The notes under the pieces: generated by a model
Told to the model about the DNA's origin: nothing
Seen by the model: only the letters and a program-made list of their open reading frames with translations
Databases searched by the model: none
Assembly: GCA_041751215.1 (NCBI GenBank)
Contig: JBGSXW010000002.1
Location: 3,123 to 67,122, forward strand
Source: Candidatus Saccharimonadales bacterium
Lineage (GTDB): Bacteria > Patescibacteriota > Saccharimonadia > Saccharimonadales > JBGSXW01
Length of the DNA stretch: 64,000 nt
Direction of reading: 5' to 3'
Position numbers and translations under genes: made by a program
Part shown: one piece after another, positions 1-64,000 of the stretch
Layout: each line of letters opens with the position of its first letter
How positions within the stretch are numbered: position 1 is the stretch's first letter

Positions 1-9261: not shown

Positions 9262-9798
9262 TTACCTCTTATCGTGAATAAATTTATAGTATGGGGCTGA
9301 GGAGGCAGCGAAAGTACGACTACTGACTATGTTCAAACCTTTGACATTCATTTCGGTAATCTTCCATGCGCCTGTCTCGGTATTAACATCAGTCACAAAT
9401 GCTACGTGCCCCCAAAAGCCCTCATCAGTCTGATAGATGGCTCCCACTGCTGGCACATGACTAACTACATAGCCATCAAGTTCCGCTCGGTCATCCCAAG
9501 TGTTGGCATTACCCCAAGTTGTTGGTATTGGCTTGCTAGCCCACAGACGCTGAGCAAATGCCCAATAGGTACAGTTACCCCACTCGTACGTATCACCTGG
9601 TATTGGTCCGCCCATGTAAAACCCTTGCGTCTCAGCGTGTTCAGCACTCGGTGTTGAGATTAAAAACGATAGGACATCCTCACCCATTGAAAATACTGCC
9701 ATAACAGGTAGCGCAACTATAATCACTATGCTTGCTAGCACGAAACCAATCTGCTTTTTGGTAACGCCACTTATGGAGAAGATGAGAGCTGGGTTCAC
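9262..9798 (-). CDS. CHAP-domain peptidoglycan hydrolase (T4SS-associated)
   Basis: 178 aa with an N-terminal TM segment. GNCTYWAFAQRL (Cys) and WGHVAFVTDV (His) are spaced as in CHAP domains. Confidence 0.8.
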   Translation of the reverse strand: MNPALIFSISGVTKKQIGFVLASIVIIVALPVMAVFSMGEDVLSFLISTPSAEHAETQGFYMGGPIPGDTYEWGNCTYWAFAQRLWASKPIPTTWGNANTWDDRAELDGYVVSHVPAVGAIYQTDEGFWGHVAFVTDVNTETGAWKITEMNVKGLNIVSSRTFAASSAPYYKFIHDKR

Positions 9799-11558
9799 TT
9801 TTGGTATAGCTCCGCTGGATTAGTAGTGATGAGGGGGTGCTCTTTATCGGAAGCCACAACTTTAACGGCTACGTGGTTTTGGTCGGCAATAATTAAAGCA
9901 TCACCTCGCTCGCAAGTCAGTAGAAAATTTTGTTCGTATTCAGATAAATTAAACTCACTGACTACATTTCGTATGGTGGTTGTATCCTGTCGCATCAAGA
10001 TACGTAGTGCTGACTGAGAAGCAATTGCTCGCCCATACTCACTTTGTAGGAAGTCATTAGCTTGCTGAGAAATCATCGACACTCCCAAGTAATACTTGCG
10101 GGCGCGGCGTACTAGTCCTGATACGAACCGTGCACTTTGTTCGTGCTCGAGTAACAACCAGCCCTCATCAATAATCAGCAATCGCTTTTCCGGTTTGGCT
10201 TTCACTTGATTTTGGACGAAGTTAGACACGATCAGCATCATGATTGGCTGCAGGTTGGCAGGCATATCTTTGATATCAAAGATGATCAGACGGTTATCGA
10301 GTCTAATGTTTGTTGGCGAGTTAAAAACTCCGGCGAGCGAACCAGTAATGAATCTTTCCAGTCGTTCGCAAAGATGCAACTGTCCAAGCTTGTGAAGTTC
10401 CGCATAGAGGTCTTGTAGTAAAGGTTGTTCTTTCTTAACCTTCTTATATATTTTTAAAATTGCTTTATCGACCGATGCTTTCTCACGCTTGTCGAGTCCC
10501 TCGACCATCAGATCAATCAAGCCGGTTAGGTCTTGCACATGTTCAGATAGGTCGTTTCTAGTGTGGAAGGTGGTTGCCAGATCGAACGGATTAATCTTTT
10601 CTTTACTCTTAGCAGAAAGCTTTATGTAGGTACCTCCGACGGATTCTGTGAGTCGTTTGTACTCGCGTTCAGGGTCAATCACAATGACCTTCGTTCCTTG
10701 CATAAGTTGGCGTAGTATCTCTACCTTGGTAGCGTAGCTTTTTCCAGAGCCTGACTGCGCAAACACGATTGAGTTTGCATTATGCAGGCTAAATCTATCA
10801 AGGATAACGAGAGAATTGTTCGATTTGTTGACACCGTACAGAATACCCGACTCCTGTACGAATTCAGAACTCATAAACGGAAATGATAATGCGGCTGATG
10901 AGCTATCTAAGTTTCGCTTCTGGTTGAGTTGATCTTGGGCGCGTGGCAGTATGGATTGCAGTGCCTCAAGCTGTTGGTAACGAGCAGTCTTTGAGTAAAA
11001 CAAACGAGCGGATAGCGTTGTTTCCAGTAGCTTCGTCACTTTATTAAGTTCAACCAGCGACGGTGCACGTAATGATACATAAATGGACATTTGGAATAAC
11101 TTTTCTTGACCACGCTGAATTTTGTCACGCAACTCAATAGCCGATTCGAGCGGATCAGTAACCTCAGAGCCAACAATCTTACCGGCTCGTAACATTGCTC
11201 GTTTGGTCGATTCAAGCTCAGTAATCTTTCGGTGTAGTTTTGGCAGGGCTTGCAGAGCATTAACTTCGTGCAAGTGATAGCTAATATCGGCGTTATGACT
11301 GAAGTTAATTAGGGTATCGAGCCAGCCACTTGAAGCCACAAATGGATAGCCAGAAATATAAATCGTACGTATGTAGACGCCATCGATGCACAGGTAATCT
11401 ACCTGTTCTTCAAGTCCAGCATATGACAGCACGTCAAGTGCATCTTGCTCCCCAAAGGTTAAGGCTAGTTCCTTAGGACGTTCGTCTCGTTGCTTCTTCC
11501 ATTGTTTTAATTGGTCAATCGGATTAGGTACACCTTTTTGTTTAGTCTTCATTGTCAT
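9795..11558 (-). CDS. VirB4/TrsE-like conjugation ATPase (ATPase portion)
   Basis: 587 aa with Walker A FAQSGSGKSY and Walker B RLLIIDEGWLLL. It overlaps the CHAP gene start by 4 nt. Confidence 0.85.
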   Translation of the reverse strand: MTMKTKQKGVPNPIDQLKQWKKQRDERPKELALTFGEQDALDVLSYAGLEEQVDYLCIDGVYIRTIYISGYPFVASSGWLDTLINFSHNADISYHLHEVNALQALPKLHRKITELESTKRAMLRAGKIVGSEVTDPLESAIELRDKIQRGQEKLFQMSIYVSLRAPSLVELNKVTKLLETTLSARLFYSKTARYQQLEALQSILPRAQDQLNQKRNLDSSSAALSFPFMSSEFVQESGILYGVNKSNNSLVILDRFSLHNANSIVFAQSGSGKSYATKVEILRQLMQGTKVIVIDPEREYKRLTESVGGTYIKLSAKSKEKINPFDLATTFHTRNDLSEHVQDLTGLIDLMVEGLDKREKASVDKAILKIYKKVKKEQPLLQDLYAELHKLGQLHLCERLERFITGSLAGVFNSPTNIRLDNRLIIFDIKDMPANLQPIMMLIVSNFVQNQVKAKPEKRLLIIDEGWLLLEHEQSARFVSGLVRRARKYYLGVSMISQQANDFLQSEYGRAIASQSALRILMRQDTTTIRNVVSEFNLSEYEQNFLLTCERGDALIIADQNHVAVKVVASDKEHPLITTNPAELYQK

Positions 11559-12207
11559 CTCCTTTCTGTATGTACGAAGTATGCAGTAGCTGTAGGGCTT
11601 GGCTGGTGAGTGGCTGTATCTTTGCTTGTTCAGGACTATAGAAGCTATAGAACAAATCGAGAATTTCGAGGTTGTTTAGTTCTCGGCTGTGCATTCCGAT
11701 ACGTGCCAGACCCTTAGCAACGATATCCGCAGTTAAGTTAAGCCGTTCTTTGACGGATTCGAAGTCAGTTTTAGCGGTGGCGTTATACGGGATTATTACA
11801 TAGAAGTTGCGAGTTAAAATCTTGTTGGTGGTAATCAGCGAACGAATAAACTCATCATAGTGCTTAAGCTGATGCTTATAGATTTTCTCGGATTCATTTT
11901 CCAAGCGTTCTTGTAGATCGCTTAAATACTTATCCATGTCTATTTCACGGGTGCGAACTAAGATTTGCAAACTACTGCCCACTGAGTTTAAGAAGCTCTC
12001 ATAGGTATCGATGATGGCATCTTGCTCATCTTCACTTTTTAACTCAAAATTAACTGATGAAACGTGTAAGACCGCGCGGTACTGATTGCTAGGTAGAATC
12101 AGTACATTGTCACGTACACCTTTAATATCTATTTGGCTGCGCGCACTAACTCTCTTCTTTGATTTCTGTAAAGCGAACATACAGTTTTCCTTTCCGGTTG
12201 GTTTCAA
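11542..12207 (-). CDS. VirB4 N-terminal-domain-like protein (split VirB4)
   Basis: 221 aa. IDIKGVRDNVLILPSNQYRAVLHVSSVNFELKSEDEQDAII resembles the N-terminal region of Gram-positive VirB4 homologues. It overlaps the ATPase ORF by 17 nt in another frame. An alternative start is Met10 (12180). Confidence 0.5.
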   Translation of the reverse strand: MKPTGKENCMFALQKSKKRVSARSQIDIKGVRDNVLILPSNQYRAVLHVSSVNFELKSEDEQDAIIDTYESFLNSVGSSLQILVRTREIDMDKYLSDLQERLENESEKIYKHQLKHYDEFIRSLITTNKILTRNFYVIIPYNATAKTDFESVKERLNLTADIVAKGLARIGMHSRELNNLEILDLFYSFYSPEQAKIQPLTSQALQLLHTSYIQKGDDNED

Positions 12208-12661
12208 AACGTACCTTTGAGGCTGGATTATTTATGATATCCAGTGCTCGTACCGTATCGGCAATGCCAAGCTGCTGTAGAGTTGTTTCTCGCGCAGTAT
12301 TTGTAGCCTCCTGAGGTTCGTTTTCTTCAATAATTGTGTCGCGATATTGTTCACGACTTTTCAGTGTGTTCTTGTTAAAAACGTACAAGCTTGGCCGTAA
12401 ATTGTAGCGCAACACTATGACCAACCAGAGTAGTAAGATAGTGCCCTTAATACGGATCGCCATTGTCCAGAAAATAAAAGCAAGCACACCAATCAACACC
12501 ATTTTATAGGCAGCGTTGTTCATAAAGGGTGGCAAGACCACATACAGGAGACCTCCTGCAAAAACGGGCGTAGCAAGTAACAAAAGCTGAGAAAAGCCTA
12601 AGTTACCGGCAATACGGTCTTCAACAGTTGTAACTTGTGCGGGGACAACAGTGGCTTTCAT
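12146..12661 (-). CDS. PrgI/VirB3-like small membrane protein
   Basis: 171 aa. The N-terminal EDRIAGNLGFSQLLLL is followed by hydrophobic helices, and the gene sits immediately upstream of VirB4 as in Gram-positive T4SS. Confidence 0.55.
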   Translation of the reverse strand: MKATVVPAQVTTVEDRIAGNLGFSQLLLLATPVFAGGLLYVVLPPFMNNAAYKMVLIGVLAFIFWTMAIRIKGTILLLWLVIVLRYNLRPSLYVFNKNTLKSREQYRDTIIEENEPQEATNTARETTLQQLGIADTVRALDIINNPASKVRFETNRKGKLYVRFTEIKEES

Positions 12662-14131
12662 CTACTTTTTCTCCATAATTTTAGGTGGCTTAAGTTCTTC
12701 TTTGTTTAAGCGGGGGGCCTCGCTGGTAGTACCAGTCGGTGGGCGCTTGTCCAGATTTTGTTTTTGAGTTGCACGATTATTTGTATTACCGCTTATTGGC
12801 TGTTTATAATTTGCGCTTGTCGTTCTCTTACTGCTTGATGAACTGCTTGTACTCTTGCTACTGACGGCGTTTTTACGGCTACTGACTTTACTGGTCGTCG
12901 CGTTGGTAACGGCACGGCCCTTACTACCAAGATAGCTAATGCCAGTCATGAATTGGCTGCCAAGTTTACGTGCAGTTCGTGGTCCGATGCTGGCATATGA
13001 GAACTGCATCATTACGCCCTGAGTTTTGAGGAGCGCGATAATTGTTGCCAGCCCTGCTATCATGGCCATGAGAGGGTTTAATGTCTCACCAGGTGTTGCG
13101 ACAACCATGCCAGCAAACAGTGAGGCAGCAAGCAGCAGAATAATCACATGGATAAAGAGTACAAAAATGGTGGCAATATATGCTTTGATGGCAGTTACGG
13201 AAAAGTCTCGAAAGCCTGGAATTAACCATATCAATATGACAATTGGTGAAAGTACCGCTCCGATAAACAGTGTGACCAATCGCCCAACATAGTAAACCAG
13301 GAGTATCACAGCAAAAATTAGGAACACCAGCATCATGAGCAGACCAGCCACACCCTGTCCGCCAGAGCCCTCGACAACTTTAGTTAAAACTTCCCAGACT
13401 GTACCGGGTGCGCCAGCGGCATTGATAGCTCGAATCAACGCGTTAGAGAGTCCAATAATGCCATCGATGATGAAAATTGAGGTATTGAGGAGCATAAATA
13501 CTAAAGCAATCCGTGGCAATAAGTGTTTAAACTCGATTTCGTCAAAGCCAAACGTCGAAGCACTCATAATGTGGAAGCCCAACAGAACAATAACTAGCAC
13601 AAAGAGCGCATCAGCAATCCCCACCATCGCTAGCCATAGATTAAATACAGTCGAGTTATCGGCCATAAGTGGCGTTGCTTTGGTAAAGAAAGACAGAGCA
13701 GCCAGAAATGGCGTGGCTACGGTTTGAATTATATTATTAAGCAATCCGGTTACGGCCTTAATGAGAATATCTACCAGCCCATTTGAAGCAGGTTGTGGTT
13801 GAATTTGCGTAAGCTGTGGCAAACTTGAACTGGGCGTAACGGCGGAACTGGTATAAGCATGGGTTAACACTTCAGTAATAACAGTGGCAGCCAGAATAAT
13901 GATAAGCCCGAGTAGTGCATTGCGGATTACGCGTTTGGCATGGTCAAGATTCTCTGGTTTACCAGCACTAGTCATGTAATTAATACCACCGCTTACGAGA
14001 AAGAAAACACAGGCTAATGAGGCAAGCGCACTAAGCGTGCGAACAAGCGGGCCGATATACGATTGCATGACAGAGCCTGCCGCTGATGCGTCGGCTACAA
14101 GTGAAAGATTCGTAGTTAAAAGCTCGATCAT
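12662..14131 (-). CDS. VirB6/TrbL-like polytopic membrane protein with N-terminal pilin-like module
   Basis: 489 aa with many hydrophobic helices and a Ser-rich C-terminal tail. The N-terminal SGGINYMTSAGKPENLDHAKRVIRNALLGLII parallels the neighbouring pilin-like protein. Confidence 0.6.
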   Translation of the reverse strand: MIELLTTNLSLVADASAAGSVMQSYIGPLVRTLSALASLACVFFLVSGGINYMTSAGKPENLDHAKRVIRNALLGLIIILAATVITEVLTHAYTSSAVTPSSSLPQLTQIQPQPASNGLVDILIKAVTGLLNNIIQTVATPFLAALSFFTKATPLMADNSTVFNLWLAMVGIADALFVLVIVLLGFHIMSASTFGFDEIEFKHLLPRIALVFMLLNTSIFIIDGIIGLSNALIRAINAAGAPGTVWEVLTKVVEGSGGQGVAGLLMMLVFLIFAVILLVYYVGRLVTLFIGAVLSPIVILIWLIPGFRDFSVTAIKAYIATIFVLFIHVIILLLAASLFAGMVVATPGETLNPLMAMIAGLATIIALLKTQGVMMQFSYASIGPRTARKLGSQFMTGISYLGSKGRAVTNATTSKVSSRKNAVSSKSTSSSSSSKRTTSANYKQPISGNTNNRATQKQNLDKRPPTGTTSEAPRLNKEELKPPKIMEKK

Positions 14132-14139
14132 GGTTGTCC

Positions 14140-14481
14140 TTAACTCCCAAAGGCATTGGTCGCGAGTGTCGTAACAATATTGCTAATGACAAAAGCAGCA
14201 ATGGTAATCGCCAAGCCAATTGCAGCATACAGAATTGTCCTTTTGGCACGATCGAGATGTTCAGGATTTCCAGAACTTGTGATATAGCTAAAACCACCTA
14301 CAACAAAAAAGCCGGTCGCAATGAGACCGGCCAATCCGGCAATTACCCCAATAACGCTCCGTATGAAGTTTTCAATATTACTTACCCCCGGTGTGGCGGC
14401 AAATGCTGTCCCTGTTAGAATAAATGGCAAGCCCGCTGCTACGAATAGAGCAACGAAGCGATTTGTTCTTTTAGTTCCCAT
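14140..14481 (-). CDS. T4SS pilin-like protein (VirB2/TrbC-like)
   Basis: 113 aa with a signal-like N-terminus ending TGTAFA, then two hydrophobic helices flanking GGFSYITSSGNPEHLDRAKR. Confidence 0.6.
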   Translation of the reverse strand: MGTKRTNRFVALFVAAGLPFILTGTAFAATPGVSNIENFIRSVIGVIAGLAGLIATGFFVVGGFSYITSSGNPEHLDRAKRTILYAAIGLAITIAAFVISNIVTTLATNAFGS

Positions 14482-14690
14482 GGTGTTCCCCTCTGCTTTA
14501 AATGTAAGGTTCCCACCATCCCTAAGCGTTAGTATTTTCCCGATGAGATGAAAACGGTCGCTCCTTTAGCGACACGCCACATGCTCTCATGTACCCCTAG
14601 ACTATCAGGGGTGAATTTTAAATTGCAATAAGGTACTTAGAAGATAGTTTAGCACCTAGATAATACTAAGTTACCCAAAAGTTAGTATTA

Positions 14691-15054
14691 CTAACGGGTA
14701 AGGTACCTATCGGTGCGTCGATCATAAGCTTTTTGATCGCGCTTGATTTTTTCTTTGTGTTTTTCTGCCCAATTTACTAGGATGTCGGTAATCTCTAGCA
14801 ATTCAAATCCAATAGGAGTGAGCTTATACTCAACCTGTGGCGGTACAACTGGGTAGTGAGTGCGCTCAACAATACCATTGCGCTCTAATGACTTGAGAGT
14901 GTCAGTTAGAACTTTTTGCGTTACACCGGGCGTATACCTAATTAGTTCTGAATGGCGTCTTACCTCCGTGCCGAGTTGACGTATTATTGGAACTGCCCAC
15001 TTTCTCGACAGAATATATACTGGGTGGTGTTTTTATTGTCTGTTGACATGCCAT
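14691..15054 (-). pseudogene. HxlR-family transcriptional regulator with a +1 frameshift in an A5 run
   Basis: Not in the ORF track. The minus strand reads MACQQTIK, then after an extra A (T5 run at 15030-15034 on +) continues HHPVYILSRKWAVPIIRQLGTEVRRHSELIRYTPGVTQKVLTDTLKSLERNGIVERTHYPVVPPQVEYKLTPIG. The ATG-to-stop span is 364 nt (3n+1). Confidence 0.6.
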
Positions 15055-15080
15055 AATTTTAAAGCATGAGCAGCAATATC

Positions 15081-15095
15081 TGCAATTTAGTTGCA
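15081..15095. promoter_or_regulatory. Fur/Zur-box-like palindrome (one-mismatch copy)
   Basis: TGCAATTTAGTTGCA, about 26 nt upstream of the HxlR-like ATG. It has one mismatch to the boxes at 18388 and 21192. Confidence 0.45.
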
Positions 15096-15187
15096 AAAGT
15101 TTCACATATTTGAAACAAGATTAATTCTGATATACTTCTAACCAAGAGAGGTTTGTGTTTCCTTGCGAGGTTACAGAAGCCTTTCTT

Positions 15188-16609
15188 TTATTTCCAAACG
15201 AGCTTAGAACCGCTAACCGTCTTTAAGACTTTTCCATCTGAGGTATTAATAATAGATGTTTGTACATTTGTGGGTTGCAGTTCACTTCCATACTTATCGT
15301 ACTCACGACCTTTAATTGCCGAAGTTTCTAAGATTAAGTATTGATCGTTTGGCGTGGTGCTGTAATTGCGCACCTCGTTGTCTTGGGTACTCACTCTATA
15401 GAGCTCTTTGTCGGCGCCCCATCGCTGTATTGCTACCGTGTACTCATAGCTGTAGCTGGTCACGGGAATATTAAGTAGTTTTATAACGCCCTCGCTATTT
15501 TGCAATAAGCGTATGCTTGTAATAATTGGTGTAGTCGCGCCAGTGTTGCGGGTGGTGTAGGGGTTTTTACTTTTCTTAGAGACATCAAGTATGGTTGGCC
15601 CCTCTCGGTAGTCTATAAAAGCTATCTTGCCACCGTTGCTTGAAGTATTGGCTACGCCAGACAAGTTACCTAAGGGGATTGGTTCGTGCTGTGAGAACAC
15701 ATCAATAAATAATGTGCCAGAGGTGTACGTTTCGGCCACGATTGTTGTTCCATCCGGCATAAATCTCCAATTACCGACACCCGTACGGACGTTACCAATA
15801 CCTTTTATCTCATCAAGTAACTTGGATTTAAAGTCATAGATGAACAAGTTGTAGGAATACTTTTGGTTTCCAGAGACAAACTTACTAGTAAACGTATAGC
15901 CTACAAATCGTCCGTCGCTAGAGGTGTGTAACTTATCGATTGTACCTTTGGTTTCAGGCAAAGAGATATTGATCGATTCTTTGGTTTTTAGATCATAAAC
16001 AACGAGACTGGGAGTACCTTGTTGCGCATCTTCGTCTATACTACTGACTTGACTGCTAATGAGCTTGTCGCCGCTGACAGTGAAATCGAGTATCTTCTCC
16101 GCGCTATAAACAACTTCGTCTTCGCCGTACAGAGAACCTTTAATAATTTGATCTTCTTCCTTTTCGGCAAATGCGTAGAGGTTGGAGGAATAGCCATAGT
16201 TTCGTTTCAGGTAGTAGTAATTGGAACCACCAGTTTTAAAACTTGATTCGTTGTTTGTGGTTCGGCCATTACGGCCGGTTATATCGTTTAATTTAACACG
16301 GTATGTAGTGTCCTCAAGCAAACGCTGCTTCAACTGAATAATTACCGATTCACCAGACGTAGTAACATTAAAGTCAGTATTTGGTTCAATATGTACCTGA
16401 GATTTATCAACGCTTTTGAGGGGCTGGTTGGCGCGCAGTACAATAGTTTGGTTGAGGTCTTTAGTCAAAGCTTGCGAATTATAGTCAATCTGCCGAATAC
16501 GAGGTCCACTAAATACGAGTCCAATGATACAAACGAGACTTATCACAGTGCAAACAGTTAGGACCCACAGCACCCTTTGCTTATAGGTCGTGGGTGGCTT
16601 AATAGACAT
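15188..16609 (-). CDS. membrane-anchored extracellular protein (Ig-like plus beta-propeller-like regions)
   Basis: Start taken at Met29 (MSIKPPTTYKQRVLW + TM helix) of track ORF 15188..16693. It is beta-rich and the last gene of the permease operon. Confidence 0.55.
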   Translation of the reverse strand: MSIKPPTTYKQRVLWVLTVCTVISLVCIIGLVFSGPRIRQIDYNSQALTKDLNQTIVLRANQPLKSVDKSQVHIEPNTDFNVTTSGESVIIQLKQRLLEDTTYRVKLNDITGRNGRTTNNESSFKTGGSNYYYLKRNYGYSSNLYAFAEKEEDQIIKGSLYGEDEVVYSAEKILDFTVSGDKLISSQVSSIDEDAQQGTPSLVVYDLKTKESINISLPETKGTIDKLHTSSDGRFVGYTFTSKFVSGNQKYSYNLFIYDFKSKLLDEIKGIGNVRTGVGNWRFMPDGTTIVAETYTSGTLFIDVFSQHEPIPLGNLSGVANTSSNGGKIAFIDYREGPTILDVSKKSKNPYTTRNTGATTPIITSIRLLQNSEGVIKLLNIPVTSYSYEYTVAIQRWGADKELYRVSTQDNEVRNYSTTPNDQYLILETSAIKGREYDKYGSELQPTNVQTSIINTSDGKVLKTVSGSKLVWK

Positions 16610-17324
16610 ACGGATCCTTTGGCTTATCGACGATACTGGCCTTACTTGGTTCGATAGCCAAGCGTCCCCCAACAACTTTAAAAGTTCCTTCAACTAACAC
16701 CCACTGATCGGCTTTATAGTCATTCTTCCATGATGATTTGTGAATCGGTACGCCAATTGGACGGGCATCGACAGCACAACAACTTATAATAAAGCGAGAG
16801 ACATAGAAATAGTTATCTGAACCCTCTTGATCGGGCGTAACAAAGCCGACCAGTGACACTTGCTTACCGGCAAAAAAAGCTTGGTCGTTGGTTTGAGCTA
16901 GCAAGTTTGCCCAATCTTTGACGCTTAACTGGGTGAAGTCATTACCACCAAACGGTGAAACAACGTCGGCTTTGGCTAGTTTTGTTAGGGCGTCGGTATT
17001 GGCAGCACTATTAATACCGCGCTGGTTAGCAATGTTGCTCGATAAGGTTGTCGGCTTAATTATCAGGAGCGTCAGCATGGAAATTCCGATGAGCAAACAT
17101 GCAAACAAACCGGAGTGATCATTTTTGTGATCTCGATTACCGGTAACTGCCCACATGAGCGCCAGCAAACCGAGACCACCAGCTATAAGTGTGAAAGTGT
17201 TATAGCGTGGATGGATAAATAAGCCGAGTTGCTTAGTAGCCCCGAGCCACAACGTAGCTACGGCTGCCACGGCAATTAAAATGACCCCGCGGTTATGATA
17301 CAGCCAGCGTATACTAGAACGCAT
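16599..17324 (-). CDS. TIGR03943/DUF1980-family membrane protein (partner of DUF318 permease)
   Basis: 241 aa with N-terminal TM helices and a C-terminal domain containing FIISCCAVDARP. It overlaps the permease gene end by 11 nt. Confidence 0.65.
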   Translation of the reverse strand: MRSSIRWLYHNRGVILIAVAAVATLWLGATKQLGLFIHPRYNTFTLIAGGLGLLALMWAVTGNRDHKNDHSGLFACLLIGISMLTLLIIKPTTLSSNIANQRGINSAANTDALTKLAKADVVSPFGGNDFTQLSVKDWANLLAQTNDQAFFAGKQVSLVGFVTPDQEGSDNYFYVSRFIISCCAVDARPIGVPIHKSSWKNDYKADQWVLVEGTFKVVGGRLAIEPSKASIVDKPKDPYVY

Positions 17325-18324
17325 AGTTCACTACCAATCCCAGGCAGGCACTAACTAAGAAAGTTACCAATATCACTGTACGTATGACGCGCTTGGTATA
17401 TGTAGTTCGCATGAGACTTATCATCTTGATATCAACAATTGGACCGAACACCAAGAAGCTGACTAATGAACCAGTTGTAAAGGTATTAGCAAAAGCCAGT
17501 GCAAAGAACGCATCTACGTTAGCACAAATTGACACGATAAATGCCAGCATCATCATAGCGAATATCGACCAGATCGGATCACCACCAAGGCTAATAAGAA
17601 TACTGCGTGGCACCATAACTTGCACAAATCCTGCTACAAAACCTCCAATAAAGAGCGCTGGCACAATAACATTGGCTTCACTGGCAAATATCTGAAAGCT
17701 TTGTTTGACCTTGTTGTGCTGATGCTTGGTTTTACGGTGATCTACTTTACAGGTAGCGGCGAACTCAGGCGTTAGTAACGCTTGCTGCTTTTGTTTGCCT
17801 GCAAAAAACCAACCAACGATATTGGCAATAGCAAACCCGCCCAACAGGCGCGCAATCAGAATTGTACTATCCGAACCAAACGCTTGTTGGGTGGTTATGA
17901 TTGTAATCGGATTAAGAATTGGTGCTGCCAGTAGAAACGTCAGCGACTCACTTACGGTTAGGCCTTTAACCATCAAGCCACGCGCAAGTGGTATATTACC
18001 GCACTCACAGACCGGTAAAAAGATACCCAAGAATGATAAGGCAATTCTGCGTGGTGTGGGACGTTTTGGTAGAAGTCTTAAGAGTAAATTTTCTGGTAAC
18101 CAGACTTGTACCAATATGGAAAGCGCAATACCAAGCAGTACAAATGGCAAGGCTTCGATTATGATGCTTGAGGAGAGCGTAATAAAGTCCTGTATCTTTG
18201 TTGGTACGGTAATCGCGGTATACCGATTCGAGAGAACTTTTAAGAGCAATAAAAGGCCGACCAGAGCCAGTCCCATCGCAGGGAAGCGTAGTCGGTTTGA
18301 TTGTTGTACGTGAACTAATGCCAC
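17314..18324 (-). CDS. permease, DUF318/ArsP_1 (YraQ-like) family
   Basis: 336 aa, polytopic, with the family signature PVCECGNIPLARGL. Confidence 0.75.
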   Translation of the reverse strand: MALVHVQQSNRLRFPAMGLALVGLLLLLKVLSNRYTAITVPTKIQDFITLSSSIIIEALPFVLLGIALSILVQVWLPENLLLRLLPKRPTPRRIALSFLGIFLPVCECGNIPLARGLMVKGLTVSESLTFLLAAPILNPITIITTQQAFGSDSTILIARLLGGFAIANIVGWFFAGKQKQQALLTPEFAATCKVDHRKTKHQHNKVKQSFQIFASEANVIVPALFIGGFVAGFVQVMVPRSILISLGGDPIWSIFAMMMLAFIVSICANVDAFFALAFANTFTTGSLVSFLVFGPIVDIKMISLMRTTYTKRVIRTVILVTFLVSACLGLVVNYAF

Positions 18325-18387
18325 AATGGCTTATATTTTACAAGTATCTGGTGAGGACAGGAAAATAGTTGCGAAATTAGTTATTTC

Positions 18388-18402
18388 TGCAACTAATTTG
18401 CA
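18388..18402. promoter_or_regulatory. Fur/Zur-box-like palindrome
   Basis: tgcaactaatttgca is the exact reverse complement of the 21192 box. It lies in the divergent intergenic between the permease operon (start 18324) and the His-rich ORF (start 18458). Confidence 0.55.
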
Positions 18403-18457
18403 TTTACGAGAAGTTATAGCATACAATCTGTCTGTTAATTCTAAGGTGAAAGACATA

Positions 18458-18826
18458 ATGATACGAACAGATGGTGATATTCAGCACGGACTAGCTCATT
18501 TAATGATTGGTGAGGCTTTTATTGCTAATACGATTGAAAACGATCGCTTTTCGGCTGCACAGCTTGATCAGTTCTTTGGAACCTTTCGAGAAAGTCATAG
18601 AGGCGCGCTTGGTCAGTTTACGACGCGTGCTGCCGAGATAGTTGGTTATGATGAACATCATGAGCTAGACGACTTCGGCCCACACGGTAAGTTTGCAGGC
18701 AAATTATCTCTACGAGAGTCTGGCTTAGCCGTTGTTGAAACTGAACTTCATCATGCCGCCCCAGCAGGGCTTAACGAGGCTTTAAAAGCTTCTTGCGCGA
18801 CTGCCGTAGCCGTACTACGCGGCTAA
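18458..18826 (+). CDS. His-rich hypothetical protein
   Basis: Start taken at Met45 of track ORF 18326..18826, preceded by aaggtgaaag. Scattered His clusters (DIQHGLAH, DEHHELDDFGPHG, ELHH). Confidence 0.45.
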   Translation: MIRTDGDIQHGLAHLMIGEAFIANTIENDRFSAAQLDQFFGTFRESHRGALGQFTTRAAEIVGYDEHHELDDFGPHGKFAGKLSLRESGLAVVETELHHAAPAGLNEALKASCATAVAVLRG

Positions 18827-20503
18827 GGCTAGTGGTTGACGATTGCGAGTTAAAACTAAGAGTATGATCTCGCCAAGCACCTGGGCCATACTCATAGTTT
18901 TATTTGTGGATTGAGTGGATGAGAATTGAGAAAATTCGAAACTGTACTCAATACTGAGGTCTTTTCTGAGTCCATGCAAGATATCGTATGCTTCTTGGTC
19001 AAAGATTAGTTCTTGATCGTCTGAAAATTCCAGCATCTGTGCTAAATCCTCGTAAGTAAGAGAAAGTTTAGCGGCAAGTTCTTCAAGTTTTTCTTTGAGT
19101 GTGGGCGATAAGACTGCTAGCTCATGGGATTCCGTGGTGCCTACTCCCTTAATTAGTTCAAAGATGTCTTCAATGATTTCTTGTACCTCTGGTGCATCCT
19201 CTGGCTCAACAGCAGATATTAATTCCGCAACCACAGCTTGCTGAGCGGGCTTTAACTCTCGTTCTGGAATGACGTTTTGTTCAGTACTCGAAGTCCTGTC
19301 TGGCACTGTGAAAAGCTCTTGTGCGGGTTCTTCAACTTCACTTATTGTGAGATTGTTGGTTGCTCCGGCATCAACAGCTATATCCCACAAGCTTATCTCG
19401 TCATTTTCTGACAGAGCGATAGGTAGCTCGCCAGCTTCAAAGGTAAGATCTTCAACTTCACTTGATTCTTCAACCATAGTTTCGCTGGTCGTGAGAACTT
19501 CTTGCGTGAGCAAGTCAATGTTATCGACATCATTGCTATCAGCCTGTTCAATATCAACAGGTTCCATATCCTCTGATACTGACAGTGTATTAAATTCTAC
19601 GCTGCCCTCGGTTTTTTCCTCACCATCACCATCAGTAATCTCTGCTTGATTGGTTTCGATAGTACTTTTCTGTATTGGTTCCACGGCTTCGATAGCGTCT
19701 GTTTTGCTCCTTTCAACTGGTTTGTTAACCGCAGGTACTTTGGCTTCTTCCCGATTAACCTGTTCCGTTCGTTCGGCTATATTTTGTTTTTCCTTTTCGG
19801 GCATTGATTTGGTGTTACTCTCAACGACTGCTTGAGAGGCCTCGGTAGCATCAATACGTTGCCGTAGGGCTGCATCCATTTCGGGTTTAACGATGGTTGC
19901 TTGTTTGGCGATCTCTACTTCTACCGCAAGGCGTTGTTGGGCTTCTGTAGCATCTACAATCTGTTCTGCGATGGTTTCTGCCGCCGTTTTTTGTTCCTGG
20001 TGAGGTGCTTTTTCTAAATTATCAAATAAAGAATCGGCGTGTTTATCAGCTTGCGGCTGATTATGTTCGCAGTGTGCATCACAGACATGCGGTTTATGTG
20101 CTTCGTGCTGGTGATCGTCAAGTTCTTTTGCTGCTCTGTTGGCGGTTTCTTTATCGGCTGCTATCTTGGCTGGCTCAACTTTTGGTTTGGTTGTCTCGGC
20201 TTCAGGTTTACTGAGATCATTAAAGAGACTGTCAGACATCTCATCTGCTTTAGACTGATGGTGCTCGCAGTTAGGGCCGCAAACATGATCTTTTTCTAGG
20301 TCTGCAAAAAGATCATCACTCATTTCATTGGCTTGCATCTGCGAGTGCTCACAGTCTGGGGTGCAGACGTGTCCTTCAACCCCGTGTGCAGTTTCTAGGT
20401 GGGGGTGATGTTGCGTAGTCTCTGCTTGCTGTTCAACATGAGCCACAGCCTCATGAGCTTCGTGCTGATGGGCTTGCGCTAGAACTTCAGCATTTGCAGG
20501 CAT
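18815..20503 (-). CDS. acidic, His/Cys-repeat putative metal-binding protein
   Basis: 562 aa with a His-rich N-terminus and three repeats of HVCxxxCEHxQxxA(D/N)(E/K)xxDxLFxxL. It has a very acidic middle and a hydrophobic C-terminal segment. Confidence 0.6.
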   Translation of the reverse strand: MPANAEVLAQAHQHEAHEAVAHVEQQAETTQHHPHLETAHGVEGHVCTPDCEHSQMQANEMSDDLFADLEKDHVCGPNCEHHQSKADEMSDSLFNDLSKPEAETTKPKVEPAKIAADKETANRAAKELDDHQHEAHKPHVCDAHCEHNQPQADKHADSLFDNLEKAPHQEQKTAAETIAEQIVDATEAQQRLAVEVEIAKQATIVKPEMDAALRQRIDATEASQAVVESNTKSMPEKEKQNIAERTEQVNREEAKVPAVNKPVERSKTDAIEAVEPIQKSTIETNQAEITDGDGEEKTEGSVEFNTLSVSEDMEPVDIEQADSNDVDNIDLLTQEVLTTSETMVEESSEVEDLTFEAGELPIALSENDEISLWDIAVDAGATNNLTISEVEEPAQELFTVPDRTSSTEQNVIPERELKPAQQAVVAELISAVEPEDAPEVQEIIEDIFELIKGVGTTESHELAVLSPTLKEKLEELAAKLSLTYEDLAQMLEFSDDQELIFDQEAYDILHGLRKDLSIEYSFEFSQFSSTQSTNKTMSMAQVLGEIILLVLTRNRQPLALAA

Positions 20504-21157
20504 TTAGGCAGTAACTTTCTTTTGAGTGGTTAAGAATTCGTTAATATTTAGGCCGACACGGCTTTGTGCTAATAGCTTGATCCGTTCCATCTCACTATCC
20601 TCAACCTCTTTGATAAAGAAACTAAAGAATTGTTTCTTTGAGACAAAATAGGTGGTTATTAGTAAGCGTTGGTATGGTAATACCTCCACGCCAGACTGCT
20701 TGCGTGTCCAGTGCTCAATCTTTGGGGTATGGTCGAACAGTAGCGGGATATTCTTAGAAAAGACTTGCTTACCATCACGTTCTAGCCAGTGAGTGTAAAA
20801 GTTCTCCCAGGTGTCGTATTCAGCAAAAGCATGTGTTTCATCTGGCGTAAAGTTACCAAACCGGTTGCCAAGCTCTTGATTATATCGATCACGAGAAAAT
20901 GCCAAAAATTGCTCCACAGTTGTATCAGGTACATGCTTTACGAGATATTCCTTTATTTCCTTTTTAAAAGGATTAGCAAGCGTTATGGTAAAAGGCTGGA
21001 ACCCAAGCTCATCTGTGCCATTACGGCGCTGCTCAGCGTACTCAGCGTCGCCGACATGCAAAAAACTAACCACCTGCCAATCATGGAATCCGTCCTTGTT
21101 TGGCTTCTCGGTTGCAAAATCGTTCCAAAATAACTGAAATGAATCAAATACTATCAT
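20504..21157 (-). CDS. hypothetical protein (first gene of the operon divergent from the Fur-family gene)
   Basis: 217-aa ORF with no recognised motif. Its stop abuts the start of the 562-aa ORF. Confidence 0.55.
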   Translation of the reverse strand: MIVFDSFQLFWNDFATEKPNKDGFHDWQVVSFLHVGDAEYAEQRRNGTDELGFQPFTITLANPFKKEIKEYLVKHVPDTTVEQFLAFSRDRYNQELGNRFGNFTPDETHAFAEYDTWENFYTHWLERDGKQVFSKNIPLLFDHTPKIEHWTRKQSGVEVLPYQRLLITTYFVSKKQFFSFFIKEVEDSEMERIKLLAQSRVGLNINEFLTTQKKVTA

Positions 21158-21191
21158 ATCTAGTACATTCTAAGAGGTAGTGACTACTTAT

Positions 21192-21206
21192 TGCAAATTA
21201 GTTGCA
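21192..21206. promoter_or_regulatory. Fur/Zur-box-like palindrome
   Basis: TGCAAATTAGTTGCA (arms TGCAA/TTGCA), about 20 nt upstream of the Fur-family ATG in a divergent intergenic region. Confidence 0.55.
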
Positions 21207-21226
21207 TTTTTGATATTATTTGCATC

Positions 21227-21703
21227 ATGGATCAGATTGATAGATTAAAATCTCTACTAACCGAACGCGGGTACAGTATTACTAAGCCTCGCTTAGAGGT
21301 CTTCCGTGTCTTAGCAGCGAATGAGGAGCCACTGAATGTAACTGATATTGTGGCTCGTCTCTCTACTAAGGTAGATAAGGTAAGTATTTACCGCACGATT
21401 GAGCTGTACGAAAAGATTGGCATTGTGCACCGCGTATGGACCGGGTTTAAGAGTAAGGTTGAGCTGAGTGAAGCATTTTCACCTCACCACCATCACTTCA
21501 CATGTATTAAATGTGGAAAAACAACCGGATTGCGAAGTGAGGCACTAGAGAAAGAACTAGAGAATCTTGAGAGTGATCAACACTTTAAGCTGACACACCA
21601 CTCAATTGAACTAAAGGGCTTTTGTGAAGATTGTATAAGGCAAGTTAACATAACTCACGAAAAAGGGAGGGTTGCCCATGCCAGCGGTGTACAAGCCACG
21701 TAA
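21227..21703 (+). CDS. Fur-family metalloregulator (probably Zur)
   Basis: Start taken at Met13 (MDQIDRLKSLL). Winged-helix N-terminus, then HHHFTCIKCGK and GFCEDC metal-site motifs. Confidence 0.85.
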   Translation: MDQIDRLKSLLTERGYSITKPRLEVFRVLAANEEPLNVTDIVARLSTKVDKVSIYRTIELYEKIGIVHRVWTGFKSKVELSEAFSPHHHHFTCIKCGKTTGLRSEALEKELENLESDQHFKLTHHSIELKGFCEDCIRQVNITHEKGRVAHASGVQAT

Positions 21704-21848
21704 ACGAGTAGATCGAGAGGTTTTACAGACGACTGCAAACTCGTCTCAATCAGATGATGTACAGCAGCCAAGAGATAAATCTATAAAAGTACTCGTAGTT
21801 TCCCTGCTTGTGCTTATTGCAGTATTAATTTATCTTATCGCCCAATAA
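21678..21848 (+). CDS. possible small tail-anchored membrane protein
   Basis: 56-codon ORF below the track threshold, with RBS gggagg 7 nt upstream of the ATG. It ends with the hydrophobic VLVVSLLVLIAVLIYLIA and overlaps the fur-family 3' end. Confidence 0.35.
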   Translation: MPAVYKPRKRVDREVLQTTANSSQSDDVQQPRDKSIKVLVVSLLVLIAVLIYLIAQ

Positions 21849-21858
21849 CTAACGAGAT

Positions 21859-22086
21859 TTAGCTGTTCTTGAGTGATGCTTTATATTTTTCTAAAAAGTC
21901 GTCGTAATTGAGGTCGCCAACTTTCTCGGCGTGGAATGCGAAGCGTTCCATGAATTTCAAGAAGCCTACGGCGTAGTTGCGGTTGGCGTTGTTTGAATCG
22001 TGGTACTTCAAATAGTTGATAGTCTTTTCGATTACTTCTTCATCTTCATGAAGGTTACGATCTTTGAATACATCTGCGTCGCTCAT
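21859..22086 (-). CDS. hypothetical small protein downstream of the PLD nuclease
   Basis: 75-aa ORF starting 1 nt after the PLD-like gene stop. Confidence 0.5.
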   Translation of the reverse strand: MSDADVFKDRNLHEDEEVIEKTINYLKYHDSNNANRNYAVGFLKFMERFAFHAEKVGDLNYDDFLEKYKASLKNS

Positions 22087-22087
22087 A

Positions 22088-22552
22088 TCAACTCACTTTC
22101 GTTAGATATCGACTTAGTCCAATAAACTTTATGAGTGTTTCAGCCTCAACGGCCGATACCGTTCGCCTCATTATCTCACAACTATCATAGTACGAAAGAA
22201 TGTTCAGGCTTCCTTCGTAAAATACGGTACGGTCAATGATGGCGATTTTTCGGTGGTGTTTAACGGTAAACAGTACATTTACACCAAGTTCTTGTAATAG
22301 GCCTACTGCACATTCAGCTTGTAGCCTGTATTCTTGGTCATGTTCCTCTGGGTTACGAGTATTGATAACAATCTTTACCCCACGTTGTCGTAGTTTTGTA
22401 ATTAAGGGTACGAGTTGATTTACTCGATTGAACCGAATGAAAGGGCTTTCAATAATCAGGCTGCTGTGCGCCCGCTTAATATCTTTCATGAACTGTTGGT
22501 CAAAGGTCTCTTGATCAAACAGACTTGATGCTACATTTCTACGACCGAACAT
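22088..22552 (-). CDS. phospholipase-D-superfamily (Nuc-like) nuclease, single HKD domain
   Basis: 154 aa. HHRKIAIIDRTVFYEGSLN matches HxK(x)4D...GSxN. Confidence 0.75.
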   Translation of the reverse strand: MFGRRNVASSLFDQETFDQQFMKDIKRAHSSLIIESPFIRFNRVNQLVPLITKLRQRGVKIVINTRNPEEHDQEYRLQAECAVGLLQELGVNVLFTVKHHRKIAIIDRTVFYEGSLNILSYYDSCEIMRRTVSAVEAETLIKFIGLSRYLTKVS

Positions 22553-22688
22553 TTCTTAGCTCCAAATCGGGCAGATATACTTCACCGTCTTTGATGACCA
22601 TGCCTAATGCTTTAAAATTATCTCTGAGCTTAAAAAGATCGTCGAAAAGCGGTTCTAAATTAATACTAGTGAGCTCACCAAAGTAAGC

Positions 22689-22875
22689 CACCCACCTTGC
22701 GTGGGTGTTTTACTTTGGTACGCTCTGCGAGCGTAGAATTCGTAGGGTTCGATAACAACGAGCACGCACAGGAACTACCTCCTAGTTCCGAGCATGCGAG
22801 GAGGTTATACTTCGAGTACTCCCGTAGGGATCACCAATCTAAGGACGCCAGCTTGCTGGTGTTTTTAGATTGGTG
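22689..22875 (+). other. structured intergenic region with two terminator-like hairpins on the + strand
   Basis: cacccac-cttgc-gtgggtg+TTTT (22689-22711). Mutually exclusive hairpins ggaacta..tagttcc and cctcc..ggagg. Nested hairpin caccaatctaa...ttagattggtg (22832-22875) encloses gccag-cttg-ctggt+TTTTT (22847-22866). No + strand gene is nearby. Confidence 0.3.
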
Positions 22876-22890
22876 ACTTTGTGTACGAAT

Positions 22891-23811
22891 CTAGCCTTCT
22901 GGCGCCAAAAACCCGCCAATCGGCATGAACTGAGCTGACCATTCTCTCACCCTGTCGATGTCGTTTTCATCTGGGAGCCCCAGCTTAAGCCCGGCCGTAG
23001 TCCAATATGTGGTATGAGGAAAGCCGAAGTAAAGTTCTTTGGCGGTGTAGTTCGTGAGCGTAAAGTCTGTCCTGTCGGTTACTAAGTCTCCATTTGAGTC
23101 GCGCCAGTTTATTTCCATGAAAGAGTTAGAGCCATCAACTCTAGTAACGATTAGAACAGTTACGTTATCGTCCATAAATACGCCTGTTGCGGGCCACGCT
23201 GTACCCGGGGCGACTCCTGTAGTTGCGCCCCATCTTCGGGGCGTGCCCAAGACGTTGGATATAAGACTTACGGTTGTGCCAATGTAGCCTTGGTGGGCGT
23301 CCCAAGCTGAGCCATTTGTCTGTGCGGAACCATTCGGGAGCCGGCACAACATGGCGCACCAGTAAGGAGTGTCGTATCCGTTCGGGGCATTAAACCATGT
23401 ACTAGAATCTTCAGGATCTAAGTTTGGTGACAGCGTAGAGTGGGCGTCGTGTAAGCCGCCGAACTCCGGTACGTCAAGTTCTGCCAAAAAATCGTGGTAT
23501 GCCGCGGCCCGGCCGTTAAACCTTTGGGAGCCTGGCAAGTAAACTGCACCCGGAAAGGCTGTCTGGCCTACTGTATTTCCCCATGCTCCATTATCTCTTT
23601 GTACAGGCATGTTATTCGTGCCTCTGTCTAAGATTGTCTCAATCCGAGTTGCGGGATCAATGTCCCAGCCAGAGCCATCATCAGCATAGGTCGACGAATC
23701 AGCTACGTCCCAAGAGTGGGTCCAGGCCGTCAGGCTATCCCAGTTGGGCACAGCCACTAGCTGACCGTTAACTGAGAGTGACCCGCCGTTAACAAGTATG
23801 CGCTTTGGCAC
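22891..23811 (-). CDS. hypothetical protein co-transcribed with the tail-fibre-like gene
   Basis: 306 aa, Trp/Gly/Asn/Thr-rich (beta-rich, lectin-like composition). It starts 4 nt after the upstream gene. Confidence 0.5.
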   Translation of the reverse strand: MPKRILVNGGSLSVNGQLVAVPNWDSLTAWTHSWDVADSSTYADDGSGWDIDPATRIETILDRGTNNMPVQRDNGAWGNTVGQTAFPGAVYLPGSQRFNGRAAAYHDFLAELDVPEFGGLHDAHSTLSPNLDPEDSSTWFNAPNGYDTPYWCAMLCRLPNGSAQTNGSAWDAHQGYIGTTVSLISNVLGTPRRWGATTGVAPGTAWPATGVFMDDNVTVLIVTRVDGSNSFMEINWRDSNGDLVTDRTDFTLTNYTAKELYFGFPHTTYWTTAGLKLGLPDENDIDRVREWSAQFMPIGGFLAPEG

Positions 23812-23814
23812 TTT

Positions 23815-24990
23815 TTATGCCCCTGGCTCAAAATCTACTAATAATACTTCTGACACGACATCATTGTTTGAAACGGCTTCGCCGGTAGCAAACAGGCTGT
23901 TAGCGCTCGAGAGTGTAGCGGCGACTGTCGTGAAGTTTGTGAGGACTGAAGTATTGTAAAACAGTGTGCCAACACAGTCTTGAGTGGTCGCTCCGGTTCG
24001 TGTGATGCTCACCTCTGCTCGCCACGAACCAGCCACAGAAGTAGGAAGAGCTCCACTGTCAAGGATGGTCGTTGCACCAAACTTAATTCGGATTCGCTTT
24101 GCGTTGGCGTTGTTTGCGAATGTGCCCTGAAAACGACCCCGAACAGTGTCCCCGTTAGTAGCTAACGTGTTTGCTATAACAGAGAAGGTTTGCAGGTTAT
24201 CTTCGCCGCCACCGACATTGCCAACCGCAGTAACGCTATGTCCGATACGGCCAGGGAGACTGGCGTAAGACCCCAAAATGTAGATGTTAGCCATAACGCC
24301 CGCCCTTAGTCTGCCAATGAACGCGTCGGGTGCGGTCGTGCCAGCGCCAAATCCTATAAAGCCAACCGAGCCAAATGCACTGGCGATTGCTATTGAGGGA
24401 TGAGCGTCGGTACTGTTTTTATACAAAGTCAGACGTATGTCGTCAGCAACCCCACCATTAAAGCTCTCGATAGCCACTCTTCGCCCTCCGCTGTTAGTGA
24501 ACGTTTGGCTGGTTGTTCCAAAAGCTTTTTTAGCGGCACCAGACACGGCAATGACATCATCAGAATCCATAAGCACGGCATTGCCATCCTCAACACCCAC
24601 AATAGTGTCGGTCGTGTCAGGGTTAGTTGCTGCTGGCAGGTCGGCAATTTCCGTTGCGTCGTCTAATACGGCATCGATGTCAGCTTGTGTCGCCAGGTCG
24701 CTGGTGTCAGCAATACCGTGCACATCGTTCGTTGTATTGCTGTGAGTGGTTAAGTTGCTAGCGACGGTCGCTGCTGCTCCAGCCGAGTCAAAGTCACCGG
24801 TATCAGCTGTTGCGGCGCTGCCTAGGCCAAGGTTATTGCGAGCCTGCGGTGCTGTAGTCGCGCCTGTTCCCCCTTTGGAAATGCCGACTCGTTTCAGCGA
24901 CCCGTCGGGGTTATGGGACGTTTTTAAAAATGCATTGAGGATCTCACCCCAGTTTCCAGTATCTCCCCCAGGCTTTGGCAGTCTTGGCAT
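23815..24990 (-). CDS. phage tail-fibre-like protein
   Basis: 391 aa. The N-terminal LPKPGGDTGNWGEILNAFL and GGTGATTAPQARNNLGLGSAA resemble N-terminal motifs of phage tail fibres; the remainder is Gly/Thr/Ala-rich. Confidence 0.55.
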   Translation of the reverse strand: MPRLPKPGGDTGNWGEILNAFLKTSHNPDGSLKRVGISKGGTGATTAPQARNNLGLGSAATADTGDFDSAGAAATVASNLTTHSNTTNDVHGIADTSDLATQADIDAVLDDATEIADLPAATNPDTTDTIVGVEDGNAVLMDSDDVIAVSGAAKKAFGTTSQTFTNSGGRRVAIESFNGGVADDIRLTLYKNSTDAHPSIAIASAFGSVGFIGFGAGTTAPDAFIGRLRAGVMANIYILGSYASLPGRIGHSVTAVGNVGGGEDNLQTFSVIANTLATNGDTVRGRFQGTFANNANAKRIRIKFGATTILDSGALPTSVAGSWRAEVSITRTGATTQDCVGTLFYNTSVLTNFTTVAATLSSANSLFATGEAVSNNDVVSEVLLVDFEPGA

Positions 24991-25118
24991 CAGAACCCTC
25001 CACAGTTCTTAGGTCTCGGCTTTAAACGCACCTCTATCACAAACCACGTCTCTTGTGGGGTAATTATATCACGGTAATAACATAAGCTTTTAGGCGAATA
25101 ATTGTCGTTAGCCGACTA

Positions 25119-25147
25119 TTGTAAAAACCCTTAAGGCATGGCATAAT
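25119..25147 (+). promoter_or_regulatory. candidate sigma70-type promoter for the small-membrane-protein cassette
   Basis: TTGTAA (25119-25124), a 17-nt spacer, then CATAAT (25142-25147), in low-GC DNA just upstream of the GC-rich genes. Confidence 0.3.
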
Positions 25148-25264
25148 ACTTGCGATTCACTTTGTGGGCAACTACAGAGGCGAAAGTAGATCTGAGGAGA
25201 CAACCTCAACCAAGATCTTTCCATCGAACGACTAAACACGTTCACTGACAGTTGGGAGTAAACA

Positions 25265-25600
25265 ATGCACTACACCCTGATGAAGCACTTCAAGATGAAG
25301 GAGGACGGTTTCGTCGACTTCGGTCACAGCGCCTCGGTCCTCTTCATGGGTTTCATGACGGTCTTCGGTCCGTGCGTGATCTTTTTGGTCGCGCTGCCCT
25401 CGTTCGCTTACGCGACTGTTGAAGGCGGTGCGTTCTGGTTCATGCTGCTCACCGCCGCTCTCTGCTTGGTGGCGTACCTCGCCGCCCTCAGCGTCTTGAA
25501 GCTGGTGATGTTCACCATCGCCTGCTACATGGCCTGCCGCGAGGAGTTCATCAAGAAGATGCTCAACGAGAGTCGTTCATCCGAACGGTTCGATTCCTGA
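25265..25600 (+). CDS. small membrane protein 1 (GC-rich cassette)
   Basis: 111 aa with RBS gggag, hydrophobic helices and strong G/C at third codon positions. Confidence 0.6.
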   Translation: MHYTLMKHFKMKEDGFVDFGHSASVLFMGFMTVFGPCVIFLVALPSFAYATVEGGAFWFMLLTAALCLVAYLAALSVLKLVMFTIACYMACREEFIKKMLNESRSSERFDS

Positions 25601-25613
25601 GATTGGAGCAGCA

Positions 25614-25892
25614 ATGTCCGAAGTCAAGCAGTCCGAAAAGTACAAGAATGCCTACAGATCGGGCGTCCGTAGCTCGCTCATCTCGGCCTCTGTTGCCCTG
25701 ATGATGCTGTACTGGGCGCTCACCCCCACCCCGAATGTCACCGAGAAGATGCAGGTCAACACGTGGCTGCTGTTCGCAGTTGTCGCGGCGGGCTTCTTTT
25801 GCACAGTCTTGCTGGCCATCGGAAACTGGATCCTCGCCGAAGTCGCCAAGATGCACGAGTCCGACAGCGAGCCTGTCAACAAGTCCAACTGA
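25614..25892 (+). CDS. small membrane protein 2 (GC-rich cassette)
   Basis: 92 aa with RBS ggag, two hydrophobic helices, an N-terminal KQSEKYKNAYRSGV and strong GC3. Confidence 0.6.
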   Translation: MSEVKQSEKYKNAYRSGVRSSLISASVALMMLYWALTPTPNVTEKMQVNTWLLFAVVAAGFFCTVLLAIGNWILAEVAKMHESDSEPVNKSN

Positions 25893-25909
25893 ACGATCGG
25901 AGCAGATCA

Positions 25910-26188
25910 GTGACAGCAAAGATCAACCCGGAGAAATACAACGACTGCAAAGATGGTGTCCTCGAGTCGCTCTTCTCGGCCTTCATTTTTGGGGGTTTTG
26001 CCGCAATCACGTTGGGACTTGCAGTTACGGGCGATGCCGAAGACTCTGGTAGCCCGCAATGGGTTCCCTGGGTGCTCTTCGGCCTGCTGACCATCGCGGT
26101 CATCTGGTTGCTGTTGCGGGCGTACTACTACCGCATCAGGATGATCGACATCAAGTCCGGCGAGGAGGCTTCAGCCACCGAGCAGTAG
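25910..26188 (+). CDS. small membrane protein 3 (GC-rich cassette)
   Basis: GTG start preceded by ggag, inside track ORF 25763..26188. The N-terminal KINPEKYNDCKDGV parallels protein 2. Two hydrophobic helices. Confidence 0.5.
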   Translation: MTAKINPEKYNDCKDGVLESLFSAFIFGGFAAITLGLAVTGDAEDSGSPQWVPWVLFGLLTIAVIWLLLRAYYYRIRMIDIKSGEEASATEQ

Positions 26189-26217
26189 CACTACGCGCAA
26201 CATCGATTGGAGGTCGA

Positions 26218-26478
26218 ATGAGTGGCCACAACTACCCGCGAACAAGTGGCGAGTACGTACGGATCGCTGCGTTGTGGAAGCTGACGGGGCGTACCTTCAC
26301 GGGGGCTGCGCTGTTCAGCTTCGTCCTGCTGATTGCCATGTGGGGCAACTTCAGTTTCGTGGCGCGGCTTATCCAGATCGTCTTGGTTCTGACATACCTC
26401 GTAGGCCTTGCTACCTGCTTGGTGCGCTACGTAGTCAACATGAACCGAGCCTTTCCCGAGGAAACGCCAAACAACTGA
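26218..26478 (+). CDS. small membrane protein 4 (GC-rich cassette)
   Basis: ATG preceded by ggagg, inside track ORF 26059..26478. Two hydrophobic helices. Confidence 0.5.
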   Translation: MSGHNYPRTSGEYVRIAALWKLTGRTFTGAALFSFVLLIAMWGNFSFVARLIQIVLVLTYLVGLATCLVRYVVNMNRAFPEETPNN

Positions 26479-26660
26479 GAGCTGGGCGGGATCGCTGCAA
26501 ATACTGGGCGATCCCGCACCACCAGCCTCACATCCAATAACTCCCAACTGTCAATTCACTTCAGAAATTGTGTAATTTCTCTGATGAGTCCCCGGCCTCC
26601 GCAACTACTGCGGCGGGCAGGCGCCAGGACGAAAAGTGAACAACATGTTACAATACATTC

Positions 26661-27401
26661 ATGAAAAGTTTGCAAGATTTAGGCTTTGAGCTTGGTGGAG
26701 ACGAGGCGCACCTTCAAAAGGTTGCCCCAGAAGACATAAACCCCGAGCGGTTTTTTGATCAGGCCGAGCCGTTACTCGAAGAATTGAGTGAATCAGTCTT
26801 AACTGAAGTCGTGCCCAACCTCGAAGACTATGAGGGGCGCTGGCACCCACTTGGTTTTATGATCTACCCATTAGGAGTGCATGAGGGCTTAGGTTCGTTG
26901 CGTCTCCATATATGGCCGGCTGGACATAGGGTTTCTATTGACGGCGGCTCGGGCATTCATGATCACGCTTGGTATCTTGCTTCGCGAGTACTCGCGGGTG
27001 TGTATTCTGACGATCGTTACGATGTTGAACTTATGCCAGATAAAGCACCAGAAGGTGATTTATCAGAACCTTTTTTTCGGGTTTTTGGGGTTACAAAAGT
27101 TCCTGGCGAACCAGACGGCCTAAGAACTGATGGCACCTACGCACGTGCGCAAGTTTTCGATCAAGTGTTGGTACCGGCGGGCTTAACTCACCGGATTGAA
27201 CCGGGCGCATTTCATCTGCCAACAATTTCTGAAGGACAGCTGGCGGCAACGTTGGTCCTAGATTCTCCAAGCTTGGGCTTTAAACCAAGCATTTTGATCA
27301 ACAGATCGTCTGAGCCCATCTTTAACCCAAGACCAGCGGTTCACGAGTCCGAAGCCCTTCAGGTAAAAGATCAGATATTATCCGACCAACAAAGCAGCTA
27401 G
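26661..27401 (+). CDS. hypothetical protein, possibly cupin-like
   Basis: 246 aa with His cluster LHIWPAGH...GIHDHAW. Its codon usage resembles the backbone rather than the flanking GC-rich DNA. Confidence 0.55.
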   Translation: MKSLQDLGFELGGDEAHLQKVAPEDINPERFFDQAEPLLEELSESVLTEVVPNLEDYEGRWHPLGFMIYPLGVHEGLGSLRLHIWPAGHRVSIDGGSGIHDHAWYLASRVLAGVYSDDRYDVELMPDKAPEGDLSEPFFRVFGVTKVPGEPDGLRTDGTYARAQVFDQVLVPAGLTHRIEPGAFHLPTISEGQLAATLVLDSPSLGFKPSILINRSSEPIFNPRPAVHESEALQVKDQILSDQQSS

Positions 27402-27588
27402 TTAATACTTAAGCTTGCTACTTGCGCGAGTTACTTAGATAATTATCCAGATTGGATGGGACCAAAGGACTTTAACAGTGCCAGGTTGGACGAGTCGCCT
27501 TTTTAATAAGAGACCGCTCCCCCGACCTGGCAAAGGGTAATTGGGAAACAAATCGCCCAGACATGGGCCAAACCGAAAGGAGAGGCCC

Positions 27589-28328
27589 GTGGCCTCACGC
27601 AATTGGATAGAGCTCAACGCAGCGGCGCAAGCTGCTGGTCGGCACGTCTGTGCTGGCATCGACCTCGACCTGAGCAAGCTGCCGGCTGGACTGGAGACTC
27701 CAGAAGGTCAGCTGTCGGCATGGTGGATCGCACCGGAGTCGACGCCATCACGATCACCCCGTACATGGGGCGGATCAAAGGGCTGCAACCGTTCCTCGAT
27801 CGGGCCGACAAGGGCGCGATCGTGCTCTGCCGGACCAGCAATGCCGGCGGTGCCGAGACGCAGGACATCCCCTGTGTGCCCCTGTTCGATCCCGACACGG
27901 AGCAGTTCTACGCGAGCGAGCGTCACTACGAGCTCGAGAACGGTCACCCGCCCACGGTGCTCATGAACGATGCGATGCGTATGCCGTACTACAAGTACAT
28001 CGCCTACCGTGTGACCAGCGCGTGGAACGCCAACGGCAACTGCGTGATGGTGGTCGGCGCGACGGTTCCGGAGGAGATGGTCGAGATCCGCAAGATCGCC
28101 GGCAACATGCCGTTGCTCATTCCGGGCATCGGCAAGCAAGGCGGCGACCTCAAGTCGGCGGTGCTCTCGGGCATCGACAGCGAGGGTCAGGGCATCATCG
28201 TGAACAACAGCTCCGCGCTGACGTTCGCGTCCGATGGGCCGGACTACGCCGATGCTGCGGCCAAGGTGGCCGAAGGAATGCACAAGGAGATCACGGAGAT
28301 CATCGCCCAGCACCTCGCTGCGGCCTGA
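27589..28328 (+). pseudogene. pyrF: orotidine-5'-phosphate decarboxylase (type 2 pyrF), apparently disrupted
   Basis: A GTG start after aaggagag gives ...HVCAGIDLDLSKLP (the N-terminal substrate-binding motif) in one frame. From ~27720 the homology continues in another frame (GVDAITITPYMG, VLCRTSNAGG, LLIPGIGKQGGD). The ~55-aa segment that should carry DxKxxD is absent. Confidence 0.55.
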
Positions 28329-28345
28329 ACGACCTAGGAGGTCAC

Positions 28346-29041
28346 ATGGGAGCAATCTACGACGCCCTGGTGGAGAATGATGGCATCCACTTGGGTGGCC
28401 ACTTCATCTACACCAGCGGCGTCCACGTCGAGCGCTACCACAACGTGCGCTGGTCGGCCTGCGACAACGACACCATGTCGATGATCGCGTCAGACATGGT
28501 CGACCCGCAGTGGGCTGGTCAAGTCGACGTCGTCTTCGGTCCAGAGACCTTGGGTCGGACTTTCGTGGATCGAGTTGGCCAGGCAGCGTCGCAACAAGGC
28601 GTTACTGGCCTGAAGGTCATGTGGTGCCAGATCGTCAAGCACGATGACGGCACTCGTGAGGTGCGCTTGCCAGACGAAGAGATGTACGGCTTCAGCCGTT
28701 ACCTCAAGCCTGGTGCCAAGGTGTGGATCATCGACGACGTGCTGTCCAAGGGCACGACTTCCCTCTTGGTCCTCAACTTCTTGCGCGCATTCGGCGTTGA
28801 AATCGTCGGTGTTTCGGCTGTGCTTCGGCTCAACCAGACGGTGACGGCGAAAGTGCTGGGTGTCCCTGCGCTGCAATTCCTCGAAGACGTCGTCGGCGTC
28901 GAGATGCTCAGCGAAGCCGAGTGCCAGGAACGCGGCATGTGCTCGCGCAACGAGCCGATCGTGCTCAAGCCCGGTCACGGATTCGAGTACCAGATCGAGC
29001 ACCCCGATTACCCCGGAGGATACGTCGATCTCGATCGATGA
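28346..29041 (+). CDS. type I phosphoribosyltransferase (orotate PRTase-like)
   Basis: ATG after ggaggtcac inside track ORF 28022..29041. PRPP-binding loop KVWIIDDVLSKGTTS, with strong GC3. Confidence 0.7.
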   Translation: MGAIYDALVENDGIHLGGHFIYTSGVHVERYHNVRWSACDNDTMSMIASDMVDPQWAGQVDVVFGPETLGRTFVDRVGQAASQQGVTGLKVMWCQIVKHDDGTREVRLPDEEMYGFSRYLKPGAKVWIIDDVLSKGTTSLLVLNFLRAFGVEIVGVSAVLRLNQTVTAKVLGVPALQFLEDVVGVEMLSEAECQERGMCSRNEPIVLKPGHGFEYQIEHPDYPGGYVDLDR

Positions 29042-29306
29042 CACCTCTTTGTCCTATCCGACCTTGCCGGTCGATACTTTTCCCTTTTGGGATTTGTGTC
29101 GGCCGGCTTTCTCTTTGGCCGCTCTTCAGCGCGAATCAACGTGGCCCAGTCGCCTGGCACAGCCAGTCGTGACGGCCACTCTGCGTCACGTGCTCTGTTG
29201 CTCGCCAGCAGTACTTTCGTGTGTACAACTGAGCTCTGCTACTCGCACCTTCCTTGTGCTTCATCACTGAAGAGACGCCCAAACTAACCGAGGGTTGGCT
29301 ACTAAT

Positions 29307-29520
29307 TGGTTTATTACTACTGCCGCCGCGTCTAGTAAAACCTCTGAACTTGTAAGGACAGAACCTGGCGTGACGAGGACTGTCCGCCAGCTGGCGGACG
29401 GACTCCGCAGTCACCCAAGTTCTGTCTGAAGCAAGTTCATGAGTGTTTTGGTAGTAGCGGGATAGTTTTGGGGCACCTTTTCTAAAAAGGCGCCACTACC
29501 CTCGCCGGGAGCGACAAGCA
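29307..29520. repeat. structured repeat, copy A (inverted relative to copy B)
   Basis: Core 29337-29516 aligns to the reverse complement of 43146-43317. It folds as a long hairpin plus two short hairpins and begins a few nt beyond the response-regulator stop. Confidence 0.7.
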
Positions 29521-29524
29521 AAGA

Positions 29525-29956
29525 CTAACTAGTTGGTCCGGTAGCTGGCCCCTGCGATTGCTCGGGCACTTCCCCGAACTTCTCGATCTGCTTGATCAGC
29601 TCGACTAGTTTGCGCGGTGTAATATCAGCTTTAATCAAATATCCATCGGCTCGCTCTTCGATTGCAGCTCGGGTTTTTTCGTCCTGGTCGAGGTTGGTCG
29701 TAACTACTACCTTGGTGTTTGGTAGTCCTTGTCCATCAACACCGCGGATCTTGTTAAGCACCTCAATACCGGTCATGTCGGGAATCATAAGGTCTAGTAG
29801 AACTAGGTCGTACTTTCCGGTTTGCGCCATTTCCAGACCCTTAGGACCAGTAATCACCTCATCGACTTCATAACCAGCCCGGCGCAGCGCCCGAGCGTAG
29901 AGTTCGCTGATAAAGCGATCATCTTCGATACATAGAATGGTTTTTAATCCAGCCAT
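29525..29956 (-). CDS. single-domain response regulator (CheY-like receiver)
   Basis: 143 aa with ILCIEDD, DLVLLDLMIPDMTG and a YLIK-type lysine region; there is no output domain. Confidence 0.85.
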   Translation of the reverse strand: MAGLKTILCIEDDRFISELYARALRRAGYEVDEVITGPKGLEMAQTGKYDLVLLDLMIPDMTGIEVLNKIRGVDGQGLPNTKVVVTTNLDQDEKTRAAIEERADGYLIKADITPRKLVELIKQIEKFGEVPEQSQGPATGPTS

Positions 29957-31448
29957 GAGCCCCTCTTATAATTGCACCGTTATTATCGGTTGTTTTAAGT
30001 TTATCGGCAACCGAAGTATAAGTTGGCAGATCAAAGCCAAAAGTAGCTCCCTGCCCCTCGGTTGAGCGCACCCAGATGTTGCCGCCGTGACCCTCGACAA
30101 TCGCCTTAGACAAGTATAATCCAAGCCCTGTCCCGCCAACGTTCTCGCGTGAGCGATGCGATCGGTAGAATTTATCAAACAACTTGCCGATAACAGACTC
30201 TGGTATGCCGATGCCAAAGTCTTGAACGGTGGTTTCGATCATGCCGTCTTTTTCATAGGTACTTACAATAATCTGACCACCGTCGGGGCTGTACTTAATG
30301 GCGTTGTCTATTAGGTTGCTCAACACCTCATAAATGCTAACTCGGTCGGCGGCCACGGTTGGCATTTGTTGAGGCATCTTAAGTAGTAGTTTGCGGTTAC
30401 GCACCGCTGCTCGCAGCGCAAAGTCCTGAGCTGCTCCTTTGATAGTTTCGAGCCAGTTTTCTTCTTGCAGGTGAACAGTCATCTGCTCGTTTTCGATCTT
30501 AACAGCACTTAGGATGTTGTTAACAAAAGTGGCCAGCTGCGCGGCCGAGGCGGTCATTTTATACATAAACTGCTTCTGCTCGGCATCAAGGCCTGGGCCT
30601 AATTCGTCTTCAAATAACTCAATGTAGCCGCGGAGCGCAGTAATCGGTGTCCGAAGTTCGTGAGCCGCCAGCGAGACAAAGCTAACTTCTGATTCGTCTG
30701 ACGCGTAGAGTTTAGTGTGGTCAAATAACACCAGAACGACCTCTAGGCCTTCGCTGTCATTCTTACTAAAGGTTGCGATTAAATCAAACATTCGGTTGGA
30801 CTGATCTTGCATTGTCAGCTTGACCCGCTCCCATGTGCGCATGGTCTTTATGCTGCTTTTTTGGCATTCATCTAGCCAGCTGTTTAGGGTTACCGATTCA
30901 AGAAAGCTAAGGTTGTAGATTGCACTAAAGTCTTGGCCAACAACTTGATCAACTTTTTCACCAACATATTTGTTAGCGGCTAAGTTGTGGTAACGAATTT
31001 TCTTGTCTTTATCAAGAACCAGAATCGGGGTAGGAATTGTGCCAAGCAGTGCACCCATGTAGCTATGCTCAGAGGATAGTCGTTGATTTAATTTTTGCTG
31101 CCCACTGGCAATGTCATAAATCGTGCCGATCGCCTGGTTAAGCAACTGTCGGCCATACAGCGACGAAGTTATGTCGGGTGCGGCAGTCTCGCCGTTTTCA
31201 GAGCTAACGTGCATGATAGCTTGGGTTAGCAGCTCCATTGGTTTCGTTAGAGTTTTGCTGATTAACAATGCAAATATTAAGCTCACTACGGCTCCGATTA
31301 TCACTCCGGCCGAGATGGCGATAAGCGGTGCAACCTCTATGACGTAGGCCATGACGTACCAGGATATTGATACAACGCTGGATACGATTAGATAACTGGC
31401 AATCGAGATGCTGGTGGTCTGTGACTTATAGTTTCCAAGGGATATCAT
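29919..31448 (-). CDS. sensor histidine kinase
   Basis: Start taken at Met16 (a 4-nt ATGA-type overlap with the upstream gene). Two TM helices, H-box SLAAHELRTPITAL and G-box GTGLGLYLSKAIVEGHGG. Confidence 0.85.
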   Translation of the reverse strand: MISLGNYKSQTTSISIASYLIVSSVVSISWYVMAYVIEVAPLIAISAGVIIGAVVSLIFALLISKTLTKPMELLTQAIMHVSSENGETAAPDITSSLYGRQLLNQAIGTIYDIASGQQKLNQRLSSEHSYMGALLGTIPTPILVLDKDKKIRYHNLAANKYVGEKVDQVVGQDFSAIYNLSFLESVTLNSWLDECQKSSIKTMRTWERVKLTMQDQSNRMFDLIATFSKNDSEGLEVVLVLFDHTKLYASDESEVSFVSLAAHELRTPITALRGYIELFEDELGPGLDAEQKQFMYKMTASAAQLATFVNNILSAVKIENEQMTVHLQEENWLETIKGAAQDFALRAAVRNRKLLLKMPQQMPTVAADRVSIYEVLSNLIDNAIKYSPDGGQIIVSTYEKDGMIETTVQDFGIGIPESVIGKLFDKFYRSHRSRENVGGTGLGLYLSKAIVEGHGGNIWVRSTEGQGATFGFDLPTYTSVADKLKTTDNNGAIIRGAHGWIKNHSMYRR

Positions 31449-32503
31449 GGCCGGTATTGAACCGGGCTGCCTGGACTGACCGCCGTAACCCAAGTTTGAC
31501 CTGGATTTAAGCTGATCGGCTGCCCACCCCCTGTTTTAAATCTAAACTGACCACCACGTGCATTGCGAGTCCAGACGCCCTTTATTACTCGGCCGTCCTG
31601 AAAAATTGTGACCTTTCCGGTGCCAACTAGATCGTAGTGCCAGCGGCTGTTGGCTGTGCCACCATTTTGAAACTGCATAGCGATAACCACGCTTGGTGCC
31701 AGTTGCTGCTTGGTCTGAGCGTCTCTGTGAATCTGTCCTCCAACCCAGCGCTTGTAGGTGTTGGTTTTGCGATCGTACTGATAACGCACATCGTAAAGAG
31801 TCGAAGATATTGGGATGTTAATTGTACGTGCAGTTACCTTGCCTTCAGGATTAGCTTCTTTGCGCGGCCAAGATATAAAGTCACTAGTTTTGTAGCCTTT
31901 TTGCTTCATTAGCTTATCGAGATAACCACTGGTGGTATAGACGTTATGCGGAGCATAGCGGTGAGTAGCCCGCCAGTAAGCCTGGGGGTTCTGGAACTGA
32001 TCCAGATCTTTCATCTTGAACTTTTGTGCTTGAACTTGCGCTCTTAAGCTCCCACCGACATGGGCTACGGCGGCATCAAAGGCTAGCGCCCAATCTATGA
32101 AATAAGGACGCATGCTACGAACCGGGCCAATTGGTTGATGTCGATTTTCTTGCCACAGAGTCATGAAGCGGGTGATTCCGCCTTCGGCAATGGCTTCAAA
32201 CACGACTCCAGCCTTGTGCAGACCTGACTGAGGGCGCGCATCGGGGCTGTTCTCAATAACTATTCCGATCACTGGTCGGCGCGCGGCCGCCGGCGAAACC
32301 TGAACTCCGGTAAGCGGCGAGGCTACAGTTGTTGGTTCTTGTTCGGTGCTGTTTGTATCGGTATCGGTGCGAGCGACCGTGTCGTTTGAGCGCATAACTA
32401 GAGCAGTTACTCCCCCACCGAGCAGTAAAATGAGTACAGCAACTATTAGGACTGTTCGTTTTTTATGACTGCGAATCCAGTCCGCAATCTGCTTACGCTT
32501 CAT
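31445..32503 (-). CDS. DUF3048 (YerB-like) secreted/lipoprotein-type protein
   Basis: 352 aa with an N-terminal TM/signal segment. GIVIENSPDARPQSGLHKAGVVFEAIAEGGITRF matches my recollection of the DUF3048 family. Confidence 0.65.
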   Translation of the reverse strand: MKRKQIADWIRSHKKRTVLIVAVLILLLGGGVTALVMRSNDTVARTDTDTNSTEQEPTTVASPLTGVQVSPAAARRPVIGIVIENSPDARPQSGLHKAGVVFEAIAEGGITRFMTLWQENRHQPIGPVRSMRPYFIDWALAFDAAVAHVGGSLRAQVQAQKFKMKDLDQFQNPQAYWRATHRYAPHNVYTTSGYLDKLMKQKGYKTSDFISWPRKEANPEGKVTARTINIPISSTLYDVRYQYDRKTNTYKRWVGGQIHRDAQTKQQLAPSVVIAMQFQNGGTANSRWHYDLVGTGKVTIFQDGRVIKGVWTRNARGGQFRFKTGGGQPISLNPGQTWVTAVSPGSPVQYRP

Positions 32504-32516
32504 GCAGATGAGTATA

Positions 32517-33971
32517 TCAAGATGAGTGGGCGCGCGCCAGGGGTATTGTCAGGGCGTGCTCGAGTTGTTTTAGGCTGCGGTCTTTGCCTAGTAAGTTAAG
32601 CGTTTCGGCCAGGCCAGGGCTAGAAGGACTCCAGGTGACACAGATTCGGATTAGGCTAAACAAGACTGCCGGCTTTTGGTTGGTTTTTTCTAACAGCTCG
32701 TTTAAGCCAGCAACCAAACTGTTCTCAGAAAAATCATTGTCTTTAAGCATAGCCACCGCTTCGCTAAGCAACGACTTTAGCTCGGTCTCAGGCAGTTTTT
32801 TAAGTTGCTTGTGAGAGCTTATTAAATCAAGATTAGGCTCAAGGTCCTCAAAGAAAAAGCTAGAAAGCGCTGGTAGTTCGGCAAAGTGTTTAAGTCGATC
32901 TTGTAAGAGCGCTAAAACTCGGCGCTTGTAATCATCGGGAAATTCTTCGGCTGATTCTGGCCAGAAGCTTTGTACTAATTTGTAGAGCTCATCGATCGAG
33001 GCTTTTCGAACATGGGCACCTTGCAGCCAAGACAGCCGGGTTTCGTCAAAACGGGAGCCGTTTTTTTGGATTCGCTTCATGTCAAACTTGCTAATTAGTT
33101 CTTCAGTTGTAAAAACCTCTTGTTCGGTTCCGTCGTTCCAGCCAAGTGTGGCTAAAAAGTTCATCATGGCAGCCGGCAAATAGCCTTGCTCTCGGTAATC
33201 TAGGATATCTTTTGCCCCGTCTCGCTTAGATAGTTTTTTGTTTCCGGTTGGTCCAAGAATGTGTGGCACGGTGCCCATTATTGGCGGTGTAACTCCAAGG
33301 GCTTCGTAGAGATTCAAATAAATTGGCGTGCTAGCAATAAATTCTTGTCCTCGAATGATGTGAGTTATCTCCATATCGACATCATCAACAATGTGCGAGA
33401 AGTTGTAGGTCGGGTAGCCATCGGACTTAACTAGAATGAAGTCATCTATTACTTCCGGACCAGTCGATAAGTCGCCCATGACCTCGTCATGCCAGTTATA
33501 GTTTTTTGGGTCAGACTTAAAGCGCAGCGGCTGGGTTCCGTCCCATTCGGGAGGATTTTCTGGCCGATGATTGCGATACAGAAACGGCTTTTTGGTTGCC
33601 TGGGCTTCTTCACGGAACTTCTGTACTTCTTGTGCACTGTACGGGTCGGCGTAAGCTCGGCCCTGTTCAACTAGCTTTTTAGCCCACTCCTGGTAGCGAT
33701 CGAGTCGCTCGCTTTGGCGGTACGAACCATGCTTGCCGGGTTTATCAAAACCCTCTTCCCAACCGATGCCAACCCAGCGCAAAGATTCGGCGATGTGGGC
33801 ATCGGCACCAGCTACTTCTCGTTTCTTGTCGGTGTCCTCGAGCCGGAGTATGAACTGTCCGTCTCCTTGCTTGGCGATTAGCCATGCAAATAAAGCGGTG
33901 CGAACTCCGCCAACGTGCAAATAGCCAGTTGGGCTGGGTGCGAATCTAGTGCGGACAGATTGGTTGCTCAT
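32517..33971 (-). CDS. gltX: glutamate--tRNA ligase
   Basis: 484 aa with RFAPSPTGYLHVGG (HIGH) and KLSKRDG (KMSKS). Confidence 0.95.
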   Translation of the reverse strand: MSNQSVRTRFAPSPTGYLHVGGVRTALFAWLIAKQGDGQFILRLEDTDKKREVAGADAHIAESLRWVGIGWEEGFDKPGKHGSYRQSERLDRYQEWAKKLVEQGRAYADPYSAQEVQKFREEAQATKKPFLYRNHRPENPPEWDGTQPLRFKSDPKNYNWHDEVMGDLSTGPEVIDDFILVKSDGYPTYNFSHIVDDVDMEITHIIRGQEFIASTPIYLNLYEALGVTPPIMGTVPHILGPTGNKKLSKRDGAKDILDYREQGYLPAAMMNFLATLGWNDGTEQEVFTTEELISKFDMKRIQKNGSRFDETRLSWLQGAHVRKASIDELYKLVQSFWPESAEEFPDDYKRRVLALLQDRLKHFAELPALSSFFFEDLEPNLDLISSHKQLKKLPETELKSLLSEAVAMLKDNDFSENSLVAGLNELLEKTNQKPAVLFSLIRICVTWSPSSPGLAETLNLLGKDRSLKQLEHALTIPLARAHSS

Positions 33972-34011
33972 ATCAGATAAGTATCGGCGATTTAGCAGAT
34001 TTGGGCAAGTT

Positions 34012-35007
34012 TTAGAGGCTGCTGGCGATTTTTAGAAGCTGCTCGGTGTTGAGCGGAGCATCGCCCTCGATGGAGTACCAGACTCCCCCATCTACCCAGC
34101 TAGCGTTGCTTCCATCGTAAACGTAGACCGTAAGTCCGCGCTCCTGGAAAGTTAAGTGCTGCTCGTGCTCTTTAGCTACGTAGTTGTCTAATAGAGACTG
34201 CGAATCCCAGTTGGATTCCTTTTCGGTTACTTGATAGGTGCTGTCATCGGTATTGGACTTATACTGCAGGGTTAGTTCACCCTGAGAGTACGATGACGGT
34301 CCGGTAAAGGCATAGCCGGATGGTTGATAGCTTGGGATGTTAGCGTCCATTCCGGCTCGAGATGCTGCAATGCGCAAGGCTACATTGGGCACGTTAAGAT
34401 AAGTAAAGTAGCTGCCTAAAACCAAAACTGCTGCCACAGCAGCGGCAACGGCGGCAAACTTAGGCTTGTGTAAAGCAGTTCTGCCGAGTCGTTTTTTACT
34501 GGCTTTGTGTTTAGCAGGAGTTGGACTGACTGATGGAGCAGCTTGTGGGGCTACTGCGGCTGCTGGTCGAGTCGAGGTTACGGCTGGGGCCTGTGCTAAC
34601 GGCAGCACAACCGGGGCACTGAGCGCTGGCTCGGCGTTTGTTTTTGGCTGAGCATTTGACCCAAACTTAGAAATCATGGAGCTCTTTTGATGACGATTTG
34701 CCCGGCTAAGTCGTTCTTCGGCTGGGCCGGCAATCTTAGGTGAAGCAGCTGTTTTTTGCGGCGTCTGACTTGCTCGCACGGCGGCGCGGTGGAGAGTTTT
34801 GCTTTTTTGAACTGGGCGGGTGTGATGAGGTTGAGGTGTTCTGGCCGGTTTGCTAGTGGTTGCTGACTTGCGACTAGCGGGAGCTCTAAAACCATCGATT
34901 ACTTTTGGCGCACCCGTATTTAACTTAGCTAACTTTGCTATTGGTTGGCCAGTTGTTGCGTCGTAGCGGCGCCCGTTGATTTCGATAATGTTTTGTTTGG
35001 AGCTCAT
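34012..35007 (-). CDS. hypothetical membrane-anchored Pro/Ala-rich protein
   Basis: 331 aa with a low-complexity basic N-terminal half, one TM helix (FAAVAAAVAAVLVLGSYF) and a globular C-terminal domain. Confidence 0.55.
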   Translation of the reverse strand: MSSKQNIIEINGRRYDATTGQPIAKLAKLNTGAPKVIDGFRAPASRKSATTSKPARTPQPHHTRPVQKSKTLHRAAVRASQTPQKTAASPKIAGPAEERLSRANRHQKSSMISKFGSNAQPKTNAEPALSAPVVLPLAQAPAVTSTRPAAAVAPQAAPSVSPTPAKHKASKKRLGRTALHKPKFAAVAAAVAAVLVLGSYFTYLNVPNVALRIAASRAGMDANIPSYQPSGYAFTGPSSYSQGELTLQYKSNTDDSTYQVTEKESNWDSQSLLDNYVAKEHEQHLTFQERGLTVYVYDGSNASWVDGGVWYSIEGDAPLNTEQLLKIASSL

Positions 35008-35081
35008 CCCTTACCCGTTAAAAAAGACGCTTATGATCTGCTTAACAGCTTAGAATAAACCAGTCTCAGTTACAAGCTACT

Positions 35082-36086
35082 TTATGCCAGAAGACTGCGC
35101 TTGTAGTCGTCAAGATGAGTTAACGCCATGTGAGCACCTTTGATTGTGCATAGTTGTGGGTCTTGAGCAACAATACAAGCTACGTGTAGTCGCTTAGTAA
35201 AGTATTCGCTTAGACCGCCAATTTGCGCGCTGCCACCACTCAAAATTAAGCCATGCCGGATAATGTCGCTGATTAGGTCTGGAGGCGTTTGCTCTAGTAC
35301 TCGTCTAATGGCAATTACGATTCTCTCTAGGGTTGTCTCTACGTATGACTGAAGATGAGGAAGTTTAACGGTAGTAGACTTTGGTAGTCCTTGAATCGTG
35401 CTGCGACCATGAACTGTCATGGTGTGCGCTTCGCGCAGCTTGAGGCTCAGGAACTCAGTCTTAATTCGGCGAGTCTCGTCGCCACCAATTTGCATGCCGT
35501 GCTCACGACGCATAAATCGTTGGATTGATTCATCAATAGCGTTTCCGCCCACACGAATCGCACCTTGGGCCACGATTCCGCCCAACGAAAAAACTCCGAT
35601 TTCGGTTGTTCCCGCTCCCATATCTACAATTAGATTTCCTCTCGGTTCGGTTATGGGAAGCCCAGCTCCAAGCGCAGCGGCTACAGCGCCTCTAATCAGA
35701 AAAACCTGCTGAAGCCCAGCTTCGCGGCCAGCGTCAATCAGGGCACGCCGCTCAGTTGAGGTGGCGCTACCAGATACAGTGATCATGGCTTCGGGCTTTT
35801 TAATTTGAAACCGGCCAACAGCTGTTCCTAAGAATTGCTTTAGCATCGCGGTTGCGGCGCCAAAGTCTGCAATCACGCCAGCTTGGAGAGGATAAATTAT
35901 GGTTATAGTGTCTGACGATCGTCCGGCCATATCGATGGCATCATCGCCAATTGCCACAAAGCTATCTAGGGCCTCGTCTTTTGCAACTAAACTGGGCTGA
36001 CTTAAAACGATGCCTTTTCGAGGCACATATATACGGGTCGTTGAACTCCCTAAGTCAATTGCTAGCTTTCTTGTCGCAAGTCCCAT
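35082..36086 (-). CDS. mreB: rod-shape-determining protein MreB
   Basis: 334 aa with actin-fold phosphate motifs IDLGSSTTRIY and DMGAGTTEIGV. Confidence 0.9.
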   Translation of the reverse strand: MGLATRKLAIDLGSSTTRIYVPRKGIVLSQPSLVAKDEALDSFVAIGDDAIDMAGRSSDTITIIYPLQAGVIADFGAATAMLKQFLGTAVGRFQIKKPEAMITVSGSATSTERRALIDAGREAGLQQVFLIRGAVAAALGAGLPITEPRGNLIVDMGAGTTEIGVFSLGGIVAQGAIRVGGNAIDESIQRFMRREHGMQIGGDETRRIKTEFLSLKLREAHTMTVHGRSTIQGLPKSTTVKLPHLQSYVETTLERIVIAIRRVLEQTPPDLISDIIRHGLILSGGSAQIGGLSEYFTKRLHVACIVAQDPQLCTIKGAHMALTHLDDYKRSLLA

Positions 36087-36237
36087 AAGTCACAGCTTTC
36101 TTTTGTTCTCCTTCATTCTAAACGCATTCTATTGGGCTGCAAACTTCTTTAAAGCTGCATGTAGCTGATGCGCCTATCCCCGGCGGCGATCAGATGCTTT
36201 TGCACGAGTCCGCCTAAAGCCTCATAATGTAAAACAT

Positions 36238-37683
36238 ATGCACCATGTCGACCCCGACAATCATCGCCAGCGAGTTATTATTCGTGGCTCAATGTATGCA
36301 ATTTTTTCGGCGCTGTTAGTCGCGGTAACCTTCTTGTTTGTATTAGCCGCTCAAGGGTATGACTACGATCGTCAAACTGGTGCGATTATTCATAATGGCT
36401 TAGTTATGTTGCGCAGCAAGCCGGTTGCTGCCGAGGTTTACATCAACGGGTCTAAAGAATCGTCTAACACTCCGGCTCGACTAGCGTTGCCAGAAGGAGA
36501 ATACGACCTTGAACTAAGGGCTAAGGGTTATCGCACTTGGTCGCATCCACTTAAGGTTGTTGGGTCTACGCTTCATTGGTATAGCTATCCCCTGCTGATC
36601 AGCCAGTCGCCAGTTACAAGTCCGGTGAGAATCTATGATGACATGGGCATAGTCTCGCAAAGCCTAAACCAAAATCGCCTACTAGTTCAAACCGGAGTAA
36701 GAGCTCAGACCTTTGATCGCTACGACCTGTCTGCACCGCAAGCTTCGCCAGTTCGACTACGAATGCCTGAGGCAATTTATGATCGAACAGGAAATCTGTC
36801 TGTGGTGGAGTGGGCCGACAATAATCGACACGTTTTGCTGCGGCATGAAAAGCCAAACTCAACTCCAAACTACTTGGTTTTTGACACCGAGCAGCCGGGT
36901 CGCTCGGTTAGTCTTAAAAATCGCCAAATTGCGAATCACCCAGACTTACAGGTGACGCTTAGAGACGGCGACTGGAACCGACTTTTAGTTGTCTCGGATC
37001 AAACTCTGCGCACAATCGATATTGCGTCGAATTCACCGGCCCGAATTCTGGCGCGTAACGTAAGTGAGGCGATTAGTTTCGACGGATCAATTTATGCGGT
37101 CAGTGACATAAACGACCGCGCTGCCATTCGCCGCTACACCGAAGAAGGTTGGGTGCTGGTGTACTCAAATCCTCAGCTTAAGACTGAGCTGGTTCTTAGG
37201 GCCAGCAGTTATGAAAATGAAACTCAGTTAGCCGCTTGGGACAAAACAGCTGGCCTAGTGTACGTTATCGCCAACCCGCAAGATGCCGACGACGATACGC
37301 CGGCGCGTTCTAGTCGTGTGGTTAAGCTCCGTGACATTCAAAATGTTGGCTTTGCACCGCTGGGCCGGTTCTTAATGGTGCGCTCACCGGATAAAGTCGT
37401 TGTTTTAGACTTTGAAGCGCTAAGTCGCTATCAGCTTTTACCTAGCACAGATACGCCGACGAGCAGCGTGCGCTGGCTAGATGAGTTTAGATTAATCGAA
37501 AACAGCAACGACAAAGTAACTATGATGGACTTTGATGGCTACAATCGTGCACTTATTCGCAGTTCTGATCCAAATCGAACAGCCTACCTATCGAGCGATA
37601 AGCGCTACATCTACTCAATTCGCCCAAGCGCCAAGACTTCGCAGAGCATACTGGAGCTAACTAACCTACGCGCCTCGCCTTAG
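36238..37683 (+). CDS. PEGA-domain membrane protein
   Basis: 481 aa with an N-terminal TM helix and VYINGSKESSNTPARLALPEGEYDLELRAKGY (PEGA motif). Confidence 0.7.
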   Translation: MHHVDPDNHRQRVIIRGSMYAIFSALLVAVTFLFVLAAQGYDYDRQTGAIIHNGLVMLRSKPVAAEVYINGSKESSNTPARLALPEGEYDLELRAKGYRTWSHPLKVVGSTLHWYSYPLLISQSPVTSPVRIYDDMGIVSQSLNQNRLLVQTGVRAQTFDRYDLSAPQASPVRLRMPEAIYDRTGNLSVVEWADNNRHVLLRHEKPNSTPNYLVFDTEQPGRSVSLKNRQIANHPDLQVTLRDGDWNRLLVVSDQTLRTIDIASNSPARILARNVSEAISFDGSIYAVSDINDRAAIRRYTEEGWVLVYSNPQLKTELVLRASSYENETQLAAWDKTAGLVYVIANPQDADDDTPARSSRVVKLRDIQNVGFAPLGRFLMVRSPDKVVVLDFEALSRYQLLPSTDTPTSSVRWLDEFRLIENSNDKVTMMDFDGYNRALIRSSDPNRTAYLSSDKRYIYSIRPSAKTSQSILELTNLRASP

Positions 37684-38789
37684 TTGAAGAGCCAGTCTTT
37701 AATTTTTTCGATAAACGATTGTGAGTTGCCGGGAACAATTTGAGATTCGGGTGAGATGACTTGGCTGGCCGGGGCCTTGCTGGTTGGGGTTGGGCTGATT
37801 TGCTCGCCCTGAATAATTAGACGGCGCCAGTTGGTCCCTGGAGGCGTGCAAGTAATCAGGGTGGTCGTTGGCTTAGCTGTCGGCTGAATGACCGAAAAGT
37901 CAGACGGATCAACCACCTGCTTGTTGTAGACTCGGTAAACATAGCGTTTGCCTTGATAGTGCAAAACAAAGGTGTCGCCTTTCTCCAGCTTGCCTAGGAG
38001 CGTAAAGACATACTTAAACTTGCCGCCGTTAAAAAAGTTGCTACTGGAGTGACCAAGAATCACATTGTTGCCCGGCTGGCCTGGCAGTGCAGTGGTTCCA
38101 TAGTGTACTACTCCGCGTTCTAGCGCCTCCTGAACTTTTTCTTCTTCGTAACTCTTTTCGTCATAAACAACTGGAACATCAACTTTAATTTTCGGGATTA
38201 TGATTCGTGGCTCTTGGCCGATGGCGACTTTCGAATTGGGGTCGATAATGACCGGACTACTGCTTGATCCACTTGGAGCAACGAACTGTTTGATTTGAGC
38301 GGTGGCAAGCTGGTTGTAGTTCATCAGCAACACAACACTGCCGGCGGCAAGCGCAATTAAGACTGGCTTAATGTGGTGTGAGTGCTTCTTGGCTCGTTTT
38401 TTGGAACGCTCGATTATTTGTTGCTTGAGCTGGGCGACATTTTGAGGTTGATTGCTATCAGCTTGCGCAGCTGGCCGCGGTGTGGGTGCAGCTGACGGTT
38501 GTTGAGTGGCCTGATATTCGGTCCAGAGTTGGTACTTCTCCTCCTGGCTGAGTCCAGCATAGTAGTTATGCCAAGCTGTTTGCTGATTGGGTGAATGACC
38601 GTGGGCGTCAAAGAATCGCCTTGTTAAGTGGTGCGGATCAGAGGTTGGCTCGCCATAGCTTTTTGAAACCTGGCTTCTGGCATAATCAACAGCAGCGTCG
38701 TCGCCTTGCCCTTTGCTATGATCTGGCTGTCCTTGGTCCGTCGATCCCACCCGTTCTTCTCCAGTTTGCTTATTTGAATGACTATTCAT
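37680..38789 (-). CDS. sortase-family transpeptidase
   Basis: 369 aa with a TM helix, NVILGHSS (His) and TLITCTPPG (TLxTC Cys). Confidence 0.8.
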   Translation of the reverse strand: MNSHSNKQTGEERVGSTDQGQPDHSKGQGDDAAVDYARSQVSKSYGEPTSDPHHLTRRFFDAHGHSPNQQTAWHNYYAGLSQEEKYQLWTEYQATQQPSAAPTPRPAAQADSNQPQNVAQLKQQIIERSKKRAKKHSHHIKPVLIALAAGSVVLLMNYNQLATAQIKQFVAPSGSSSSPVIIDPNSKVAIGQEPRIIIPKIKVDVPVVYDEKSYEEEKVQEALERGVVHYGTTALPGQPGNNVILGHSSSNFFNGGKFKYVFTLLGKLEKGDTFVLHYQGKRYVYRVYNKQVVDPSDFSVIQPTAKPTTTLITCTPPGTNWRRLIIQGEQISPTPTSKAPASQVISPESQIVPGNSQSFIEKIKDWLFN

Positions 38790-38858
38790 GGTTATTTATG
38801 GTGTATGGCCTGCATTATAGTACAATTATCCCTGTTAGTCAGCTCCTGGATAGTTGCT

Positions 38859-38947
38859 GCCGCAGTGGCGGAACTGGTAGACGCGCTGGACTCAAAATCC
38901 AGTGAGGGTAAAACCTCGTGTCGGTTCGATTCCGACCTGCGGCACCA
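38859..38947 (+). tRNA. tRNA-Leu (anticodon CAA), long variable arm, encoded CCA
   Basis: Acceptor GCCGCAG/CTGCGGC, anticodon arm ctgga-CTCAAAA-tccag, T arm gtcGGTTCGATTCCgac and a 3' ACCA. Confidence 0.9.
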
Positions 38948-38968
38948 ATTGTGCAGGACATTTGTTAA

Positions 38969-39769
38969 CTAGTTTGGCTTGTTGCTACTCACAAGCCAAG
39001 CCGCACTTGTGACCACCTCAAAGGTTGGTCCTAACTTTTCCGCTAGCAAAACAGCGGCATTGGTCGCTAACTCGCTAATTGGATCACTGGCTGAGACGTC
39101 GGTTGAGCTGACCGAACCACCCGCAGCCACTAAGAGCTTTTGCTGATGAAAAACACCCAGTGTGGCCGGCAGGGTTTGGGTTAGGTCATGCAGCTGCATG
39201 ACCAGATCATGAACCGACATTGTGCTGGTAATGGGATGGGCTCGTTTTAGATGCTTGGCAGCCTTTTGCAGCTGCTCAAGCGACATTAAAAGTACTATCG
39301 AGTCTTGGTTCAGAAATCTTTGCAAGTCGTGCTCGATAGTATCAAAGCCATCTTGGGACAACACAACCGGCAAGTCTAAACGAAACTGCAGAAGCTCTAA
39401 AAGTAAACGCTGAGTTTCGCTATTATGCCCGACGCTGCCCGGGACTAGCAAGGCATCGGCGCTTTGCAGATGTTGCTTGATTTGATCACCAGCCGATTCC
39501 GAGAGGCTTCCAGAAGGATTACTCTTAGCAAAAATAATCTCTGGCTGGTGCGGCACTTTGCGCGCGAGTGTATCTGGCAAAACCAGAGTTACTTGACCTC
39601 GACCAGCTTGATTAGCTTGCAAAAACGATTGACTGGCATTGGCTAGATGATCAGAGGCGCCAACCAAAACCGCCACGCTCCCCGCTTTGGACTGCTGCTC
39701 CGGGCGTGACCACAGAATCTCCGGGAATAGCGGTTTATCAGTTTGGTTTAACCAAAACTCTTCAACCAT
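38969..39769 (-). CDS. hypothetical protein, possibly a YjeF C-terminal-like (NAD(P)HX dehydratase-like) fold
   Basis: 266 aa. VAVLVGAS..., LLVPGSVG and LLVAAGG resemble the ribokinase-like fold pattern; the assignment is weak. Confidence 0.4.
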   Translation of the reverse strand: MVEEFWLNQTDKPLFPEILWSRPEQQSKAGSVAVLVGASDHLANASQSFLQANQAGRGQVTLVLPDTLARKVPHQPEIIFAKSNPSGSLSESAGDQIKQHLQSADALLVPGSVGHNSETQRLLLELLQFRLDLPVVLSQDGFDTIEHDLQRFLNQDSIVLLMSLEQLQKAAKHLKRAHPITSTMSVHDLVMQLHDLTQTLPATLGVFHQQKLLVAAGGSVSSTDVSASDPISELATNAAVLLAEKLGPTFEVVTSAAWLVSSNKPN

Positions 39770-39771
39770 CG

Positions 39772-40287
39772 CTAGTTGGGAGAGATCTTAGCAGCGATTT
39801 CAGGGTACCGGAGGCTGAATTGCTCGCTGAGCTTGCAGTTGCCTTCGCAGGTAGGAATCCACCAGGATTGCGCTGAGTCTTTGCTGTTGCCGTAGAAGAA
39901 GTTAGTGTAAGTTCCATCCTTGAAAACCACAAAAACCTCCCAGGTGTCGGCCTTTTTTGTGGGCATTGTGATGTGAATGGTTGCGACTTCCGGCGGAGTG
40001 ACCTGGGAGTAGTCAATAAATGGAGCAACAAATTTGGCAGTAATTTCGTCGCGTTGAATCTGAGAAAACGCTGTTTGAGGCTCCATGACGATTACAGCTT
40101 GCTGATTTGATGCAGCAGCTACACTCGCGTCTTCTTTAGTTGTATCACCAACAAGCTCGGTGGTGGTGAGCTGGGTTTTGGGGCCAATTAGCATTGACAC
40201 CCCAAGGTAACCAAACAGTAGAAGTCCCGACACTACGGCCACAGTTATGACAACCGGAAAGGCTCGATCGGGCGTGATGTTTCTCAT
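39772..40287 (-). CDS. hypothetical membrane-anchored protein
   Basis: 171 aa with one N-terminal TM helix. It has a 4-nt overlap with xth. Confidence 0.5.
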   Translation of the reverse strand: MRNITPDRAFPVVITVAVVSGLLLFGYLGVSMLIGPKTQLTTTELVGDTTKEDASVAAASNQQAVIVMEPQTAFSQIQRDEITAKFVAPFIDYSQVTPPEVATIHITMPTKKADTWEVFVVFKDGTYTNFFYGNSKDSAQSWWIPTCEGNCKLSEQFSLRYPEIAAKISPN

Positions 40288-41243
40288 ATTGTTAATTCTA
40301 CACTGACTGGGCAGTGATCAGAACCCATGACATCTGCGTGAATCTGAGCAGACTTTATATTTTTAGCGAGCTTGCCTGAAGCCAAAAAGTAATCGATTCT
40401 CCAGCCAACATTTCGGGCTCGGGCATTGGCCCAGTGAGTCCACCAGGTGTAGTGGCCGTTGTCCTTATTGAACAACCGGAAAGTATCGATAAAACCCGCA
40501 TCAAGAAAATTATCGAATCCAGCGCGCTCTTCTTTGGTGAAGCCCTTTTTACCATCATTCTCTTTGGGCCTGGCGAGGTCATCTTCGGTGTGGGCGACGT
40601 TAAGATCGCCGCAAAAGACCACGGGCTTGCCGGGACTATTCGCCGCGCTGGCCTCACTGACGGCTGAGCCATCAGCTCCATCAGCGCTCTTGGCGCTCTG
40701 CGGTGTTGCCTCCTTCGGTGCTCGCTCCCCGTATTTTGCATACGCCTCGCTCCGCGCCTCATTGTCGCCTGGCATAGCATCCAAGCTAATAGCCCCGCTC
40801 TCTAGCCCCTTAAGATACTCCAAAAACGCCATATCCCAATGCTTGGCCCGTAGGTCTAGCCGGCTGAGGTCGTCCTTGGCGTTAGGTGTGTATACCGTAA
40901 CAAGATAAAACTTCTCAAACTCGGCGGTTATGACACGACCCTCTTTGTTTGGATCCCCATAGTTGTCGGCCATGTCGTACTTTTTAATTAGCTCCGGCGA
41001 GAAGCCGTTAATAACAGCTAAGGGTTTGACCTTTGAAAAAATGGCCGTCCCTGAATAACCTGGTTTGTCGGCGCTGTGCCAATACTCGCTATATTCGGGC
41101 AAGTCGATTACGGCTTGACCCTGCTTGGCTTTGGTTTCTTGCAGGCACAATACGTCTGGATTATATTTGGCTATAAATTTCTGAAACTCACCTTTCTTTA
41201 TAACCGCCCGAATCCCATTGACGTTCCAGCTGTAAATTCTCAT
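40284..41243 (-). CDS. xth: exodeoxyribonuclease III with an internal low-complexity insertion
   Basis: 319 aa with MRIYSWNVNGIRA, LCLQETK and GSDHCPV. It has a ~55-aa Ala/Ser/Glu-rich insert (DAMPGDNEARSEAYAKYGERAPKEATPQSAKSADGADGSAVSEASAANSPGKP). Confidence 0.9.
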   Translation of the reverse strand: MRIYSWNVNGIRAVIKKGEFQKFIAKYNPDVLCLQETKAKQGQAVIDLPEYSEYWHSADKPGYSGTAIFSKVKPLAVINGFSPELIKKYDMADNYGDPNKEGRVITAEFEKFYLVTVYTPNAKDDLSRLDLRAKHWDMAFLEYLKGLESGAISLDAMPGDNEARSEAYAKYGERAPKEATPQSAKSADGADGSAVSEASAANSPGKPVVFCGDLNVAHTEDDLARPKENDGKKGFTKEERAGFDNFLDAGFIDTFRLFNKDNGHYTWWTHWANARARNVGWRIDYFLASGKLAKNIKSAQIHADVMGSDHCPVSVELTI

Positions 41244-41438
41244 AAATTTAGTTTAGCACCTTTGACTAAATTGCCAGAACCTTGTAAAATAAACGCGTAC
41301 TTTAACAGTTCACACCTCCTTTGAGTACGGCACTTTGTTGCCCTTTTTTGCTTCATGGCACCAATGCGCCGTACTCAAAAGCTATCGACGGGAAATTCCT
41401 GTCACTATGTAGCATACGCGGCAGAGAGAAGGTTCGTC

Positions 41439-42218
41439 ATGACGACCGACGTCACCGACGAAATGCTTGGGCGCCTGTCCAAGAAGCACCACGAGTTGTA
41501 CCGAAGGGTCAGGGAGGGCTCACTCGATCCCGAGATGGTGCTCGATGGGCTGCAGTGGCTGATCGAAGGGGGCTTCAGATCAAAGCCGAAGCCGTTCCTT
41601 TTCGAACAGTCTGACGAGCAGCTCTTCAAGGCCATGGAGTGGTGGGGGCCGCACTTCAGCGATGTGGAATGGGAGGACGCCCAGTACCAGATCCCCGACT
41701 GGCCATCCGGAGGGCTTGTGGCTCCAGTGCTGGTTCCCTACTTCAGCACCGTCCAACAGACGTTCGAGCTGTTGTGGCGCACTGTCACCGAGGTTCACCC
41801 GACTATCACTCGCCGAGAGGACTTGCTGTCGGATCCAACCCACCTGAGGCCGTACACGGACACGGCATTCAAGAGCACCGATCACCCGGTCAACACCCTG
41901 CGCTGGGAGATCATTGACTTCAAGGGTGTCGACAACGCCATGCCATGTGAAGTGCGTCATGTGGGCTCACCCCATGCTGCCATCTTGGCCGCGGCCTGCC
42001 TCCATCCTGAATGGGTAAAGGCGATAGATGGCGGTGAAGTTCCAAACGTGTGGCTGTCTGGCTATGAAGTCAGTCTTGCTGGTGGCGAGAGGTGGTCGCA
42101 TGTTCCGGTTCTCGAGCTGTCGGGTGTCGGATCCCAGCTGCGACTCAGCGCCCATTTTGCCAGTGCCACTGAGCCGGGATATGCAAATCCAATCCGACGG
42201 AGGTTGTTAGAAGATTGA
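41439..42218 (+). CDS. hypothetical protein (single-gene GC-rich cassette)
   Basis: Start taken at Met29 of track ORF 41355..42218. Strong GC3 and no recognised motif. Confidence 0.55.
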   Translation: MTTDVTDEMLGRLSKKHHELYRRVREGSLDPEMVLDGLQWLIEGGFRSKPKPFLFEQSDEQLFKAMEWWGPHFSDVEWEDAQYQIPDWPSGGLVAPVLVPYFSTVQQTFELLWRTVTEVHPTITRREDLLSDPTHLRPYTDTAFKSTDHPVNTLRWEIIDFKGVDNAMPCEVRHVGSPHAAILAAACLHPEWVKAIDGGEVPNVWLSGYEVSLAGGERWSHVPVLELSGVGSQLRLSAHFASATEPGYANPIRRRLLED

Positions 42219-42283
42219 GCTTCGGCTCCTAGGAAGAACAGCTTCCAAGGTCTTCGGATCTTGGCTGTCAGAGCTTCCGCTTG

Positions 42284-42350
42284 AGGGGCATGAGTATGTT
42301 TGGAGATCGCTCAGCGATCATTAATACCAAACTGCTCATGCCCCTTTCTT
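42284..42350 (+). terminator. long-stem intrinsic terminator after the GC-rich cassette
   Basis: aggggcatgag...ctcatgcccct followed by TTTCTT. It is preceded by two UUCG-tetraloop hairpins (gagc-ttcg-gctc and ccaaggtc-ttcg-gatcttgg). Confidence 0.5.
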
Positions 42351-42432
42351 CATTCTTAAGATCTATTAAGCTAAATACGTAATTCCGGTCGCCTAATTCC
42401 CTTTCTTAATGTTGTCTGCTAGAGTTGTTGTG

Positions 42433-43137
42433 ATGAACAAACGAGTGTTAATTAAAGTTTCGGGCGAGCAACTAGCCGGTAAGCAAGAGAACGGTTTAGA
42501 TCGTGACTTTATGGAATGGCTCTCTAAAGAAATAAAAAAAGTTACAAGTGCTGGTATTGAAGTAGCTATCGTCGTTGGCGGCGGAAATTATATTCGGGGG
42601 GCTGATTTTGCCGGCGATGGCATTGAAGCAGCAACCGCTCACTACATGGGTATGATGGCAACTGTTATTAACGGCATGGGCCTAACGGACGTGCTGGAGC
42701 ATAACGGCGTGCCGACTCGTTTACAGACTAGCTTTGAAGTTAAGTCGGTTGCCGAGCCATTTATTCGTCGCCGAGCACTTCGTCATCTCGATAAAGGACG
42801 CGTAGTTATTTGCGCAGCCGGAACCGGACGTCCATTTGTAACCACCGATAGTGCTTCGGTCTTGTTTGCTCTTGAGCTAGGTTGCGACGTGGTCCTAAAG
42901 GCTACAAATGTTGACGGAGTTTATGACGACGATCCGGCTAAAAACGACCAAGCTAAACGCTTCGAAAGCCTATCGTTTCAAGAGGCCATCGAAAACCCCA
43001 AGATCAAGGTTATGGACAAGGCGGCAATCGGTCTTGCAATGGAACAAAAGCTGCCAATCGTAGTGTTTGATATTCGCCAAGAAGGTAATATTCTTAAAGC
43101 CGCTCAAGGGGACGGTATAGGAACAAAGATTTCCTGA
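42433..43137 (+). CDS. pyrH: UMP kinase
   Basis: MNKRVLIKVSGEQLAG and VVGGGNYIRG. An alternative upstream ATG lies at 42409. Confidence 0.9.
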   Translation: MNKRVLIKVSGEQLAGKQENGLDRDFMEWLSKEIKKVTSAGIEVAIVVGGGNYIRGADFAGDGIEAATAHYMGMMATVINGMGLTDVLEHNGVPTRLQTSFEVKSVAEPFIRRRALRHLDKGRVVICAAGTGRPFVTTDSASVLFALELGCDVVLKATNVDGVYDDDPAKNDQAKRFESLSFQEAIENPKIKVMDKAAIGLAMEQKLPIVVFDIRQEGNILKAAQGDGIGTKIS

Positions 43138-43140
43138 GAC

Positions 43141-43362
43141 GCTCTTTGTCGCTCCCGCGACGGGGTAATGACACCTTTTCAAAAAGGTGTCCCAAAAACT
43201 TTCACGCTACTACCAAAACACTCATGAACTTATTTCAGACAGAACTTGGGTGACTGCGGAGTCCGTCTGAACAGTCCTCATCACACCAGGCTCTGTCCTC
43301 GCAAGTTCAGAGGTTTTGATAGAGGCGGGGCCTCCGTCTTCTACCGGTAGGAGCAGGAAACC
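43141..43362. repeat. structured repeat, copy B (inverted relative to copy A)
   Basis: It starts 4 nt after the pyrH stop. Core 43146-43317 is the reverse complement of copy A with roughly 85-90 percent identity by eye. Confidence 0.7.
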
Positions 43363-43417
43363 TCCCTCCCCAAATTCAGGAGTTTTAGCTGATGCTTATA
43401 CCAAGAATAGGCTGAAG

Positions 43418-44518
43418 CTAGTTACGGCCTTGCTCGTTAAAGATTTCTTTGGCAACGTCCCACAGTTCTTGGTCGTTAAACTTGCTGTAGCGCCAGTACC
43501 ACCATTCGCTTCCCCACCAGTAGACATCGCGCATGCCCGTGGCCTTAACATAGCCAATGCGGCCTTTTAGGCGCTCGGCATCCATAGACTTGTCTTGCTC
43601 CTCTATGGATAGGTTTTGCGTAGCTTCCGGACCCCACGGCTCTCCTTGAAGCTCGTGAACTATAGAATCTCGTTGTTTGAGTAGTTTAATCCAGCCAGCG
43701 CGCAACCCGTGATACCAGCCTGGCATAGGGTATTCAAGATAAGCGTTGGTATAGGTGCCGTCATAAACTCGCTTATAAACAGAATGGCCGTAAATGTCGG
43801 GGGTCGGTTCGTTGATTGGTAGCCAGAAATTGCTACTCAGACTAACAATGACTGGATGATCTGGGTCTAGCTGCTTTACAAGATTATATTCACTGACTAG
43901 TCGTTCGCGTCGATGGTCTTTGCAGTCGCCAAAACTAACAATGAAGAACTCATTTTCTAATTGATAGCTCTCTAGCGCCGGACTATCTTTGTAGCGGTTA
44001 ACCACTACTTTTAGGTAGCTATTGACTGCATCTTCTAGTTCCCGGTCATTTAAGTTGGTGGCCCAGCTCGGCTCATGGCATTCGGGCCAGCGAGGCTGAC
44101 GCATGCCTATCGCTAGACTTATCTTTCCCTCGGCAGCTTCGATAATTTCAAATTGACGATCTAGGCTACTAAAGTTGTACTTTCCTGGCTGCGGTTCGTG
44201 CAGGTCCCAGTAGCTCATCAGACGGAATTGTTTTACCCCGAGATCATCAATAAGCGCTTTTAGGGCTTCCTCGCTGTCTAGCCCGTAGTCGCCGGCCTGC
44301 TTAGTCGAAAAGCTTACGCCGTGCCGATATGGTTGATTTGACTGAGATTGATACCAATAAAACAACACGGCTAGGTTTATCAGTGCTGCAAAGAGAATCG
44401 ACCCTAGCAGTGCCAGATAGATAACTCGCTGTTTGCTCACGTGTCGGCGGAACCGCTTTGGCCAGCTTTTTAGGCCCTTGGATTTCTTTAATTTACGCAT
44501 CTTAACAGTATACTGCAA
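43418..44518 (-). CDS. membrane-anchored TIM-barrel glycoside-hydrolase-like protein
   Basis: 366 aa with an N-terminal TM helix. The YQLENEFF (NE acid/base-like motif) and overall pattern resemble clan GH-A enzymes; the family is not assigned. Confidence 0.5.
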   Translation of the reverse strand: MQYTVKMRKLKKSKGLKSWPKRFRRHVSKQRVIYLALLGSILFAALINLAVLFYWYQSQSNQPYRHGVSFSTKQAGDYGLDSEEALKALIDDLGVKQFRLMSYWDLHEPQPGKYNFSSLDRQFEIIEAAEGKISLAIGMRQPRWPECHEPSWATNLNDRELEDAVNSYLKVVVNRYKDSPALESYQLENEFFIVSFGDCKDHRRERLVSEYNLVKQLDPDHPVIVSLSSNFWLPINEPTPDIYGHSVYKRVYDGTYTNAYLEYPMPGWYHGLRAGWIKLLKQRDSIVHELQGEPWGPEATQNLSIEEQDKSMDAERLKGRIGYVKATGMRDVYWWGSEWWYWRYSKFNDQELWDVAKEIFNEQGRN

Positions 44519-44630
44519 CGCGCCGCGGTTCGGAGACTTGAGCTTAAGCTTTTTTAGAACTGATCACACGCTCGTAAAGTCTTGCCTAGTTTGATACGCT
44601 TACCCCACTATTTTGCACAAGCACCCCACA

Positions 44631-45437
44631 ATGAAAAAACTAAAGATTGCCGTCATCATTCCGGTCTATAACGAGACCAACTATATTGAGGACTGTCTTG
44701 AGGCCGTTTTTAATCAAACTCGTTTAGCCGATGAAGTTATCGTGGTCGACAACAACTCCACGGATAATACTATTGAGATCTGCAAGCGATTTCCGGTTGA
44801 TATTTTGCATGAACCACAGCAAGGGCAAGTATTTGGACGGCTCAGGGGCTTTAATGCAGCCTCTAGCGAGATCCTAGTTACGATTGATGCTGACACTATT
44901 TTAGATCCCGGCTGGCTGGCCGAAGTTCAGACGCGTTTCTCCAAAGACCCCAATGCAGCAGTAACTAGCCTAATCAGTGTTTACGACGGCCGTGTCCGAG
45001 GCTTAATCAACCTGGCCATGCGAGTCATTTACGTAAGCCAAAAGTTAATAACCAGGTCTTACGGTCTGTACGGCTCGGGGATGGCTTTATCTAAACAGGA
45101 CTGGCTCAAGATTAGGGATCAAATCCACCTCGACCCTAGCTACTGCGAAGACCTAGAAATAGGAATTTTGCTAAACAGACTTGGCCGAAAGATTCAATTA
45201 ATCAGCAAGCCCCGGATTGGTATATCTTGTCGCCGCGCTGGTTCATCTTCGCGTGCGCTACTTCCCTATCTACTTCAGTGGCCTCGAACCGTCTGGGCCT
45301 ATAACAAGGCGCAAGCGGCATTCATTTACCCGTTTGTGGTCTTTATGTGGCTCGGTGCGCTGCCGCTTCATGTTGTGCTTTATGGTTCGTTTAAAGACTG
45401 GCCGGACCGGTTGAAAAATAAGGTTCGCGCTCAATAG
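44631..45437 (+). CDS. family 2 glycosyltransferase
   Basis: IAVIIPVYNE, VIVVDNNSTDNT and TIDADT. Confidence 0.85.
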   Translation: MKKLKIAVIIPVYNETNYIEDCLEAVFNQTRLADEVIVVDNNSTDNTIEICKRFPVDILHEPQQGQVFGRLRGFNAASSEILVTIDADTILDPGWLAEVQTRFSKDPNAAVTSLISVYDGRVRGLINLAMRVIYVSQKLITRSYGLYGSGMALSKQDWLKIRDQIHLDPSYCEDLEIGILLNRLGRKIQLISKPRIGISCRRAGSSSRALLPYLLQWPRTVWAYNKAQAAFIYPFVVFMWLGALPLHVVLYGSFKDWPDRLKNKVRAQ

Positions 45438-45963
45438 CGCAGCTAGACCACAGTCCGACCGATTTGGCCTCAGCGTAAAGCTGGGCCTGAGTAAACGTTT
45501 CCATCTTGGTGTGAGGAAAGGCTAAAACTGCAAAGCCAAATCCTTGTTCGATTAGTTGTTGGTTAAAAAGCTGGTCGTCCTCGGTGTAAACAAAACGAAG
45601 CAAGCGTTTGTAGCGGTCACGGTTGCCACTTAACGGATCGGCCTCTAGTCTCACAAACTGACCGGACAGTTGCTGCTTGGCAAAGTCGCTGGCTTCACGG
45701 CCAAAGCACTGCACCGGTTTGGATGGATGGTGAGTTTCTGGGGTGTCTACGCCGATTAGGCGAATGGTTTCCTTCTGCCCTGCCATATCAACAATTACTG
45801 TATCGCCGTCGCTGACTTCAACTATTCTGTAAGTGCCGGGCGGGTGCTGCCACCAGGAACTGATTTTGGCGTAGGCATTTGAATGATCGATTGTCCAAAC
45901 CAAGCCACCAAGCAGCGCAGCAACAATCAAAACCAGAATGGCAAAGCGAATAAAAAACTTCAT
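45391..45963 (-). CDS. thermonuclease (staphylococcal nuclease-like)
   Basis: 190 aa with a signal/TM segment, VSDGDTVIV and IRLIGVDTPE. Confidence 0.85.
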   Translation of the reverse strand: MKFFIRFAILVLIVAALLGGLVWTIDHSNAYAKISSWWQHPPGTYRIVEVSDGDTVIVDMAGQKETIRLIGVDTPETHHPSKPVQCFGREASDFAKQQLSGQFVRLEADPLSGNRDRYKRLLRFVYTEDDQLFNQQLIEQGFGFAVLAFPHTKMETFTQAQLYAEAKSVGLWSSCAIEREPYFSTGPASL

Positions 45964-46022
45964 ATTGCTACTTTAACCTTCACTACCTTGGAATAGTCTT
46001 AAGAATCGTCAAAACGAGGCAG

Positions 46023-46658
46023 CTAGTTTGGCCGACCGTCGCCGCGCTTTATATCGTGGGCGTAGCTGTCGATTATAAAAACGACTGCGCTCAGCCCGTA
46101 AAACAGCCAAAGCGAGCGTAACCAGCCGTTTTGTAAATGCTGGCCTAAAAAGATGCTATGAAAGTAAATAGCTACAAAAGCCGCAATATTAAAGGCTTTA
46201 ACCAGTGGCCAATATCTCTGGACCGCCGACTTTTGTCTAAATCGATCGACAACTTCGTAAAGCAAAAACACACTAATCGCAAAATACGCTAGCAAAACAT
46301 AAAAATGCCGATTCCTGCCGACATAATCTACCGCATCAAAATCATTTATCTGACCCTGGTAAATAAGTAGTCCTGGGTGAAGCAAAATCAATGCCAAAAC
46401 CACAACCCCAGTAAATTGATAGTAAAAGCGGTAATCGATGGCTTCTGGCCACCGTCTTTTAAGGCCGGCTACTAAAAAGTGACTCCACATTAAGCCAAAG
46501 GCCCACAATCCGATTAAAGGAAAGAGCTGCAACATAGTTAGGCTCCCGAACTCCCAGTCGAGTTGATTAGCCCAGTATATAAATGGCGCAATCAGCACAA
46601 AGGCGGAAACAGCCGAGATAACCGATAGAACAGTTCGCTCCTGTGATGATTGAGTCAT
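46023..46658 (-). CDS. integral membrane protein (about 6 TM, conserved His; ferric-reductase/MsrQ-like topology?)
   Basis: 211 aa with regular hydrophobic helices carrying His residues; the function is not assigned. Confidence 0.55.
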   Translation of the reverse strand: MTQSSQERTVLSVISAVSAFVLIAPFIYWANQLDWEFGSLTMLQLFPLIGLWAFGLMWSHFLVAGLKRRWPEAIDYRFYYQFTGVVVLALILLHPGLLIYQGQINDFDAVDYVGRNRHFYVLLAYFAISVFLLYEVVDRFRQKSAVQRYWPLVKAFNIAAFVAIYFHSIFLGQHLQNGWLRSLWLFYGLSAVVFIIDSYAHDIKRGDGRPN

Positions 46659-46700
46659 GCGACAATATTAGCATGTACGTTTTCAAGAAAAGAAAAAAGA

Positions 46701-47090
46701 CAAGAAACACAGTTTATACGCAAGGGGTGGGGGCCGACTGACTAGTCGAACTATTGCCAGTCGGCCCCCAATGCTATTGATTGCTCCAATATTGCATTGC
46801 GATGAAGGCTCGACAGCCCAGAGACGCAGAGTCTCCCACAAGAGGACGCGGGCGGAGTTCGGAAGGGGTTGCGGCCATATCTTGGGCATGGGACGTGCGG
46901 GCTGTCGAGCCTGACTTTTAGAAAACCTTCGCTAACGAGGGCCTTCTATTAGAACTCCCCGATCGGGTGCTCTGCTTGCGAGGCAGATAGGGAGGGAGTG
47001 CATCCGATCGGGGCCGACACAGCGATGAGGTGCAAAACGGCGAACCGTTCCGACGTCGTGGCTGCGCGCGGATTTGAACTGTGTTTCTTG
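46701..47090. other. GC-rich hairpin-rich non-coding element bounded by 14-nt perfect inverted repeats
   Basis: caagaaacacagtt (46701-46714) vs aactgtgtttcttg (47077-47090). Internal perfect stems are gggggccgactg/cagtcggccccc (46729-46740/46758-46769) and ggctcgacagccc/gggctgtcgagcc (46807-46819/46899-46911, apex GGAA). Confidence 0.6.
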
Positions 47091-47202
47091 CCGGTAAGAA
47101 CTTTTAGTCATAAACACGACCAAAGTTCATATATTTAACATTAAAAACATCGATTAGTCAATCAGTTAATTGTCGTTTTTAGACTGTCTGCAGGGGGCTA
47201 AA

Positions 47203-47772
47203 TTAGTAGTCGATGCCCTTGTTGGCTAAAAACTTGTCGTCAAAGTGATGGCGGAGCTTAGCCATATTAGTTGCGATGTCAACTTCGCTCAGCAATTCTT
47301 CTTTAAAATTTCGCCCGGTCATACAAAGGCTCGTCTTTGGGGCCAAATCTTTCATGAGCTTGCGTTGGTCGGCAATTGTTATGAGTCCATCATTTACGGC
47401 ATTGTTAATTTCGTCACAGACCACCAGATCATAGTCGCCGGAGCTAGCGCATTGATAAGCAAAGTCCAGGGTATCTTTAGCAGCCTGCTTGTGTTCGTCT
47501 TCACTAACATCTTTAGCGCTTAGCTCGCCCGCGTTATAAAAGCCCTTGCCGCCCTTATAAAATGTCAGCTTATCCTTAAAAATAGGTTCGATTTGTTTAA
47601 TAAAGTCGTGCTCGCCCACTTTCCAATGCTTAATAAATTGGATGTAAGCAACTCGCCAGTTAGTTCCGAGTGCGCGAGCCATTAAGCCAATTGAAGCGCT
47701 GGTTTTGCCTTTGCCCTCGCCCGTGTAGACGACGATGACGCGGTCTTTAGTATTGTAGTCTTCCATCTTCAT
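47203..47772 (-). CDS. ATP:cob(I)alamin adenosyltransferase (CobA/CobO/BtuR family)
   Basis: 189 aa with VYTGEGKGKTSASIGLMARALG...YIQFIKH. Confidence 0.85.
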   Translation of the reverse strand: MKMEDYNTKDRVIVVYTGEGKGKTSASIGLMARALGTNWRVAYIQFIKHWKVGEHDFIKQIEPIFKDKLTFYKGGKGFYNAGELSAKDVSEDEHKQAAKDTLDFAYQCASSGDYDLVVCDEINNAVNDGLITIADQRKLMKDLAPKTSLCMTGRNFKEELLSEVDIATNMAKLRHHFDDKFLANKGIDY

Positions 47773-47803
47773 ATTGATCCAATTATAGCAGCCTAGGGAG
47801 GCG

Positions 47804-48535
47804 TTACTTAGACAGAAGCTTCATTTCGATTTCGCTGATTGGGTCGTAAACGCCGTTGTCTAGGAGCCAGGTTTGTAGGTCTTTATCAAATCCAGTTAGC
47901 ACCAGTATCGCTACTGCTAAGAAGATCGCTCCGATGGCTCGCCTGAATTTGCTGTTTGGGTCAATTGCCCAGCCAAATTTCATAACTGCACTGCGGCCAG
48001 CCAAGGCAACTACTAGTAAAATTGCACCTAGTCCTATAGCGTAAGCAATCAAGTAGATTACGCCCTCGGCGTAACTTACCGGTAAAACTGTTGCCAGGAT
48101 AATTGCGTAGGTGGGACTGCAGCTAGTAAAGACCGGGCCCAGCGCTGCTCCGACTAAAACGCCCCCAATAACTCCATCTCGTTTGCCGGCACTGTTCAAC
48201 CAGCGACCAGTGTGATTGCCTAGCTTCAGCTTCAGCGCAACTTGCTCCCAAAGCTTATGGAACAAGAAGGCTAAACCAAAGAACATCAAGATAACACCGG
48301 AAATCGTCGACCATAGTGTGTCGGGGATCTCAATTAACGAAGTACTAGCGCGCAGGAGCAAAGTGAAGATTACTACCGAGACCGCCAGCGACCCGGCGAT
48401 TATGTATGGCCGCCAAGTGTCTTTTTCTTCAACTACACTGCCACCGACAATGATCGGCAAAACTGGAATTACACAGGGTGCTAAGACTGTTAACACCCCT
48501 GCTAAGAACGAGGTTATTAGCAGCGAGAGGTCCAT
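47804..48535 (-). CDS. ccdA: cytochrome c biogenesis/thiol-disulfide transfer membrane protein CcdA (DsbD family)
   Basis: 243 aa, polytopic, with VLAPCVIPVLP. Confidence 0.85.
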   Translation of the reverse strand: MDLSLLITSFLAGVLTVLAPCVIPVLPIIVGGSVVEEKDTWRPYIIAGSLAVSVVIFTLLLRASTSLIEIPDTLWSTISGVILMFFGLAFLFHKLWEQVALKLKLGNHTGRWLNSAGKRDGVIGGVLVGAALGPVFTSCSPTYAIILATVLPVSYAEGVIYLIAYAIGLGAILLVVALAGRSAVMKFGWAIDPNSKFRRAIGAIFLAVAILVLTGFDKDLQTWLLDNGVYDPISEIEMKLLSK

Positions 48536-49033
48536 TTACTTAAGTTGCTCCACGATTTGATCAACGGTGTAGCTGTTAGACCACTTACCTATTTGGTTGC
48601 CGTTAGAATCAACCTGCACCAGGGTGTGCTGATAAGTAACTCCGTACTTCTTCTTTAGCTCGGTTTCTGAGTCGTAGTCGGTTTTTAATATCGTTAGACC
48701 GCGCGGCAATGAGCTTTCATTTAGGTTGGCGTCGAGCTGACGGCAGGTTGGACACCAAGGCGCATGAAAAAACAGCACTATGTCCGATTGGCTATTGGCC
48801 GACAAGGCCTCGGGGCTGTAGCTGACGTATTTACCGGCGGGCTTGGTCTGATTGTTATTTGCTTGATTGTCTCGTCGTGCTGGAGTTTCGGTAGCGGGAG
48901 GCTGCGTATCGTCGCTTTTGGCTTCATCCATTAGAGCTGCGCTGCCATCGGTTTTAGGCTCGTCGCCTCCTATAAACATAGAAACCCCAAACAACACCAC
49001 AATCACCGCTAAAATAATTGCTGCTATCTTCAT
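48536..49033 (-). CDS. membrane-anchored thioredoxin-like protein
   Basis: 165 aa with an N-terminal TM helix and FHAPWCPTCRQL (CxxC). Confidence 0.8.
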   Translation of the reverse strand: MKIAAIILAVIVVLFGVSMFIGGDEPKTDGSAALMDEAKSDDTQPPATETPARRDNQANNNQTKPAGKYVSYSPEALSANSQSDIVLFFHAPWCPTCRQLDANLNESSLPRGLTILKTDYDSETELKKKYGVTYQHTLVQVDSNGNQIGKWSNSYTVDQIVEQLK

Positions 49034-49035
49034 GA

Positions 49036-49335
49036 CTAATCCTCCTTTTCTATCAACTTGAATAGACGACGGTTCACGTCGGAATCGTTAATAACGCGGT
49101 AGCAAATCTTTTGACCCATGCGTTGGCGCTCGATCAGTCCCGACTGCTCAAGAACTTTCAGCTGCTGAGAAACGCCCGCGGTAGAGATCCCTACGCGGCT
49201 AGCTAGCTCCGAGACGCAGATCTCTTGCTCTTTGTTAAGAATTTGCAGTAGTTTAAATCTGGTTTTGTCACCTAGCGCACCGAATACAGAGACTAGTGAC
49301 TGTTCGCCGAGAGATTGCTTGTTAGAGAAAATCAT
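49036..49335 (-). CDS. ArsR/SmtB-family transcriptional regulator
   Basis: 99 aa with wHTH CVSELASRVGISTAGVSQQLKVLEQSGLI. Confidence 0.85.
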   Translation of the reverse strand: MIFSNKQSLGEQSLVSVFGALGDKTRFKLLQILNKEQEICVSELASRVGISTAGVSQQLKVLEQSGLIERQRMGQKICYRVINDSDVNRRLFKLIEKED

Positions 49336-49453
49336 AAATAAAGTTTAAGTACTCGGTTAAATATTAAATGTCTATGCTTAAGATGTCAATTCATGTAGCT
49401 AGTTCCTGACCCCTTGCGCTCTTGATGTGAACTTGCTACACTTACCTCGATAT

Positions 49454-49777
49454 ATGGGACAGTCAGCAAAAGACAAGAACGACACTTCTCGTGTGCCGCG
49501 AACCGGGCGGCCTGCGTCTAATTCTAGAACCAAAAAAACCAGCAAAGCCGACGACGAACACTTAGCCAGACTCCCACTCTACATGGGTGAAGTTACCTGG
49601 AGAGTCGCCGTTCCGATTCTTACTATGTCGCTTGGCGGAAACTGGCTCGACAACCGATTCGACACTCGCCCACTCTTTTCTATTATCGGGGTTTTGCTAT
49701 CGATTCTATTTGCCAGCCTATTGGTATATAAGTTCTTACTTAGGACCTTCCCAGACATTATGGGAGGTAAAAAATGA
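49454..49777 (+). CDS. AtpZ/AtpI-like small membrane protein preceding atpB
   Basis: ATG inside track ORF 49427..49777, with two hydrophobic helices. It has a 4-nt overlap with atpB. Confidence 0.5.
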   Translation: MGQSAKDKNDTSRVPRTGRPASNSRTKKTSKADDEHLARLPLYMGEVTWRVAVPILTMSLGGNWLDNRFDTRPLFSIIGVLLSILFASLLVYKFLLRTFPDIMGGKK

Positions 49778-50598
49778 CTTTGAGTTTGTTCGGTGCAGCC
49801 CTAGCGGCTGAGACTTTATTTACCGTCGGTGGATTGACCGTTACCAACTCGATGTTCTATGGGCTGCTTGGTTCGATTGCGATCCTGATTATTTTAGTAG
49901 CCGCTGCCAAGCGCATAAGTGTTAAGCCTGGTGGTGTGTTTGCGAGCGTTATCGAGGTCGGTGTGGAGTTTGTAGTCGATACAACCGCTAACATCATGCA
50001 TGATCGTAAAAAAGCCGTACGGTTTGCTCCGATGATTTTGACCATCTTTTTCTTTATTCTGTTTAGTAACTGGTTTGGCTTGATGCCGGGTGTCGGATCG
50101 GTTCAGGGAAATGGCCAGCCAGCGTTCCGGGCGTTTACAGCCGACATCAACGGAACCCTCGCGCTAGCAATATTTACAGTTGTACTCATTCAGATATACG
50201 CCATTAAAGAGCTGGGGGTTATAAATCACCTCAAGCACTACTTCTCAAACAAGCCGTGGAACCCCATCAATCTTTTTGTTGGCATCCTTGAGGTAATTGG
50301 TGAATTCACAAAAATGCTCTCGCTCAGCTTGCGATTGTTTGGTAATGTCTTTGCGGGCGAAGTGCTGCTAGCGGTGATAGCCTCTATTAGCGGCTACTTA
50401 GCACCTATCGCCACCCTGCCCTTTTATTTCATGGAGTTATTTGTTGGCTTTATTCAAGCCTTCGTCTTTACGATGTTAACCATCGTCTTCTTATCGGTGG
50501 CGACCCACCACGAGGAAGGCCAAGAAGACGAATATGAACCTATTGTCGATCACTCGCCTGATATAGCCGTAGCTACGGAGATAACAGCGAATGATTAA
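49774..50598 (+). CDS. atpB: F0 ATP synthase subunit a
   Basis: 274 aa with LSLRLFGNVFAGEVLL. Confidence 0.9.
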   Translation: MTLSLFGAALAAETLFTVGGLTVTNSMFYGLLGSIAILIILVAAAKRISVKPGGVFASVIEVGVEFVVDTTANIMHDRKKAVRFAPMILTIFFFILFSNWFGLMPGVGSVQGNGQPAFRAFTADINGTLALAIFTVVLIQIYAIKELGVINHLKHYFSNKPWNPINLFVGILEVIGEFTKMLSLSLRLFGNVFAGEVLLAVIASISGYLAPIATLPFYFMELFVGFIQAFVFTMLTIVFLSVATHHEEGQEDEYEPIVDHSPDIAVATEITAND

Positions 50599-50633
50599 AT
50601 TTAAAGTAATTAATAACAAGGAGTAATAACTAA

Positions 50634-50912
50634 ATGGTAGATTTACTACAGACATTTGCGCAGAATGCAGACGTTGCAGCCGAGGCTACAGCATCAGCTT
50701 TTTCTGACCCAAACTTCGTCAAGGGTATGACTATTACCTTGGGTGTGGTTATGCCAGCTTTCAGCTTAGGCTGGATTGGTAGCAACCTGATGAAGGCTTT
50801 AGGACGAAATCCTGAGCTTACCGGCAAAGTATTGCCAGTGTTCTTGATCTCAGCAGCCCTCGTTGAGGCTATTGCCATCTACGTGCTGGTTATCGCCTTC
50901 ACAATTTCATAA
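50634..50912 (+). CDS. atpE: F0 ATP synthase subunit c
   Basis: 92 aa, a hairpin of two helices with the carboxylate in AALVEAIAIY. Confidence 0.9.
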   Translation: MVDLLQTFAQNADVAAEATASAFSDPNFVKGMTITLGVVMPAFSLGWIGSNLMKALGRNPELTGKVLPVFLISAALVEAIAIYVLVIAFTIS

Positions 50913-50940
50913 ATAGAGCGATATAGGAGCATACAGGAAC

Positions 50941-51480
50941 GTGAATTACTCACTTTGGTTAGCGGCAACAGAAAGTGCTGAACAAGTCGGCGGCGTAGCT
51001 GCGTTGGGCGTAGATGTAAAAAAACTCGCCTTTCAGCTACTTACGTTTGTGCTGATCTTCTTGCTGCTCAAAAAGTTTGCTTTCAAGTCGATTCTCGAGG
51101 CTTTAGAAGATCGTCGACAAAAGATCGACGAGGGACTTAAGTTGGCAGAAGACATGGGTAAGCGTGAAACCGAACTAAACGAACAGGTCGAGCGCACCAT
51201 GTCTAAGGCAAGAAGCGAGGCCGAATCCGTAATTGCAAAAAGTCACGAAGAGGCTGGAGCAATTGTGGCTGAGGCAACCGCTAAGGCCAACAAACGAGCC
51301 GAAGAGATTGCTGCTGAGCAGCAAGGGCGATTTGAGCTCGAAGTTGCAAAAGCTAGAACCGAACTTAAAAAAGAGGTTCTGGGCTTAGTAGTTGACGCAA
51401 CCGAGACTGTTCTGGAAGAAAAGCTAGATGATGCGCGGGATCGTAAGCTCGTTGAACGAGCCTTGCGAGGTAACTCGTGA
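50941..51480 (+). CDS. atpF: F0 ATP synthase subunit b
   Basis: 179 aa with one TM helix then a long charged helix. Assigned from its position in the operon. Confidence 0.8.
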   Translation: MNYSLWLAATESAEQVGGVAALGVDVKKLAFQLLTFVLIFLLLKKFAFKSILEALEDRRQKIDEGLKLAEDMGKRETELNEQVERTMSKARSEAESVIAKSHEEAGAIVAEATAKANKRAEEIAAEQQGRFELEVAKARTELKKEVLGLVVDATETVLEEKLDDARDRKLVERALRGNS

Positions 51481-51869
51481 ACAAACTCTCACGTCGCCGG
51501 ATCGCTAAGCAAGTAGTGTCTCGTATTGAAGACGGCGACCTGACAATTAGTCGAGCAGCCAAATTACTGGCCGCTTACTTAATAACTGAGCGTCGAACTA
51601 ACGAGGTTCACTTACTGCTTAACGATCTGGCCAGTGAGCTAGAGAGTCGCGGAACTACTACTATTAACGTAGTGTCTGCGCACAAACTGACTGATCAGAT
51701 CAATCGTGAACTAAAAGATTTGTTTAAAAAGCAAACCGGGGCAAGTCACGCCGAACTAGAAGCGGAACTTGATCCAGCCCTGCTTGGCGGACTCCGTGCG
51801 AGCAGCGCTAATCTAGAAGTAGACCTGTCGGTTAAAGGCCGACTTAACGCCCTAAAGGCACAATTATAA
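51477..51869 (+). CDS. atpH: F1 ATP synthase subunit delta (short form)
   Basis: 130 aa between atpF and atpA. The C-terminal LDPALLGGLRA...VDLSVKGRL matches the delta/OSCP C-terminus. Confidence 0.65.
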   Translation: MNKLSRRRIAKQVVSRIEDGDLTISRAAKLLAAYLITERRTNEVHLLLNDLASELESRGTTTINVVSAHKLTDQINRELKDLFKKQTGASHAELEAELDPALLGGLRASSANLEVDLSVKGRLNALKAQL

Positions 51870-51889
51870 GAACTAAGGGAATGGACTAA

Positions 51890-53434
51890 ATGGCTAATTT
51901 ATCAATTAAAGAACTATCGGACGAACTCAAAGAAGCGATTGCTGATCTTAAAAAGTCGTCTGAAATCGAGAAAGTCGGTGTCGTTACCCGTGTGGGTGAT
52001 GGTATTGCCTGGATTTACGGACTTCGCGACTGTGGATTTAACGCCATGATTGAGCTTGAGGCTAATGACGGCTCAAAGGTTACCGCCTTTGCCCTCAACT
52101 TAATGGAAGACGAAATTGGCGCAGTGTTATTGGGTGGTGAAACCAAGATTAAGGCTGGAGCCCGCGCTCGCCTAACCGGCAAGGTTCTAGAGGTTCCTGT
52201 CGGACCAGAACTCGTCGGACGCGTTGTCGACCCTCTTGGTCGACCGCTAGACGGCAAGGGAGCTATAAAGACCAAGGAAACTAGCCTGGTTGAAAAGACG
52301 GCACCGGGTGTAATTGCCCGTAAGTCTGTTCATGAGCCAATGATGACCGGTATTGCAGCCATTGATACCATGATTCCAATCGGCCGTGGACAGCGTGAAT
52401 TGATTATTGGTGACCGCCAAACCGGTAAAACCGCCATCGCAGTCGACACCATGATCAATCAGTACCGCCAAAAGACCGGCGTGATTAACATCTACGTTGC
52501 AGTCGGTCAAAAGCTAGCTAAGATTTCTAGACTGGTTGAGCGACTAACCGAAGAAGGCGTTATGGATCAAACTATTGTGGTTGCTACATCCGCTTCGGAC
52601 TCGGCTTCGCTACAGTACCTAGCTCCTTACGCAGGTGCCGCTATGGGCGAATACTTCCGTGACCGCGGTCAGCACGCCTTGATCATCTTTGACGACCTTT
52701 CTAAGCACGCTGTGGCCTATCGACAGATGTCATTGTTGCTTCGACGCCCTCCCGGCCGCGAAGCTTATCCTGGTGACGTTTTTTACTTACACTCTCGCCT
52801 ACTTGAGCGCGCAGCCAAATTGTCCGACGCCGAAGGCGGCGGTTCATTAACTGCGTTGCCAATTATTGAAACTCAAGCTGGTGATGTTTCGGCTTACATT
52901 CCAACCAACGTGATTTCTATCACAGATGGTCAGATATTCTTGGAGACCGACCTTTTCTACCAAGGTATTCGACCGGCTGTAAACGTTGGGCTATCGGTTT
53001 CTCGTGTTGGTGGCTCAGCTCAGACCAAAGCCGTTAAGGGTGTGGCTGGATCGCTTCGACTCGACTTGGCTCAGTTCCGTGAACTTGCAGCTTTTGCGCA
53101 GTTCTCTACTGATCTAGATGAAGAAACTAAGCAGCGTATCGAACGCGGCCAACGACTGACCGAGATCTTAAAACAGAAGCAGTACTCCCCGCTTAGCGTT
53201 TGGGAGCAAGTGTCGATGGTAGTGGCCGGTACCGAAGGTGCTTTTGATGCCGTACCAGTCGAGAAGATCAAGCACGCTCAGGACCAGTTACTAAAACTAC
53301 TTGGCAGTGCACACAAGGCTGAAATGACCCACCTCAACAAGGGCGACAAGCTTGATGACAAAACCAAAGAGTTGATCTTAAAAGTTGCCAAGCAGGTAGC
53401 TCAAGACGCTCAGCCCAGCGAGGAAAAGGAATAG
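51890..53434 (+). CDS. atpA: F1 ATP synthase subunit alpha
   Basis: 514 aa with [13 protein letters not shown]. Confidence 0.97.
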
Positions 53435-53437
53435 CAT

Positions 53438-54303
53438 ATGGCATCCGTCCAGCAGATTAAACGTCGCATTCGCAGCGTAAAAAGTACGCGTCAGATCACC
53501 AAAGCCATGGAACTGGTGGCGGCTTCAAAGATGCGTCGTGCCCAAGAGGCAGCGCTTAGAACGCGGGCGTATCGAAATACTGCTGGAGAAATTCTTGCTC
53601 GATTACGACAAGTGGCGGATATGGCTGCGGTTCCGTACTTTACGCCGCGACCGGTTATAAAAAATCGTCTCTACATTGTGATTACCAGCGACCGCGGTTT
53701 GGCGGGAGCTTATAACAGTAACCTGCTTCGCTACTTTACTTCTGAGCTCAAGAAGGACGAACAAACCAAGGTTGGCCGCCGCGGCATTATGATCGGTCGT
53801 CAGGGCTCTCGCTTTGCAGCTCGAATCAAAGACTTGAGTGTTATCGGCGACTATCAAGACTTCCCCGATCGACCATCAGTCAATGACATTCAGCCAATAC
53901 TGCAAACAGCCATGACCATGTTTAGCGACGGCGAAGTTGACGCGGTAGACGTATTGTTTACCGACTTTAAATCCTCGATTGCACAAGAAGTTAGAACCCA
54001 CCGTCTACTTCCGGCAGCATTTGAGATCGATGAAGTCAGGCAGGACCTTGAGGATGCGGTGTTTGAGCCATCACCGCGCGAAGTTCTGGAAACGATTACT
54101 CCTAAGCTCATTGAAGCTCATTTAATGCAGACGTTTTTAGAAGCAGCAGCTTCGGAGCACTCGATGCGCATGATGGCCATGAAGAATGCCTCGGACAACG
54201 CCGGTGATTTGATCGACGATTTAACCCTAGTGTATAACGGCGCCCGCCAGGCCGCCATCACTCAGGAACTAGCAGAAATAACCGGTGGCGCGGAGGCAAT
54301 AGC

Positions 54304-54307
<4 letters not shown>
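53438..54307 (+). CDS. atpG: F1 ATP synthase subunit gamma
   Basis: 289 aa with IKRRIRSVKSTRQITKAMELVAASKMRRAQ and ITQELAEITGGAEA. Confidence 0.93.
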
Positions 54308-56514
<2,207 letters not shown>

Positions 56515-56517
56515 ATC

Positions 56518-57318
56518 GTGAACGTACAAGAAATTGATGCTGCAACTAGCAGTAAAATCCAAGCTGCCTATAAACCCCTAGCCGACTGGCAGCACGCCGG
56601 ACCTTTTTGTGTTGATGGCCGGACCGGTGCAGTTACAGCCGGAACTCCCCGTGAAGACAGTCTGTATGTGCAAGCTATTGGCGGCAGTTTGCTGTTTGCG
56701 GTTTTGGTTCACTTACTAGAAGAACGAACCGGCGACTTCAACACCACCTGGGAAGAAGTACGCAAAAAGCTTTCAGAGTCTGGCTATTCTGTAGGCGTCC
56801 ACCGTGGCAGTCATCGTTCAGAGACTGGTTCTGACTGTGGCTTTGCCGACAATCTGCCAAAAATTGTGGCTCGCTTAAATGCAGCACAAGCAGACATTAG
56901 ATCGATTATCGAAGGCGCGACTCAGCCGTTTAACGACGAACAAGCCGAAATTTGGCAAGCGGTTGTTGACCAGGCCAAAACTGGTGAAAATCTACCGGGC
57001 TTTGTCAGCGGCGAAAAACTGGTTGGTGGCGCTGAGACTAGCAATGGTTCCGTGCAGACACTAGACGGTGACCACGCCGAAGTAGCCGCGGCTGTTAACC
57101 TAGCCGAGGGCACGACACTCGATACCGCTGGACTTATTAAAGAAGGCTTGCAGTCTTTTAATCTCGATTTGTGGTATGTGCTCAAAGTTGCCGAGGAAGT
57201 TTTTGCTCTTAACAAAGACCAAGTCATGCCAGCGGCTCTTGGACTTTATGTCGCAACCGAGATGGTCTTAGTTGAAGACAAAAAAAATTACCGACTGCCG
57301 GTAATCATTCATTCGTAA
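56518..57318 (+). CDS. hypothetical protein with CVDGR / DCG motifs
   Basis: 266 aa with a GTG start directly after atpC. Contains FCVDGRTG, LYVQAIGGS and HRSETGSDCGF. Confidence 0.55.
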   Translation: MNVQEIDAATSSKIQAAYKPLADWQHAGPFCVDGRTGAVTAGTPREDSLYVQAIGGSLLFAVLVHLLEERTGDFNTTWEEVRKKLSESGYSVGVHRGSHRSETGSDCGFADNLPKIVARLNAAQADIRSIIEGATQPFNDEQAEIWQAVVDQAKTGENLPGFVSGEKLVGGAETSNGSVQTLDGDHAEVAAAVNLAEGTTLDTAGLIKEGLQSFNLDLWYVLKVAEEVFALNKDQVMPAALGLYVATEMVLVEDKKNYRLPVIIHS

Positions 57319-57450
57319 ACTATTTTAGACAAAAGAAAAAACACGGAAAGCTAGAGATTATAAGAAGGAAGGGATGACCGGGGCGGTCGCCGCGTGAACG
57401 TGAAGTTCAGTTGGCGACCGCCGTCGATCATGCTGGTCTCAGCCGCGTGT

Positions 57451-58047
57451 TCAGCCGATGAGGCCGCCGACCCGCTCGGGTACGAACGGGATCGTCGAAC
57501 CTTCGTCCATGTGCTCGGCGGCGACGGGTTCGTCGACGAAGTGCCCGGGGGTGCCGGTGTAGACGAAGGCGCCCGTTGCTCTGGAGCCGGCGATGCGCTG
57601 GCCGCTGAGCATCAGGAAGTGGTGCGTGATGCTGATGCTGGTCGCAGAGAGCGATGACATGAGCTGATCGGTGCTCAGCGCGTCGTAGAGGCGGTTGGCC
57701 GCTTCCTGCTGCGCTGCGTAGTGGTGTGCGAGCTCCGCGTTCATGTCGCGGAATGAGCGCGAACCCCCTGCTGCGCCGCAATCCTCATGGCAGTGCAGTG
57801 CGATCACCAGCGCGGTGTTGTCGTCGCACTTCTTGCTCCAGAGGTCGCCGAGGTTGGCGATGAAGCCGTTCCTCGCTCTGGAGTTGAGCAGCCCTGAGGC
57901 GCCACCAGCGATCGAGTAGAGGTGGAACCCCTCTTCGTCGTCGTAGGCCTCGAGCAGACTCGGATGGATCCGGATCAGTCGAGGGTCGACACAGCTGATG
58001 CCTGCGGTGAGCATTGCGAGCTTTGGTGGATTTGAGTCCCCCATCAC
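57451..58047 (-). CDS. beta-carbonic-anhydrase-like-motif protein (single-gene GC-rich cassette)
   Basis: 198 aa with strong GC3. SCVDPRL (CxDxR) and ALHCHEDCGAAGG (HxxC) are spaced as in beta-CA-type metal sites. It is followed on its strand by the GC-rich hairpin ggcggtcgcc...ggcgaccgcc. Confidence 0.5.
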   Translation of the reverse strand: MMGDSNPPKLAMLTAGISCVDPRLIRIHPSLLEAYDDEEGFHLYSIAGGASGLLNSRARNGFIANLGDLWSKKCDDNTALVIALHCHEDCGAAGGSRSFRDMNAELAHHYAAQQEAANRLYDALSTDQLMSSLSATSISITHHFLMLSGQRIAGSRATGAFVYTGTPGHFVDEPVAAEHMDEGSTIPFVPERVGGLIG

Positions 58048-58299
58048 TCTCCCTTCATTTCTTCTTGTGGTTGGATGTTGCTTGCTACTTGCATGCCTAG
58101 GTCAATGTGCAGTTGACCTGAGCAGGCAAGTAACAAACGTTCCAGCTTTCCGTGTTGTTAAGGTGCCGCGCGAAGTAATCCCCGCACGTCTGTGGTATTG
58201 CCGATTCGGCTTTACCTAACGCGCAATTATACTCCATTTACTACTGTTTGTAAAGAGTCCTTATGCTTCCGAGGCTACGACCATGTTATAGTTGCGGGT

Positions 58300-59010
58300 A
58301 TGAAAAGCATCGATGATCGACCCAACTCAATATTAGTAGTTGTCGCCCACCCTGATGACGCAGACTTTATATGTGGCGGTACGATTGCGCTTTGGGCCGA
58401 GCAAGGGTCTGAGATTAACCTACTGGTCTGTACTGATGGCTCAGTTGGGGGTCATGACGAGAACCTGACGGCGCAAGAACTTGAGGAAACACGCAAGCAA
58501 GAGCAGCGCGAGGCGGCTGATCTGCTTGGCATCAAGAATGTTCATCACTTAAGTTTTCCTGACGGCGGACTCGAGGCTAACCGAGACCTTAAACTACAAG
58601 TCACTCAAAAGATTCGCGAACTCCAGCCCGATCTCGTCATTACGTTTGATCCAACTTTTTTCTATTCCTCAGAACTTAACTATGTAAACCACGCCGACCA
58701 CCGAGCGGTTGGGGAAGCTACTTTTGACTGCGTCTATCCCCTCGCCCGCGACAAACGAAGTTTTCCTGAACTCGCCCTTGAACCTCACAAGGTCAAGATA
58801 CTTTTAATGTTTAATCCAAGTAACGCCAGTTGTTTTGTGGATATTGAAGCTAAAACTGACTCTAAGTGCCAAGCACTGCTCTCCCATGCTAGTCAGTTTA
58901 AGGATGAAGCTGCGATTAAAGCCATGGTTGAGAGGTTCGCAAAATACGACGGCGCCAAAGCTGGCTGCAATAGCGCCGAATGTTTTGTGAGGTTAGACCT
59001 CCCAGCGTAG
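58300..59010 (+). CDS. PIG-L/LmbE-family deacetylase
   Basis: Start taken at Met37 of track ORF 58192..59010. Contains ILVVVAHPDDADF and NHADH. Confidence 0.85.
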   Translation: MKSIDDRPNSILVVVAHPDDADFICGGTIALWAEQGSEINLLVCTDGSVGGHDENLTAQELEETRKQEQREAADLLGIKNVHHLSFPDGGLEANRDLKLQVTQKIRELQPDLVITFDPTFFYSSELNYVNHADHRAVGEATFDCVYPLARDKRSFPELALEPHKVKILLMFNPSNASCFVDIEAKTDSKCQALLSHASQFKDEAAIKAMVERFAKYDGAKAGCNSAECFVRLDLPA

Positions 59011-59157
59011 TTTCATTCTGCCCTTCTCGTGTTCTTTCTGGCTGCAAACAGCCAGCAACTCGTCGTCGTATCTTTCAGATATGCCTCCTTGTTGATGGCC
59101 GCTTTCGCTCAGAAATCTTCACGAGCATGGCTTAGAAGCAAACTTCGCCGGAAGGTC

Positions 59158-62100
59158 TTAAATCTTCCCGCTTAGCAAGTCGTCCTCGAACTGAAGAATT
59201 CCTTCGCCGTCGGGGCTATAGCCATCTACTGAAGGAAACTTGAGTTCGGTAATACATCTCCAGACAGCCGCAACCAGTTTTTCCATGCGTTCAATCTCGT
59301 CGGGTGTTGGACTGTATGTTTGAATAAACTTTGGTTCGCCGATTGATTCAAGATAGATCATCTGGCCTAATACCTCGTCAACCTTGTTGTACTGAGTAGA
59401 GTTCTTGAGCAGCATGGCGTAAAAGATTAACTGAGTGCGATGCGTCCAGCTTTTGACACCAGACTTTCCACTAGCAGTAAGATTTTGCGGGGCAGCGCCA
59501 GTTTTATAATCTACGATTACGGCTTTGTTAGTATCGATGTCGAGTCGATCGAAAGCACCATTAACGGTTGCTGGTCCAATTCGTAAATCTTTCACCACAA
59601 CCTCAGCTTGGCTGTTTTTTGGGATCACAAAAGCGGAATCTTTATCAAATAGTTTTTCCAGCAGTTGCCGGCCTTGCTGTGAGTAGCGCTCAAGCTCAGC
59701 GTTTGTTATGGCTTGGCCCTTTAAGGTTAGCTCAAACTGCTTTATGACTTCTGGTATCGCTAGTTTGTCCTCCGCAACTAGTTTCTGTGCAAACTGCAGG
59801 CTTCGGTGAATGGCCGACCCGTAGGCGGTGTGCGGTGTCTGCACTTCGGGTAGGCGCAGCAGAACCTTTTCCACGAAGTATTCTGGTCCACTCTCTGGGC
59901 GACTAAAGTCTAGGAACTTCAGGAGATGAGTTACGCTTAACGAATAGCTATCAAGCCGTGGCCGCAGTAAGTCGGATAGCTCAGTGTTTGAGAGCTCTGG
60001 CCAGCGCAGCGTTTGTTCTAAGATCTCTTGCGGCTGACCTAAACTTTCAGCTGGGAGTGTTTCTTCTGGCAAGGCCCCGCTAATTATCGGCGTTGCCATG
60101 ACTTCTTTGCCGGCAGCATCCTGGCTCCAGCTACCAACGATTATCGAGGATTTTGCTCGAGTTAACGCCACATACATTAGGCGGACATAGTCATCCCAAT
60201 CATCTAAGGCTGGGCGCAGCGGCAAGTTTGCTGGCGGTTTACGACCATTTTTTGCGGCCTGCCAGTGTGGTTCCACGGCATCGAGCACAATAACTGTATC
60301 GAATTCGAGGCCTTTGGCTTTGTGGATTGTCATAAGTTCAACAGGAGTGCCCTGGCCTTTAACAAACGGTGAATCGTTAGAGATTACCGCTTGATTTGCC
60401 TGTGAAGTTTCAATGAAGTCGACAAAGTCTGTCAGGCTCGGCTGAGCTTGATCGCTGAAAGTGCTTGTTAGTTCGCGCAATAAGCGAACTGCCGAAAGAG
60501 CTTCGATAAGTTCGTAGCTGGGCTGCTTATCGTTTGAATGAAAGCTGCGAAGCGGGCTGGTGAATCCTTCAAGCTCTCGCAGGCCGATCAAGTGCTCTAA
60601 GGCAACCGCCAAAGGTTCGCCCTCAATCGCTGGCACTAAACCGGTAAGCCAAGAGCCAATTTGCTGCAATGACGGCTCCTTGTGATCAAGCAGGCTATTT
60701 AGCCATTGTGGCTTGCGATTATTTTCTAGTGCTAGCTCCCACAGAGTAAGAGCCGGTATCTGCCACATTGGGTGCCTAAGGCTTCTATGCAGCAAGGCAT
60801 TAACTTGGTTGTTGTCGCCAGACCCAATAGCCTCTACTAATTTGGCTAGAATAATAAACTGGCTGGTTAGCGGGTGCTCCAGGGCATTTGATTCTTTTTC
60901 GTAGCGAATCGCTAGCTTTTTTTCTAGCAACAGTGCTGATAGTTGGCGCAGACTGGCGTGTTTACGCGCTAGTACCACGATTGATTCATCGGGCGCTGAG
61001 CGGCGTCGGGCTTCAATCAGATTTGCCATGTCGGAGTATTGATACGCCGGATCAGGGTACAGGCGGTGTTGAAGTTCTCCGGGCTTAACCTTGCTCTTAG
61101 CTAGCAGATCCTTAGAAAGCCCTTCCGTTTGGTTTACTAATCTAAAGTTAGCTCGAGTAATAACTTGAGCGGCCGCGTCTAGGACCGATTGATGAGAGCG
61201 ATAATTCTCTTTTAGCACCACAGTGGAAGTATCTCGATACTGACGGCGAAAGTTGAGCATGTTGTTGAGTTCGGCGCCTTGGAACTTGAAGATTGACTGA
61301 TCGTCGTCCCCTACCGCCATGATGTTGGGGCGACCTTCGGCGGTCGGATGATCTGCGACTAGGTGTGCCAATCTTAGCTGGGCTTCGTTGGTGTCTTGGA
61401 ATTCATCAATCATTACGTAGAGGAAACGCTCTTGCACATCAGCTCGCAGCTCGGAGTTTTGCGCAAGTTGGGTAATAACCTCGATGATCATGTCTGAGAA
61501 GTCATAATATCCACGCTCGTGCAGAGTTTGCCGATAAGTCTCATAGACATCAGACAGGGCTAGCCACCATTGGTTGCGCCGGCGTTCATCGAACATGCCT
61601 TTAGCGCCATTTTGGCTTTGTACCCAGCGCTTCTTCCAGACGCCTACGGCCGTTGTTTTACCGTCTTCGTGAGCCTGCCAATAAGCTTGTTCGAAGCTTT
61701 GCTTCAGGGAGACGTCATAGGGAGTAATTGGAAAGATGTCATCATCGATATTCTGAGCCGGCAGCTCCTGTATGGTTTCCAGTATGGTGTCGAGTCTTTT
61801 CATGCTCAGCGCTGGGGTTAGCAGCTCCTGAAGTGTAGGTTCGATTTGTTCAACGTAGTCTAGGTTGCAGGCGATGATCTGCCGTAATCGGGCCGGTGTT
61901 AGGCCGGCCTGCTTGGCTAAGCCTATGCTCTCAGCCACTTCTTTTACTAGCGTAAACTGGCCATTAAACTTTAAGGCCAGCGGATTATCTAGTGGCAGGC
62001 TACTTAAAACTTCTCCTACAATCTTGTACTGCAGGCCGTCGGGCATGCTACTTAACTGCGCGTTATTCCAGAAGTGCTCGGGGTACAAATCAATAATTTC

Positions 62101-62388
62101 GGCTCCAAAGCTATGGAAGGTTTTTATCTGAACGCCCTGACTCTCTGGCCCAATTAAGTCCAGAAGTCGTTCTCGCATATTAAGGGCGGCTTTGTTGGTA
62201 AAGGTTAGACAAAGGATGTTTTGCGGGGCCGTGTCGGTGTTTTGCAAGATGTAAGCGACCCGTAGGCTTAGCAGCTGAGTCTTGCCAGTTCCGGGCCCTG
62301 CGACCACTAGCAAAGGACCGTCAATCGTCTCAGCAGCCTGCCGCTGCTCAGGGTTGAGTTGGGATAAAGCCTTTTTGTAACTTTCCAT
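59158..62388 (-). CDS. UvrD/PcrA-family helicase fused to a C-terminal PD-(D/E)XK nuclease (AddA/AdnB-like)
   Basis: 1076 aa with VVAGPGTGKTQ, MIDEFQDTN and VGDDDQSIFKFQGA. The C-terminal DRLDID...IVDYKTG is the nuclease motif. Confidence 0.85.
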   Translation of the reverse strand: MESYKKALSQLNPEQRQAAETIDGPLLVVAGPGTGKTQLLSLRVAYILQNTDTAPQNILCLTFTNKAALNMRERLLDLIGPESQGVQIKTFHSFGAEIIDLYPEHFWNNAQLSSMPDGLQYKIVGEVLSSLPLDNPLALKFNGQFTLVKEVAESIGLAKQAGLTPARLRQIIACNLDYVEQIEPTLQELLTPALSMKRLDTILETIQELPAQNIDDDIFPITPYDVSLKQSFEQAYWQAHEDGKTTAVGVWKKRWVQSQNGAKGMFDERRRNQWWLALSDVYETYRQTLHERGYYDFSDMIIEVITQLAQNSELRADVQERFLYVMIDEFQDTNEAQLRLAHLVADHPTAEGRPNIMAVGDDDQSIFKFQGAELNNMLNFRRQYRDTSTVVLKENYRSHQSVLDAAAQVITRANFRLVNQTEGLSKDLLAKSKVKPGELQHRLYPDPAYQYSDMANLIEARRRSAPDESIVVLARKHASLRQLSALLLEKKLAIRYEKESNALEHPLTSQFIILAKLVEAIGSGDNNQVNALLHRSLRHPMWQIPALTLWELALENNRKPQWLNSLLDHKEPSLQQIGSWLTGLVPAIEGEPLAVALEHLIGLRELEGFTSPLRSFHSNDKQPSYELIEALSAVRLLRELTSTFSDQAQPSLTDFVDFIETSQANQAVISNDSPFVKGQGTPVELMTIHKAKGLEFDTVIVLDAVEPHWQAAKNGRKPPANLPLRPALDDWDDYVRLMYVALTRAKSSIIVGSWSQDAAGKEVMATPIISGALPEETLPAESLGQPQEILEQTLRWPELSNTELSDLLRPRLDSYSLSVTHLLKFLDFSRPESGPEYFVEKVLLRLPEVQTPHTAYGSAIHRSLQFAQKLVAEDKLAIPEVIKQFELTLKGQAITNAELERYSQQGRQLLEKLFDKDSAFVIPKNSQAEVVVKDLRIGPATVNGAFDRLDIDTNKAVIVDYKTGAAPQNLTASGKSGVKSWTHRTQLIFYAMLLKNSTQYNKVDEVLGQMIYLESIGEPKFIQTYSPTPDEIERMEKLVAAVWRCITELKFPSVDGYSPDGEGILQFEDDLLSGKI

Positions 62389-62476
62389 TACTAACAGTAT
62401 AACAAGTAGTTCATGTCAGTTTTTTGTATGATCGAAAAGATTGTAAGATAAAAGTATTGTTTAAGGAGTATCTCCG

Positions 62477-62956
62477 TTGAAACGTCTGCATAAATATTTA
62501 CATGCCTCAAGCGTGGTTCCCGCACTGCTTATTTTAACTGGGCTTGGGTTGATGTTTGCGGCTTATAGCGATAACTCAGTGACCCAGGCGGTAGATGCGC
62601 CCGGAGTTAATCAATCATCAGACGAGAGTATGCAAGACGAAACAGACAAGCCAGAGGGTGTTGTCGGCGCGGCTTATGTGACAGCGGTTGTTCAGCCTGG
62701 CGACTCACAAACTTTGATTGCTCGCAGAATTCTTAAAGAGTACTTAAGCACAGATCGGCAAAAGCTTAGTCCAGCAAAGCTGATCTACGTGGAGACTAGA
62801 ATGGTCGACCAGGTGAAGCGTATTGACCACATAGAACCTGGAGATTCAATAACATTTAACTTGAAGCAGACAGAAGAGTTTATAAAAGACTCAAAAGAAC
62901 TTAGTGCTGCCGCACTTCAAGTTTGGAGCGGCTACGCCCAGACAGTCATCTTTTAA
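62477..62956 (+). CDS. hypothetical secreted/membrane-anchored protein
   Basis: 159 aa with a TTG start and an N-terminal hydrophobic helix. Confidence 0.45.
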   Translation: MKRLHKYLHASSVVPALLILTGLGLMFAAYSDNSVTQAVDAPGVNQSSDESMQDETDKPEGVVGAAYVTAVVQPGDSQTLIARRILKEYLSTDRQKLSPAKLIYVETRMVDQVKRIDHIEPGDSITFNLKQTEEFIKDSKELSAAALQVWSGYAQTVIF

Positions 62957-63444
62957 TCGATTGATTTGTAGGCTACATGACAAGCACCGTAGCCATTTTT
63001 TCTGACAAAGTCTTGGTGATATTCTTCGGCCGAGTAAAACTCGCCAAGTTTCTCGAGCATGGTTACGATGGGTTTATCTTTAGGCTGTTTAGAGTTGAGC
63101 TGCTTAATCATGGCCCTGGCAGCTTCCTTTTGGTCGTCACTGGCATAAAAAATTGCGGATCTGTACTGAGACCCAGTGTCTGGACCTTGGCGCATGTACT
63201 GAGTTGCGTCGTGCATCTTAAAGAAGTGCTTAAGAAGAGTTTGGTATTTGACAATTTTTGGATCAAAAACGATTTTCAGGGCTTCGGCGTGATTAGTGCT
63301 TCCGGTGCAGACCGACTCGTAGGTGGGATTTTCGGTTAGCCCGCCGGTGTAGCCGACCTCGGTCTCTTTAACGCCCGGTATTTGGTTAAAGTAATCTTGA
63401 ACTCCCCAAAAGCATCCAGCCGCAAAGACAGCCGTCTCAGTCAC
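62953..63444 (-). CDS. msrA: peptide-methionine (S)-S-oxide reductase
   Basis: 163 aa with AAGCFWGVQ. Confidence 0.93.
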   Translation of the reverse strand: MTETAVFAAGCFWGVQDYFNQIPGVKETEVGYTGGLTENPTYESVCTGSTNHAEALKIVFDPKIVKYQTLLKHFFKMHDATQYMRQGPDTGSQYRSAIFYASDDQKEAARAMIKQLNSKQPKDKPIVTMLEKLGEFYSAEEYHQDFVRKNGYGACHVAYKSID

Positions 63445-63445
63445 T

Positions 63446-64000
63446 TTAAAAAGCTCCGGTCTTGATAACCCTTACCGCTACTCCATGTATCTGCAAAGCT
63501 TGAGTGTCTTGCTCGTCGAGAATAATCGGTGGCCGCGCTTCGGTTGATTCTGACATCAGGGCTACTAAATGAGCATTTTCGTCGCGCTTAAAGCGTTTAA
63601 TGTTGGCCAGCCCTTCAATGGAAGAAACCACGTAGTCGCCGTTCTTGGGCACTTCGACAGTTCCGTCGACGATAACGTAGTCGCCGTCACTGATTGATTG
63701 GCCACCGACTTGTGCGCAGTTCATAGACTCGCCTACGGCCTGCACGGCAAATAGTTTAGAGCTCTTTTTGGGCATCAAGGTTTTTGAAATAGTTAGAGAC
63801 TCAATATCGGCATCTTCGCTAATTGCTAATGCCTCGCCGCAGTTGGCGCGACCAAGTACCGGAATGTTAAACAAAGACTGCACTCCTACTGATTCGGCTG
63901 TAGAAAGTTGGCCCGAGGCAGTTCGCTTCAGATGACCGTCTTTAATTAGTTTTTGGAGGTGCCACTTAACTTGCTGAGGGTGGTCGACCCCGATCTTCTC
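63446..64000 (-). CDS. lexA: LexA-type repressor (S24 peptidase), 5' end beyond the window
   Basis: The C-terminal domain has VQAVGESM (Ser) and ANIKRF (Lys). The frame stays open upstream of the track Met to the window edge and reads a winged-helix-like ...VKWHLQKLIKDGHLKR. Confidence 0.8.
   Translation of the reverse strand, partial: EKIGVDHPQQVKWHLQKLIKDGHLKRTASGQLSTAESVGVQSLFNIPVLGRANCGEALAISEDADIESLTISKTLMPKKSSKLFAVQAVGESMNCAQVGGQSISDGDYVIVDGTVEVPKNGDYVVSSIEGLANIKRFKRDENAHLVALMSESTEARPPIILDEQDTQALQIHGVAVRVIKTGAF

Follow-up and report, generated by a model that had tools for sequence, protein, structure and literature searches.

The 562-aa protein encoded at positions 18815 to 20503 of the window (the whole 64,000-nucleotide stretch of Candidatus Saccharimonadales DNA analysed here) represents what appears from its sequence to be an undescribed protein family, so far seen in Saccharibacteria only. 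The best explanation, to which we assign a probability of about 0.5, is that it is a cytoplasmic acceptor, buffer or chaperone of zinc under Zur repression. Specifically, the gene lies in a regulon with zinc importers, which makes a zinc-binding protein produced in zinc scarcity the most likely reading.

To our knowledge, almost nothing is known of metal acquisition and allocation in those candidate-phyla-radiation bacteria that have genomes smaller than 1 Mb. The locus supplies a Fur-family operator; a small, defined regulon made up of importers and three as yet uncharacterised proteins; a new modular Cys/His motif, present in different copy number from species to species; and a partner protein of confidently predicted fold. 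If the zinc reading is true, it would add a GTPase-independent kind of starvation-induced zinc-handling protein and yield a set of markers by which zinc stress could be followed when Saccharibacteria are grown with their hosts.

Architecture of the protein

The gene and the segments of its product, from the N- to the C-terminus, are as follows.

18815..20503, minus strand: target gene, acidic Cys/His-repeat protein; 562-aa open reading frame with ATG start
20384..20470, minus strand: His-rich leader, aa 12-40
20291..20386, minus strand: repeat unit 1, aa 40-71, HGVEGHVCTPDCEHSQMQANEMSDDLFADLEK; modelled helix 55-67 after the Cys motif
20207..20302, minus strand: repeat unit 2, aa 68-99; modelled helix 83-95
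20009..20104, minus strand: repeat unit 3, aa 134-165; modelled helix 149-164
19808..19984, minus strand: long predicted helix, aa 174-232; AlphaFold2 mean pLDDT 64-83 per 10-residue block
19262..19750, minus strand: acidic linker, aa 252-414, predicted disordered (pLDDT ~33) and poorly conserved (variable in alignment A8)
18845..19249, minus strand: C-terminal helical domain, aa 419-553, YEILxGLxKxLSxEYSxEF ... LGQLIL; conserved family-wide, pLDDT mostly 80-91

The open reading frame is a genuine gene; conservation in relatives, which the preliminary description had proposed to look for, was found in the form of 16 family representatives. The His-rich leader and the three HVCxxxCEHxQ units are present as that description had claimed; the middle that follows is acidic and disordered, and the C-terminal domain is helical. 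The Cys motifs of the units begin at aa 45, 73 and 139, and the composition is strongly polarised, with all six Cys of the protein inside the three units and 21 of its 23 His within the first 170 residues. At least one H.C...C.H arose by chance in 22 of 200,000 composition-preserving shuffles.

The units had been called near-identical, which overstates their likeness: the 32-aa copies share 47-56% identity in protein and ~57% in DNA, different codons encode over half of the residues that are identical between units, and long DNA repeats are absent. The unit duplications are old and selected. An assembly or recent-duplication artefact is ruled out because the units have diverged in DNA, and a second assembly, for which public reads (perhaps the very same ones) were used, shows no difference over 13.7 kb.

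The strongly acidic character reported earlier is evident from a pI of 4.35, a D+E content of 21.9% overall and, between aa 251 and 450, 13-15 D/E versus 0-7 K/R per 50 aa. The C-terminal segment, by comparison, had been described as hydrophobic and turns out to be a stretch of just ~13 residues with a Kyte-Doolittle maximum of 1.1, modelled as the last helix of the helical domain; too short and too weakly hydrophobic, it is ruled out as a membrane anchor. AlphaFold2 is weak over the Cys/His motifs (pLDDT about 50-77) and dips to 46-68 within the C-terminal domain at aa 451-470, 491-500 and 521-540; the model of this domain has no fold match in PDB.

An undescribed family with variable units

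An exhaustive HMMER profile search yielded 16 representatives of identical architecture with two to five units each. Word-indexed searches recovered two family members, and the N-terminal profile returned weak motif sharers alone there; the full set needed HMMER. Pattern-limited scans of genome and metagenome collections yielded one Saccharimonadales homologue (locus L002) and Thioalkalivibrio CynA-like proteins. Members span 440-640 aa and, like the window protein, combine a His-rich leader (nearly all full-length members have His-rich N-termini) with two to five [H]xCx3CxH units, each followed by an AD..AD.LF helix, and a conserved C-terminal helical domain (alignment A8). Units are carried by 14 of the 16 representatives, the remaining two being a 201-aa fragment and a 440-aa protein without the N-terminus. 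In the repeat-bearing members, nearly all Cys (every Cys in 7 to 9 members) and most His fall within the N-terminal repeats.

The Cys2His2 ligand set proposed for each unit varies within the family. The His preceding the first Cys is absent in P0013 and P0017, both of which show an HGHEG[L/P]C variant; the last His of the motif is replaced by Thr in P0020, and the first Cys by His in one unit of P0022 and one of P0024. Ligand swaps together with variable copy number form a pattern that fits metal ligands rather than disulfides or a fixed fold.

Scans of the 562-aa protein against Pfam, NCBIfam, PADLOC and PHROG gave no match, nor did a Pfam scan of all 16 family members, and the four collections returned nothing usable for the N- and C-terminal halves, both partners or three family alignments. 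The unit profile reached E 0.016 at best against PDB, which is noise, and neither the full-family profile nor the two partners had a meaningful match among PDB sequences. The earlier view that the repeat lies outside described families thus agrees with the Pfam, NCBIfam and PDB results.

The operon and its partners

Around the target, the cluster contains the following genes.

20504..21157, minus strand: upstream partner gene, 217 aa, stop codon abutting the target ATG; 40 homologue clusters
18458..18826, plus strand: convergent 122-aa His-rich gene, 3' end overlapping the target by 12 nt; present in 8 of 11 loci
17314..18324, minus strand: ArsP_1/DUF318 permease with VCEC motif (PF03773, E 3e-57)
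16599..17324, minus strand: TIGR03943/DUF1980 permease subunit with CCAVD motif (TIGR03943, 149.7 bits, above the cut-off)
15188..16693, minus strand: membrane-anchored protein of 501 aa, Big_5/propeller-like, closing the permease operon; same position in L002, L014 and L021

The target lies directly 3' of a 215-225-aa partner in 11 loci (the window, L001, L002, L009, L010, L011, L012, L014, L019, L020 and L021), usually overlapping it, and in most of them its start is fused to or overlaps the partner's stop. Three partner homologue clusters come with source taxon names, all of them Saccharibacteria or Patescibacteria. Ca. Mycosynbacter amalyticus is among the carriers of the partner gene (P0056). 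AlphaFold2 models the 217-aa partner confidently (pLDDT 94.6) as two beta-alpha-beta-alpha-beta-beta-alpha halves, for which Foldseek found no convincing match in PDB or BFVD. In the partner, neither conserved Cys nor a radical-SAM motif is present, and no other catalytic motif is evident; weak matches to QueF_N and Otubain in 2-4 of 37 partner sequences were taken as noise. The 122-aa protein, absent from the other three of the 11 loci, has eight invariant residues (H10, H14, E66, H67, D71, E87, E94 and H98; alignment A6).

Co-occurrence with a Fur-family gene and the DUF318 (ArsP_1)/TIGR03943 pair, raised as a check beforehand, was seen in the loci of relatives. A DUF318 relative is required for zinc tolerance in Shewanella (10.1101/072470); otherwise, the literature on DUF318, DUF1980, TIGR03943 and Saccharibacteria with Zur offered nothing specific.

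No family member has an N-terminal hydrophobic signal or membrane span, and because a signal peptide is lacking the target is predicted to be cytoplasmic. Saccharibacteria are ultra-small epibionts, a lifestyle that would suit a zinc scavenger exported or displayed at the surface with no classical signal peptide, for instance through a C-terminal signal and type IV secretion or pilus machinery. Like streptococcal Pht or Candida Pra1 in function, such a protein would supply the importers with zinc caught outside the cell or taken from the host bacterium. Co-regulation with importers would agree with this, as would the conserved C-terminal tail, in which a short hydrophobic helix is accompanied by basic and small residues, and the type IV secretion cluster that adjoins the locus in the window. 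However, type IV secretion genes do not neighbour the other loci, and the coupled 217-aa and 122-aa partners likewise have no signal sequences, so that, with no signal or span in any member, we consider export quite improbable.

The large disordered acidic linker, the conserved C-terminal domain and the tight coupling to a conserved partner whose fold has no convincing match could also belong to a zinc-stabilised scaffold or regulator, in which the Cys/His sites would be structural knuckles and the acidic disorder and ALAA-like end would make a hub or a protease-controlled starvation switch. The last residue is Ala in 11 of 16 members, and three of 16 end in ALAA, resembling the ssrA degron. 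Yet a unit number that varies from two to five, together with swapped ligands, is more in keeping with capacity than with a fixed structural role, and no DNA-binding, enzyme or adaptor domain was detected in the target by Pfam, NCBIfam or PDB fold search; this reading is unlikely.

Very improbable is a multi-core precursor of a ribosomally made metallophore, whose units would be excised and modified, possibly by the 217-aa protein. The repeated units have conserved flanks, P0017 carries three identical 36-aa copies, and the partner fold has no convincing match, all of which such a precursor could explain. Against it, members are 440-640 aa long, the 562-aa target included, and keep a conserved C-terminal domain; no conserved protease, exporter or known maturation enzyme was found nearby, and the partner is devoid of the catalytic features named above.

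A conserved operator and a probable Zur

The regulator gene and the operator-like sites of the cluster are listed below.

21227..21703, plus strand: Fur-family regulator (probable Zur), 158 aa from ATG; PF01475 E 3e-20, with sub-threshold Fur, Zur and PerR scores
21192..21206, no strand: operator-like palindrome TGCAAATTAGTTGCA, in the intergenic region of the Fur-family and 217-aa genes; same position in L002, L010, L011, L012, L014, L019 and L021
18388..18402, no strand: second operator-like palindrome, between the 122-aa and ArsP_1 genes; same position in L001, L002, L009 and L021
15081..15095, no strand: third exact palindrome copy, upstream of a frameshifted HxlR-like gene

TGCAA-N5-TTGCA occurs in three exact copies in the window versus 0.17 expected, and none of 100 shuffles gave three; all three copies are intergenic within the target's gene cluster. 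The half-sites at 21192-21206 coincide with the -35 hexamers of divergent promoter-like sites, one for the Fur-family gene and one for the 217-aa/562-aa operon. The box lies 5' of the partner-target operon in eight loci, that is in all with upstream sequence, and also 5' of the 122-aa and permease genes. What had been put forward as a putative Zur box ahead of the operon is, as such, a conserved palindrome over a promoter-like -35. Repression from Zur boxes that overlap promoters is established (PMC8000910).

The regulator combines a Fur domain with two CxxC pairs, CIKC and CEDC. Its best matches are to Fur, both in NCBIfam (68.8 bits, versus 52.4 for Zur with a cut-off of 167; all sub-threshold) and in PDB (E 3e-15 versus about 1e-9 for Zur), and the assignment of zinc therefore rests on the regulon content of relatives. 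In L021 the box precedes znuA-znuC-znuB-ArsP_1-DUF1980, and the encoded ZnuA has His in all three positions (EPHDYE, DPHFW, TSHDAF), a pattern that we take to mark zinc-specific rather than manganese-specific members, His2-Glu-Asp being presumably the manganese/iron pattern. The L014 copy of the box separates a ZIP gene from the Fur-family gene. These box-controlled znuABC and ZIP genes, which belong to relatives and lie outside the window's own gene set, indicate that the regulator is probably Zur.

Alternatively, the regulator might be a true Fur or a sensor of Mn, Ni or Co, with repeats that bind Fe(II), an inter-unit Fe-S cluster, or Ni or Co. Beyond the ranking of Fur matches, CxxxC pairs with His could bind Fe-S clusters or Ni, acidic regions could bind Fe, and ZIP transporters are of broad specificity. 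Iron or another metal is nevertheless improbable: the box controls a ZnuABC whose three-His binding protein is presumably of the zinc type, as well as the ArsP_1/DUF1980 pair, and siderophore, Feo, Suf or ferritin genes were seen beside none of the boxes in the relatives' loci. The regulators, furthermore, lack the His found at one position of the DNA-binding domain in the best-matching Fur structure, which we take to be a sensing-site ligand of Fur and PerR.

A model for zinc handling in scarcity

The data are compatible with a model in which the Fur-family repressor, probably Zur, sits on TGCAA-N5-TTGCA across the -35 of its own promoter and that of the 217-aa/562-aa operon. Metal shortage would make the repressor leave, and the 217-aa/562-aa pair would be produced alongside the 122-aa protein and the importers; import would fall to ArsP_1/DUF1980 here, with ZnuABC and ZIP added in relatives under the same box. 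Each [H]-x-C-x3-C-x-H unit, with the His just upstream, may make up a single small Cys/His site where an amphipathic helix begins, so that the protein could take up about three metal ions here and two to five in relatives. By binding imported zinc with high affinity, the protein would limit the free ion where the transporter releases it, and would then hand the metal to client proteins. The acidic disordered linker would act as a tether between the binding units and the C-terminal domain. This domain probably serves for docking to a partner, for which the obvious candidate is the 217-aa protein, given its translational coupling.

Several points weigh against the zinc reading. ZIP and ZnuA-type systems can carry other metals, it is not obvious what a cell short of zinc gains from a multi-site zinc binder, the partner proteins offer no functional clue, and ligand positions vary. 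The low model confidence over the motifs, the better match of the regulator to Fur than to Zur and the lack of the 122-aa gene in three of 11 loci count against it as well. The preliminary description had suggested storage, capture or chaperone roles, and these are indistinguishable by sequence.

Comparison with known systems

The COG0523 (G3E GTPase) chaperones ZigA, YciC/ZagA and Zng1 are cytoplasmic, Zur-repressed and thought to hand zinc to clients in starvation (10.1101/594382, PMC5007448). The target would resemble them in its predicted Cys/His-rich metal sites, cytoplasmic location and Zur repression. It differs in that COG0523 proteins are P-loop GTPases with CxCC, whereas the target and the 217-aa and 122-aa proteins have no match to CobW, P-loop or other nucleotide-binding domains in Pfam or NCBIfam. 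A bolder and doubtful extension of the zinc reading would make the locus a lineage-specific, three-protein cytoplasmic zinc-shortage module of Saccharibacteria that does the job of the COG0523 chaperones, or that even serves to take zinc from the host cell. It would comprise a 'fishing-line' multi-site acceptor on a long acidic tether, a partner with no fold counterpart seen in PDB, and a small protein rich in His.

Metallothioneins (SmtA/BmtA) are likewise cytoplasmic and bind zinc through Cys and His, several metal ions to each protein, but they are ~55 aa long, form one compact cluster and are usually induced by metal excess. The target, in contrast, is ten times larger and modular, with two Cys per unit (six Cys in 562 aa) and predicted induction by shortage, and it has no match to the Pfam metallothionein models. 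The copper storage proteins Csp1 and Csp3 are also helical and present CxxxC pairs on helices for soft metal ions; in these Cu(I) stores many Cys line the core of a four-helix bundle, whereas the target has a single CxxxC with His at each helix start, belongs to a Fur-family regulon and has no Pfam match.

Small secreted proteins with HVCTxxC repeats (P0010, P0011) and the N-terminal HGAEGHVCGPGCQHHH tag of the Thioalkalivibrio CynA-like binding proteins share with the units the core HG-x-x-GHVC-x3-C. They differ in having signal peptides and unrelated contexts and no amphipathic ADxxADxLF helix; the weak, short matches (E 0.5-3; a 16-aa string in the CynA-like proteins) are motif resemblance at most and do not demonstrate homology.

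Streptococcal Pht proteins are large, carry a short metal-binding motif in multiple copies, are co-regulated with zinc importers by a zinc repressor and have a role in zinc acquisition. The target also has a multi-copy short motif and is co-regulated with importers. Pht proteins, however, are exported surface lipoproteins with HxxHxH motifs under AdcR (MarR-type) control. In the target, the units are HxCx3CxH, a signal peptide is missing, the operator is of the Fur family, and similarity to Pht in sequence is absent (no Pfam match). By eye the target has no HxxHxH, but an HxHxxH (HQHEAH) is present.

The acidic repeat protein and its family

The open reading frame at 18815-20503 on the minus strand proved to be a real gene, as the preliminary description had proposed, encoding 562 aa with a pI of 4.35 and 21.9% Asp plus Glu. 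Its three HVCxxxCEHxQ units, which start at aa 45, 73 and 139, were likewise confirmed and hold all six cysteines, while 21 of the 23 histidines lie within the first 170 residues; the pattern H.C...C.H arose even once in only 22 of 200,000 composition-matched shuffles. Two details required revision. The units, described as near-identical, share 47-56% identity over 32 aa (~57% at the DNA level), more than half of their conserved residues use differing codons, and no long DNA repeats were found across them; they are thus old duplications retained by selection. The same DNA-level evidence rules out an artefact origin. The C-terminal segment, described as hydrophobic, falls short of a membrane span in both hydrophobicity and length. 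A second assembly (public reads, possibly the same reads) is identical to the window over 13.7 kb.

Searches of Pfam and NCBIfam with the protein and its N- and C-terminal halves gave no match, nor did PADLOC or PHROGs with the whole protein, and single-unit and family profiles retrieved nothing meaningful from the PDB; judged by sequence, the protein is outside every described family. A word-indexed search returned only the protein itself and one relative (37% identity), a genome scan added a four-unit homologue from a Candidatus Saccharimonadales MAG, and an exhaustive profile search (1.84 billion representatives, E <1e-3) yielded 16 family proteins, which establishes the conservation in relatives on which the earlier proposal depended. 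Full-length members share a His-rich leader, 2-5 units, a variable acidic middle and a conserved C-terminal region (YEILxGLxKxLSxEYSxEF ... LGQLIL), with the unit consensus HG-x-x-G-H-V-C-x3-C-x-H-x-Q-x-x-A-D-x-x-A-D-x-L-F; of the two members without units, one is a 201-aa fragment and the other, of 440 aa, misses its N-terminus. Substitutions within the units are informative: the first Cys is replaced by His in one unit apiece of members P0022 and P0024, the last His is replaced in P0020, P0013 and P0017 carry the variant HGHEG[L/P]C, and P0017 has a 36-aa unit in three identical copies. Such Cys/His swaps and copy-number variation are the pattern expected for metal ligands and binding capacity.

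The AlphaFold2 model, built from a 16-sequence alignment (mean pLDDT 55), places one helix after every Cys motif (block means ~57-77) and a long one over aa 174-232; residues 252-414 are predicted to be disordered (pLDDT ~33), and the C-terminal domain, spanning aa 419-553, is helical (mostly at pLDDT 80-91, lower in some stretches). Foldseek found no match for the model in the PDB. Across the family (P0001, P0012, P0014 and others), Ala is the last residue in 11 of 16 proteins; five have a terminal Ala-Ala and three a terminal ALAA. These ends resemble the ssrA/ClpXP degradation tag, and by this analogy protein stability could be regulated. The ALAA-like termini suggest an alternative in which the protein is a zinc-stabilised scaffold or protease-controlled switch, which we nevertheless regard as unlikely.

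Operator and probable zinc regulon

The 64 kb of the window contain three exact copies of the palindrome TGCAA-N5-TTGCA where 0.17 would be expected, and none of 100 shuffles reached that number:
Box 1: between the Fur-family gene (probable Zur) and the 217-aa gene
Box 2: between the 122-aa and ArsP_1 genes
Box 3: upstream of a frameshifted HxlR-like gene, ~30 bp from its ATG

At box 1, the -35 hexamers of the two divergent promoter-like sites fall on the half-sites of the palindrome. Repression through promoter-overlapping Zur boxes is the established mechanism (PMC8000910). Across 20 sites at ten loci the consensus is ATTGCAA-N5-TTGCAAT, of the 7-1-7 type, and box positions are kept across divergent genomes.

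The Fur-family regulator is no nearer Zur than Fur by sequence, every match being sub-threshold, so the case for zinc is built on the content of the regulon. In one relative (locus L021, 9271-13564) a box precedes a znuA-znuC-znuB-ArsP_1-DUF1980 operon, whose ZnuA has His at all three diagnostic positions, which we take to be the mark of zinc-specific members; in another (L014), a box lies between the Fur-family gene and a gene for a His-rich ZIP transporter (2751-3731). Judged from these relatives, the regulon is quite probably zinc-responsive, and control by iron or another metal appears rather unlikely. The box-controlled operon and the ZIP gene offer an initial sketch of the zinc regulon in Saccharibacteria.

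The Fur-family gene adjoins the cluster in the window, L002, L011, L012 and L021, and lies ~3 kb off in L014. The proposed co-occurrence with the ArsP_1/DUF318-TIGR03943 pair also held: the operon, ordered ArsP_1/DUF318-TIGR03943-Big_5, lies next to the cluster in the window and in L002, L009, L014 and L021, the Big_5 gene of L009 lying beyond the contig end. The conserved last gene of this ArsP_1-DUF1980 operon encodes a membrane-anchored Big_5 protein with propeller-like (PD40/TolB-type) repeats, which may be the extracytoplasmic capture component of the permease:
Window, 15188-16693 (-)
L002, 13878-15293
L014, 4161-5495
L021, 13554-14945

The gene behind box 3 is as follows, and its sequence reads the same in a second assembly (L008):
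14691-15095 (-): HxlR-type winged-helix regulator, frameshifted in an A5 run (MACQQTIK / HHPVYILSRKWAVPIIRQL...)

Two conserved neighbours

20504-21157 (-): 217-aa partner, upstream of the repeat-protein gene
18458-18826 (+): 122-aa convergent gene, conserved in 8 of 11 loci

In the window, the stop of the 217-aa gene is followed directly by the ATG of the repeat-protein gene; this pairing recurs at every one of the 11 loci examined, mostly with an overlap of 4-8 nt. The 217-aa family comprises 40 clusters, for which all given source names read 'hypothetical protein' and the three that carry an organism are of Saccharibacteria or Patescibacteria, Ca. Mycosynbacter amalyticus among them. No Cys is conserved in the family. 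The AlphaFold2 model, which is of very high confidence (pLDDT 94.6), shows two beta-alpha-beta-alpha-beta-beta-alpha halves. Foldseek gave no convincing match in the PDB or BFVD; the hits obtained were to uncharacterised phage proteins and covered half-domains only. The modelled fold may be new.

The 122-aa family has no database match; its invariant residues are H10, H14, E66, H67, D71, E87, E94 and H98, and it may be a small metal binder. Its gene is always convergent with that of the repeat protein, the 3' ends overlapping by 4-15 nt in most loci, the window included, which could permit antisense interference.

Proposed role

From the directly observed family, synteny, operator and regulon content, we infer metal binding, zinc specificity, a cytoplasmic location and a hand-over role, and give a probability of roughly 0.5 to the reading that the protein is repressed by Zur and serves in the cytoplasm to accept, buffer or chaperone zinc. 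Upon zinc shortage, the protein would be produced alongside importers; each unit would bind about one ion, and the C-terminal domain, tethered to the units through the acidic linker, would serve for docking, its likely partner being the co-translated 217-aa protein.

By functional analogy, the protein would belong among zinc-regulon metal-binding proteins, resembling Pht proteins, COG0523 chaperones and metallothioneins. It lacks, however, the HxxHxH triads and export signal of the first, the GTPase domain of the second and the compact Cys cluster of the third. An exported scavenger is improbable, and a metallophore precursor highly so. The relevance of the protein lies mainly in the biology of candidate-phyla-radiation bacteria and in its two uncharacterised partners.

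Related motifs and the wider window

The core of the repeat unit is matched by HGAEGHVCGPGCQHHH in Thioalkalivibrio CynA-like ABC binding proteins (L003 9914-11404; L006 347-1801; L007 9887-11377), where it lies in a long N-terminal extension preceding a twin-arginine signal; in L006 a cyanase gene follows downstream. Two small signal-peptide proteins, P0010 and P0011 (L016 2641-2976, L018 815-1171), carry repeats of the form KDHVCTxxC...HVYAHGEKGHVCTAxC and constitute a further uncurated HVCxxxC motif family. Their context looks Bacteroidota, with a Por_Secre_tail gene nearby; P0011 adjoins a DUF6789 gene in L016 and L017, and an ECF sigma factor gene is also near in L016.

Immediately beside the metal cluster, window positions 350-14481 encode a serine recombinase together with type IV secretion components (coupling protein, VirB4-like ATPase, TrbL-like protein, TrbC pilin), which suggests an integrated conjugative element. 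At 22891-30000, GC content rises from ~44% to 50-57%, and a 391-aa protein (23815-24990) has weak tail-fibre PHROG matches; this stretch may be foreign or phage-derived DNA.

Follow-up and report, generated by a model that had tools for sequence, protein, structure and literature searches.

Organization of the locus

Two GC-rich blocks lie next to each other in the window, i.e. the whole 64-kb stretch of DNA that was analysed, and two single-gene patches of similar character are found further downstream (Table 1). Block 1 (25244-26555) is a self-contained operon consisting of four ribosome sites, four genes for small membrane proteins and one strong hairpin (-30.5 kcal/mol, z = -5.2) without a U tail. 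Proteins B and C are weakly paralogous (31% identity, E = 0.002), and the only family match of B, to DUF5518, was sub-threshold; D is weakly similar to A (27%, E = 0.02). Protein A falls into no Pfam, PHROG or PADLOC family, and an exhaustive HMMER search of 1.84 billion representative proteins returned only the protein itself and one marginal match, which is no credible relative. Nothing matching proteins A-D was present in phage or plasmid collections.

Table 1. Coordinates of features at the locus (window positions)
Feature	Position	Strand	Description
Left arm of 18-nt inverted repeat	25244..25261		ACTGACAGTTGGGAGTAA
Gene A	25265..25600	+	111 aa, hydrophobic small membrane protein, GC3 0.85
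Gene B	25614..25892	+	92 aa, small membrane protein, GC3 0.83
Gene C	25910..26188	+	92 aa, GTG start, 2-TM small membrane protein, GC3 0.75
Gene D	26218..26478	+	86 aa, small membrane protein, GC3 0.75
Hairpin	26487..26520	+	GCGGGATCGC...GCGATCCCGC; GC-rich, closes the four-gene operon
Right arm of block 1 inverted repeat	26538..26555		TAACTCCCAACTGTCAAT; core 26540-26553
Intervening gene	26661..27401	+	246 aa, backbone-like codon usage, GC3 0.44
pyrF-pyrE operon leader	27418..27588	+	Conserved, structured
pyrF pseudogene	27589..28328	+	Type-2 OMP decarboxylase; ancestral GTG start 27589
pyrE-like type I phosphoribosyltransferase	28346..29041	+	Intact, 231 aa, GC3 0.77
Non-coding GC-rich tail 3' of pyrE	29042..29325		GC 0.53-0.58
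Repeated element, ~175 nt	29326..29501		95-nt long hairpin and short hairpin
GC-rich single-gene patch	41439..42218	+	GC3 0.70; codon usage as blocks 1 and 2
GC-rich single-gene cassette	57337..58159	-	Gene 57451 to 58014/58047, GC3 0.82-0.84

Block 1 is bracketed exactly by an 18-nt inverted repeat, the left arm of which includes the ribosome site of gene A and a perfect 14-nt core (TGACAGTTGGGAGT, 25246-25259). The sequence TTCAC abuts the outer ends of both arms (25241-25245 on the left, 26555-26559 on the right). The 57-kb gene, which has a ribosome site of its own as well as a hairpin (57382-57422), is likewise bracketed by a 19-nt inverted repeat (17/19; 57337-57355 and 58141-58159). These 18-19-nt repeats lie within 150 nt of block 1 and of the 57-kb patch, and when the window's nine such repeats are placed at random, at least two brackets arise with P ~3e-5; they are short, and the nine of equal quality in the window compare with about six in shuffles. 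Neither a cognate transposase nor a second copy of the bracketing repeats was found in the 64 kb. The 41-kb protein matched no family and no solved structure, and neither it nor the 57-kb protein had a match in the plasmid collection.

The product of the intervening gene belongs to no Pfam family and gave only a weak cupin / cysteine-dioxygenase-like PHROG match. Upstream of block 1, a tail-fibre-like protein (23815-24990) is 60% identical to Streptomyces phage proteins over its first 35 residues (E = 6e-4). The right edge of block 2 falls somewhere within the non-coding tail, which carries a small terminator-like hairpin at 29059-29073; a second, inverted copy of the repeated element that follows is present at 43163-43328 (86-87% identity).

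Base composition and codon usage

The GC content of the window is 0.48. Measured in 1-kb windows it rises to 0.57 at 25.5-26.5 kb and to 0.62 at 27.5-29.0 kb, falling to 0.49 between the blocks (26.5-27.5 kb), while frame-resolved analysis revealed clean third-position peaks of 0.8-0.9, the phase of which changes from gene to gene. Six genes within 25265-29041 have a third-position GC (GC3) of 0.75-0.88 versus a mean of 0.473 (sd 0.048, maximum 0.56) over the remaining 53 genes, i.e. z-scores of ~5.7-10. The tetranucleotide distance from the profile of 29.5-64 kb is greatest (0.555; median 0.27) at 27.5-29.0 kb. The sharp contrast between the two blocks and their surroundings described in an earlier note on this DNA is thus borne out, as are the backbone-like gene between them and the similar patches at 41.3-42.3 and 57.4-58.1 kb (GC3 0.70 and ~0.84). 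Two details required correction: block 1 consists of four genes, and the first gene of block 2 is a frameshifted pseudogene. The backbone, characterized in that note as lower in GC, does have a lower GC3 than the blocks but is itself heterogeneous, the type IV secretion island at 1-22.6 kb having a GC content of 0.44 and the region from 29.5 to 64 kb one of 0.49.

Relative synonymous codon usage (RSCU) correlates among blocks 1 and 2 and the 41- and 57-kb patches (r = 0.63-0.86) and between these and the relatives L083 and L084 (r = 0.70-0.88), versus only 0.14-0.21 with core genes, though some correlation is expected between any GC3-rich gene sets. Reading of the sequence placed GGAG-type ribosome sites upstream of all six genes; these sites and the U-less hairpins are indeed present, but they are not diagnostic of Actinomycetota as the earlier note had implied.

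The pyrF-pyrE module

Block 2 (~27418-29325) appears to be an orotate-salvage module in which a structured leader precedes pyrF and the gene for a pyrE-like phosphoribosyltransferase; the two enzymes would together convert orotate and PRPP to OMP and then to UMP. The leader has no Rfam family and is 76-79% identical to that of L083, a locus from an independent sample with the same leader-pyrF-pyrE arrangement. Its hairpin at 27479-27532 is preserved by compensatory changes in relatives L084 and L085, and a second hairpin covers the ribosome site.

The N-terminal remnant of pyrF ends at ~27711, and a net 223-nt deletion with a frameshift at ~27712-27728 leaves the C-terminal 202 codons (27720-28328; GC3 0.88) in a different frame. 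The window's pyrF matches TIGR02127 at profile positions 108-257 of 261 only, while the intact pyrF of L083 is 223 nt longer and contains the motifs KPNLAFY and ILDAKxGDI, both missing here. Since the deletion removes catalytic motifs and shifts the frame, pyrF is a pseudogene. It has lost its catalytic half, so that the pathway is broken and the cassette probably decaying.

The pyrE-like protein possesses a PRPP motif (VWIIDDVLSKGTT), and its C-terminus is prolonged by a Cys-rich extension that ends in HPDYPGGY. Its family profile matches solved orotate phosphoribosyltransferases, the best matches being to short enzymes of 180-190 aa, for example 2p1z and 5hkf, which we take to be actinobacterial, and pyrF adjoins the gene in 46 of the 80 fetched loci. 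The protein scores far under curated pyrE cut-offs; a role as orotate phosphoribosyltransferase is suggested. Its best matches in 185,579 species genomes are to Saccharibacteria MAGs (39, 37 and 34% identity), and a neighbour-joining tree places it in a clade composed of Saccharibacteria and unbinned sequences only; a relative in one Acidimicrobiales MAG (32%) lies outside that clade.

The relatives of these genes in at least three further Saccharibacteria MAGs are likewise GC-rich islands (gene versus locus GC of 0.58 and 0.48 in L003, 0.63 and 0.49 in L004, 0.57 and 0.47 in L005), and in L085 the gene has low-GC flanks on both sides. The GC excess within the pyrE clade is +0.04 in L007 and +0.09 to +0.14 in the other members, whereas more distant CPR homologues have the GC content of their own genomes.

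Origin of the GC-rich blocks

That the contig is a chimera, with pieces of a GC-rich organism wrongly joined in during assembly or binning, is very improbable. The Logan contigs of run SRR28170463 served as an independent assembly and span three of the four junctions at 100% identity: contig L001 equals window positions 16218-28427, and a 17.7-kb contig reaches from the secretion island into pyrE, taking in block 1, the intervening gene, the leader and pyrF. These contigs end at 28427 and resume at 29401, and the right junction of block 2 (~29.3 kb) therefore occurs in the NCBI assembly only. The break at 29401, however, falls on the repeated 175-nt element, and L083 is continuous from leader through pyrF to pyrE across position 28427. 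Two of the patches are bracketed by inverted repeats, and each is 0.8-1.9 kb long with backbone on both sides, so that a chimera needs two precise mis-joins per patch. Alternatively, pyrF-pyrE could be an old, vertically inherited Saccharibacteria pair whose GC3 is kept by a gene-specific force (biased gene conversion at a recombination hotspot, or selection on mRNA), the other patches being unrelated. The membership of the pyrE clade, its 34-39% identity, the raised GC of every member and the compensatory changes in the leader hairpin are what such a pair would predict, and yet the position of the pair differs among L003, L004, L005 and the window, unrelated genes of the window lacking known relatives have the same codon usage, distant CPR homologues keep to the GC of their own genomes, and even the non-functional pyrF remnant retains a GC3 of 0.88. 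We regard this explanation as unlikely; a foreign origin of the patches is supported.

As to the donor, the earlier note proposed capture of DNA from the Actinomycetota host of the epibiont, which we consider improbable as an account of the cassettes as a whole. The GC content (0.57-0.64), the GC3 values, the strong GGAGG sites and the U-less GC hairpins would fit many Actinomycetota, and the phage-like N-terminus of the tail-fibre-like neighbour, the Acidimicrobiales relative and the profile matches to 2p1z and 5hkf point the same way. For block 2, however, this model is already contradicted. Among the best 120 of 7,865 scored relatives of pyrF there were no Actinomycetota: the named matches were all CPR (Komeili-, Lipton-, Uhr- and Paceibacterota and other Patescibacteria), followed by Lysobacteraceae. 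Moreover, PDB entry 3v75, presumably a Streptomyces OMP decarboxylase, scores 20.7 bits versus 87 bits for the best solved chain, and the pyrE-like protein groups with Saccharibacteria to the exclusion of the Acidimicrobiales sequence. Protein A found no credible relative although Actinomycetota are heavily sequenced, and the absence of proteins A-D from plasmid and phage collections, and of the 41- and 57-kb proteins from the former, also speaks against it. By the searches with protein A, and those of the phage and plasmid collections with A-D, block 1 falls into no lineage. An Actinomycetota host as donor is thus not supported. A high-GC gammaproteobacterium of the Lysobacteraceae type, in place of a CPR bacterium, is a decidedly improbable donor. 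Lysobacteraceae, Luteimonas and Marilutibacter provide the only named non-CPR pyrF among the top matches and form, in the neighbour-joining tree, the sister group of a clade uniting the window with L083, L084 and L085. This clade has a bootstrap of 100/100, but the sister relationship only 34/60; identities are 49-52% versus 53-57% for CPR sequences, GC-driven amino-acid bias can artificially group GC-rich sequences, and the pyrE-like partner shows no such affinity.

We lean towards the view that this region has accreted small cassettes by horizontal transfer, all of them sharing one GC3-rich codon usage that would be foreign to the resident CPR/Saccharibacteria-type genome (GC roughly 0.48). 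The cassettes may have a common donor pool, probably an unsampled GC-rich one and no sequenced Actinomycetota host. Block 1 would have been inserted as a discrete unit between its repeat arms, its geometry suggesting either a mobile insertion cassette that lacks a transposase or a palindromic target into which the block was inserted. Block 2 would derive from a pyrF-pyrE lineage circulating in Saccharibacteria and other CPR bacteria, and seemingly GC-richer than the resident genome wherever close relatives occur. The 34-39% identity within the pyrE clade is a poor fit to recent spread from one pool, and high GC could instead have been long maintained in these genes.

Comparison with known systems

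As in horizontally acquired genomic islets, which are recognized by atypical GC3 and codon usage, the compositional break is sharp and follows the limits of entire genes or operons, signals for translation and termination come with each unit, the cargo consists of relative-less or accessory genes, one of which is already decaying, and the blocks adjoin a conjugative / type IV secretion island. In contrast to islets, the units are very small (0.8-1.9 kb), several separate insertions display one codon usage, their borders are free of integrase and tRNA genes, and the donor cannot be named. Integron gene cassettes are similarly small, mostly single-gene and promoter-poor, with inverted-repeat signals at their borders, but the GTTGGGA/TCCCAAC cores are one base off the GTTRRRY / RYYYAAC consensus, the arms flank the cassette and form no attC site at its 3' end, and the window showed no integron integrase.

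Mobile insertion cassettes and cargo MITE-like elements, such as MIC231 of Bacillus cereus, carry passenger genes between IS-type terminal inverted repeats and lack a transposase. Block 1 and the 57-kb cassette resemble them in their exactly bracketed passenger genes and want of a transposase, and block 1 also in the TG...CA termini of its repeat core and, possibly, in a 5-bp direct repeat (TTCAC, offset by one base on one side). Unlike such elements, their repeats differ from each other, and with neither a second copy nor a cognate IS in the window, transposition is putative.

Compared with the CPR pyrF-pyrE pair (TIGR02127 plus a short orotate phosphoribosyltransferase), the window's pyrF is without its catalytic N-terminal half, the pyrE-like protein falls far short of the curated cut-offs and has a Cys-rich extension, and the clade is GC-rich relative to the resident genomes. 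The genes are nevertheless adjacent, as in 46/80 loci where the order varies, the PRPP-binding motif is kept, and the nearest relatives are CPR and Saccharibacteria sequences.

Base composition and codon usage

An earlier note described two GC-rich blocks with high third-position GC (GC3), set in a lower-GC backbone, separated by a gene of backbone-like codon usage and accompanied by similar single-gene patches near 41 and 57 kb. This compositional picture was confirmed by sliding-window GC, frame-resolved GC, per-gene GC3 and tetranucleotide distance. The mean GC of the window is 0.48; values of 0.57 (25.5–26.5 kb), 0.49 (26.5–27.5 kb) and 0.62 (27.5–29.0 kb) were found across the region, the last interval also lying farthest in tetranucleotide profile from the core (29.5 kb onward). 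Frame-resolved third-position GC reached maxima of 0.8–0.9 and switched phase between consecutive genes, as genuine, strongly GC3-biased coding sequence should. In a gene set built for the whole window, GC3 was 0.75–0.88 in all six genes of blocks 1 and 2, against a mean of 0.473 (sd 0.048, maximum 0.56) in the remaining 53 genes (z = 5.7–8.4); relative to the 33 core genes on the right, z was 6.8–10.2. The intervening gene (26661–27401) has a GC3 of 0.44, and the patches at 41.4–42.2 kb and 57.4–58.0 kb are equally real (0.70 and 0.84). The blocks do stand out, but the "lower-GC backbone" is itself non-uniform, comprising a 0.44 island, tail-fibre-like genes of 0.52–0.53 and a core of 0.49. 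GGAG-type ribosome sites can be read upstream of all six block genes, and a GC-rich hairpin without a U tail (-30.5 kcal/mol) closes block 1, both as the note had stated.

Relative synonymous codon usage (RSCU) correlates well among block 1, block 2 and the 41- and 57-kb genes (r = 0.63–0.86) and with two metagenomic contigs carrying relatives of block 2, L083 and L084 (r = 0.70–0.88), as opposed to r = 0.14–0.21 with the core genes. GC3, tetranucleotides and RSCU alike set the patches significantly apart from the resident genome in composition and codon usage, as looked for in horizontally acquired genomic islets; the GC-rich patches are genuine and are best read as horizontally acquired mini-cassettes.

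Assembly and genomic context

Logan contigs of run SRR28170463, produced by a different assembler, are 100% identical to the window. One of 17.7 kb covers 16218–28427 and crosses the junctions at 25.2, 26.6 and 27.5 kb; another covers 29401–38893. The possibility of a chimera, raised in the earlier note, is thereby countered at three junctions, but since the first contig stops at 28427 and the second resumes at 29401, the stretch from 28.4 to 29.4 kb comes from the NCBI assembly alone. In L083 pyrF and pyrE are contiguous across the point equivalent to 28427. The break at 29401 falls inside a roughly 175-nt element that occurs twice; each copy contains a near-perfect long hairpin of 95 nt (-63.5 kcal/mol, z = -8.1) and, after it, a short one. 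Its Rfam matches were at chance level and no copy was present among the fetched loci.

Read from translated genes, the left part of the window is a conjugative/type IV secretion island, and the GC-rich cassettes start just past its right side. Within the island, a reverse-transcriptase-like gene (5693–6680) is probably frameshifted, being represented by two overlapping frames (5693–6289 and 6276–6680) with a short repetitive SQSV run at the end. At its 3' end, gene 4055–4945 carries a stretch of about 104 nt (4827–4930) that is duplicated 417–420 nt downstream (5244–5350; 87–88% identity). A Saccharibacterium backbone fits the context, as judged by the secretion island, a sortase, the cassette relatives and the core-protein matches; the sole matches of core proteins among the fetched loci are to those loci, mostly CPR. 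All window proteins looked up were singletons at 90% identity.

Coordinates of features in the window (other contigs where named)
Feature	Coordinates	Strand	Remarks
Conjugative/type IV secretion island	1–22600		GC 0.44
Serine recombinase gene	350–1759
ParB-like gene	1761–2645
VirD4-like gene	6685–9258
Possible CHAP-type hydrolase gene	9262–9798
VirB4-like gene	9795–11558
VirB6-like gene	12662–14131
Pilin-like gene	14140–14481
Block 1 inverted repeat	25244–25261 / 26538–26555		18 nt, 16/18, exact bracket
Block 1 genes A, B, C, D	25265–26478	+	Tandem; 111, 92, 92 (GTG start) and 86 aa
Block 2	27418–29325
Leader upstream of pyrF	27418–27588		Hairpin 27479–27532
Leader, contig L083	1–185
Leader, contig L084	903–952
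Leader, contig L085	603–651
pyrE-like gene	28346–29041		231 aa; second gene of block 2; intact type I phosphoribosyltransferase
Repeated element, about 175 nt	29326–29501 / 43163–43328		Inverted copies, 86–87% identical, each between convergent genes
57-kb gene inverted repeat	57337–57355 / 58141–58159		19 nt, 17/19

Proteins of block 1 and of the single-gene patches

The four genes of block 1 each specify a small hydrophobic membrane protein and possess their own ribosome site. Faint mutual similarity is limited to B and C (31% identity, E = 0.002) and to A and D (27%, E = 0.02). No family match was found in Pfam, NCBIfam, PHROG or PADLOC, and tblastn revealed no match in collections of 50,697 phage records and 72,556 plasmids. 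An exhaustive HMMER search with protein A against 1.84 billion representative proteins returned the protein itself and one marginal match (E = 1.6e-5); scans of viral contigs with protein A, the tail-fibre-like protein described below and the pyrE family yielded nothing useful. No lineage can be assigned to block 1, and there is no support for a heavily sequenced source such as host-associated Actinomycetota. On contig L084, from JGI, which carries the second-closest pyrF, a 78 aa protein with two transmembrane segments (392–628, GC3 0.86) is encoded some 400 nt upstream of pyrF, sharing the architecture of the block 1 proteins but without detectable sequence similarity to them.

The 41- and 57-kb proteins gave no tblastn match in the plasmid collection and none in PADLOC or PHROGs. 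The 57-kb cassette protein (198 aa) contains CxDxR and HxxCG motifs that recall those of beta-class carbonic anhydrases, and the adjoining gene (56518–57318) specifies CVDGR and DCG motifs; neither protein matched Pfam. A single-sequence AlphaFold2 model of the former was unusable (pLDDT 32.8).

The pyrF–pyrE block

The nearest relative of the window pyrF is an intact 320 aa protein (P0014) on contig L083, from another run (SRR27710318), where the beginning of a pyrE-like gene comes after pyrF. Relative to L083, the window retains the ancestral GTG start (27589) and about 41 N-terminal codons at 80% nucleotide identity, then has two neighbouring gaps (27 and 196 nt) that together remove a net 223 nt; 3' of these the homology continues in a different frame (70% nucleotide, 62–63% amino-acid identity). 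The deleted part held the KPNLAFY and ILDAKxGDI motifs, both of which are kept in L083, L084, L085 and a further locus, L003. Against TIGR02127 (type-2 OMP decarboxylase) the window pyrF scored 94.5, below the curated cut-off of 110.6, with profile positions 108–257 of 261 alone matched, and it lacks a full-length barrel with the catalytic Lys/Asp motifs. On this sequence evidence the window pyrF is a pseudogene, which would leave the route from orotate through OMP to UMP broken. Its GC3 is still 0.88, giving no sign of drift towards the lower GC of the genome. The best among the listed matches of a metagenome scan with the pyrF alignment were only 47–49% identical.

The pyrE-like protein exceeds the Pfam PF00156 cut-off (32.1 versus 26.3 bits), and a profile built from its family hits orotate phosphoribosyltransferases of solved structure (E = 3e-8 to 5e-9), so that it has the PRPP-binding fold and motif of the type I phosphoribosyltransferases. 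It scores far below the curated equivalog cut-offs of TIGR00336 (33.2 versus 106.8 bits) and TIGR01367 (28.6 versus 150.25). Orotate specificity was inferred solely from linkage to pyrF, which neighbours the gene in 46 of 80 loci. An exact-sequence look-up of pyrE returned no record, and a literature search on Saccharibacteria with pyrE or orotate found nothing relevant.

The leader upstream of pyrF is conserved in this clade; it is 76–79% identical to that of L083 and has a fold z-score of -3.8. In more distant relatives its hairpin of 22–25 bp is preserved by compensatory changes at 5 of 13 pairs, and the ribosome site is covered by another hairpin. Its matches in Rfam were at chance level. 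The leader could represent an RNA, as yet undescribed, that regulates pyrimidine salvage.

Inverted repeats at cassette ends

Terminal inverted repeats lie at the exact ends of two cassettes, block 1 and the 57-kb patch. The block 1 repeat has a perfect 14-mer core, TGACAGTTGGGAGT, which is absent elsewhere in the window and in 168 other loci; a further cassette-end sequence is AACACGGAAAGCT. Nine repeats of comparable quality occur in the window versus about six in shuffles; for two of the nine to flank one of the four patches by chance, at most 150 nt beyond its ends on both sides, the probability is about 3e-5. TTCAC adjoins both outer ends of the block 1 repeat, with a one-base offset on the right; nothing convincing was seen by way of a target-site duplication at the 57-kb cassette. 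Block 2 and the 41-kb patch have no such bracketing repeat. An 18-nt inverted repeat with two mismatches (41002–41019 / 42660–42677) spans the latter; as both arms fall in the coding sequence on either side, it was not counted as a bracket. No transposase was found within the cassettes.

Origin of the cassettes

The earlier note proposed, as an attractive explanation, that the cassettes were captured from an actinobacterial host of the Saccharibacteria epibiont. A GC of 0.57–0.64 is compatible with many phyla, and the closest relatives point elsewhere. Among the best 120 of 7,865 scored relatives of pyrF, those named belong to Komeilibacteria, Liptonbacteria, Uhrbacteria, Paceibacterota and other Patescibacteria, then Lysobacteraceae, with no Actinomycetota; against solved structures, the best score was 87 bits and that of 3v75, a Streptomyces enzyme, 20.7. 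In a neighbour-joining tree, which no actinobacterial sequence was close enough to enter, the window pyrF forms a clade with those of L083, L084 and L085 (support 100/100) inside a CPR-dominated radiation. A Lysobacteraceae clade appears as its sister with support of only 34/60, a placement that may be an artefact of GC-driven amino-acid bias. For the pyrE-like protein, a scan of 185,579 species, each represented by one genome and the source genome not among them, gave three Saccharibacteria MAGs as best matches (39, 37 and 34% identity), followed by an Acidimicrobiales MAG (32%) and then more Saccharibacteria and Patescibacteria. In the neighbour-joining tree its clade contains Saccharibacteria MAGs and two unbinned sequences only, the Acidimicrobiales protein lying elsewhere. 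Protein A has no credible relative. Best matches and phylogeny thus fall within the CPR for block 2, without nesting in an actinobacterial clade in these trees, which is what the note had named as refuting its own model. Attribution to an actinobacterial host is not supported for block 2, the sole placeable cassette, and is unsupported, though conceivable, for the cassettes without relatives. The single indication of an actinobacterial gene pool anywhere in the region comes from a pair of minus-strand genes (22891–24990, GC 0.52–0.53, no Pfam family): one specifies a 391 aa protein with weak tail-fibre PHROG matches (E = 9e-7), the first 35 residues of which are 60% identical to proteins of Streptomyces phages.

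Relatives of block 2 are GC-rich as well. In the closest, gene and surrounding GC are 0.58/0.48 (L003), 0.63/0.49 (L004) and 0.57/0.47 (L005); L085 has 0.59 within flanks of 0.41–0.51, L083 and L084 are at 0.58–0.64 throughout, and distant CPR homologues have a GC equal to that of their own genomes. The contexts of the pyrF–pyrE pairs differ between L003, L004 and L005. We read the recurrent GC islands and shared codon usage as the mark of one GC-rich donor pool missing from databases. The deep divergence of the pyrE clade (34–39%) is a caveat to this reading and keeps alive the alternative that its high GC is maintained in situ. A further reading can be framed which we regard as speculative and rather unlikely: Saccharibacteria would be seeded repeatedly from an unsampled GC-rich pool by tiny, transposase-less inverted-repeat cassettes. 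The pool might consist of a community of mobile elements or of a partner lineage not yet recognised, and one recurrent cargo would be an orotate-salvage pyrF–pyrE module with its own conserved putative regulatory leader RNA, GC-rich across at least four divergent Saccharibacteria lineages. If true, such cassettes could be used to trace CPR gene flow or CPR partners.

Composition alone suggests a story of host-derived DNA, which the sequence evidence contradicts: the cassette that is characterised best derives from within the CPR gene pool and is a decaying CPR-type orotate-salvage operon. Two-step salvage of orotate to UMP appears to be a portable module gained and lost by reduced epibionts, its decay being caught here. 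The common codon usage points to a GC-rich reservoir unsampled by public databases and offers a lead on gene flow and partners of uncultured Saccharibacteria.

Comparison with known mobile elements

Direct repeats of the att-site type were rejected around block 1, the flanks being dissimilar beyond the inverted repeat. An integron gene cassette was likewise rejected: among recognised genes only the serine recombinase was seen, with no IntI and no fit to attC. The attC cores are RYYYAAC and GTTRRRY, from which the cassette cores each differ by one base, and the repeat geometry is unlike that of an attC site. By inference, this geometry resembles that of mobile insertion cassettes or MITE-like elements, or that of an insertion at a palindromic target site. 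The brackets of inverted repeats point to a concrete route by which very small cargo could enter tiny genomes.

Follow-up and report, generated by a model that had tools for sequence, protein, structure and literature searches.

A pyrF pseudogene in a foreign-looking pyrF-phosphoribosyltransferase operon of a Saccharimonadales genome

In the window analysed here (the whole 64,000-nucleotide, or 64-kb, stretch of Candidatus Saccharimonadales DNA) the block at 27589-29041 holds a type-2 pyrF that is a pseudogene, followed by an intact gene for a type I phosphoribosyltransferase (PRTase) that resembles orotate phosphoribosyltransferase (OPRT). As a whole, the block is best explained as a self-contained two-gene operon with promoter, ~145-nt structured leader, type-2 pyrF, OPRT-like PRTase and terminator, a reading to which we assign a probability of roughly 0.8. 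On this reading a Saccharimonadales (Saccharibacteria/TM7) genome gained the foreign operon within a variable region. A single internal deletion of ~223 nt has taken away the section of the PyrF barrel with the substrate-binding Lys (KPN) and the catalytic DxKxxD. The original prediction of a type-2 OMP decarboxylase followed by a type I PRTase is borne out by a TIGR02127 match in the pyrF remnant and a PF00156 match in the PRTase. As read from the sequence the limits of the block are exact, with a GTG at 27589 opening pyrF and 29041 closing the PRTase stop codon, and the ribosome-binding sequence AAAGGAG lies ahead of the pyrF GTG at 27577-27583. The features of the block are as follows.

27415..27443, + strand: promoter-like site TTGCTA-17-GATAAT upstream of the operon, from a consensus scan only, located where conservation with L003 begins
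27418..27588, + strand: conserved 5' leader of the pyrF-PRTase operon (blastn against L003, folding z-score)
27589..27711, + strand: N-terminal pyrF remnant, 41 codons in frame 1, with a GTG start and the GIDLDL strand-1 motif (tblastn and alignment)
27711..27717, + strand: deletion junction, frame 1 to frame 3 (limits of homology to P0008)
27717..28328, + strand: C-terminal pyrF remnant, ~204 codons in frame 3, ending in TGA at 28326-28328 (TIGR02127)
28336..28342, + strand: PRTase ribosome-binding site AGGAGGT, 3 nt before the ATG (sequence reading)
28346..29041, + strand: type I phosphoribosyltransferase, 231 aa, intact, OPRT-like (PF00156, AlphaFold2, Foldseek, gene context)
29059..29083, + strand: terminator-like hairpin with a T-rich tail, 18 nt past the PRTase stop (consensus scan only)

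Instead of the uninterrupted frame of about 270-320 codons expected of a type-2 PyrF, the homology is divided between two frames. In tblastn searches with P0008, the closest intact homologue (320 aa), residues 1-43 matched frame 1 at 27589-27717 (74% identity, E 2e-15) and residues 116-320 matched frame 3 at 27711-28322 (61% identity, E 2e-76), matches that establish descent from the type-2 OMP decarboxylase family, while residues 44-115 had no counterpart anywhere in the 64-kb window (best match E 0.48). The frame switch that had been noticed near 27720 is thereby located at 27711-27717, since homology to P0008 on the left ends at 27717 at the latest and homology on the right begins at 27711 at the earliest. 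Between the two pieces lie 6 residues in the window versus 74-83 in intact homologues, and the GID-to-DAxT spacing is 28.7 codons versus 103 residues in P0008. For the reference distance of 85 residues that had been taken from Mycobacterium tuberculosis, the true nearest relatives have about 100.

In a DNA alignment with L003, the nearest relative, 223 nt are missing, equal to 74 codons plus 1 nt, and the reading frame is consequently shifted. The gap swallows the columns of K71, D119 and K121, which are invariant across 9 intact homologues. No DxKxxD or KP[NQ] motif was found in any forward frame of 27541-28330, and the pyrF catalytic residues (the Lys of the K-P-N strand and D-x-K-x-x-D) are absent from the whole 64-kb window. 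With 223 nt gone relative to L003, and the catalytic Lys and DxKxxD lost with them, the proposed out-of-frame internal deletion is confirmed. Read past the junction, frame 1 runs through 84 junk residues to a stop at 27966, giving a 125-aa nonsense product from the native GTG, and the annotators' gene call is a 202-aa product from ATG 27720 (P0007). Because the GTG product is nonsense and the ATG 27720 product lacks the active site, pyrF is a pseudogene. Programmed frameshifting was ruled out, as ~74 codons are missing in every frame.

Against TIGR02127 the remnant scored 98.4 bits (cut-off 110.6) over profile positions 109-257 of 261 only, compared with 159.8 bits over positions 4-260 for the intact P0008. 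The profile thus aligns to the remnant only C-terminally, and the complete catalytic core in a single frame that would have contradicted the prediction is not there. The Pfam model OMPdecase (PF00215) gave no match at E<=1 for either pyrF ORF. The C-terminal remnant is 62% identical to P0008 and retains DAITITPYMG, CRTSN, VVGAT and PGIGKQGG, and outside the deletion all 39 of the 39 family-invariant columns are retained. The deletion looks recent, because there are no further lesions in either remnant and every invariant residue outside the gap has been kept.

The PRTase was predicted to be intact, and it is: it is full length and lacks none of the 11 residues that are near-invariant in its family. 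Its own ribosome-binding site should make its translation independent of the pyrF reading frame. It passed the general PF00156 model (32.1 bits, cut-off 26.3), and its best NCBIfam match was TIGR00336 pyrE at 33.2 bits, below the cut-off of 106.8. An AlphaFold2 model from a 105-sequence alignment reached a pLDDT of 96.4 (a first model, from a 6-sequence alignment, had a pLDDT of 55 and was discarded). Foldseek matched this model at a probability of 1.00 to many PRTases, OPRTases first, predicting a type I PRTase fold; the top PDB matches were the OPRTases of B. anthracis, H. pylori, S. pyogenes, B. cenocepacia, yeast and human. OPRTases likewise came first when PDB sequences were searched with a profile. 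The hood SGVHVERYHNVR and R162 align with the M. tuberculosis and C. diphtheriae OPRTs, and R162, Y31 and H27 are near-invariant in the PRTase family, which comprises 62 clusters at 50% identity (E<=1e-30), mostly from Patescibacteria. An OMPdecase-family gene adjoins the PRTase relatives on the same strand at 58 of 80 loci (7 more are cut by contig ends), and OMPdecase-PRTase fusions occur among them (P0331, P0333, P0344). The fold, the gene context and these fusions suggest that the PRTase is orotate-specific, and the pathway role of the pair in intact relatives is probably the conversion of orotate to UMP. The other outcome that would have contradicted the prediction, a PRTase without orotate specificity and with no tie to pyrimidine metabolism, did not emerge. 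In such relatives the PRTase would make OMP from orotate and PRPP, and PyrF would make UMP, feeding the host PyrH, which in this genome passes its equivalog cut-off (285.5 vs 243.9).

An unlikely alternative denies the pair a role in UMP synthesis and places the PRTase in a distinct, Patescibacteria-centred branch with another substrate or role, the protein maybe being kept because it works without PyrF. Both pyrE equivalog cut-offs are missed by a wide margin, TIGR01367 (pyrE_Therm) giving 28.6 bits against a cut-off of 150.25, but the scores on this model step down gradually from the canonical P0006 (209 bits) through the shorter pyrF-adjacent PRTases of the Saccharibacteria MAGs L015 and L016 (112-113 bits) and the relatives P0002, P0248 and L009 (about 60 bits) to the 29 bits seen here. 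The catalytic flexible loop of E. coli OPRTase reads RK..K.HG, and the segment of the PRTase aligned to the OPRT loop showed no conserved basic motif in the family. M. tuberculosis OPRT aligns with the PRTase in the SG..Y..R hood and at the Arg of the ..R.. strand. To our knowledge His19 and His27, near-invariant in the PRTase family, have not been described for OPRTases. The C-terminal extension of ~45 residues (C193..C199..PIVLKPGHGFEY..HPDYPGGY) is absent from characterised OPRTases, and near-invariant Cys193 and Cys199 and the GHG..HPDYPGGY tail are, like the two His, not OPRT features. Against this, OPRTases are the best matches both by structure and by sequence profile. Finally, 15 of the 80 loci have no decarboxylase next door, and some relatives are found with a MiaA-like gene and OMPdecase-like proteins that have diverged strongly. 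In the nearest relatives, by contrast, the PRTase is paired with a genuine TIGR02127 PyrF, and the fusions mirror UMP synthase. Although speculative, and a little more doubtful again, one can imagine that the PRTase is one member of a family, OPRT-like but uncharacterised, in which the near-invariant His19, His27, Cys193 and Cys199 possibly form a metal site, that with its GHGxEY..HPDYPGGY tail it has a chemistry or substrate unlike that of PyrE and is perhaps kept without PyrF for its own use, and that the operon is under a new structured leader RNA at 27418-27588.

This leader is 79% identical to positions 1-180 of L003 by blastn, with the first 120 nt at about 90%, above the coding part. 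It holds a 52-nt hairpin at 27480-27531, a second hairpin spans the ribosome-binding site and start codon, and the folding z-score is -4.0. Substitutions between the window and L003 keep the hairpin, including 2 one-sided changes within pairs that preserve the pairing. L003 was the only leader homologue found by nhmmer, and an Rfam scan of the leader and the whole window returned only tRNA-Leu and one noise match. A metagenome scan with the 19-mer CCAGATTGGATGGGACCAA recovered 5 contigs, all of them chance matches in unrelated sequences without further similarity to the window; in three of them it is one and the same coding sequence, resembling that of a glycine-cleavage H protein.

With regard to relatives of the module as a whole, L003 carries an intact 320-aa pyrF and then the PRTase, has the same leader and is equally GC-rich (GC3 0.79-0.82). 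The pyrF-PRTase gene order is the same in L001 and in L009, and in L009, a second Saccharibacteria MAG, the module is a GC-rich patch (0.567 vs 0.46-0.48).

The GC-rich block that had been pointed out in the window is real, with a GC content of 0.616 for 27541-29060 versus 0.48 for the window. The GC3 values of the pyrF remnant (0.877) and the PRTase (0.772) compare with 0.480 (sd 0.074) for the 53 other window ORFs, corresponding to z-scores of 5.4 and 3.9. The gene order PyrH-EEP-sortase-PEGA-DUF4367-GltX is conserved in L096 and L098, and the block sits in a variable region beyond this conserved synteny. L096 is the sole informative syntenic relative and a distant one (GltX 69% identical); beyond its GltX are ROK, a T4SS coupling protein and DUF3048, and neither pyrF nor PRTase was found within 10 kb. 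The foreign composition and this absence beyond GltX in L096 uphold the proposal that the block was imported. No convincing direct repeats flank the block to mark an insertion, and neither an integrase nor a tRNA lies at its borders: the nearest recombinase is at 350-1759 and the T4SS genes at 6685-14131, placing recombinase and T4SS 13-27 kb away, and the tRNA-Leu is at 38859. Relatives of the block were not found on plasmids or viral contigs, and comparison of the downstream spacer 29042-29524 and the upstream island 22800-27401 with all fetched loci detected no pseudogene remnants or homologues.

It is improbable that the block is native and owes its high GC3 to gene-specific codon bias. 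Relatives of both genes are indeed commonest in Patescibacteria, including Saccharibacteria, and related Saccharimonadales span GC contents of 0.47 to 0.55; yet the GC3 of the pyrF remnant stands 5.4 sd above the 53 host ORFs, and among labelled Saccharibacteria PRTases the best match reaches only 39% identity, in contrast to 54-62% in protein and 71-79% in DNA for a contig with a GC of 0.62. The block is, moreover, missing from the syntenic site in L096.

Very improbable, in turn, is an assembly or sequencing artefact, in which the assembler would have created the 223-nt gap in a gene that the organism carries whole. The genome is metagenome-assembled, and the Logan contigs break near the block, at 28427 and about 29401, which could mean strain variation. 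However, the k-mer-based Logan contig L089 (run SRR28170463), assembled separately, is 100% identical to the window over 10.7 kb (17720-28427), junction included, so that the deletion allele is in the reads; furthermore, the lesion is a loss of 223 nt rather than a homopolymer slip, and no direct repeats that could collapse lie beside the site. As a consequence of the two breaks, the link of the block to the right-hand host DNA is supported by the MAG assembly alone and the Logan assembly has no whole PRTase gene; an exact look-up of the PRTase (P0001) gave no match. Both assemblies may come from the same reads, so that the population may still contain a minor intact allele.

The least credible proposal is that the cell expresses the 202-aa C-terminal fragment (from ATG 27720) and has given it a new function, such as that of a partner for the PRTase. 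In its favour, the frame stays open and keeps every invariant residue, an AGAAGGT stands 11 nt ahead of the ATG, and the annotators called it as a gene. On the other side, the N-terminal third of the barrel is gone and with it the segment holding all catalytic residues, and from what is established for OMP decarboxylase such a fragment would not fold; residue retention is equally expected of a recent deletion, and the truncated form is in none of the listed homologues, entries labelled partial excepted.

The assignment of the DNA to a reduced-genome host agrees with the host GltX, which is 67% identical to a Candidatus Saccharimonadales protein. Saccharibacteria have no complete de novo nucleotide synthesis (PMC7786006) and are believed to live by scavenging nucleotides from their hosts. 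We found nothing specific in the literature on orotate or pyrE/pyrF in Saccharibacteria, CPR or Patescibacteria. The PRTase is intact, has a ribosome-binding site of its own and may go on producing OMP; unless the genome encodes a second OMP decarboxylase elsewhere, that OMP would lead nowhere. The original view that half of the route is being lost would likewise presume that no second pyrF lies beyond the 64 kb examined, part of a contig of at least 419 kb. The block is a small, concrete example of accessory metabolism gain and loss in reduced genomes, an orotate-to-UMP module just after the inactivation of one gene. It also cautions metabolic reconstructions against taking the 202-aa 'OMP decarboxylase' called in this MAG as a sign that the pathway is present, and illustrates that the OPRT-like partner family common in Patescibacteria escapes the curated pyrE models.

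Compared with known systems, the pyrF remnant clearly descends from the type-2 PyrF family (TIGR02127, PF00215) of M. tuberculosis and of the decarboxylase domain of Leishmania UMP synthase (PDB 3qw3/3qw4), 3qw3 being its best PDB sequence match, and the C-terminal motifs of that family (DAxTxxPYxG, CRTSN, VVGAT, PGIGxQGG) are present. Unlike these enzymes, the remnant is without 72-77 residues, including the KPN lysine and DxKxxD, has a split frame and falls below the family cut-off. An insertion of ~35 residues (FDPDTEQFYASERHYELENG...) is found in the remnant and its nearest relatives and is absent from the shortest members of the family, such as P0083.

The PRTase has in common with the short, Thermus-type branch of PyrE (TIGR01367) the type I PRTase fold, the PRPP motif VWIIDDVLSKGTT and the SG..Y.N.R N-terminal hood, and shares a Cys..Cys..P-V-KPG motif with the canonical member P0006 (TIGR01367 motif CxxC..P.V.KPG); OPRTases as the top structural matches, the pyrF neighbourhood and the pyrF fusion extend the likeness. 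It differs in its extra GHGxEY..HPDYPGGY tail, in its near-invariant His19 and His27 and in that a catalytic Lys/Arg loop is not recognisable. The order of pyrF and then PRTase is also that of the kinetoplastid bifunctional UMP synthase (PDB 3qw4; NCBIfam NF004034), and some PRTase relatives are fused likewise, but here there are two separate genes, each with a ribosome-binding site, and the decarboxylase half is broken.

Overall, this is ordinary gene gain followed by decay, the pseudogenisation of an acquired operon. As in other cases of pseudogenisation of horizontally acquired genes in reduced-genome symbionts, a compositionally foreign operon in a variable region has had one gene inactivated by a deletion and the other left intact; nothing in this is unusual, and the sole particular is a host lineage thought to be reliant on scavenged nucleotides (PMC7786006).

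The block at 27589-29041 holds a remnant of a type-2 pyrF gene (OMP decarboxylase) followed by a phosphoribosyltransferase (PRTase) gene:

27480-27531, forward strand: stable leader hairpin, 52 nt
27541-27966, forward strand: frame-1 ORF, overlapping the frame-3 ORF (ORF listing and raw sequence)
27603-28328, forward strand: frame-3 ORF (ORF listing and raw sequence)
28346 (ATG) to 29041, forward strand: PRTase ORF, with AGGAGGT upstream of the true start

Read from GTG 27589, which has an AAAGGAG ribosome-binding sequence directly upstream, the frame-1 ORF opens ASRNWIELNAAAQAAGRHVCAGIDLDLSKLPAGLETPEGQ. Protein searches identified the annotated product as a 202-aa remnant starting at ATG 27720 (P0007, on a 419,022-bp NCBI contig), and returned hundreds of intact relatives 270-323 aa long, the nearest of which (P0008, 320 aa, 62% identical to the remnant product) starts MASRNWIELNAAAQAEGRHVCAGIDLKLEKLPPRLQDPAGQ and continues ...GYIKPNLAFY...VVILDAKFGDIDATN...GADAVTLHPYMGRIKGMQPFLDRADKG. 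The original prediction placed a frame switch near 27720, and tblastn of P0008 against the window indeed gave exactly two pieces, residues 1-43 in frame 1 (27589-27717, 74% identity) and residues 116-320 in frame 3 (27711-28322, 61% identity), which meet at 27711-27717. The middle segment of P0008, or of the intact homologues P0009 and P0014, has no counterpart in the 64 kb (best E 0.48), and no forward frame of the pyrF region contains DxKxxD or KP[NQ]. From the terminal Gln of the left piece to the GxDA of the right piece, a ten-sequence alignment counts 74-83 residues in the homologues and 6 in the window. DNA alignment with the nearest intact pyrF-PRTase relative (L003, a Logan contig from SRR27710318; GC 0.62) puts the loss at 223 nt, hence the frame shift, as expected of the out-of-frame internal deletion that had been proposed to remove DxKxxD.

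Eight of the 47 columns invariant among nine intact homologues are not kept (6 deleted, 2 mismatched by junction residues), all within the missing stretch, among them the lysine of KPN and both the Asp and the Lys of DxK; outside it 39/39 are kept. Against TIGR02127 (type-2 OMP decarboxylase, cut-off 110.6 bits) the frame-3 ORF scores 94.5 bits over profile positions 108-257 of 261 only, the spliced remnant 98.4 bits over positions 109-257, and intact P0008 159.8 bits over positions 4-260. Pfam OMPdecase does not match the pyrF ORF at E<=1, and with neither profile is there a complete catalytic core in one frame. Among solved structures, the frame-3 ORF best matches the decarboxylase domain of Leishmania UMP synthase, along with other PyrF structures. 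Lacking frame continuity and catalytic residues, and scoring below the cut-off, pyrF therefore counts as a pseudogene on every membership criterion, and the lack of further damage in the remnant argues for a recent deletion.

A Logan contig assembled separately from run SRR28170463 encodes the identical 202-aa product and matches window 17720-28427 at 100% identity, pyrF junction included. Logan assembly works from k-mers that occur in the reads, and the deletion allele is therefore present in the sample. In this assembly (L089, L090) the sequence ends within the PRTase gene at 28427 and picks up again at ~29401, 124 nt before a response-regulator gene, so that only the MAG joins the block to host DNA on its right; differences between strains, or low coverage of the block's right half, could account for the break.

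Taken together, composition, relatives and synteny make import of the pair, as originally proposed, well supported. The block has a GC content of 0.616, and GC3 is 0.877 for the pyrF remnant and 0.772 for the PRTase, versus 0.480 (sd 0.074) for the 53 other ORFs of the window; the L003 genes, an intact pyrF and a PRTase fragment 54% identical to ours, have GC3 of 0.82 and 0.79. L001 and a Saccharibacteria MAG locus, L009, share this gene order and have an intact pyrF; the L009 module (9020-10651) is also a GC-rich patch (0.567 versus 0.46-0.48), suggesting transfer of the module among Saccharibacteria. The L009 copy lies amid housekeeping-looking genes, with a class I aminoacyl-tRNA-synthetase-like ORF just upstream. 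Two relatives (L096 and L098) preserve the order PyrH-EEP-sortase-PEGA-DUF4367-GltX, with content differing past GltX, and in L096 neither pyrF nor PRTase occurs within 10 kb beyond it. No repeats, integrase or tRNA border the block, and plasmid and viral collections yielded no relatives of it. Both the observation and the interpretation of the original prediction stand, and together they describe a clear-cut but unremarkable case of an acquired operon in decay.

A mildly novel by-product is the conserved leader (27418-27588), which is 79-90% identical to the 185 nt upstream of the L003 module (~90% over 120 nt) and so exceeds the coding regions (71-78%). A second hairpin spans the pyrF ribosome-binding site and start codon (folding z -4.0), and Rfam has no match for the leader, which could be an undescribed cis-regulatory element; two copies of it are known, in the window and in L003.

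The host is Saccharimonadales; its GltX shares 67% identity with a protein labelled Saccharimonadales and 69% with many MAG proteins. The window also encodes F-type ATP synthase, MreB and sortase, together with:

350-1759, minus strand: large serine recombinase
1761-2645, minus strand: ParB
6685-9258, minus strand: type IV coupling protein
9795-12207, minus strand: VirB4/TraC-like ATPase, apparently split into two ORFs
within 350-14131, minus strand: CHAP hydrolase, PrgI-like protein and T4SS pilin-domain protein
42409-43137: PyrH, UMP kinase (TIGR02075, 285.5 bits versus a cut-off of 243.9)

With a bona fide PyrH, the host processes UMP of any origin; a Pfam scan of window ORFs of at least 150 aa found no pyrimidine genes besides PyrH and the block. 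Published genome analyses describe Saccharibacteria as being without complete de novo nucleotide pathways (PMC7786006).

All entries but PyrH belong to a mobile-element-like cluster (350-14131, minus strand) in the left part of the window (GC 0.44 versus 0.49 right of 29 kb), inside which a 198-aa ORF carrying part of a reverse-transcriptase domain (5693-6289; RVT_1, 34 bits) may be a group II intron or retron remnant. A composition step at ~22.8 kb suggests that 22800-27401 (GC 0.52, ORFs without Pfam families) is a separate acquisition; it holds four small ORFs (86-111 aa), a 391-aa protein that weakly matches tail-fibre-like PHROGs and, at 26661-27401, a 246-aa protein weakly matching a PHROG family annotated cysteine dioxygenase. 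Besides the pyrF-PRTase block, composition is strongly atypical in a 198-aa ORF without a Pfam family (57451-58047, minus strand; GC3 0.82, in a 1-kb stretch of GC 0.576), possibly another imported gene, and more mildly so in the ORF at 41355-42218 (GC3 0.68).

The PRTase (231 aa) proved intact, as it had appeared to be, keeping 11/11 near-invariant family residues. It passes Pfam Pribosyltran (32.1 versus a cut-off of 26.3) and falls below the cut-offs of its best NCBIfam matches, pyrE (33.2 versus 106.8) and pyrE_Therm (28.6 versus 150.25), and is therefore not a curated PyrE. Scores on pyrE_Therm fall stepwise from 209 bits for the canonical enzyme through ~113 for shorter PRTases of two Saccharibacteria MAGs, each next to pyrF, and ~60 for the extended family, to 29 for the window PRTase. 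Word-indexed search found only five relatives, exhaustive profile search 62 cluster representatives at E<=1e-30 and 1,096 at E<=1e-10, and a scan of GTDB species genomes 206, mostly in Saccharibacteria and other Patescibacteria but also in some MAGs labelled Gammaproteobacteria or Hydrogenedentota. Members share HF[IV]YTSGxH..Y.N.R, a PRPP motif and Cys193/Cys199, with a PGHGxEY..HPDYPGGY tail in the closer ones; the catalytic-loop region is not conserved across the family, and a C-terminal extension is present.

An AlphaFold2 model from a 105-sequence alignment (pLDDT 96.4) has as its top Foldseek PDB matches exclusively orotate phosphoribosyltransferases (query TM 0.55-0.65, 15-20% identity), with adenine PRTases next, and OPRTases (2p1z and M. 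tuberculosis 5hkf) likewise head the list when a sequence profile is run against PDB chains. Genomic context is in keeping with an OPRT role, as are fusion proteins and the stepwise pyrE_Therm scores: an OMPdecase-family gene is directly adjacent on the same strand in 58 of 80 PRTase loci (40 upstream, 18 downstream), 7 more being cut by contig ends. We infer that the PRTase is an OPRT-like enzyme that most probably makes OMP, its family, which lacks annotation, being a mildly novel by-product. One sub-branch (L002, 129-2621; L021 and L026, ~9050-12350; L011, 9178-10645; L013, 9219-10678) has very divergent OMPdecase-like partners (PF00215, 30-71 bits), followed in L002, L021 and L026 by a MiaA/IPT-like isopentenyltransferase gene, a trio that may not be a plain UMP-synthesis module. 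Three relatives (P0331, P0333 and P0344; 471-536 aa) carry a fused OMPdecase domain in decarboxylase-first order, as kinetoplastid UMP synthase does.

Follow-up and report, generated by a model that had tools for sequence, protein, structure and literature searches.

Hairpin-forming intergenic insertion elements are well known in other bacteria; the sequence described here matches nothing known. Among the closest described systems, the ERIC/IRU sequences are non-coding imperfect palindromes of 120-130 nt that lie in transcribed intergenic regions near gene ends; their presence varies between related genomes and internal insertions give rise to size variants. ERIC/IRU sequences are not known to have a target-site duplication or a transposase. 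The miniature elements (MITEs) Correia/NEMIS of Neisseria, RUP/BOX of Streptococcus and RPE of Rickettsia are short, non-autonomous and hairpin-forming and are also found near gene ends. Where this is known, such elements are co-transcribed with their neighbours; for Correia elements, cleavage by RNase III can occur, and they can also function as terminators. REP/BIME sequences that follow stop codons stabilise the upstream mRNA and, at distances of up to ~15 nt from the stop codon, can stall ribosomes at termination; REPs are 20-40 nt long, highly repeated and associated with a RAYT transposase. The attC sites of integrons are imperfect palindromes of up to ~140 nt that lie right after a stop codon, fold strand-specifically as a single strand with extrahelical bases and have at their base the core sites R'' (RYYYAAC) and R' (GTTRRRY).

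In the window (the whole 64,000-nt stretch of DNA that was analysed) one non-coding sequence was found twice, in inverted orientation and ~13.6-13.7 kb apart (Table 1). The initial annotation had described an inverted pair of structured repeats at these positions; the pair was recovered by a repeat search, by blastn and by nhmmer, and its limits were refined to a unit of ~190 nt. The repeat search of the window returned two sets of inverted arms, one of 105 nt at 87% identity (29397-29501/43163-43267) and one of 58 nt at 86% (29326-29383/43271-43328). Between the two sets lies a 10-nt indel at the apex, where copy A is longer. When copy A was compared with copy B, the E value was 7e-51 in blastn and 1e-79 to 7e-82 in nhmmer. 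The overall identity was 84% across 185 aligned columns, with the long hairpin 90% identical and the 3' tail 73%. The shared unit is asymmetric and is not bounded by the palindrome, because the homology begins ~6 nt ahead of the long hairpin and extends ~55 nt past its other side.

Two contigs of the same organism in an independent Logan assembly (L036 and L002, run SRR28170463) reproduced the gene-proximal ~120-130 nt of each copy. Contig L036 covers the part of copy A between the response-regulator stop codon and a shared 30-mer, and contig L002 covers the first 133 nt of copy B, starting on the pyrH side. Both terminate at the identical 30-mer (...GGGTGACTGCGGAGTC), as a k-mer assembler breaks at a repeat. 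Parts of the element are thus carried by independent contigs, and therefore the repeat is not an artefact of one assembly.

Table 1. Positions of the two copies, their hairpins and the neighbouring features in the window
Feature	Position	Strand	Basis and remarks
Copy A, shared element (long hairpin and two small hairpins)	29321-29517	+ (strand favoured by G·U pairs)	alignment; covariance-model match, 235 bits; nhmmer E = 1.5e-79
Copy A, long imperfect hairpin	29327-29459	+	48 consensus bp; apex GUCCGCC-AGCU-GGCGGAC; DNA fold z = -8.4
Copy A, short hairpin GGCACCUUUU-CUA-AAAAGGCGCC	29472-29494	+	one A·C mismatch; one G-C to A-U compensatory change relative to copy B
Copy A, third small hairpin UCGC-CGGGA-GCGA	29502-29514	+	read by eye; fold prediction lacks this pairing in copy A
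Copy B, shared element	43146-43335	-	covariance-model match, 230.8 bits; nhmmer E = 6.7e-82
Copy B, long hairpin with a 10-nt shorter apex (GUUC-AGAC-GGAC)	43205-43327	-	fold and consensus
Copy B, short hairpin GACACCUUU-UUGA-AAAGGUGUC, perfect	43170-43191	-	fold
Copy B, third small hairpin GUCGC-GGGA-GCGAC	43148-43161	-	fold; GGGA loop
Terminator (hairpin and T-tract) of the phosphoribosyltransferase-like gene, left border of insertion A	29059-29115	+	pre-existing; L003 and L004 have the same sequence
Copy-specific part of insertion A, ~200 nt	29120-29320		no counterpart at copy B or at the empty sites of L003 and L004
Response-regulator gene	29525-29956	-	Pfam Response_reg, E = 1.3e-22; stop codon 29525-29527, 7 nt from the end of copy A
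pyrH (UMP kinase)	42409-43137	+	Pfam AA_kinase; homologues named UMP kinase, Candidatus Saccharibacteria; stop codon 43135-43137, 8 nt from copy B
Copy-specific part of insertion B, 82 nt	43336-43417		missing from the junctions of L001, L030, L031 and L032
Glycosyl-hydrolase-like gene at the right border of insertion B, convergent with pyrH	43418-44518	-	Pfam Glyco_hydro_42; syntenic in L001 and L032

In both copies a long imperfect hairpin is formed, with 48 consensus base pairs over ~125-135 nt, and a tail of ~55 nt holds two small hairpins; z was -5.5 to -8.4 for this fold. The minimum free energy of the RNA was -100.8 kcal/mol for the plus strand of copy A (A+) and -88.6 kcal/mol for the minus strand of copy B (B-), and it was -102.7 and -76.0 kcal/mol for A- and B+, respectively. 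Across the strands the z-scores of the RNA folds were -4.3 to -8.4, and 0 of 200 shuffled sequences folded as well; the hairpins folded as single-stranded DNA gave z = -4.6 to -8.4. The paired segments AAAAC/GUUUU, GAACUUG/CAAGUUC, GGACAGAAC.UGG/CCA.GUUCUGUCU and GUGAC/GUCAC, which had been read from the sequence in the initial annotation, are all present in the consensus fold, but UACUAC/GUAGUA pairs in copy A only. Two further details of that annotation agree with our data: the alignment and the fold both place the additional 10 nt of copy A in an extended apical stem, and the short hairpins do differ by a G-C to A-U double change, with copy A having an A·C mismatch in addition.

In its palindrome size, lack of coding capacity, position near gene 3' ends, variable presence and lack of a target-site duplication the element is like ERIC/IRU, and the 10-nt difference at the apex resembles the ERIC/IRU size variants that arise by internal insertion. 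Unlike ERIC/IRU, it has a Saccharibacteria (CPR) host, an additional non-palindromic tail of ~55 nt and just two copies seen, and no sequence similarity was found by blastn in 5,426 E. coli genomes. With the Correia, RUP and RPE MITEs it shares the short length, the formation of hairpins and the insertion near gene ends; it differs from them in having no TIR-limited ends, no target-site duplication, no cognate transposase seen and a seemingly very low copy number, and in the conservation of pairing along the whole stem. The position between convergent genes is reminiscent of REP/BIME, as is the fact that on A-/B+ the first small hairpin begins 9-10 nt past the stop codon of the response-regulator gene or pyrH, whereas the length of ~190 nt, the two copies, the lack of a RAYT in the genes seen and the opposite orientation of the wobble-favoured strand are not. 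Like attC, the element is an imperfect palindrome immediately by a stop codon with a one-strand fold. However, the base of its stem reads GTAAAAC (copy A) or TCAAAAC (copy B), and GTTTTGG, which is 2-3 mismatches per 7-mer away from the attC consensus; no cassette array or integron integrase was seen nearby among the genes examined, and the flanks are syntenic housekeeping genes.

Both copies lie between convergent genes, as the initial annotation had stated, and the closest named relatives of the PyrH and response-regulator proteins are found in Candidatus Saccharibacteria/Saccharimonadales. We compared the two junctions with those of relatives. In the window, the site-B spacer between pyrH and the glycosyl-hydrolase-like gene (43138-43417) measures 280 nt. 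The closest relative, L001 (pyrH 88% identical), has 2 nt between the two stop codons; the distance is 5 nt in L031 and 61 nt in L032, and the genes overlap by 8 nt in L030. At site A, 483 nt separate the stops of the phosphoribosyltransferase-like gene (29041) and the response-regulator gene (29525) in the window; in L003 (response regulator 92% identical) this distance is 75 nt and contains the neighbour's terminator alone, and site A in L004 (response regulator 87% identical) starts in the same way. About 405 nt (about 29120-29524) are added at site A between the T-tract of the terminator and the response-regulator stop. The ancestral spacers were minimal at both junctions, 0-61 nt at pyrH and 75 nt, with only the neighbour's terminator, at the response regulator. 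The comparison with the empty sites (L001 and L030-L032 for copy B, L003 and L004 for copy A) thus shows that both copies are insertions relative to these genomes. Gene order and orientation at both junctions are collinear with the relatives, and therefore no rearrangement explains the copies. Orthologous DNA of the window and L001 or L003 is 66-80% identical in blastn segments; the copies are more alike (84-90%), indicating that the duplication took place after the lineages split.

When read on A+/B-, both insertions have the same layout: copy-specific DNA is followed by the shared unit, then by 7-8 nt and then by the stop codon of the opposite-strand gene. The similarity between the two copy-specific parts did not rise above that of shuffled controls, and neither part matched the window or the loci of the same organism and its relatives in blastn or tblastx. 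The part specific to insertion B is unstructured (z = +0.6 for 43331-43417). No target-site duplication flanks the shared unit or the whole insertion in either copy. On the minus strand of the part specific to insertion A we observed a match to zf-FPG_IleRS of 20.7 bits, which is below the Pfam cut-off; a gene remnant at this position was rejected, as the sub-cut-off match had no support in PDB and NCBIfam. The segment between the copies carries mreB, a sortase gene, a tRNA gene and pyrH.

The differences between the copies preserve the structure, in agreement with what had been claimed at the outset. In the long hairpin, 5 of the 96 paired positions differ between A and B compared to 7 of the 27 unpaired ones (Fisher p = 0.004), and all five changes at paired positions are transitions after which the pair reads G·U or U·G on A+/B-, with no pair broken. 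When five random substitutions at paired positions were simulated, all of them kept their pairs with P = 0.002-0.017, depending on the transition bias. The canonical pairs amount to 48/48 in each copy on A+/B- and to 45/48 and 42/48 on the complementary strand, a count in which the apparent conservation of pairing is inflated because the structure was derived from the same two sequences. As the paired changes are few and all of them keep the pair on this strand, selection seems to act on the long hairpin as a folded single strand, with a preference for A+/B-. In the short hairpin there is one compensatory pair, seen between two sequences, which are too few for a real test of covariation. The A·C mismatch in the short hairpin of copy A points against an A+/B- preference. 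The initial annotation had each copy start within a few nucleotides of the stop codon of a gene on its own strand. The homology does start 7-8 nt from the two stop codons, but the strand concerned (A-/B+) is opposite to the one favoured by the wobble pairs, and a 3' UTR of the response-regulator gene and pyrH is not what these wobble pairs suggest. Both strands may well be transcribed at a convergent junction.

We searched for further copies and for relatives of the element. With nhmmer and the covariance model, no third copy was found in ~76 kb of this genome (the window, which lies on a contig of 419 kb, plus L033-L036, ~12 kb), and the loci of relatives contained no copy either (the window plus ~70 kb from the same organism and relatives were scanned). 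Otherwise, the scan matched just the palindromic reverse of each copy. At gathering thresholds, Rfam returned a single tRNA for the whole window and nothing for the element, with no match to families including 6S, SRP, group II intron, HEARO and Y RNA; in E-value mode, only chance hairpins were obtained over the two insertions (mir-3913 with 21.6 bits vs 100, SmY and snoU83B). The element had no match in phage and plasmid collections (blastn, distant mode) or in the 5,426 complete E. coli genomes (blastn, word size 11). Exact searches with a 20-mer and a 22-mer, taken from the two longest stretches of identity between the copies, gave 0 matches in 185,579 species-representative genomes, a collection from which the source genome is missing, since these are its own 20-22-mers, and two exact 20-mers gave 0 matches in JGI metagenomes. 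A 16-mer matched IMG/VR 24 times; these matches are due to chance, because nhmmer extends no alignment beyond the surroundings of the 16-mer and gives E >= 0.03. The six frames of both copies were joined into one pseudo-protein, in case spurious ORFs had been annotated in other copies, and this query had no match among 5.8e9 protein clusters. In our searches of the literature on Saccharibacteria or Patescibacteria we found no comparable repeat or sRNA family.

These searches bear on several functions put forward in the initial annotation. No relative examined carries the element at the corresponding site, and it turned up in none of the collections searched, which speaks against a conserved RNA family, and across these relatives and collections we saw no conservation beyond this genome. 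The many copies and target-site duplications by which a plain MITE had been expected to reveal itself were not seen either, as there were two copies in ~76 kb and no duplication. The notion of an independent sRNA gene is not supported by the promoter analysis: no sigma-70-type promoter was predicted in the unit or upstream of it, and the repeated unit contains none because the homology begins only ~6 nt before the hairpin. A canonical terminator does not fit either, because no U-tract follows any hairpin on either strand; we found no intrinsic terminator (a stem with a U-tract) inside either copy on either strand, and the sole terminator-like site in the region is the neighbour gene's own (29059-29083). 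The element has no coding capacity. The apex indel shifts the only longer reading frame, no frame is conserved between the copies, and the frames that are shared are just micro-ORFs of 7-9 codons lacking a Shine-Dalgarno sequence. A coding reading was thus rejected, as the frame is broken by the apex indel and no six-frame protein match exists. In the Pfam tables for the window genes and the extra loci there was no transposase, reverse transcriptase, TnpB, Y1 transposase, integron integrase, tyrosine recombinase or RAYT. The genome does contain a conjugative element with serine recombinases. Identity with attC, 6S, SRP, a retron, a group II intron, a bridge RNA or an omega RNA was rejected on the basis of missing motifs, the lack of partner genes among the genes examined or Rfam scores.

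With moderate confidence, we favour the reading that a Candidatus Saccharibacteria genome carries here a palindromic insertion element that is non-coding, lineage-specific and low in copy number and belongs to the general class of ERIC/IRU, Correia, RPE and other MITE-like elements. A unit of ~190 nt would have been placed at two unrelated convergent-gene junctions in opposite orientations and, because it has no promoter of its own, it would be transcribed by read-through from the neighbouring convergent genes. The ~48-bp hairpin could then act as a transcript-end structure, which might form a barrier to 3' exonucleases, make converging polymerases pause or stop, or be a substrate of RNase III. 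The unit might have moved by transposition in trans, or have been copied by recombination after DNA uptake. Several findings count against this reading: there are two copies in ~76 kb, there is no target-site duplication, the asymmetry is unlike that of a TIR-bounded MITE, and each insertion carries unrelated extra DNA (200 nt and 82 nt) with no partner gene seen. We also considered a new kind of mobile structured-RNA module in Saccharibacteria/CPR genomes, that is, a promoter-less cassette of ~190 nt that is copied into near-zero convergent spacers with a fixed polarity to the stop codon and is retained since its strand-specific 48-bp hairpin insulates or processes colliding transcripts; such a module is an improbable explanation.

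The asymmetry of the unit, together with the variable adjoining DNA on one side only, would also be expected if a larger mobile element had left the unit behind as a relic of its end or as its single-strand recombination site, with the copy-specific DNA as its decayed cargo. The candidates would be an IS200/IS605-type end or PATE, an integron attC-like site, or a group IIC-intron-like insertion after terminators, with the hairpin working as folded single-stranded DNA. Such an origin is consistent with the conservation of pairing on one strand, as G·T wobbles are tolerated in single-stranded DNA hairpins and the DNA folds reach z = -8.4; with the location of one end 7-8 nt from a stop codon in both copies and of insertion A directly after a terminator T-tract; and with the conjugative element and its serine recombinases in the genome and the marginal gene-fragment match (zf-FPG_IleRS) in the A-specific DNA. 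However, that match is below the Pfam cut-off and finds no support in PDB or NCBIfam, and the copy-specific parts are not nested truncations of one cargo because they have nothing in common. The sequences GTAAAAC or TCAAAAC and GTTTTGG do not match the attC core motifs RYYYAAC and GTTRRRY, Rfam gave no group II intron or HEARO match even at E <= 10, and the Pfam tables of the genes examined contain no Y1 transposase, TnpB, integron integrase or reverse transcriptase. We therefore regard a larger-element relic as a minor possibility. The pairing on A+/B- with its wobble-compatible changes, the compensatory pair in the short hairpin and the better conservation of the hairpin (90%) than of the tail (73%) could alternatively reflect a small family of independently transcribed regulatory RNAs, either trans-acting sRNAs or RNAs that are cis-antisense to the 3' ends of the response-regulator gene and pyrH, and on A+/B- the element does point into the 3' end of the convergent gene. 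This is doubtful, given that the duplicated unit comes without a promoter (the homology starts ~6 nt before the hairpin), that the sigma-70-type scan found no upstream promoter and there is no terminator, that the element is missing from all relatives at these sites and has no homologue in the collections searched, and that a near-perfect 48-bp duplex leaves little single-stranded seed.

The MITE-like option of the initial annotation holds insofar as the element is a repeated palindromic insertion with empty sites, but it has no target-site duplication and no TIR-bounded ends, and two copies were seen in ~76 kb. In its plainest form, a selfish MITE whose hairpin is a mere by-product of long terminal inverted repeats and plays no role as RNA or single-stranded DNA, this option accounts for a palindromic, non-coding and intergenic element whose presence is polymorphic among relatives. 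Moreover, TA...TA brackets the palindrome in both copies (in the form CTA...TAG), as in TA-duplicating MITEs of the IS630/mariner type. This TA is nevertheless not a flank, because the homology between A and B continues beyond it on both sides (~6 nt and ~55 nt). In addition, the paired positions are conserved along the whole stem in a wobble-compatible manner, which selection for transposase binding to double-stranded DNA does not predict, and the searches yielded two copies and no partner transposase; a plain MITE is thus unlikely. Finally, the copies are inverted, ~13.7 kb apart and have serine recombinases nearby, as might be expected of a substrate for inversion of the intervening ~13.6-kb segment. 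We consider this very improbable: gene order and orientation across the junctions are the same as in relatives without the element, the copy divergence of 13-16% argues against frequent recombination, and the segment consists of ordinary housekeeping genes (mreB, sortase, tRNA, pyrH).

If the element is, as we favour, a lineage-specific palindromic insertion element, it means that even so compact a genome acquires structured non-coding insertions, and does so exactly at gene ends; the convergent genes at these junctions are 0-75 nt apart in the relatives examined. On present evidence the broader impact is limited, because this is a lineage-restricted element with two copies and not a widespread class of RNA. 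If more copies exist, the element could be used as a strain marker, could be a cause of assembly breaks and could offer a small test case for the effects of hairpins on expression at convergent junctions. Should the improbable reading as a mobile structured-RNA module be true, the element would represent a 'portable transcript end' for genomes with extremely compressed intergenic regions.

The left third of the window (1 to ∼22800), together with positions 6256–15906 of an additional locus from the same organism (L033) to the left of the window, has the appearance of a conjugative element integrated into a Saccharibacteria genome. Besides a large serine recombinase gene (Table), this region carries genes for type IV secretion (TrbC/T4SS pilin, TrbL, PrgI-like and TraC-like) and for ParB_N, a Replic_Relax relaxase and a second serine recombinase. 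Its GC content within the window is 0.43–0.46, versus 0.48–0.52 elsewhere. At the boundary in GC content, which is the presumed right end of the element, we observed two strong hairpins near each other. Also in this third lie two direct repeats, whose first copies fall inside an ORF (4055–4945) and whose second copies are downstream of it, an arrangement that suggests a repeated protein module.

Additional features in the window
Feature	Position	Strand	Details
Large serine recombinase gene	350–1759	-	left third of window
Two direct repeats	4827–4930 and 5244–5350		45 and 64 nt; 87–88% identical; spacing 417–420 nt
Two strong hairpins	22671–22725 and 22831–22876		arms 25 nt and 22 nt; 84–86% complementary
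Spurious-looking ORF	29136–29414	-	spans copy-specific part of insertion A
ORF of 259–287 aa	41355–42218	+	between Exo_endo_phos gene and pyrH
Perfect 14-nt inverted repeat	46806–46819/46899–46912		in 544-nt spacer
Second inverted repeat	46957–47013		in 544-nt spacer

To the left of insertion A (the ∼405 nt that include copy A of the hairpin element), the OMP-decarboxylase-like and phosphoribosyltransferase-like genes (∼27600–29041) have a GC content markedly above that of the rest of the window, reaching 0.62 for 28001–29000. In the relative L003 the same gene is found at the same position as in this region, with ∼80% DNA identity. These high-GC genes are possibly an old horizontal acquisition. 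Within insertion A, the Fpg/IleRS C-terminal zinc finger was a marginal Pfam match for residues 69–87 (∼29154–29210) of the spurious-looking ORF, scoring 20.7 bits against a cut-off of 21.3 (E = 3.6e-4). PDB and NCBIfam searches did not support this match, and the ORF may represent either a piece of a gene that has decayed or a product of chance.

The ORF upstream of pyrH is a member of a widespread uncharacterised protein family, with 413 cluster representatives at E ≤ 1e-3 and 164 at E ≤ 1e-10. It had no match in Pfam or NCBIfam and is missing at the corresponding position in the relative L001. Further to the right, the intergenic region upstream of a CobA/CobO/BtuR-like gene (46659–47202) is unusually long (544 nt), contains two inverted repeats and gave no Rfam match; the L001 spacer matches it in length, but the two do not align.

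Finally, in the more distant relative L005 (region 1527–1601) a perfect 14-bp hairpin (GCCACTAGGGTCGA-CGAA-TCGACCCTAGTGGC) lies 3′ of the response-regulator stop codon. This hairpin lacks a U-tract, so it may be common in the group for stop codons to be followed by strong hairpins of the U-less type.

Follow-up and report, generated by a model that had tools for sequence, protein, structure and literature searches.

The stretch of DNA analysed here, 64 kb in length and referred to below as the window, contains a GC-rich gap between two genes of its minus strand, and this locus raises the question of whether the gap holds an RNA gene, a cis-acting part of a neighbouring mRNA, or a DNA element with no RNA function. 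One neighbour is a btuR-like gene (47203-47772, minus strand; Pfam CobA_CobO_BtuR, E 9e-46), and the other encodes a multi-pass membrane protein of 211 aa (46023-46658, minus strand), with no Pfam family above threshold. The gap that separates them measured 544 nt, in agreement with the approximately 540 nt given in a first-pass annotation of the locus.

Structure of the spacer

The 14-nt perfect inverted repeat that had been described as bounding the element was located by a repeat finder at 46701-46714 and 47077-47090, and it lengthens to 16 bp on the minus strand. The bounded stretch is indeed GC-rich, as had been claimed, with a GC content of 0.565-0.595 compared with 0.48 for the whole window and 0.38-0.46 for the flanks. 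The repeat finder also returned two perfect stems, one of 13 bp (46728-46740 / 46758-46770) and one of 14 bp (46806-46819 / 46899-46912), where perfect stems of 12 and 13 bp had originally been given. The second stem had further been described as a 105-nt hairpin capped by a GGAA tetraloop, a detail not confirmed here, as this stem encloses a branched domain of 107 nt and GGAA reads UUCC on the RNA strand, where it lies within an unpaired loop. The two CCGATCGG palindromes noted earlier were found at 46959-46967 and 47004-47012. Paired together, they form a 10-bp helix, and both are included in a pair of 17-nt segments, 88% complementary, that the repeat finder placed at 46957-46973 / 46997-47013. 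Perfect stems as long as 13-15 bp are commoner in DNA palindromes or terminators than in most functional RNAs; the 13-15-bp stems of the element are unusually long and perfect in this respect, which counts against an RNA reading.

The 390-nt element reached a minimum free energy (MFE) of -173.7 kcal/mol on the minus strand (z = -10.0) and of -187.7 kcal/mol on the plus strand (z = -8.6), and none of 100 dinucleotide shuffles folded as well as the element. The GC-rich structured element in the gap between btuR and the membrane gene is therefore real, and lies far above chance.

Selection on the fold and its strand

The proteins encoded around the element assign the window to Saccharimonadales, within the candidate phyla radiation. 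A Logan contig from another sample, designated L002 and belonging to a second Saccharimonadales species, displays the same gene order as the window, with amino-acid identities of 83% for btuR and 71% for the membrane protein. Its spacer between these two genes, of 518 nt, carries the sole orthologous copy of the element that we found. Four-fold degenerate sites identical between the window and L002 amounted to 27% in btuR, 31% in the membrane gene and 35% in an SNase gene, indicating that these sites are saturated and that neutral DNA would be unalignable; the conservation of the spacer therefore reflects selection. Invariant blocks of 10 to 17 nt are kept between both spacers, namely CCCCGATCGG, CCCGATCGGGGAG.TCTA..AGAAGGC, TTCT.AAA.TC.GGC(T)CGACAGCCC and GGGCTGTCG(A)GCCTTC.TCG. 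No reading frame is conserved between the two sequences, ruling out a conserved small ORF.

When folded separately, the sequences from the window and L002 reached one and the same architecture. A scripted helix-by-helix alignment, in which hairpins H0 and H5 (see below) were aligned by structure, yielded 84 shared pairs: 57 unchanged, 7 with one-sided changes, 19 with double-sided changes that keep the pairing, and a single broken pair. Every helix is retained. Independently, an unguided MAFFT alignment given to RNAalifold produced 76 pairs, of which 18 are compensatory. These covariation counts rest on two sequences, to which statistics of the R-scape type are not applicable.

Raw MFE values do not discriminate between strands, both of which fold equally well. 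The shared helices contain nine G-U pairs on the minus strand versus one A-C, the only position where a G-U would arise on the plus strand, and this asymmetry places the RNA on the minus strand. The consensus energy was -94.6 on the minus strand versus -87.3 on the plus strand, where H3 and part of H1 are lost, and the z-score of L002 was -10.7 for the strand equivalent to minus and -6.1 for the other. The count of G-U against A-C pairs also ruled out a CsrB-like sponge with GGA loops on the plus strand. Together, the comparison of the two species showed, at the level of sequence, that purifying selection maintains the predicted fold and that this fold is a property of the minus strand.

Architecture and putative transcription of the predicted RNA

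The predicted fold shown by these analyses opens with a leader hairpin; next comes P1, a closing helix of 16 bp that surrounds a six-way junction holding H1, H2, H3, H4 and P6, the latter with H5; all coordinates that follow are on the minus strand. The leader hairpin H0 (47098-47128) occupies the same position upstream of P1 in both species with a different sequence, its stems being GAACUUU/AAAGUUC in the window and UUAGCUU/AAGCUAG in L002. As defined by the repeat finder and by comparison with L002, P1 is formed by a 5' strand, GGCAAGAAACACAGUU (47077-47092), which includes the 14-nt repeat, and a 3' strand, AACUGUGUUUCUUGUC (46699-46714). The helix reads GGCAAGAAACACAG / CUGUGUUUCUUGUC in the window and GACAAGGAACAUGA / UCAUGUUCCUUGUC in L002, with four compensatory changes and one one-sided change among the 14 pairs common to both. 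The long hairpin H1 (47014-47071) contains three compensatory and two one-sided changes in 10 bp, and two G-U pairs at its base in the window are G-C in L002. The base of hairpin H2 (46957-47013), invariant in both species, corresponds to the two palindromes (CCCCGAUCGG/CCGAUCGGGG), and its apical loop is C-rich (CUCCCUCCCU).

Comparison of the window with L002 then defines a conserved single-stranded junction, J2/3 (AGyUCUAw, 46949-46956), and hairpin H3 (UAGAAGGC.../...GUUUUCUA, 46919-46948), which has G-U pairs on this strand only and is gone from the plus-strand consensus fold. A second conserved junction, J3/4 (AAAkUC, 46913-46918), reads AAAGUC in the window and AAAUUC in L002. The branched domain H4 (46806-46912), also delimited by comparison with L002, has a 15-bp closing stem, AGGCUCGACAGCCCG / UGGGCUGUCGAGCCU, and two inner hairpins; one base pair of this domain is lost from both strands together in L002, and the inner hairpin at 46821-46835 shows two compensatory changes. 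Helix P6 (46716-46803) pairs 46798-46803 with 46716-46722, contains a conserved bulged U and has two compensatory changes in six pairs. It encloses H5 and an AU-rich hairpin (46771-46797) that occurs in the window only. H5 (46728-46770), the perfect GC-rich hairpin that had been likened to a tRNA minihelix, shows five compensatory changes with respect to L002, where its counterpart is a 14-bp perfect hairpin in the same place with another sequence. The strands of the junction that are conserved in sequence are AGyUCUAw, AAAkUC and UC.

In both species the unpaired bases are rich in C and poor in G (50 C, 35 A, 31 U and 12 G in the window; 53 C, 31 A, 31 U and 7 G in L002). C-rich motifs lie in or beside the loops (CUCCCUCCCU, ACCUCA, CACCUCCU and CCCUCCCU) and are CCUCC-like. 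Only some of these motifs keep their position from one species to the other, and the G-poor loops could simply reflect selection against misfolding.

Approximately 40 nt upstream of P1, a promoter-like block (47133-47161, minus strand) is retained in both the window and L002 although the spacer around it has diverged; it consists of TTGACy, 17 nt and TTmAAT, preceded by TG. The RNA would be transcribed from this block, a promoter that we infer, since a sigma-70 consensus scan made no call there. The putative 3' end, or terminator tail, is a U-rich tract, UUUUUUCUUUUCUU (46685-46698, minus strand), read from the sequence directly after P1 and mirrored at the matching place in L002 by AUUUCUUUCCUU; the RNA would end at this tract, which the terminator scan did not call. 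Closer to the membrane gene, the extended -10-like motif TGCTArTAT (46659-46676, minus strand), conserved in L002 in motif and spacing, sits 6 nt before the ATG, suggesting that the membrane gene may have its own promoter and a leaderless start. The SNase gene of L093, from the nearest outgroup with good synteny, has the same extended -10 arrangement, with TGATATAAT at a similarly short distance from its ATG. The proximity of an extended -10 to the start codon in both genes suggests leaderless or nearly leaderless mRNAs and a separate RNA gene.

The element could instead serve one of the flanking genes in cis, either as a long structured 5' leader of the membrane gene, of the riboswitch or attenuator type, or in the btuR mRNA as a structured 3' UTR or as an element for processing or stability. 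If it were a leader, P1 forming beside the U-tract would decide between termination and read-through. The element is co-oriented with both flanking genes, the scan revealed no strong terminator separating it from btuR, the U-rich tract lies right after P1 and 27 nt ahead of the membrane-gene start codon, and the insertion relative to the outgroup comprises both the RNA and the membrane gene. However, homologues of the membrane protein in three loci of other Saccharimonadales (L003, L004 and L005; around 50% identity) have no such element adjoining or upstream, and the element is found downstream of btuR in none of 80 other loci. Additionally, the conserved extended -10-like motif and leaderless spacing of the membrane gene argue against a leader, a size of about 400 nt with six helices is far above that of known riboswitch aptamers, and no Rfam riboswitch matched. 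We consequently regard a cis-acting role as unlikely.

The interpretation that we favour is that positions 46685-47128 of the minus strand are probably the gene for a stand-alone or trans-acting structured noncoding RNA (ncRNA) of around 400-440 nt, the function of which would depend on its fold. Provided that such an RNA is made, one speculative and less than even possibility is a trans-acting role in regulation or as a scaffold. The unpaired CCUCC, CUCCC and CACCUCCU sequences are anti-Shine-Dalgarno-like and could pair with mRNAs at G-rich Shine-Dalgarno regions, in the manner of the C-rich loops of 6C and RsaE/RoxS small RNAs. Of the 62 long ORFs in the window, 32 have a GGAG-type Shine-Dalgarno before their start. 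Alternatively, the C-rich unpaired bases could bind a protein. Judged by its size and its conserved junction of several helices, the predicted RNA might just as well be catalytic or a scaffold that binds proteins.

Distribution, origin and comparison with known RNAs

To our knowledge, almost nothing is known about the ncRNAs of the candidate phyla radiation, and a literature search turned up no published ncRNA comparable to this one from Saccharibacteria or Patescibacteria. Exact-pattern scans with two conserved blocks, run on one genome per species for 185,579 species, gave no match and then three, which we attribute to chance: they fell in unrelated coding DNA of Treponema, Ferrimonas and Paenibacillus, without the partner strand or the palindromes, and by our own estimate about two were expected by chance. 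Three pattern scans of viral contigs gave no match. A further search covered around 80 metagenomic loci of other Saccharimonadales surrounding btuR homologues (63-73% identity; 488 kb). Over these loci and the window, a two-sequence nhmmer profile and a covariance model of the H2-H3-H4 core returned self matches only.

The neighbourhood of the element has counterparts in other Saccharimonadales. In the outgroup L093/L094, whose btuR is 75% identical, only 71 nt separate btuR from the SNase gene, and the genes for a glycosyltransferase, a GH42-like protein and an Exo_endo_phos protein are common to the outgroup and the window or L002. The short btuR/SNase gap indicates that the RNA and the membrane gene constitute an insertion restricted to the lineage to which the window and L002 belong. 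Other lineages have insertions of their own in the btuR spacer, as in L010, with a structured spacer of 521 nt and an ORF of 118 aa. The spacers downstream of btuR in L010/L011 and L034/L035 are structured (z about -5.4 to -7.3) and were not counted as members of the family because their architecture differs and they show no detectable homology. The genome of the window also contains a second structured GC-rich element, of 414 nt (29111-29524), that is absent from the sister species. This absence indicates that the genome gains or loses such elements and makes a mobile-DNA origin conceivable, although the fold of the element between btuR and the membrane gene is clearly selected for.

The element might act as DNA, with no RNA function: a MITE or another palindromic mobile element whose insertion took place in the common ancestor, or a structured site in single-stranded DNA, for instance a signal for recombination or replication. 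Its 14-nt perfect terminal inverted repeats, its several long perfect palindromic stems and its GC-richness relative to the genome are all consistent with this, as are the variation of the btuR spacer by lineage (71 nt in L093/L094; 521 nt plus the 118-aa ORF in L010) and the loss or gain of the 414-nt element. Nonetheless, blastn comparisons, the copy search that a MITE calls for, detected no other copy in the window or in phage and plasmid collections, and none turned up in the viral collections or the 488 kb of related loci; the terminal repeat, searched for with two mismatches allowed, was not found elsewhere in the 64 kb. There is no target-site duplication, since the flanks (...aaaaaaga|CAAG and CTTG|ccggtaag) contain no direct repeat, and no transposase or recombinase gene adjoins the element. 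Moreover, the orthologous site has been kept over saturated neutral divergence with 19 compensatory pairs, which an inert relic would not show, and the ratio of G-U to A-C pairs is 9 to 1 on one strand. A purely DNA-level element is thus very unlikely.

Known RNA families were searched with Rfam 15 (4227 families), using the gathering score and, on the isolated element, a threshold of E<=10. At the gathering score, the whole window and 17 related loci contained only tRNAs (in the window, a tRNA-Leu). At E<=10, the isolated element of the window gave one spurious snoRNA match in the AT-rich flank, and that of L002 gave miRNA-hairpin and Guanidine-I noise of 14-21 bits, all of them falling far short of the threshold. 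The element matches none of the 4227 families and would hence represent a new one; on these comparisons, the RNA is most likely new as a family, with no relationship to a described family detected. Group I introns in tRNAs have been reported in Patescibacteria (PMC13011429). We rejected an intron of this type in an undetected tRNA, because AT-rich flanks without any likeness to a tRNA surround the element and because L002 does not preserve AAGAUAUGG, which resembles an S element.

The remaining alternative is a housekeeping RNA (RNase P RNA, tmRNA, SRP RNA or 6S RNA) so divergent that it escapes the Rfam models. In its favour, the element recalls RNase P RNA and tmRNA in its length of about 390 nt and in having its 5' and 3' ends paired, and there is a loose likeness between J3/4 with the first part of H4 (AAAGUCAGGCUC) and GAAAGUCCGGGCUC, the CR-I sequence of E. 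coli. Diverged RNase P RNAs do exist in these organisms, as 10 of 35 circular genomes of the candidate phyla radiation required lowered Infernal thresholds for their RNase P RNA (Lui et al. 2021, PMC8172020). Nevertheless, the RNase P, tmRNA, SRP, 6S and cobalamin models that the first-pass annotation had named gave no match at E<=10 in either species, even though the short stretch alone was searched. The element also lies downstream of the btuR-like gene, not upstream as a B12-box aptamer (RF00174 and variants) would be.

The analogies drawn with individual housekeeping RNAs fared no better. ARAGORN detected the tRNA-Leu of the window and no tmRNA, Rfam returned neither tmRNA (RF00023) nor its permuted forms, and SmpB is present in L093, from which a normal tmRNA presumably exists elsewhere in these bacteria. 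The resemblance of H5 to a tRNA minihelix and to tmRNA (GGGGGCC-GACUG...ACC) is confined to this genome: stem, loop and 3' tail differ in L002, where UCC follows H5 instead of ACC, and the analogy therefore fails. Likewise, the comparison of the closing helix with P1 of RNase P RNA found no support in RF00010 or RF00011, neither of which matched. The conserved strands of the P4 helix are CR-I GAGGAAAGUCC and CR-V ACAGAA..GGCUUA, and manual reading revealed no 3' partner strand for P4 in the window or L002.

RNase P RNA is present in essentially all bacteria, so relatives should carry the element if it were one; yet the block scans of 185,579 species gave chance matches only, and comparison with the nearest outgroup shows an insertion at this locus. 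We therefore consider a divergent housekeeping RNA extremely improbable. Thus, from the three options first put forward for this locus, the novel RNA is the one that finds support, and neither the housekeeping RNA, lacking an Rfam match, nor the MITE, given a single copy in the window and no target-site duplication, is supported.

Genomes of the candidate phyla radiation are about 1 Mb in size and have little spare DNA. As far as we know, RNAs of around 400 nt with six helices and conserved junctions that persist over saturated neutral divergence have usually proved to be ribozymes, ribonucleoprotein scaffolds or global regulators. It is conceivable, though distinctly unlikely, that the element is the founding member of a class of large six-way-junction RNAs of the Saccharimonadales lineage, acting as a ribozyme or a ribonucleoprotein core. 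If this were true, the reduced genomes of these episymbionts would carry more undescribed large RNAs, of which 29111-29524 may be one. The predicted RNA offers a concrete target for metatranscriptomics and structure probing, and is of relevance to the RNA biology of the candidate phyla radiation; its narrow distribution, in two metagenome-derived species, limits its significance for now.

Several described systems share features with the element. Like MITEs and other palindromic elements, it has terminal inverted repeats, spans a few hundred nucleotides, is intergenic and is rich in palindromes. Unlike them, it is a single copy in 64 kb, lacks a target-site duplication and is orthologous in two species, and its repeats covary between species instead of staying identical, with an asymmetry of G-U pairs between strands. 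Bacterial RNase P RNA of type A is similar in length, also has its ends paired by a closing helix, and has a counterpart to the A-rich AAAGUC after a hairpin. The element differs from it in lacking the P4 pseudoknot partner, CR-I and CR-V and any covariance-model match, in having two extra hairpins, H1 and H2, before the would-be P3, and in its would-be specificity domain of only 77 nt.

Small RNAs with C-rich loops, such as 6C RNA of actinobacteria (RF01066), RsaE/RoxS of Staphylococcus and Bacillus and the UCCC-loop hairpins of RNAIII, likewise combine stable GC-rich hairpins with C-rich, G-poor loops, a likeness that points to a possible mode of action and not to family membership. In contrast to them, the element is four to five times larger and is built on a six-way junction whose connecting strands are conserved; Rfam linked it to none of these families, and the positions of its C-rich motifs are conserved only in part.

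Finally, the element can be set beside OLE, GOLLD, ROOL, HEARO and raiA. It matches none of them in sequence or structure, its host group is Saccharimonadales, and, known from two species, it has a much narrower distribution, without association with phages, tRNAs or the usual partner genes of those RNAs. In common with these large RNAs, it is a long, multi-helix, conserved and intergenic RNA candidate, brought to light by comparative sequence analysis alone.

A second structured element beside a response-regulator gene

The window contains a second large, GC-rich, structured non-coding element (29111-29524). It lies within the gap 29042-29524, which is flanked by a plus-strand gene with a phosphoribosyltransferase domain (28022-29041) and a minus-strand response-regulator gene (29525-29956). 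Folding of the full gap (483 nt) gave z scores, relative to shuffled sequences, of approximately -8.5 for the plus strand and -8.1 for the minus strand. Within the gap, a near-perfect hairpin, about 95 nt long, spans 29345-29439, and the gap's unpaired bases are poor in G on the plus strand. Searches of Rfam with the element returned no match, and we found no sequence similarity between it and the element at 46701-47090, downstream of the btuR-like gene.

Comparison with the response-regulator locus of the sister species (L090) showed that the 414 nt of 29111-29524 are missing there, leaving only a hairpin shared by both genomes; the response regulators of the two loci are 92% identical. This hairpin, located between the convergent genes (29066-29107 in the window; 1206-1250 in L090), has a GC-rich stem of 12 bp, GCCGGTCGATAC...GTGTCGGCCGGC, followed by TTTCTCTTT, and looks like a terminator. 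Its T-tail is interrupted by C and resembles the U-rich tract directly after P1, the closing helix of the candidate RNA encoded downstream of btuR. A third genome of the same genus is available (GCA_964349695.1, locus L089); it is fragmentary, its response regulator is 87% identical, and no btuR locus could be recovered from it.

GC content peaks in the window at 27600-28200 and 57375-57700, reaching 0.64-0.69 as compared with 0.48 overall. The first of these peaks lies a short way upstream of the second element and shares sequence with ORFs whose calling is uncertain; it may be foreign DNA. Fairly strong folds (-0.35 to -0.39 kcal/mol per nt) were also obtained for the non-coding gaps 43138-43417 and 22553-22890, neither of which matched Rfam at the gathering score.

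Spacers downstream of btuR

The spacer separating btuR from the SNase nuclease gene differs by lineage. It spans only 71 nt in the nearest outgroup with good synteny (L093/L094), and 521 nt in another Saccharimonadales lineage (L010/L011), where it is structured (z -5.6 to -7.3) and accompanied by a 118-aa ORF. A structured spacer of 503 nt lies downstream of btuR in a further lineage (L034/L035; z approximately -5.4 to -6.1). None of these three spacers showed detectable homology to the element at 46701-47090.

Start codons and promoter-like motifs

The membrane-protein ORF next to this element (46023-46658, minus strand) encodes 211 aa, as compared with 170 aa for the database copy from the NCBI assembly (P0001), and all 211 residues are conserved in the sister species. 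From these sequence comparisons, the deposited start is probably misplaced, 41 codons too far downstream.

Extended -10-like motifs occur close to start codons, both in the window (46659-46676, TGCTAATAT) and in the outgroup L093 (6620-6641, TGATATAAT). Their distance to the start codons is only 6-8 nt, which suggests that mRNAs in this group are leaderless or near-leaderless.
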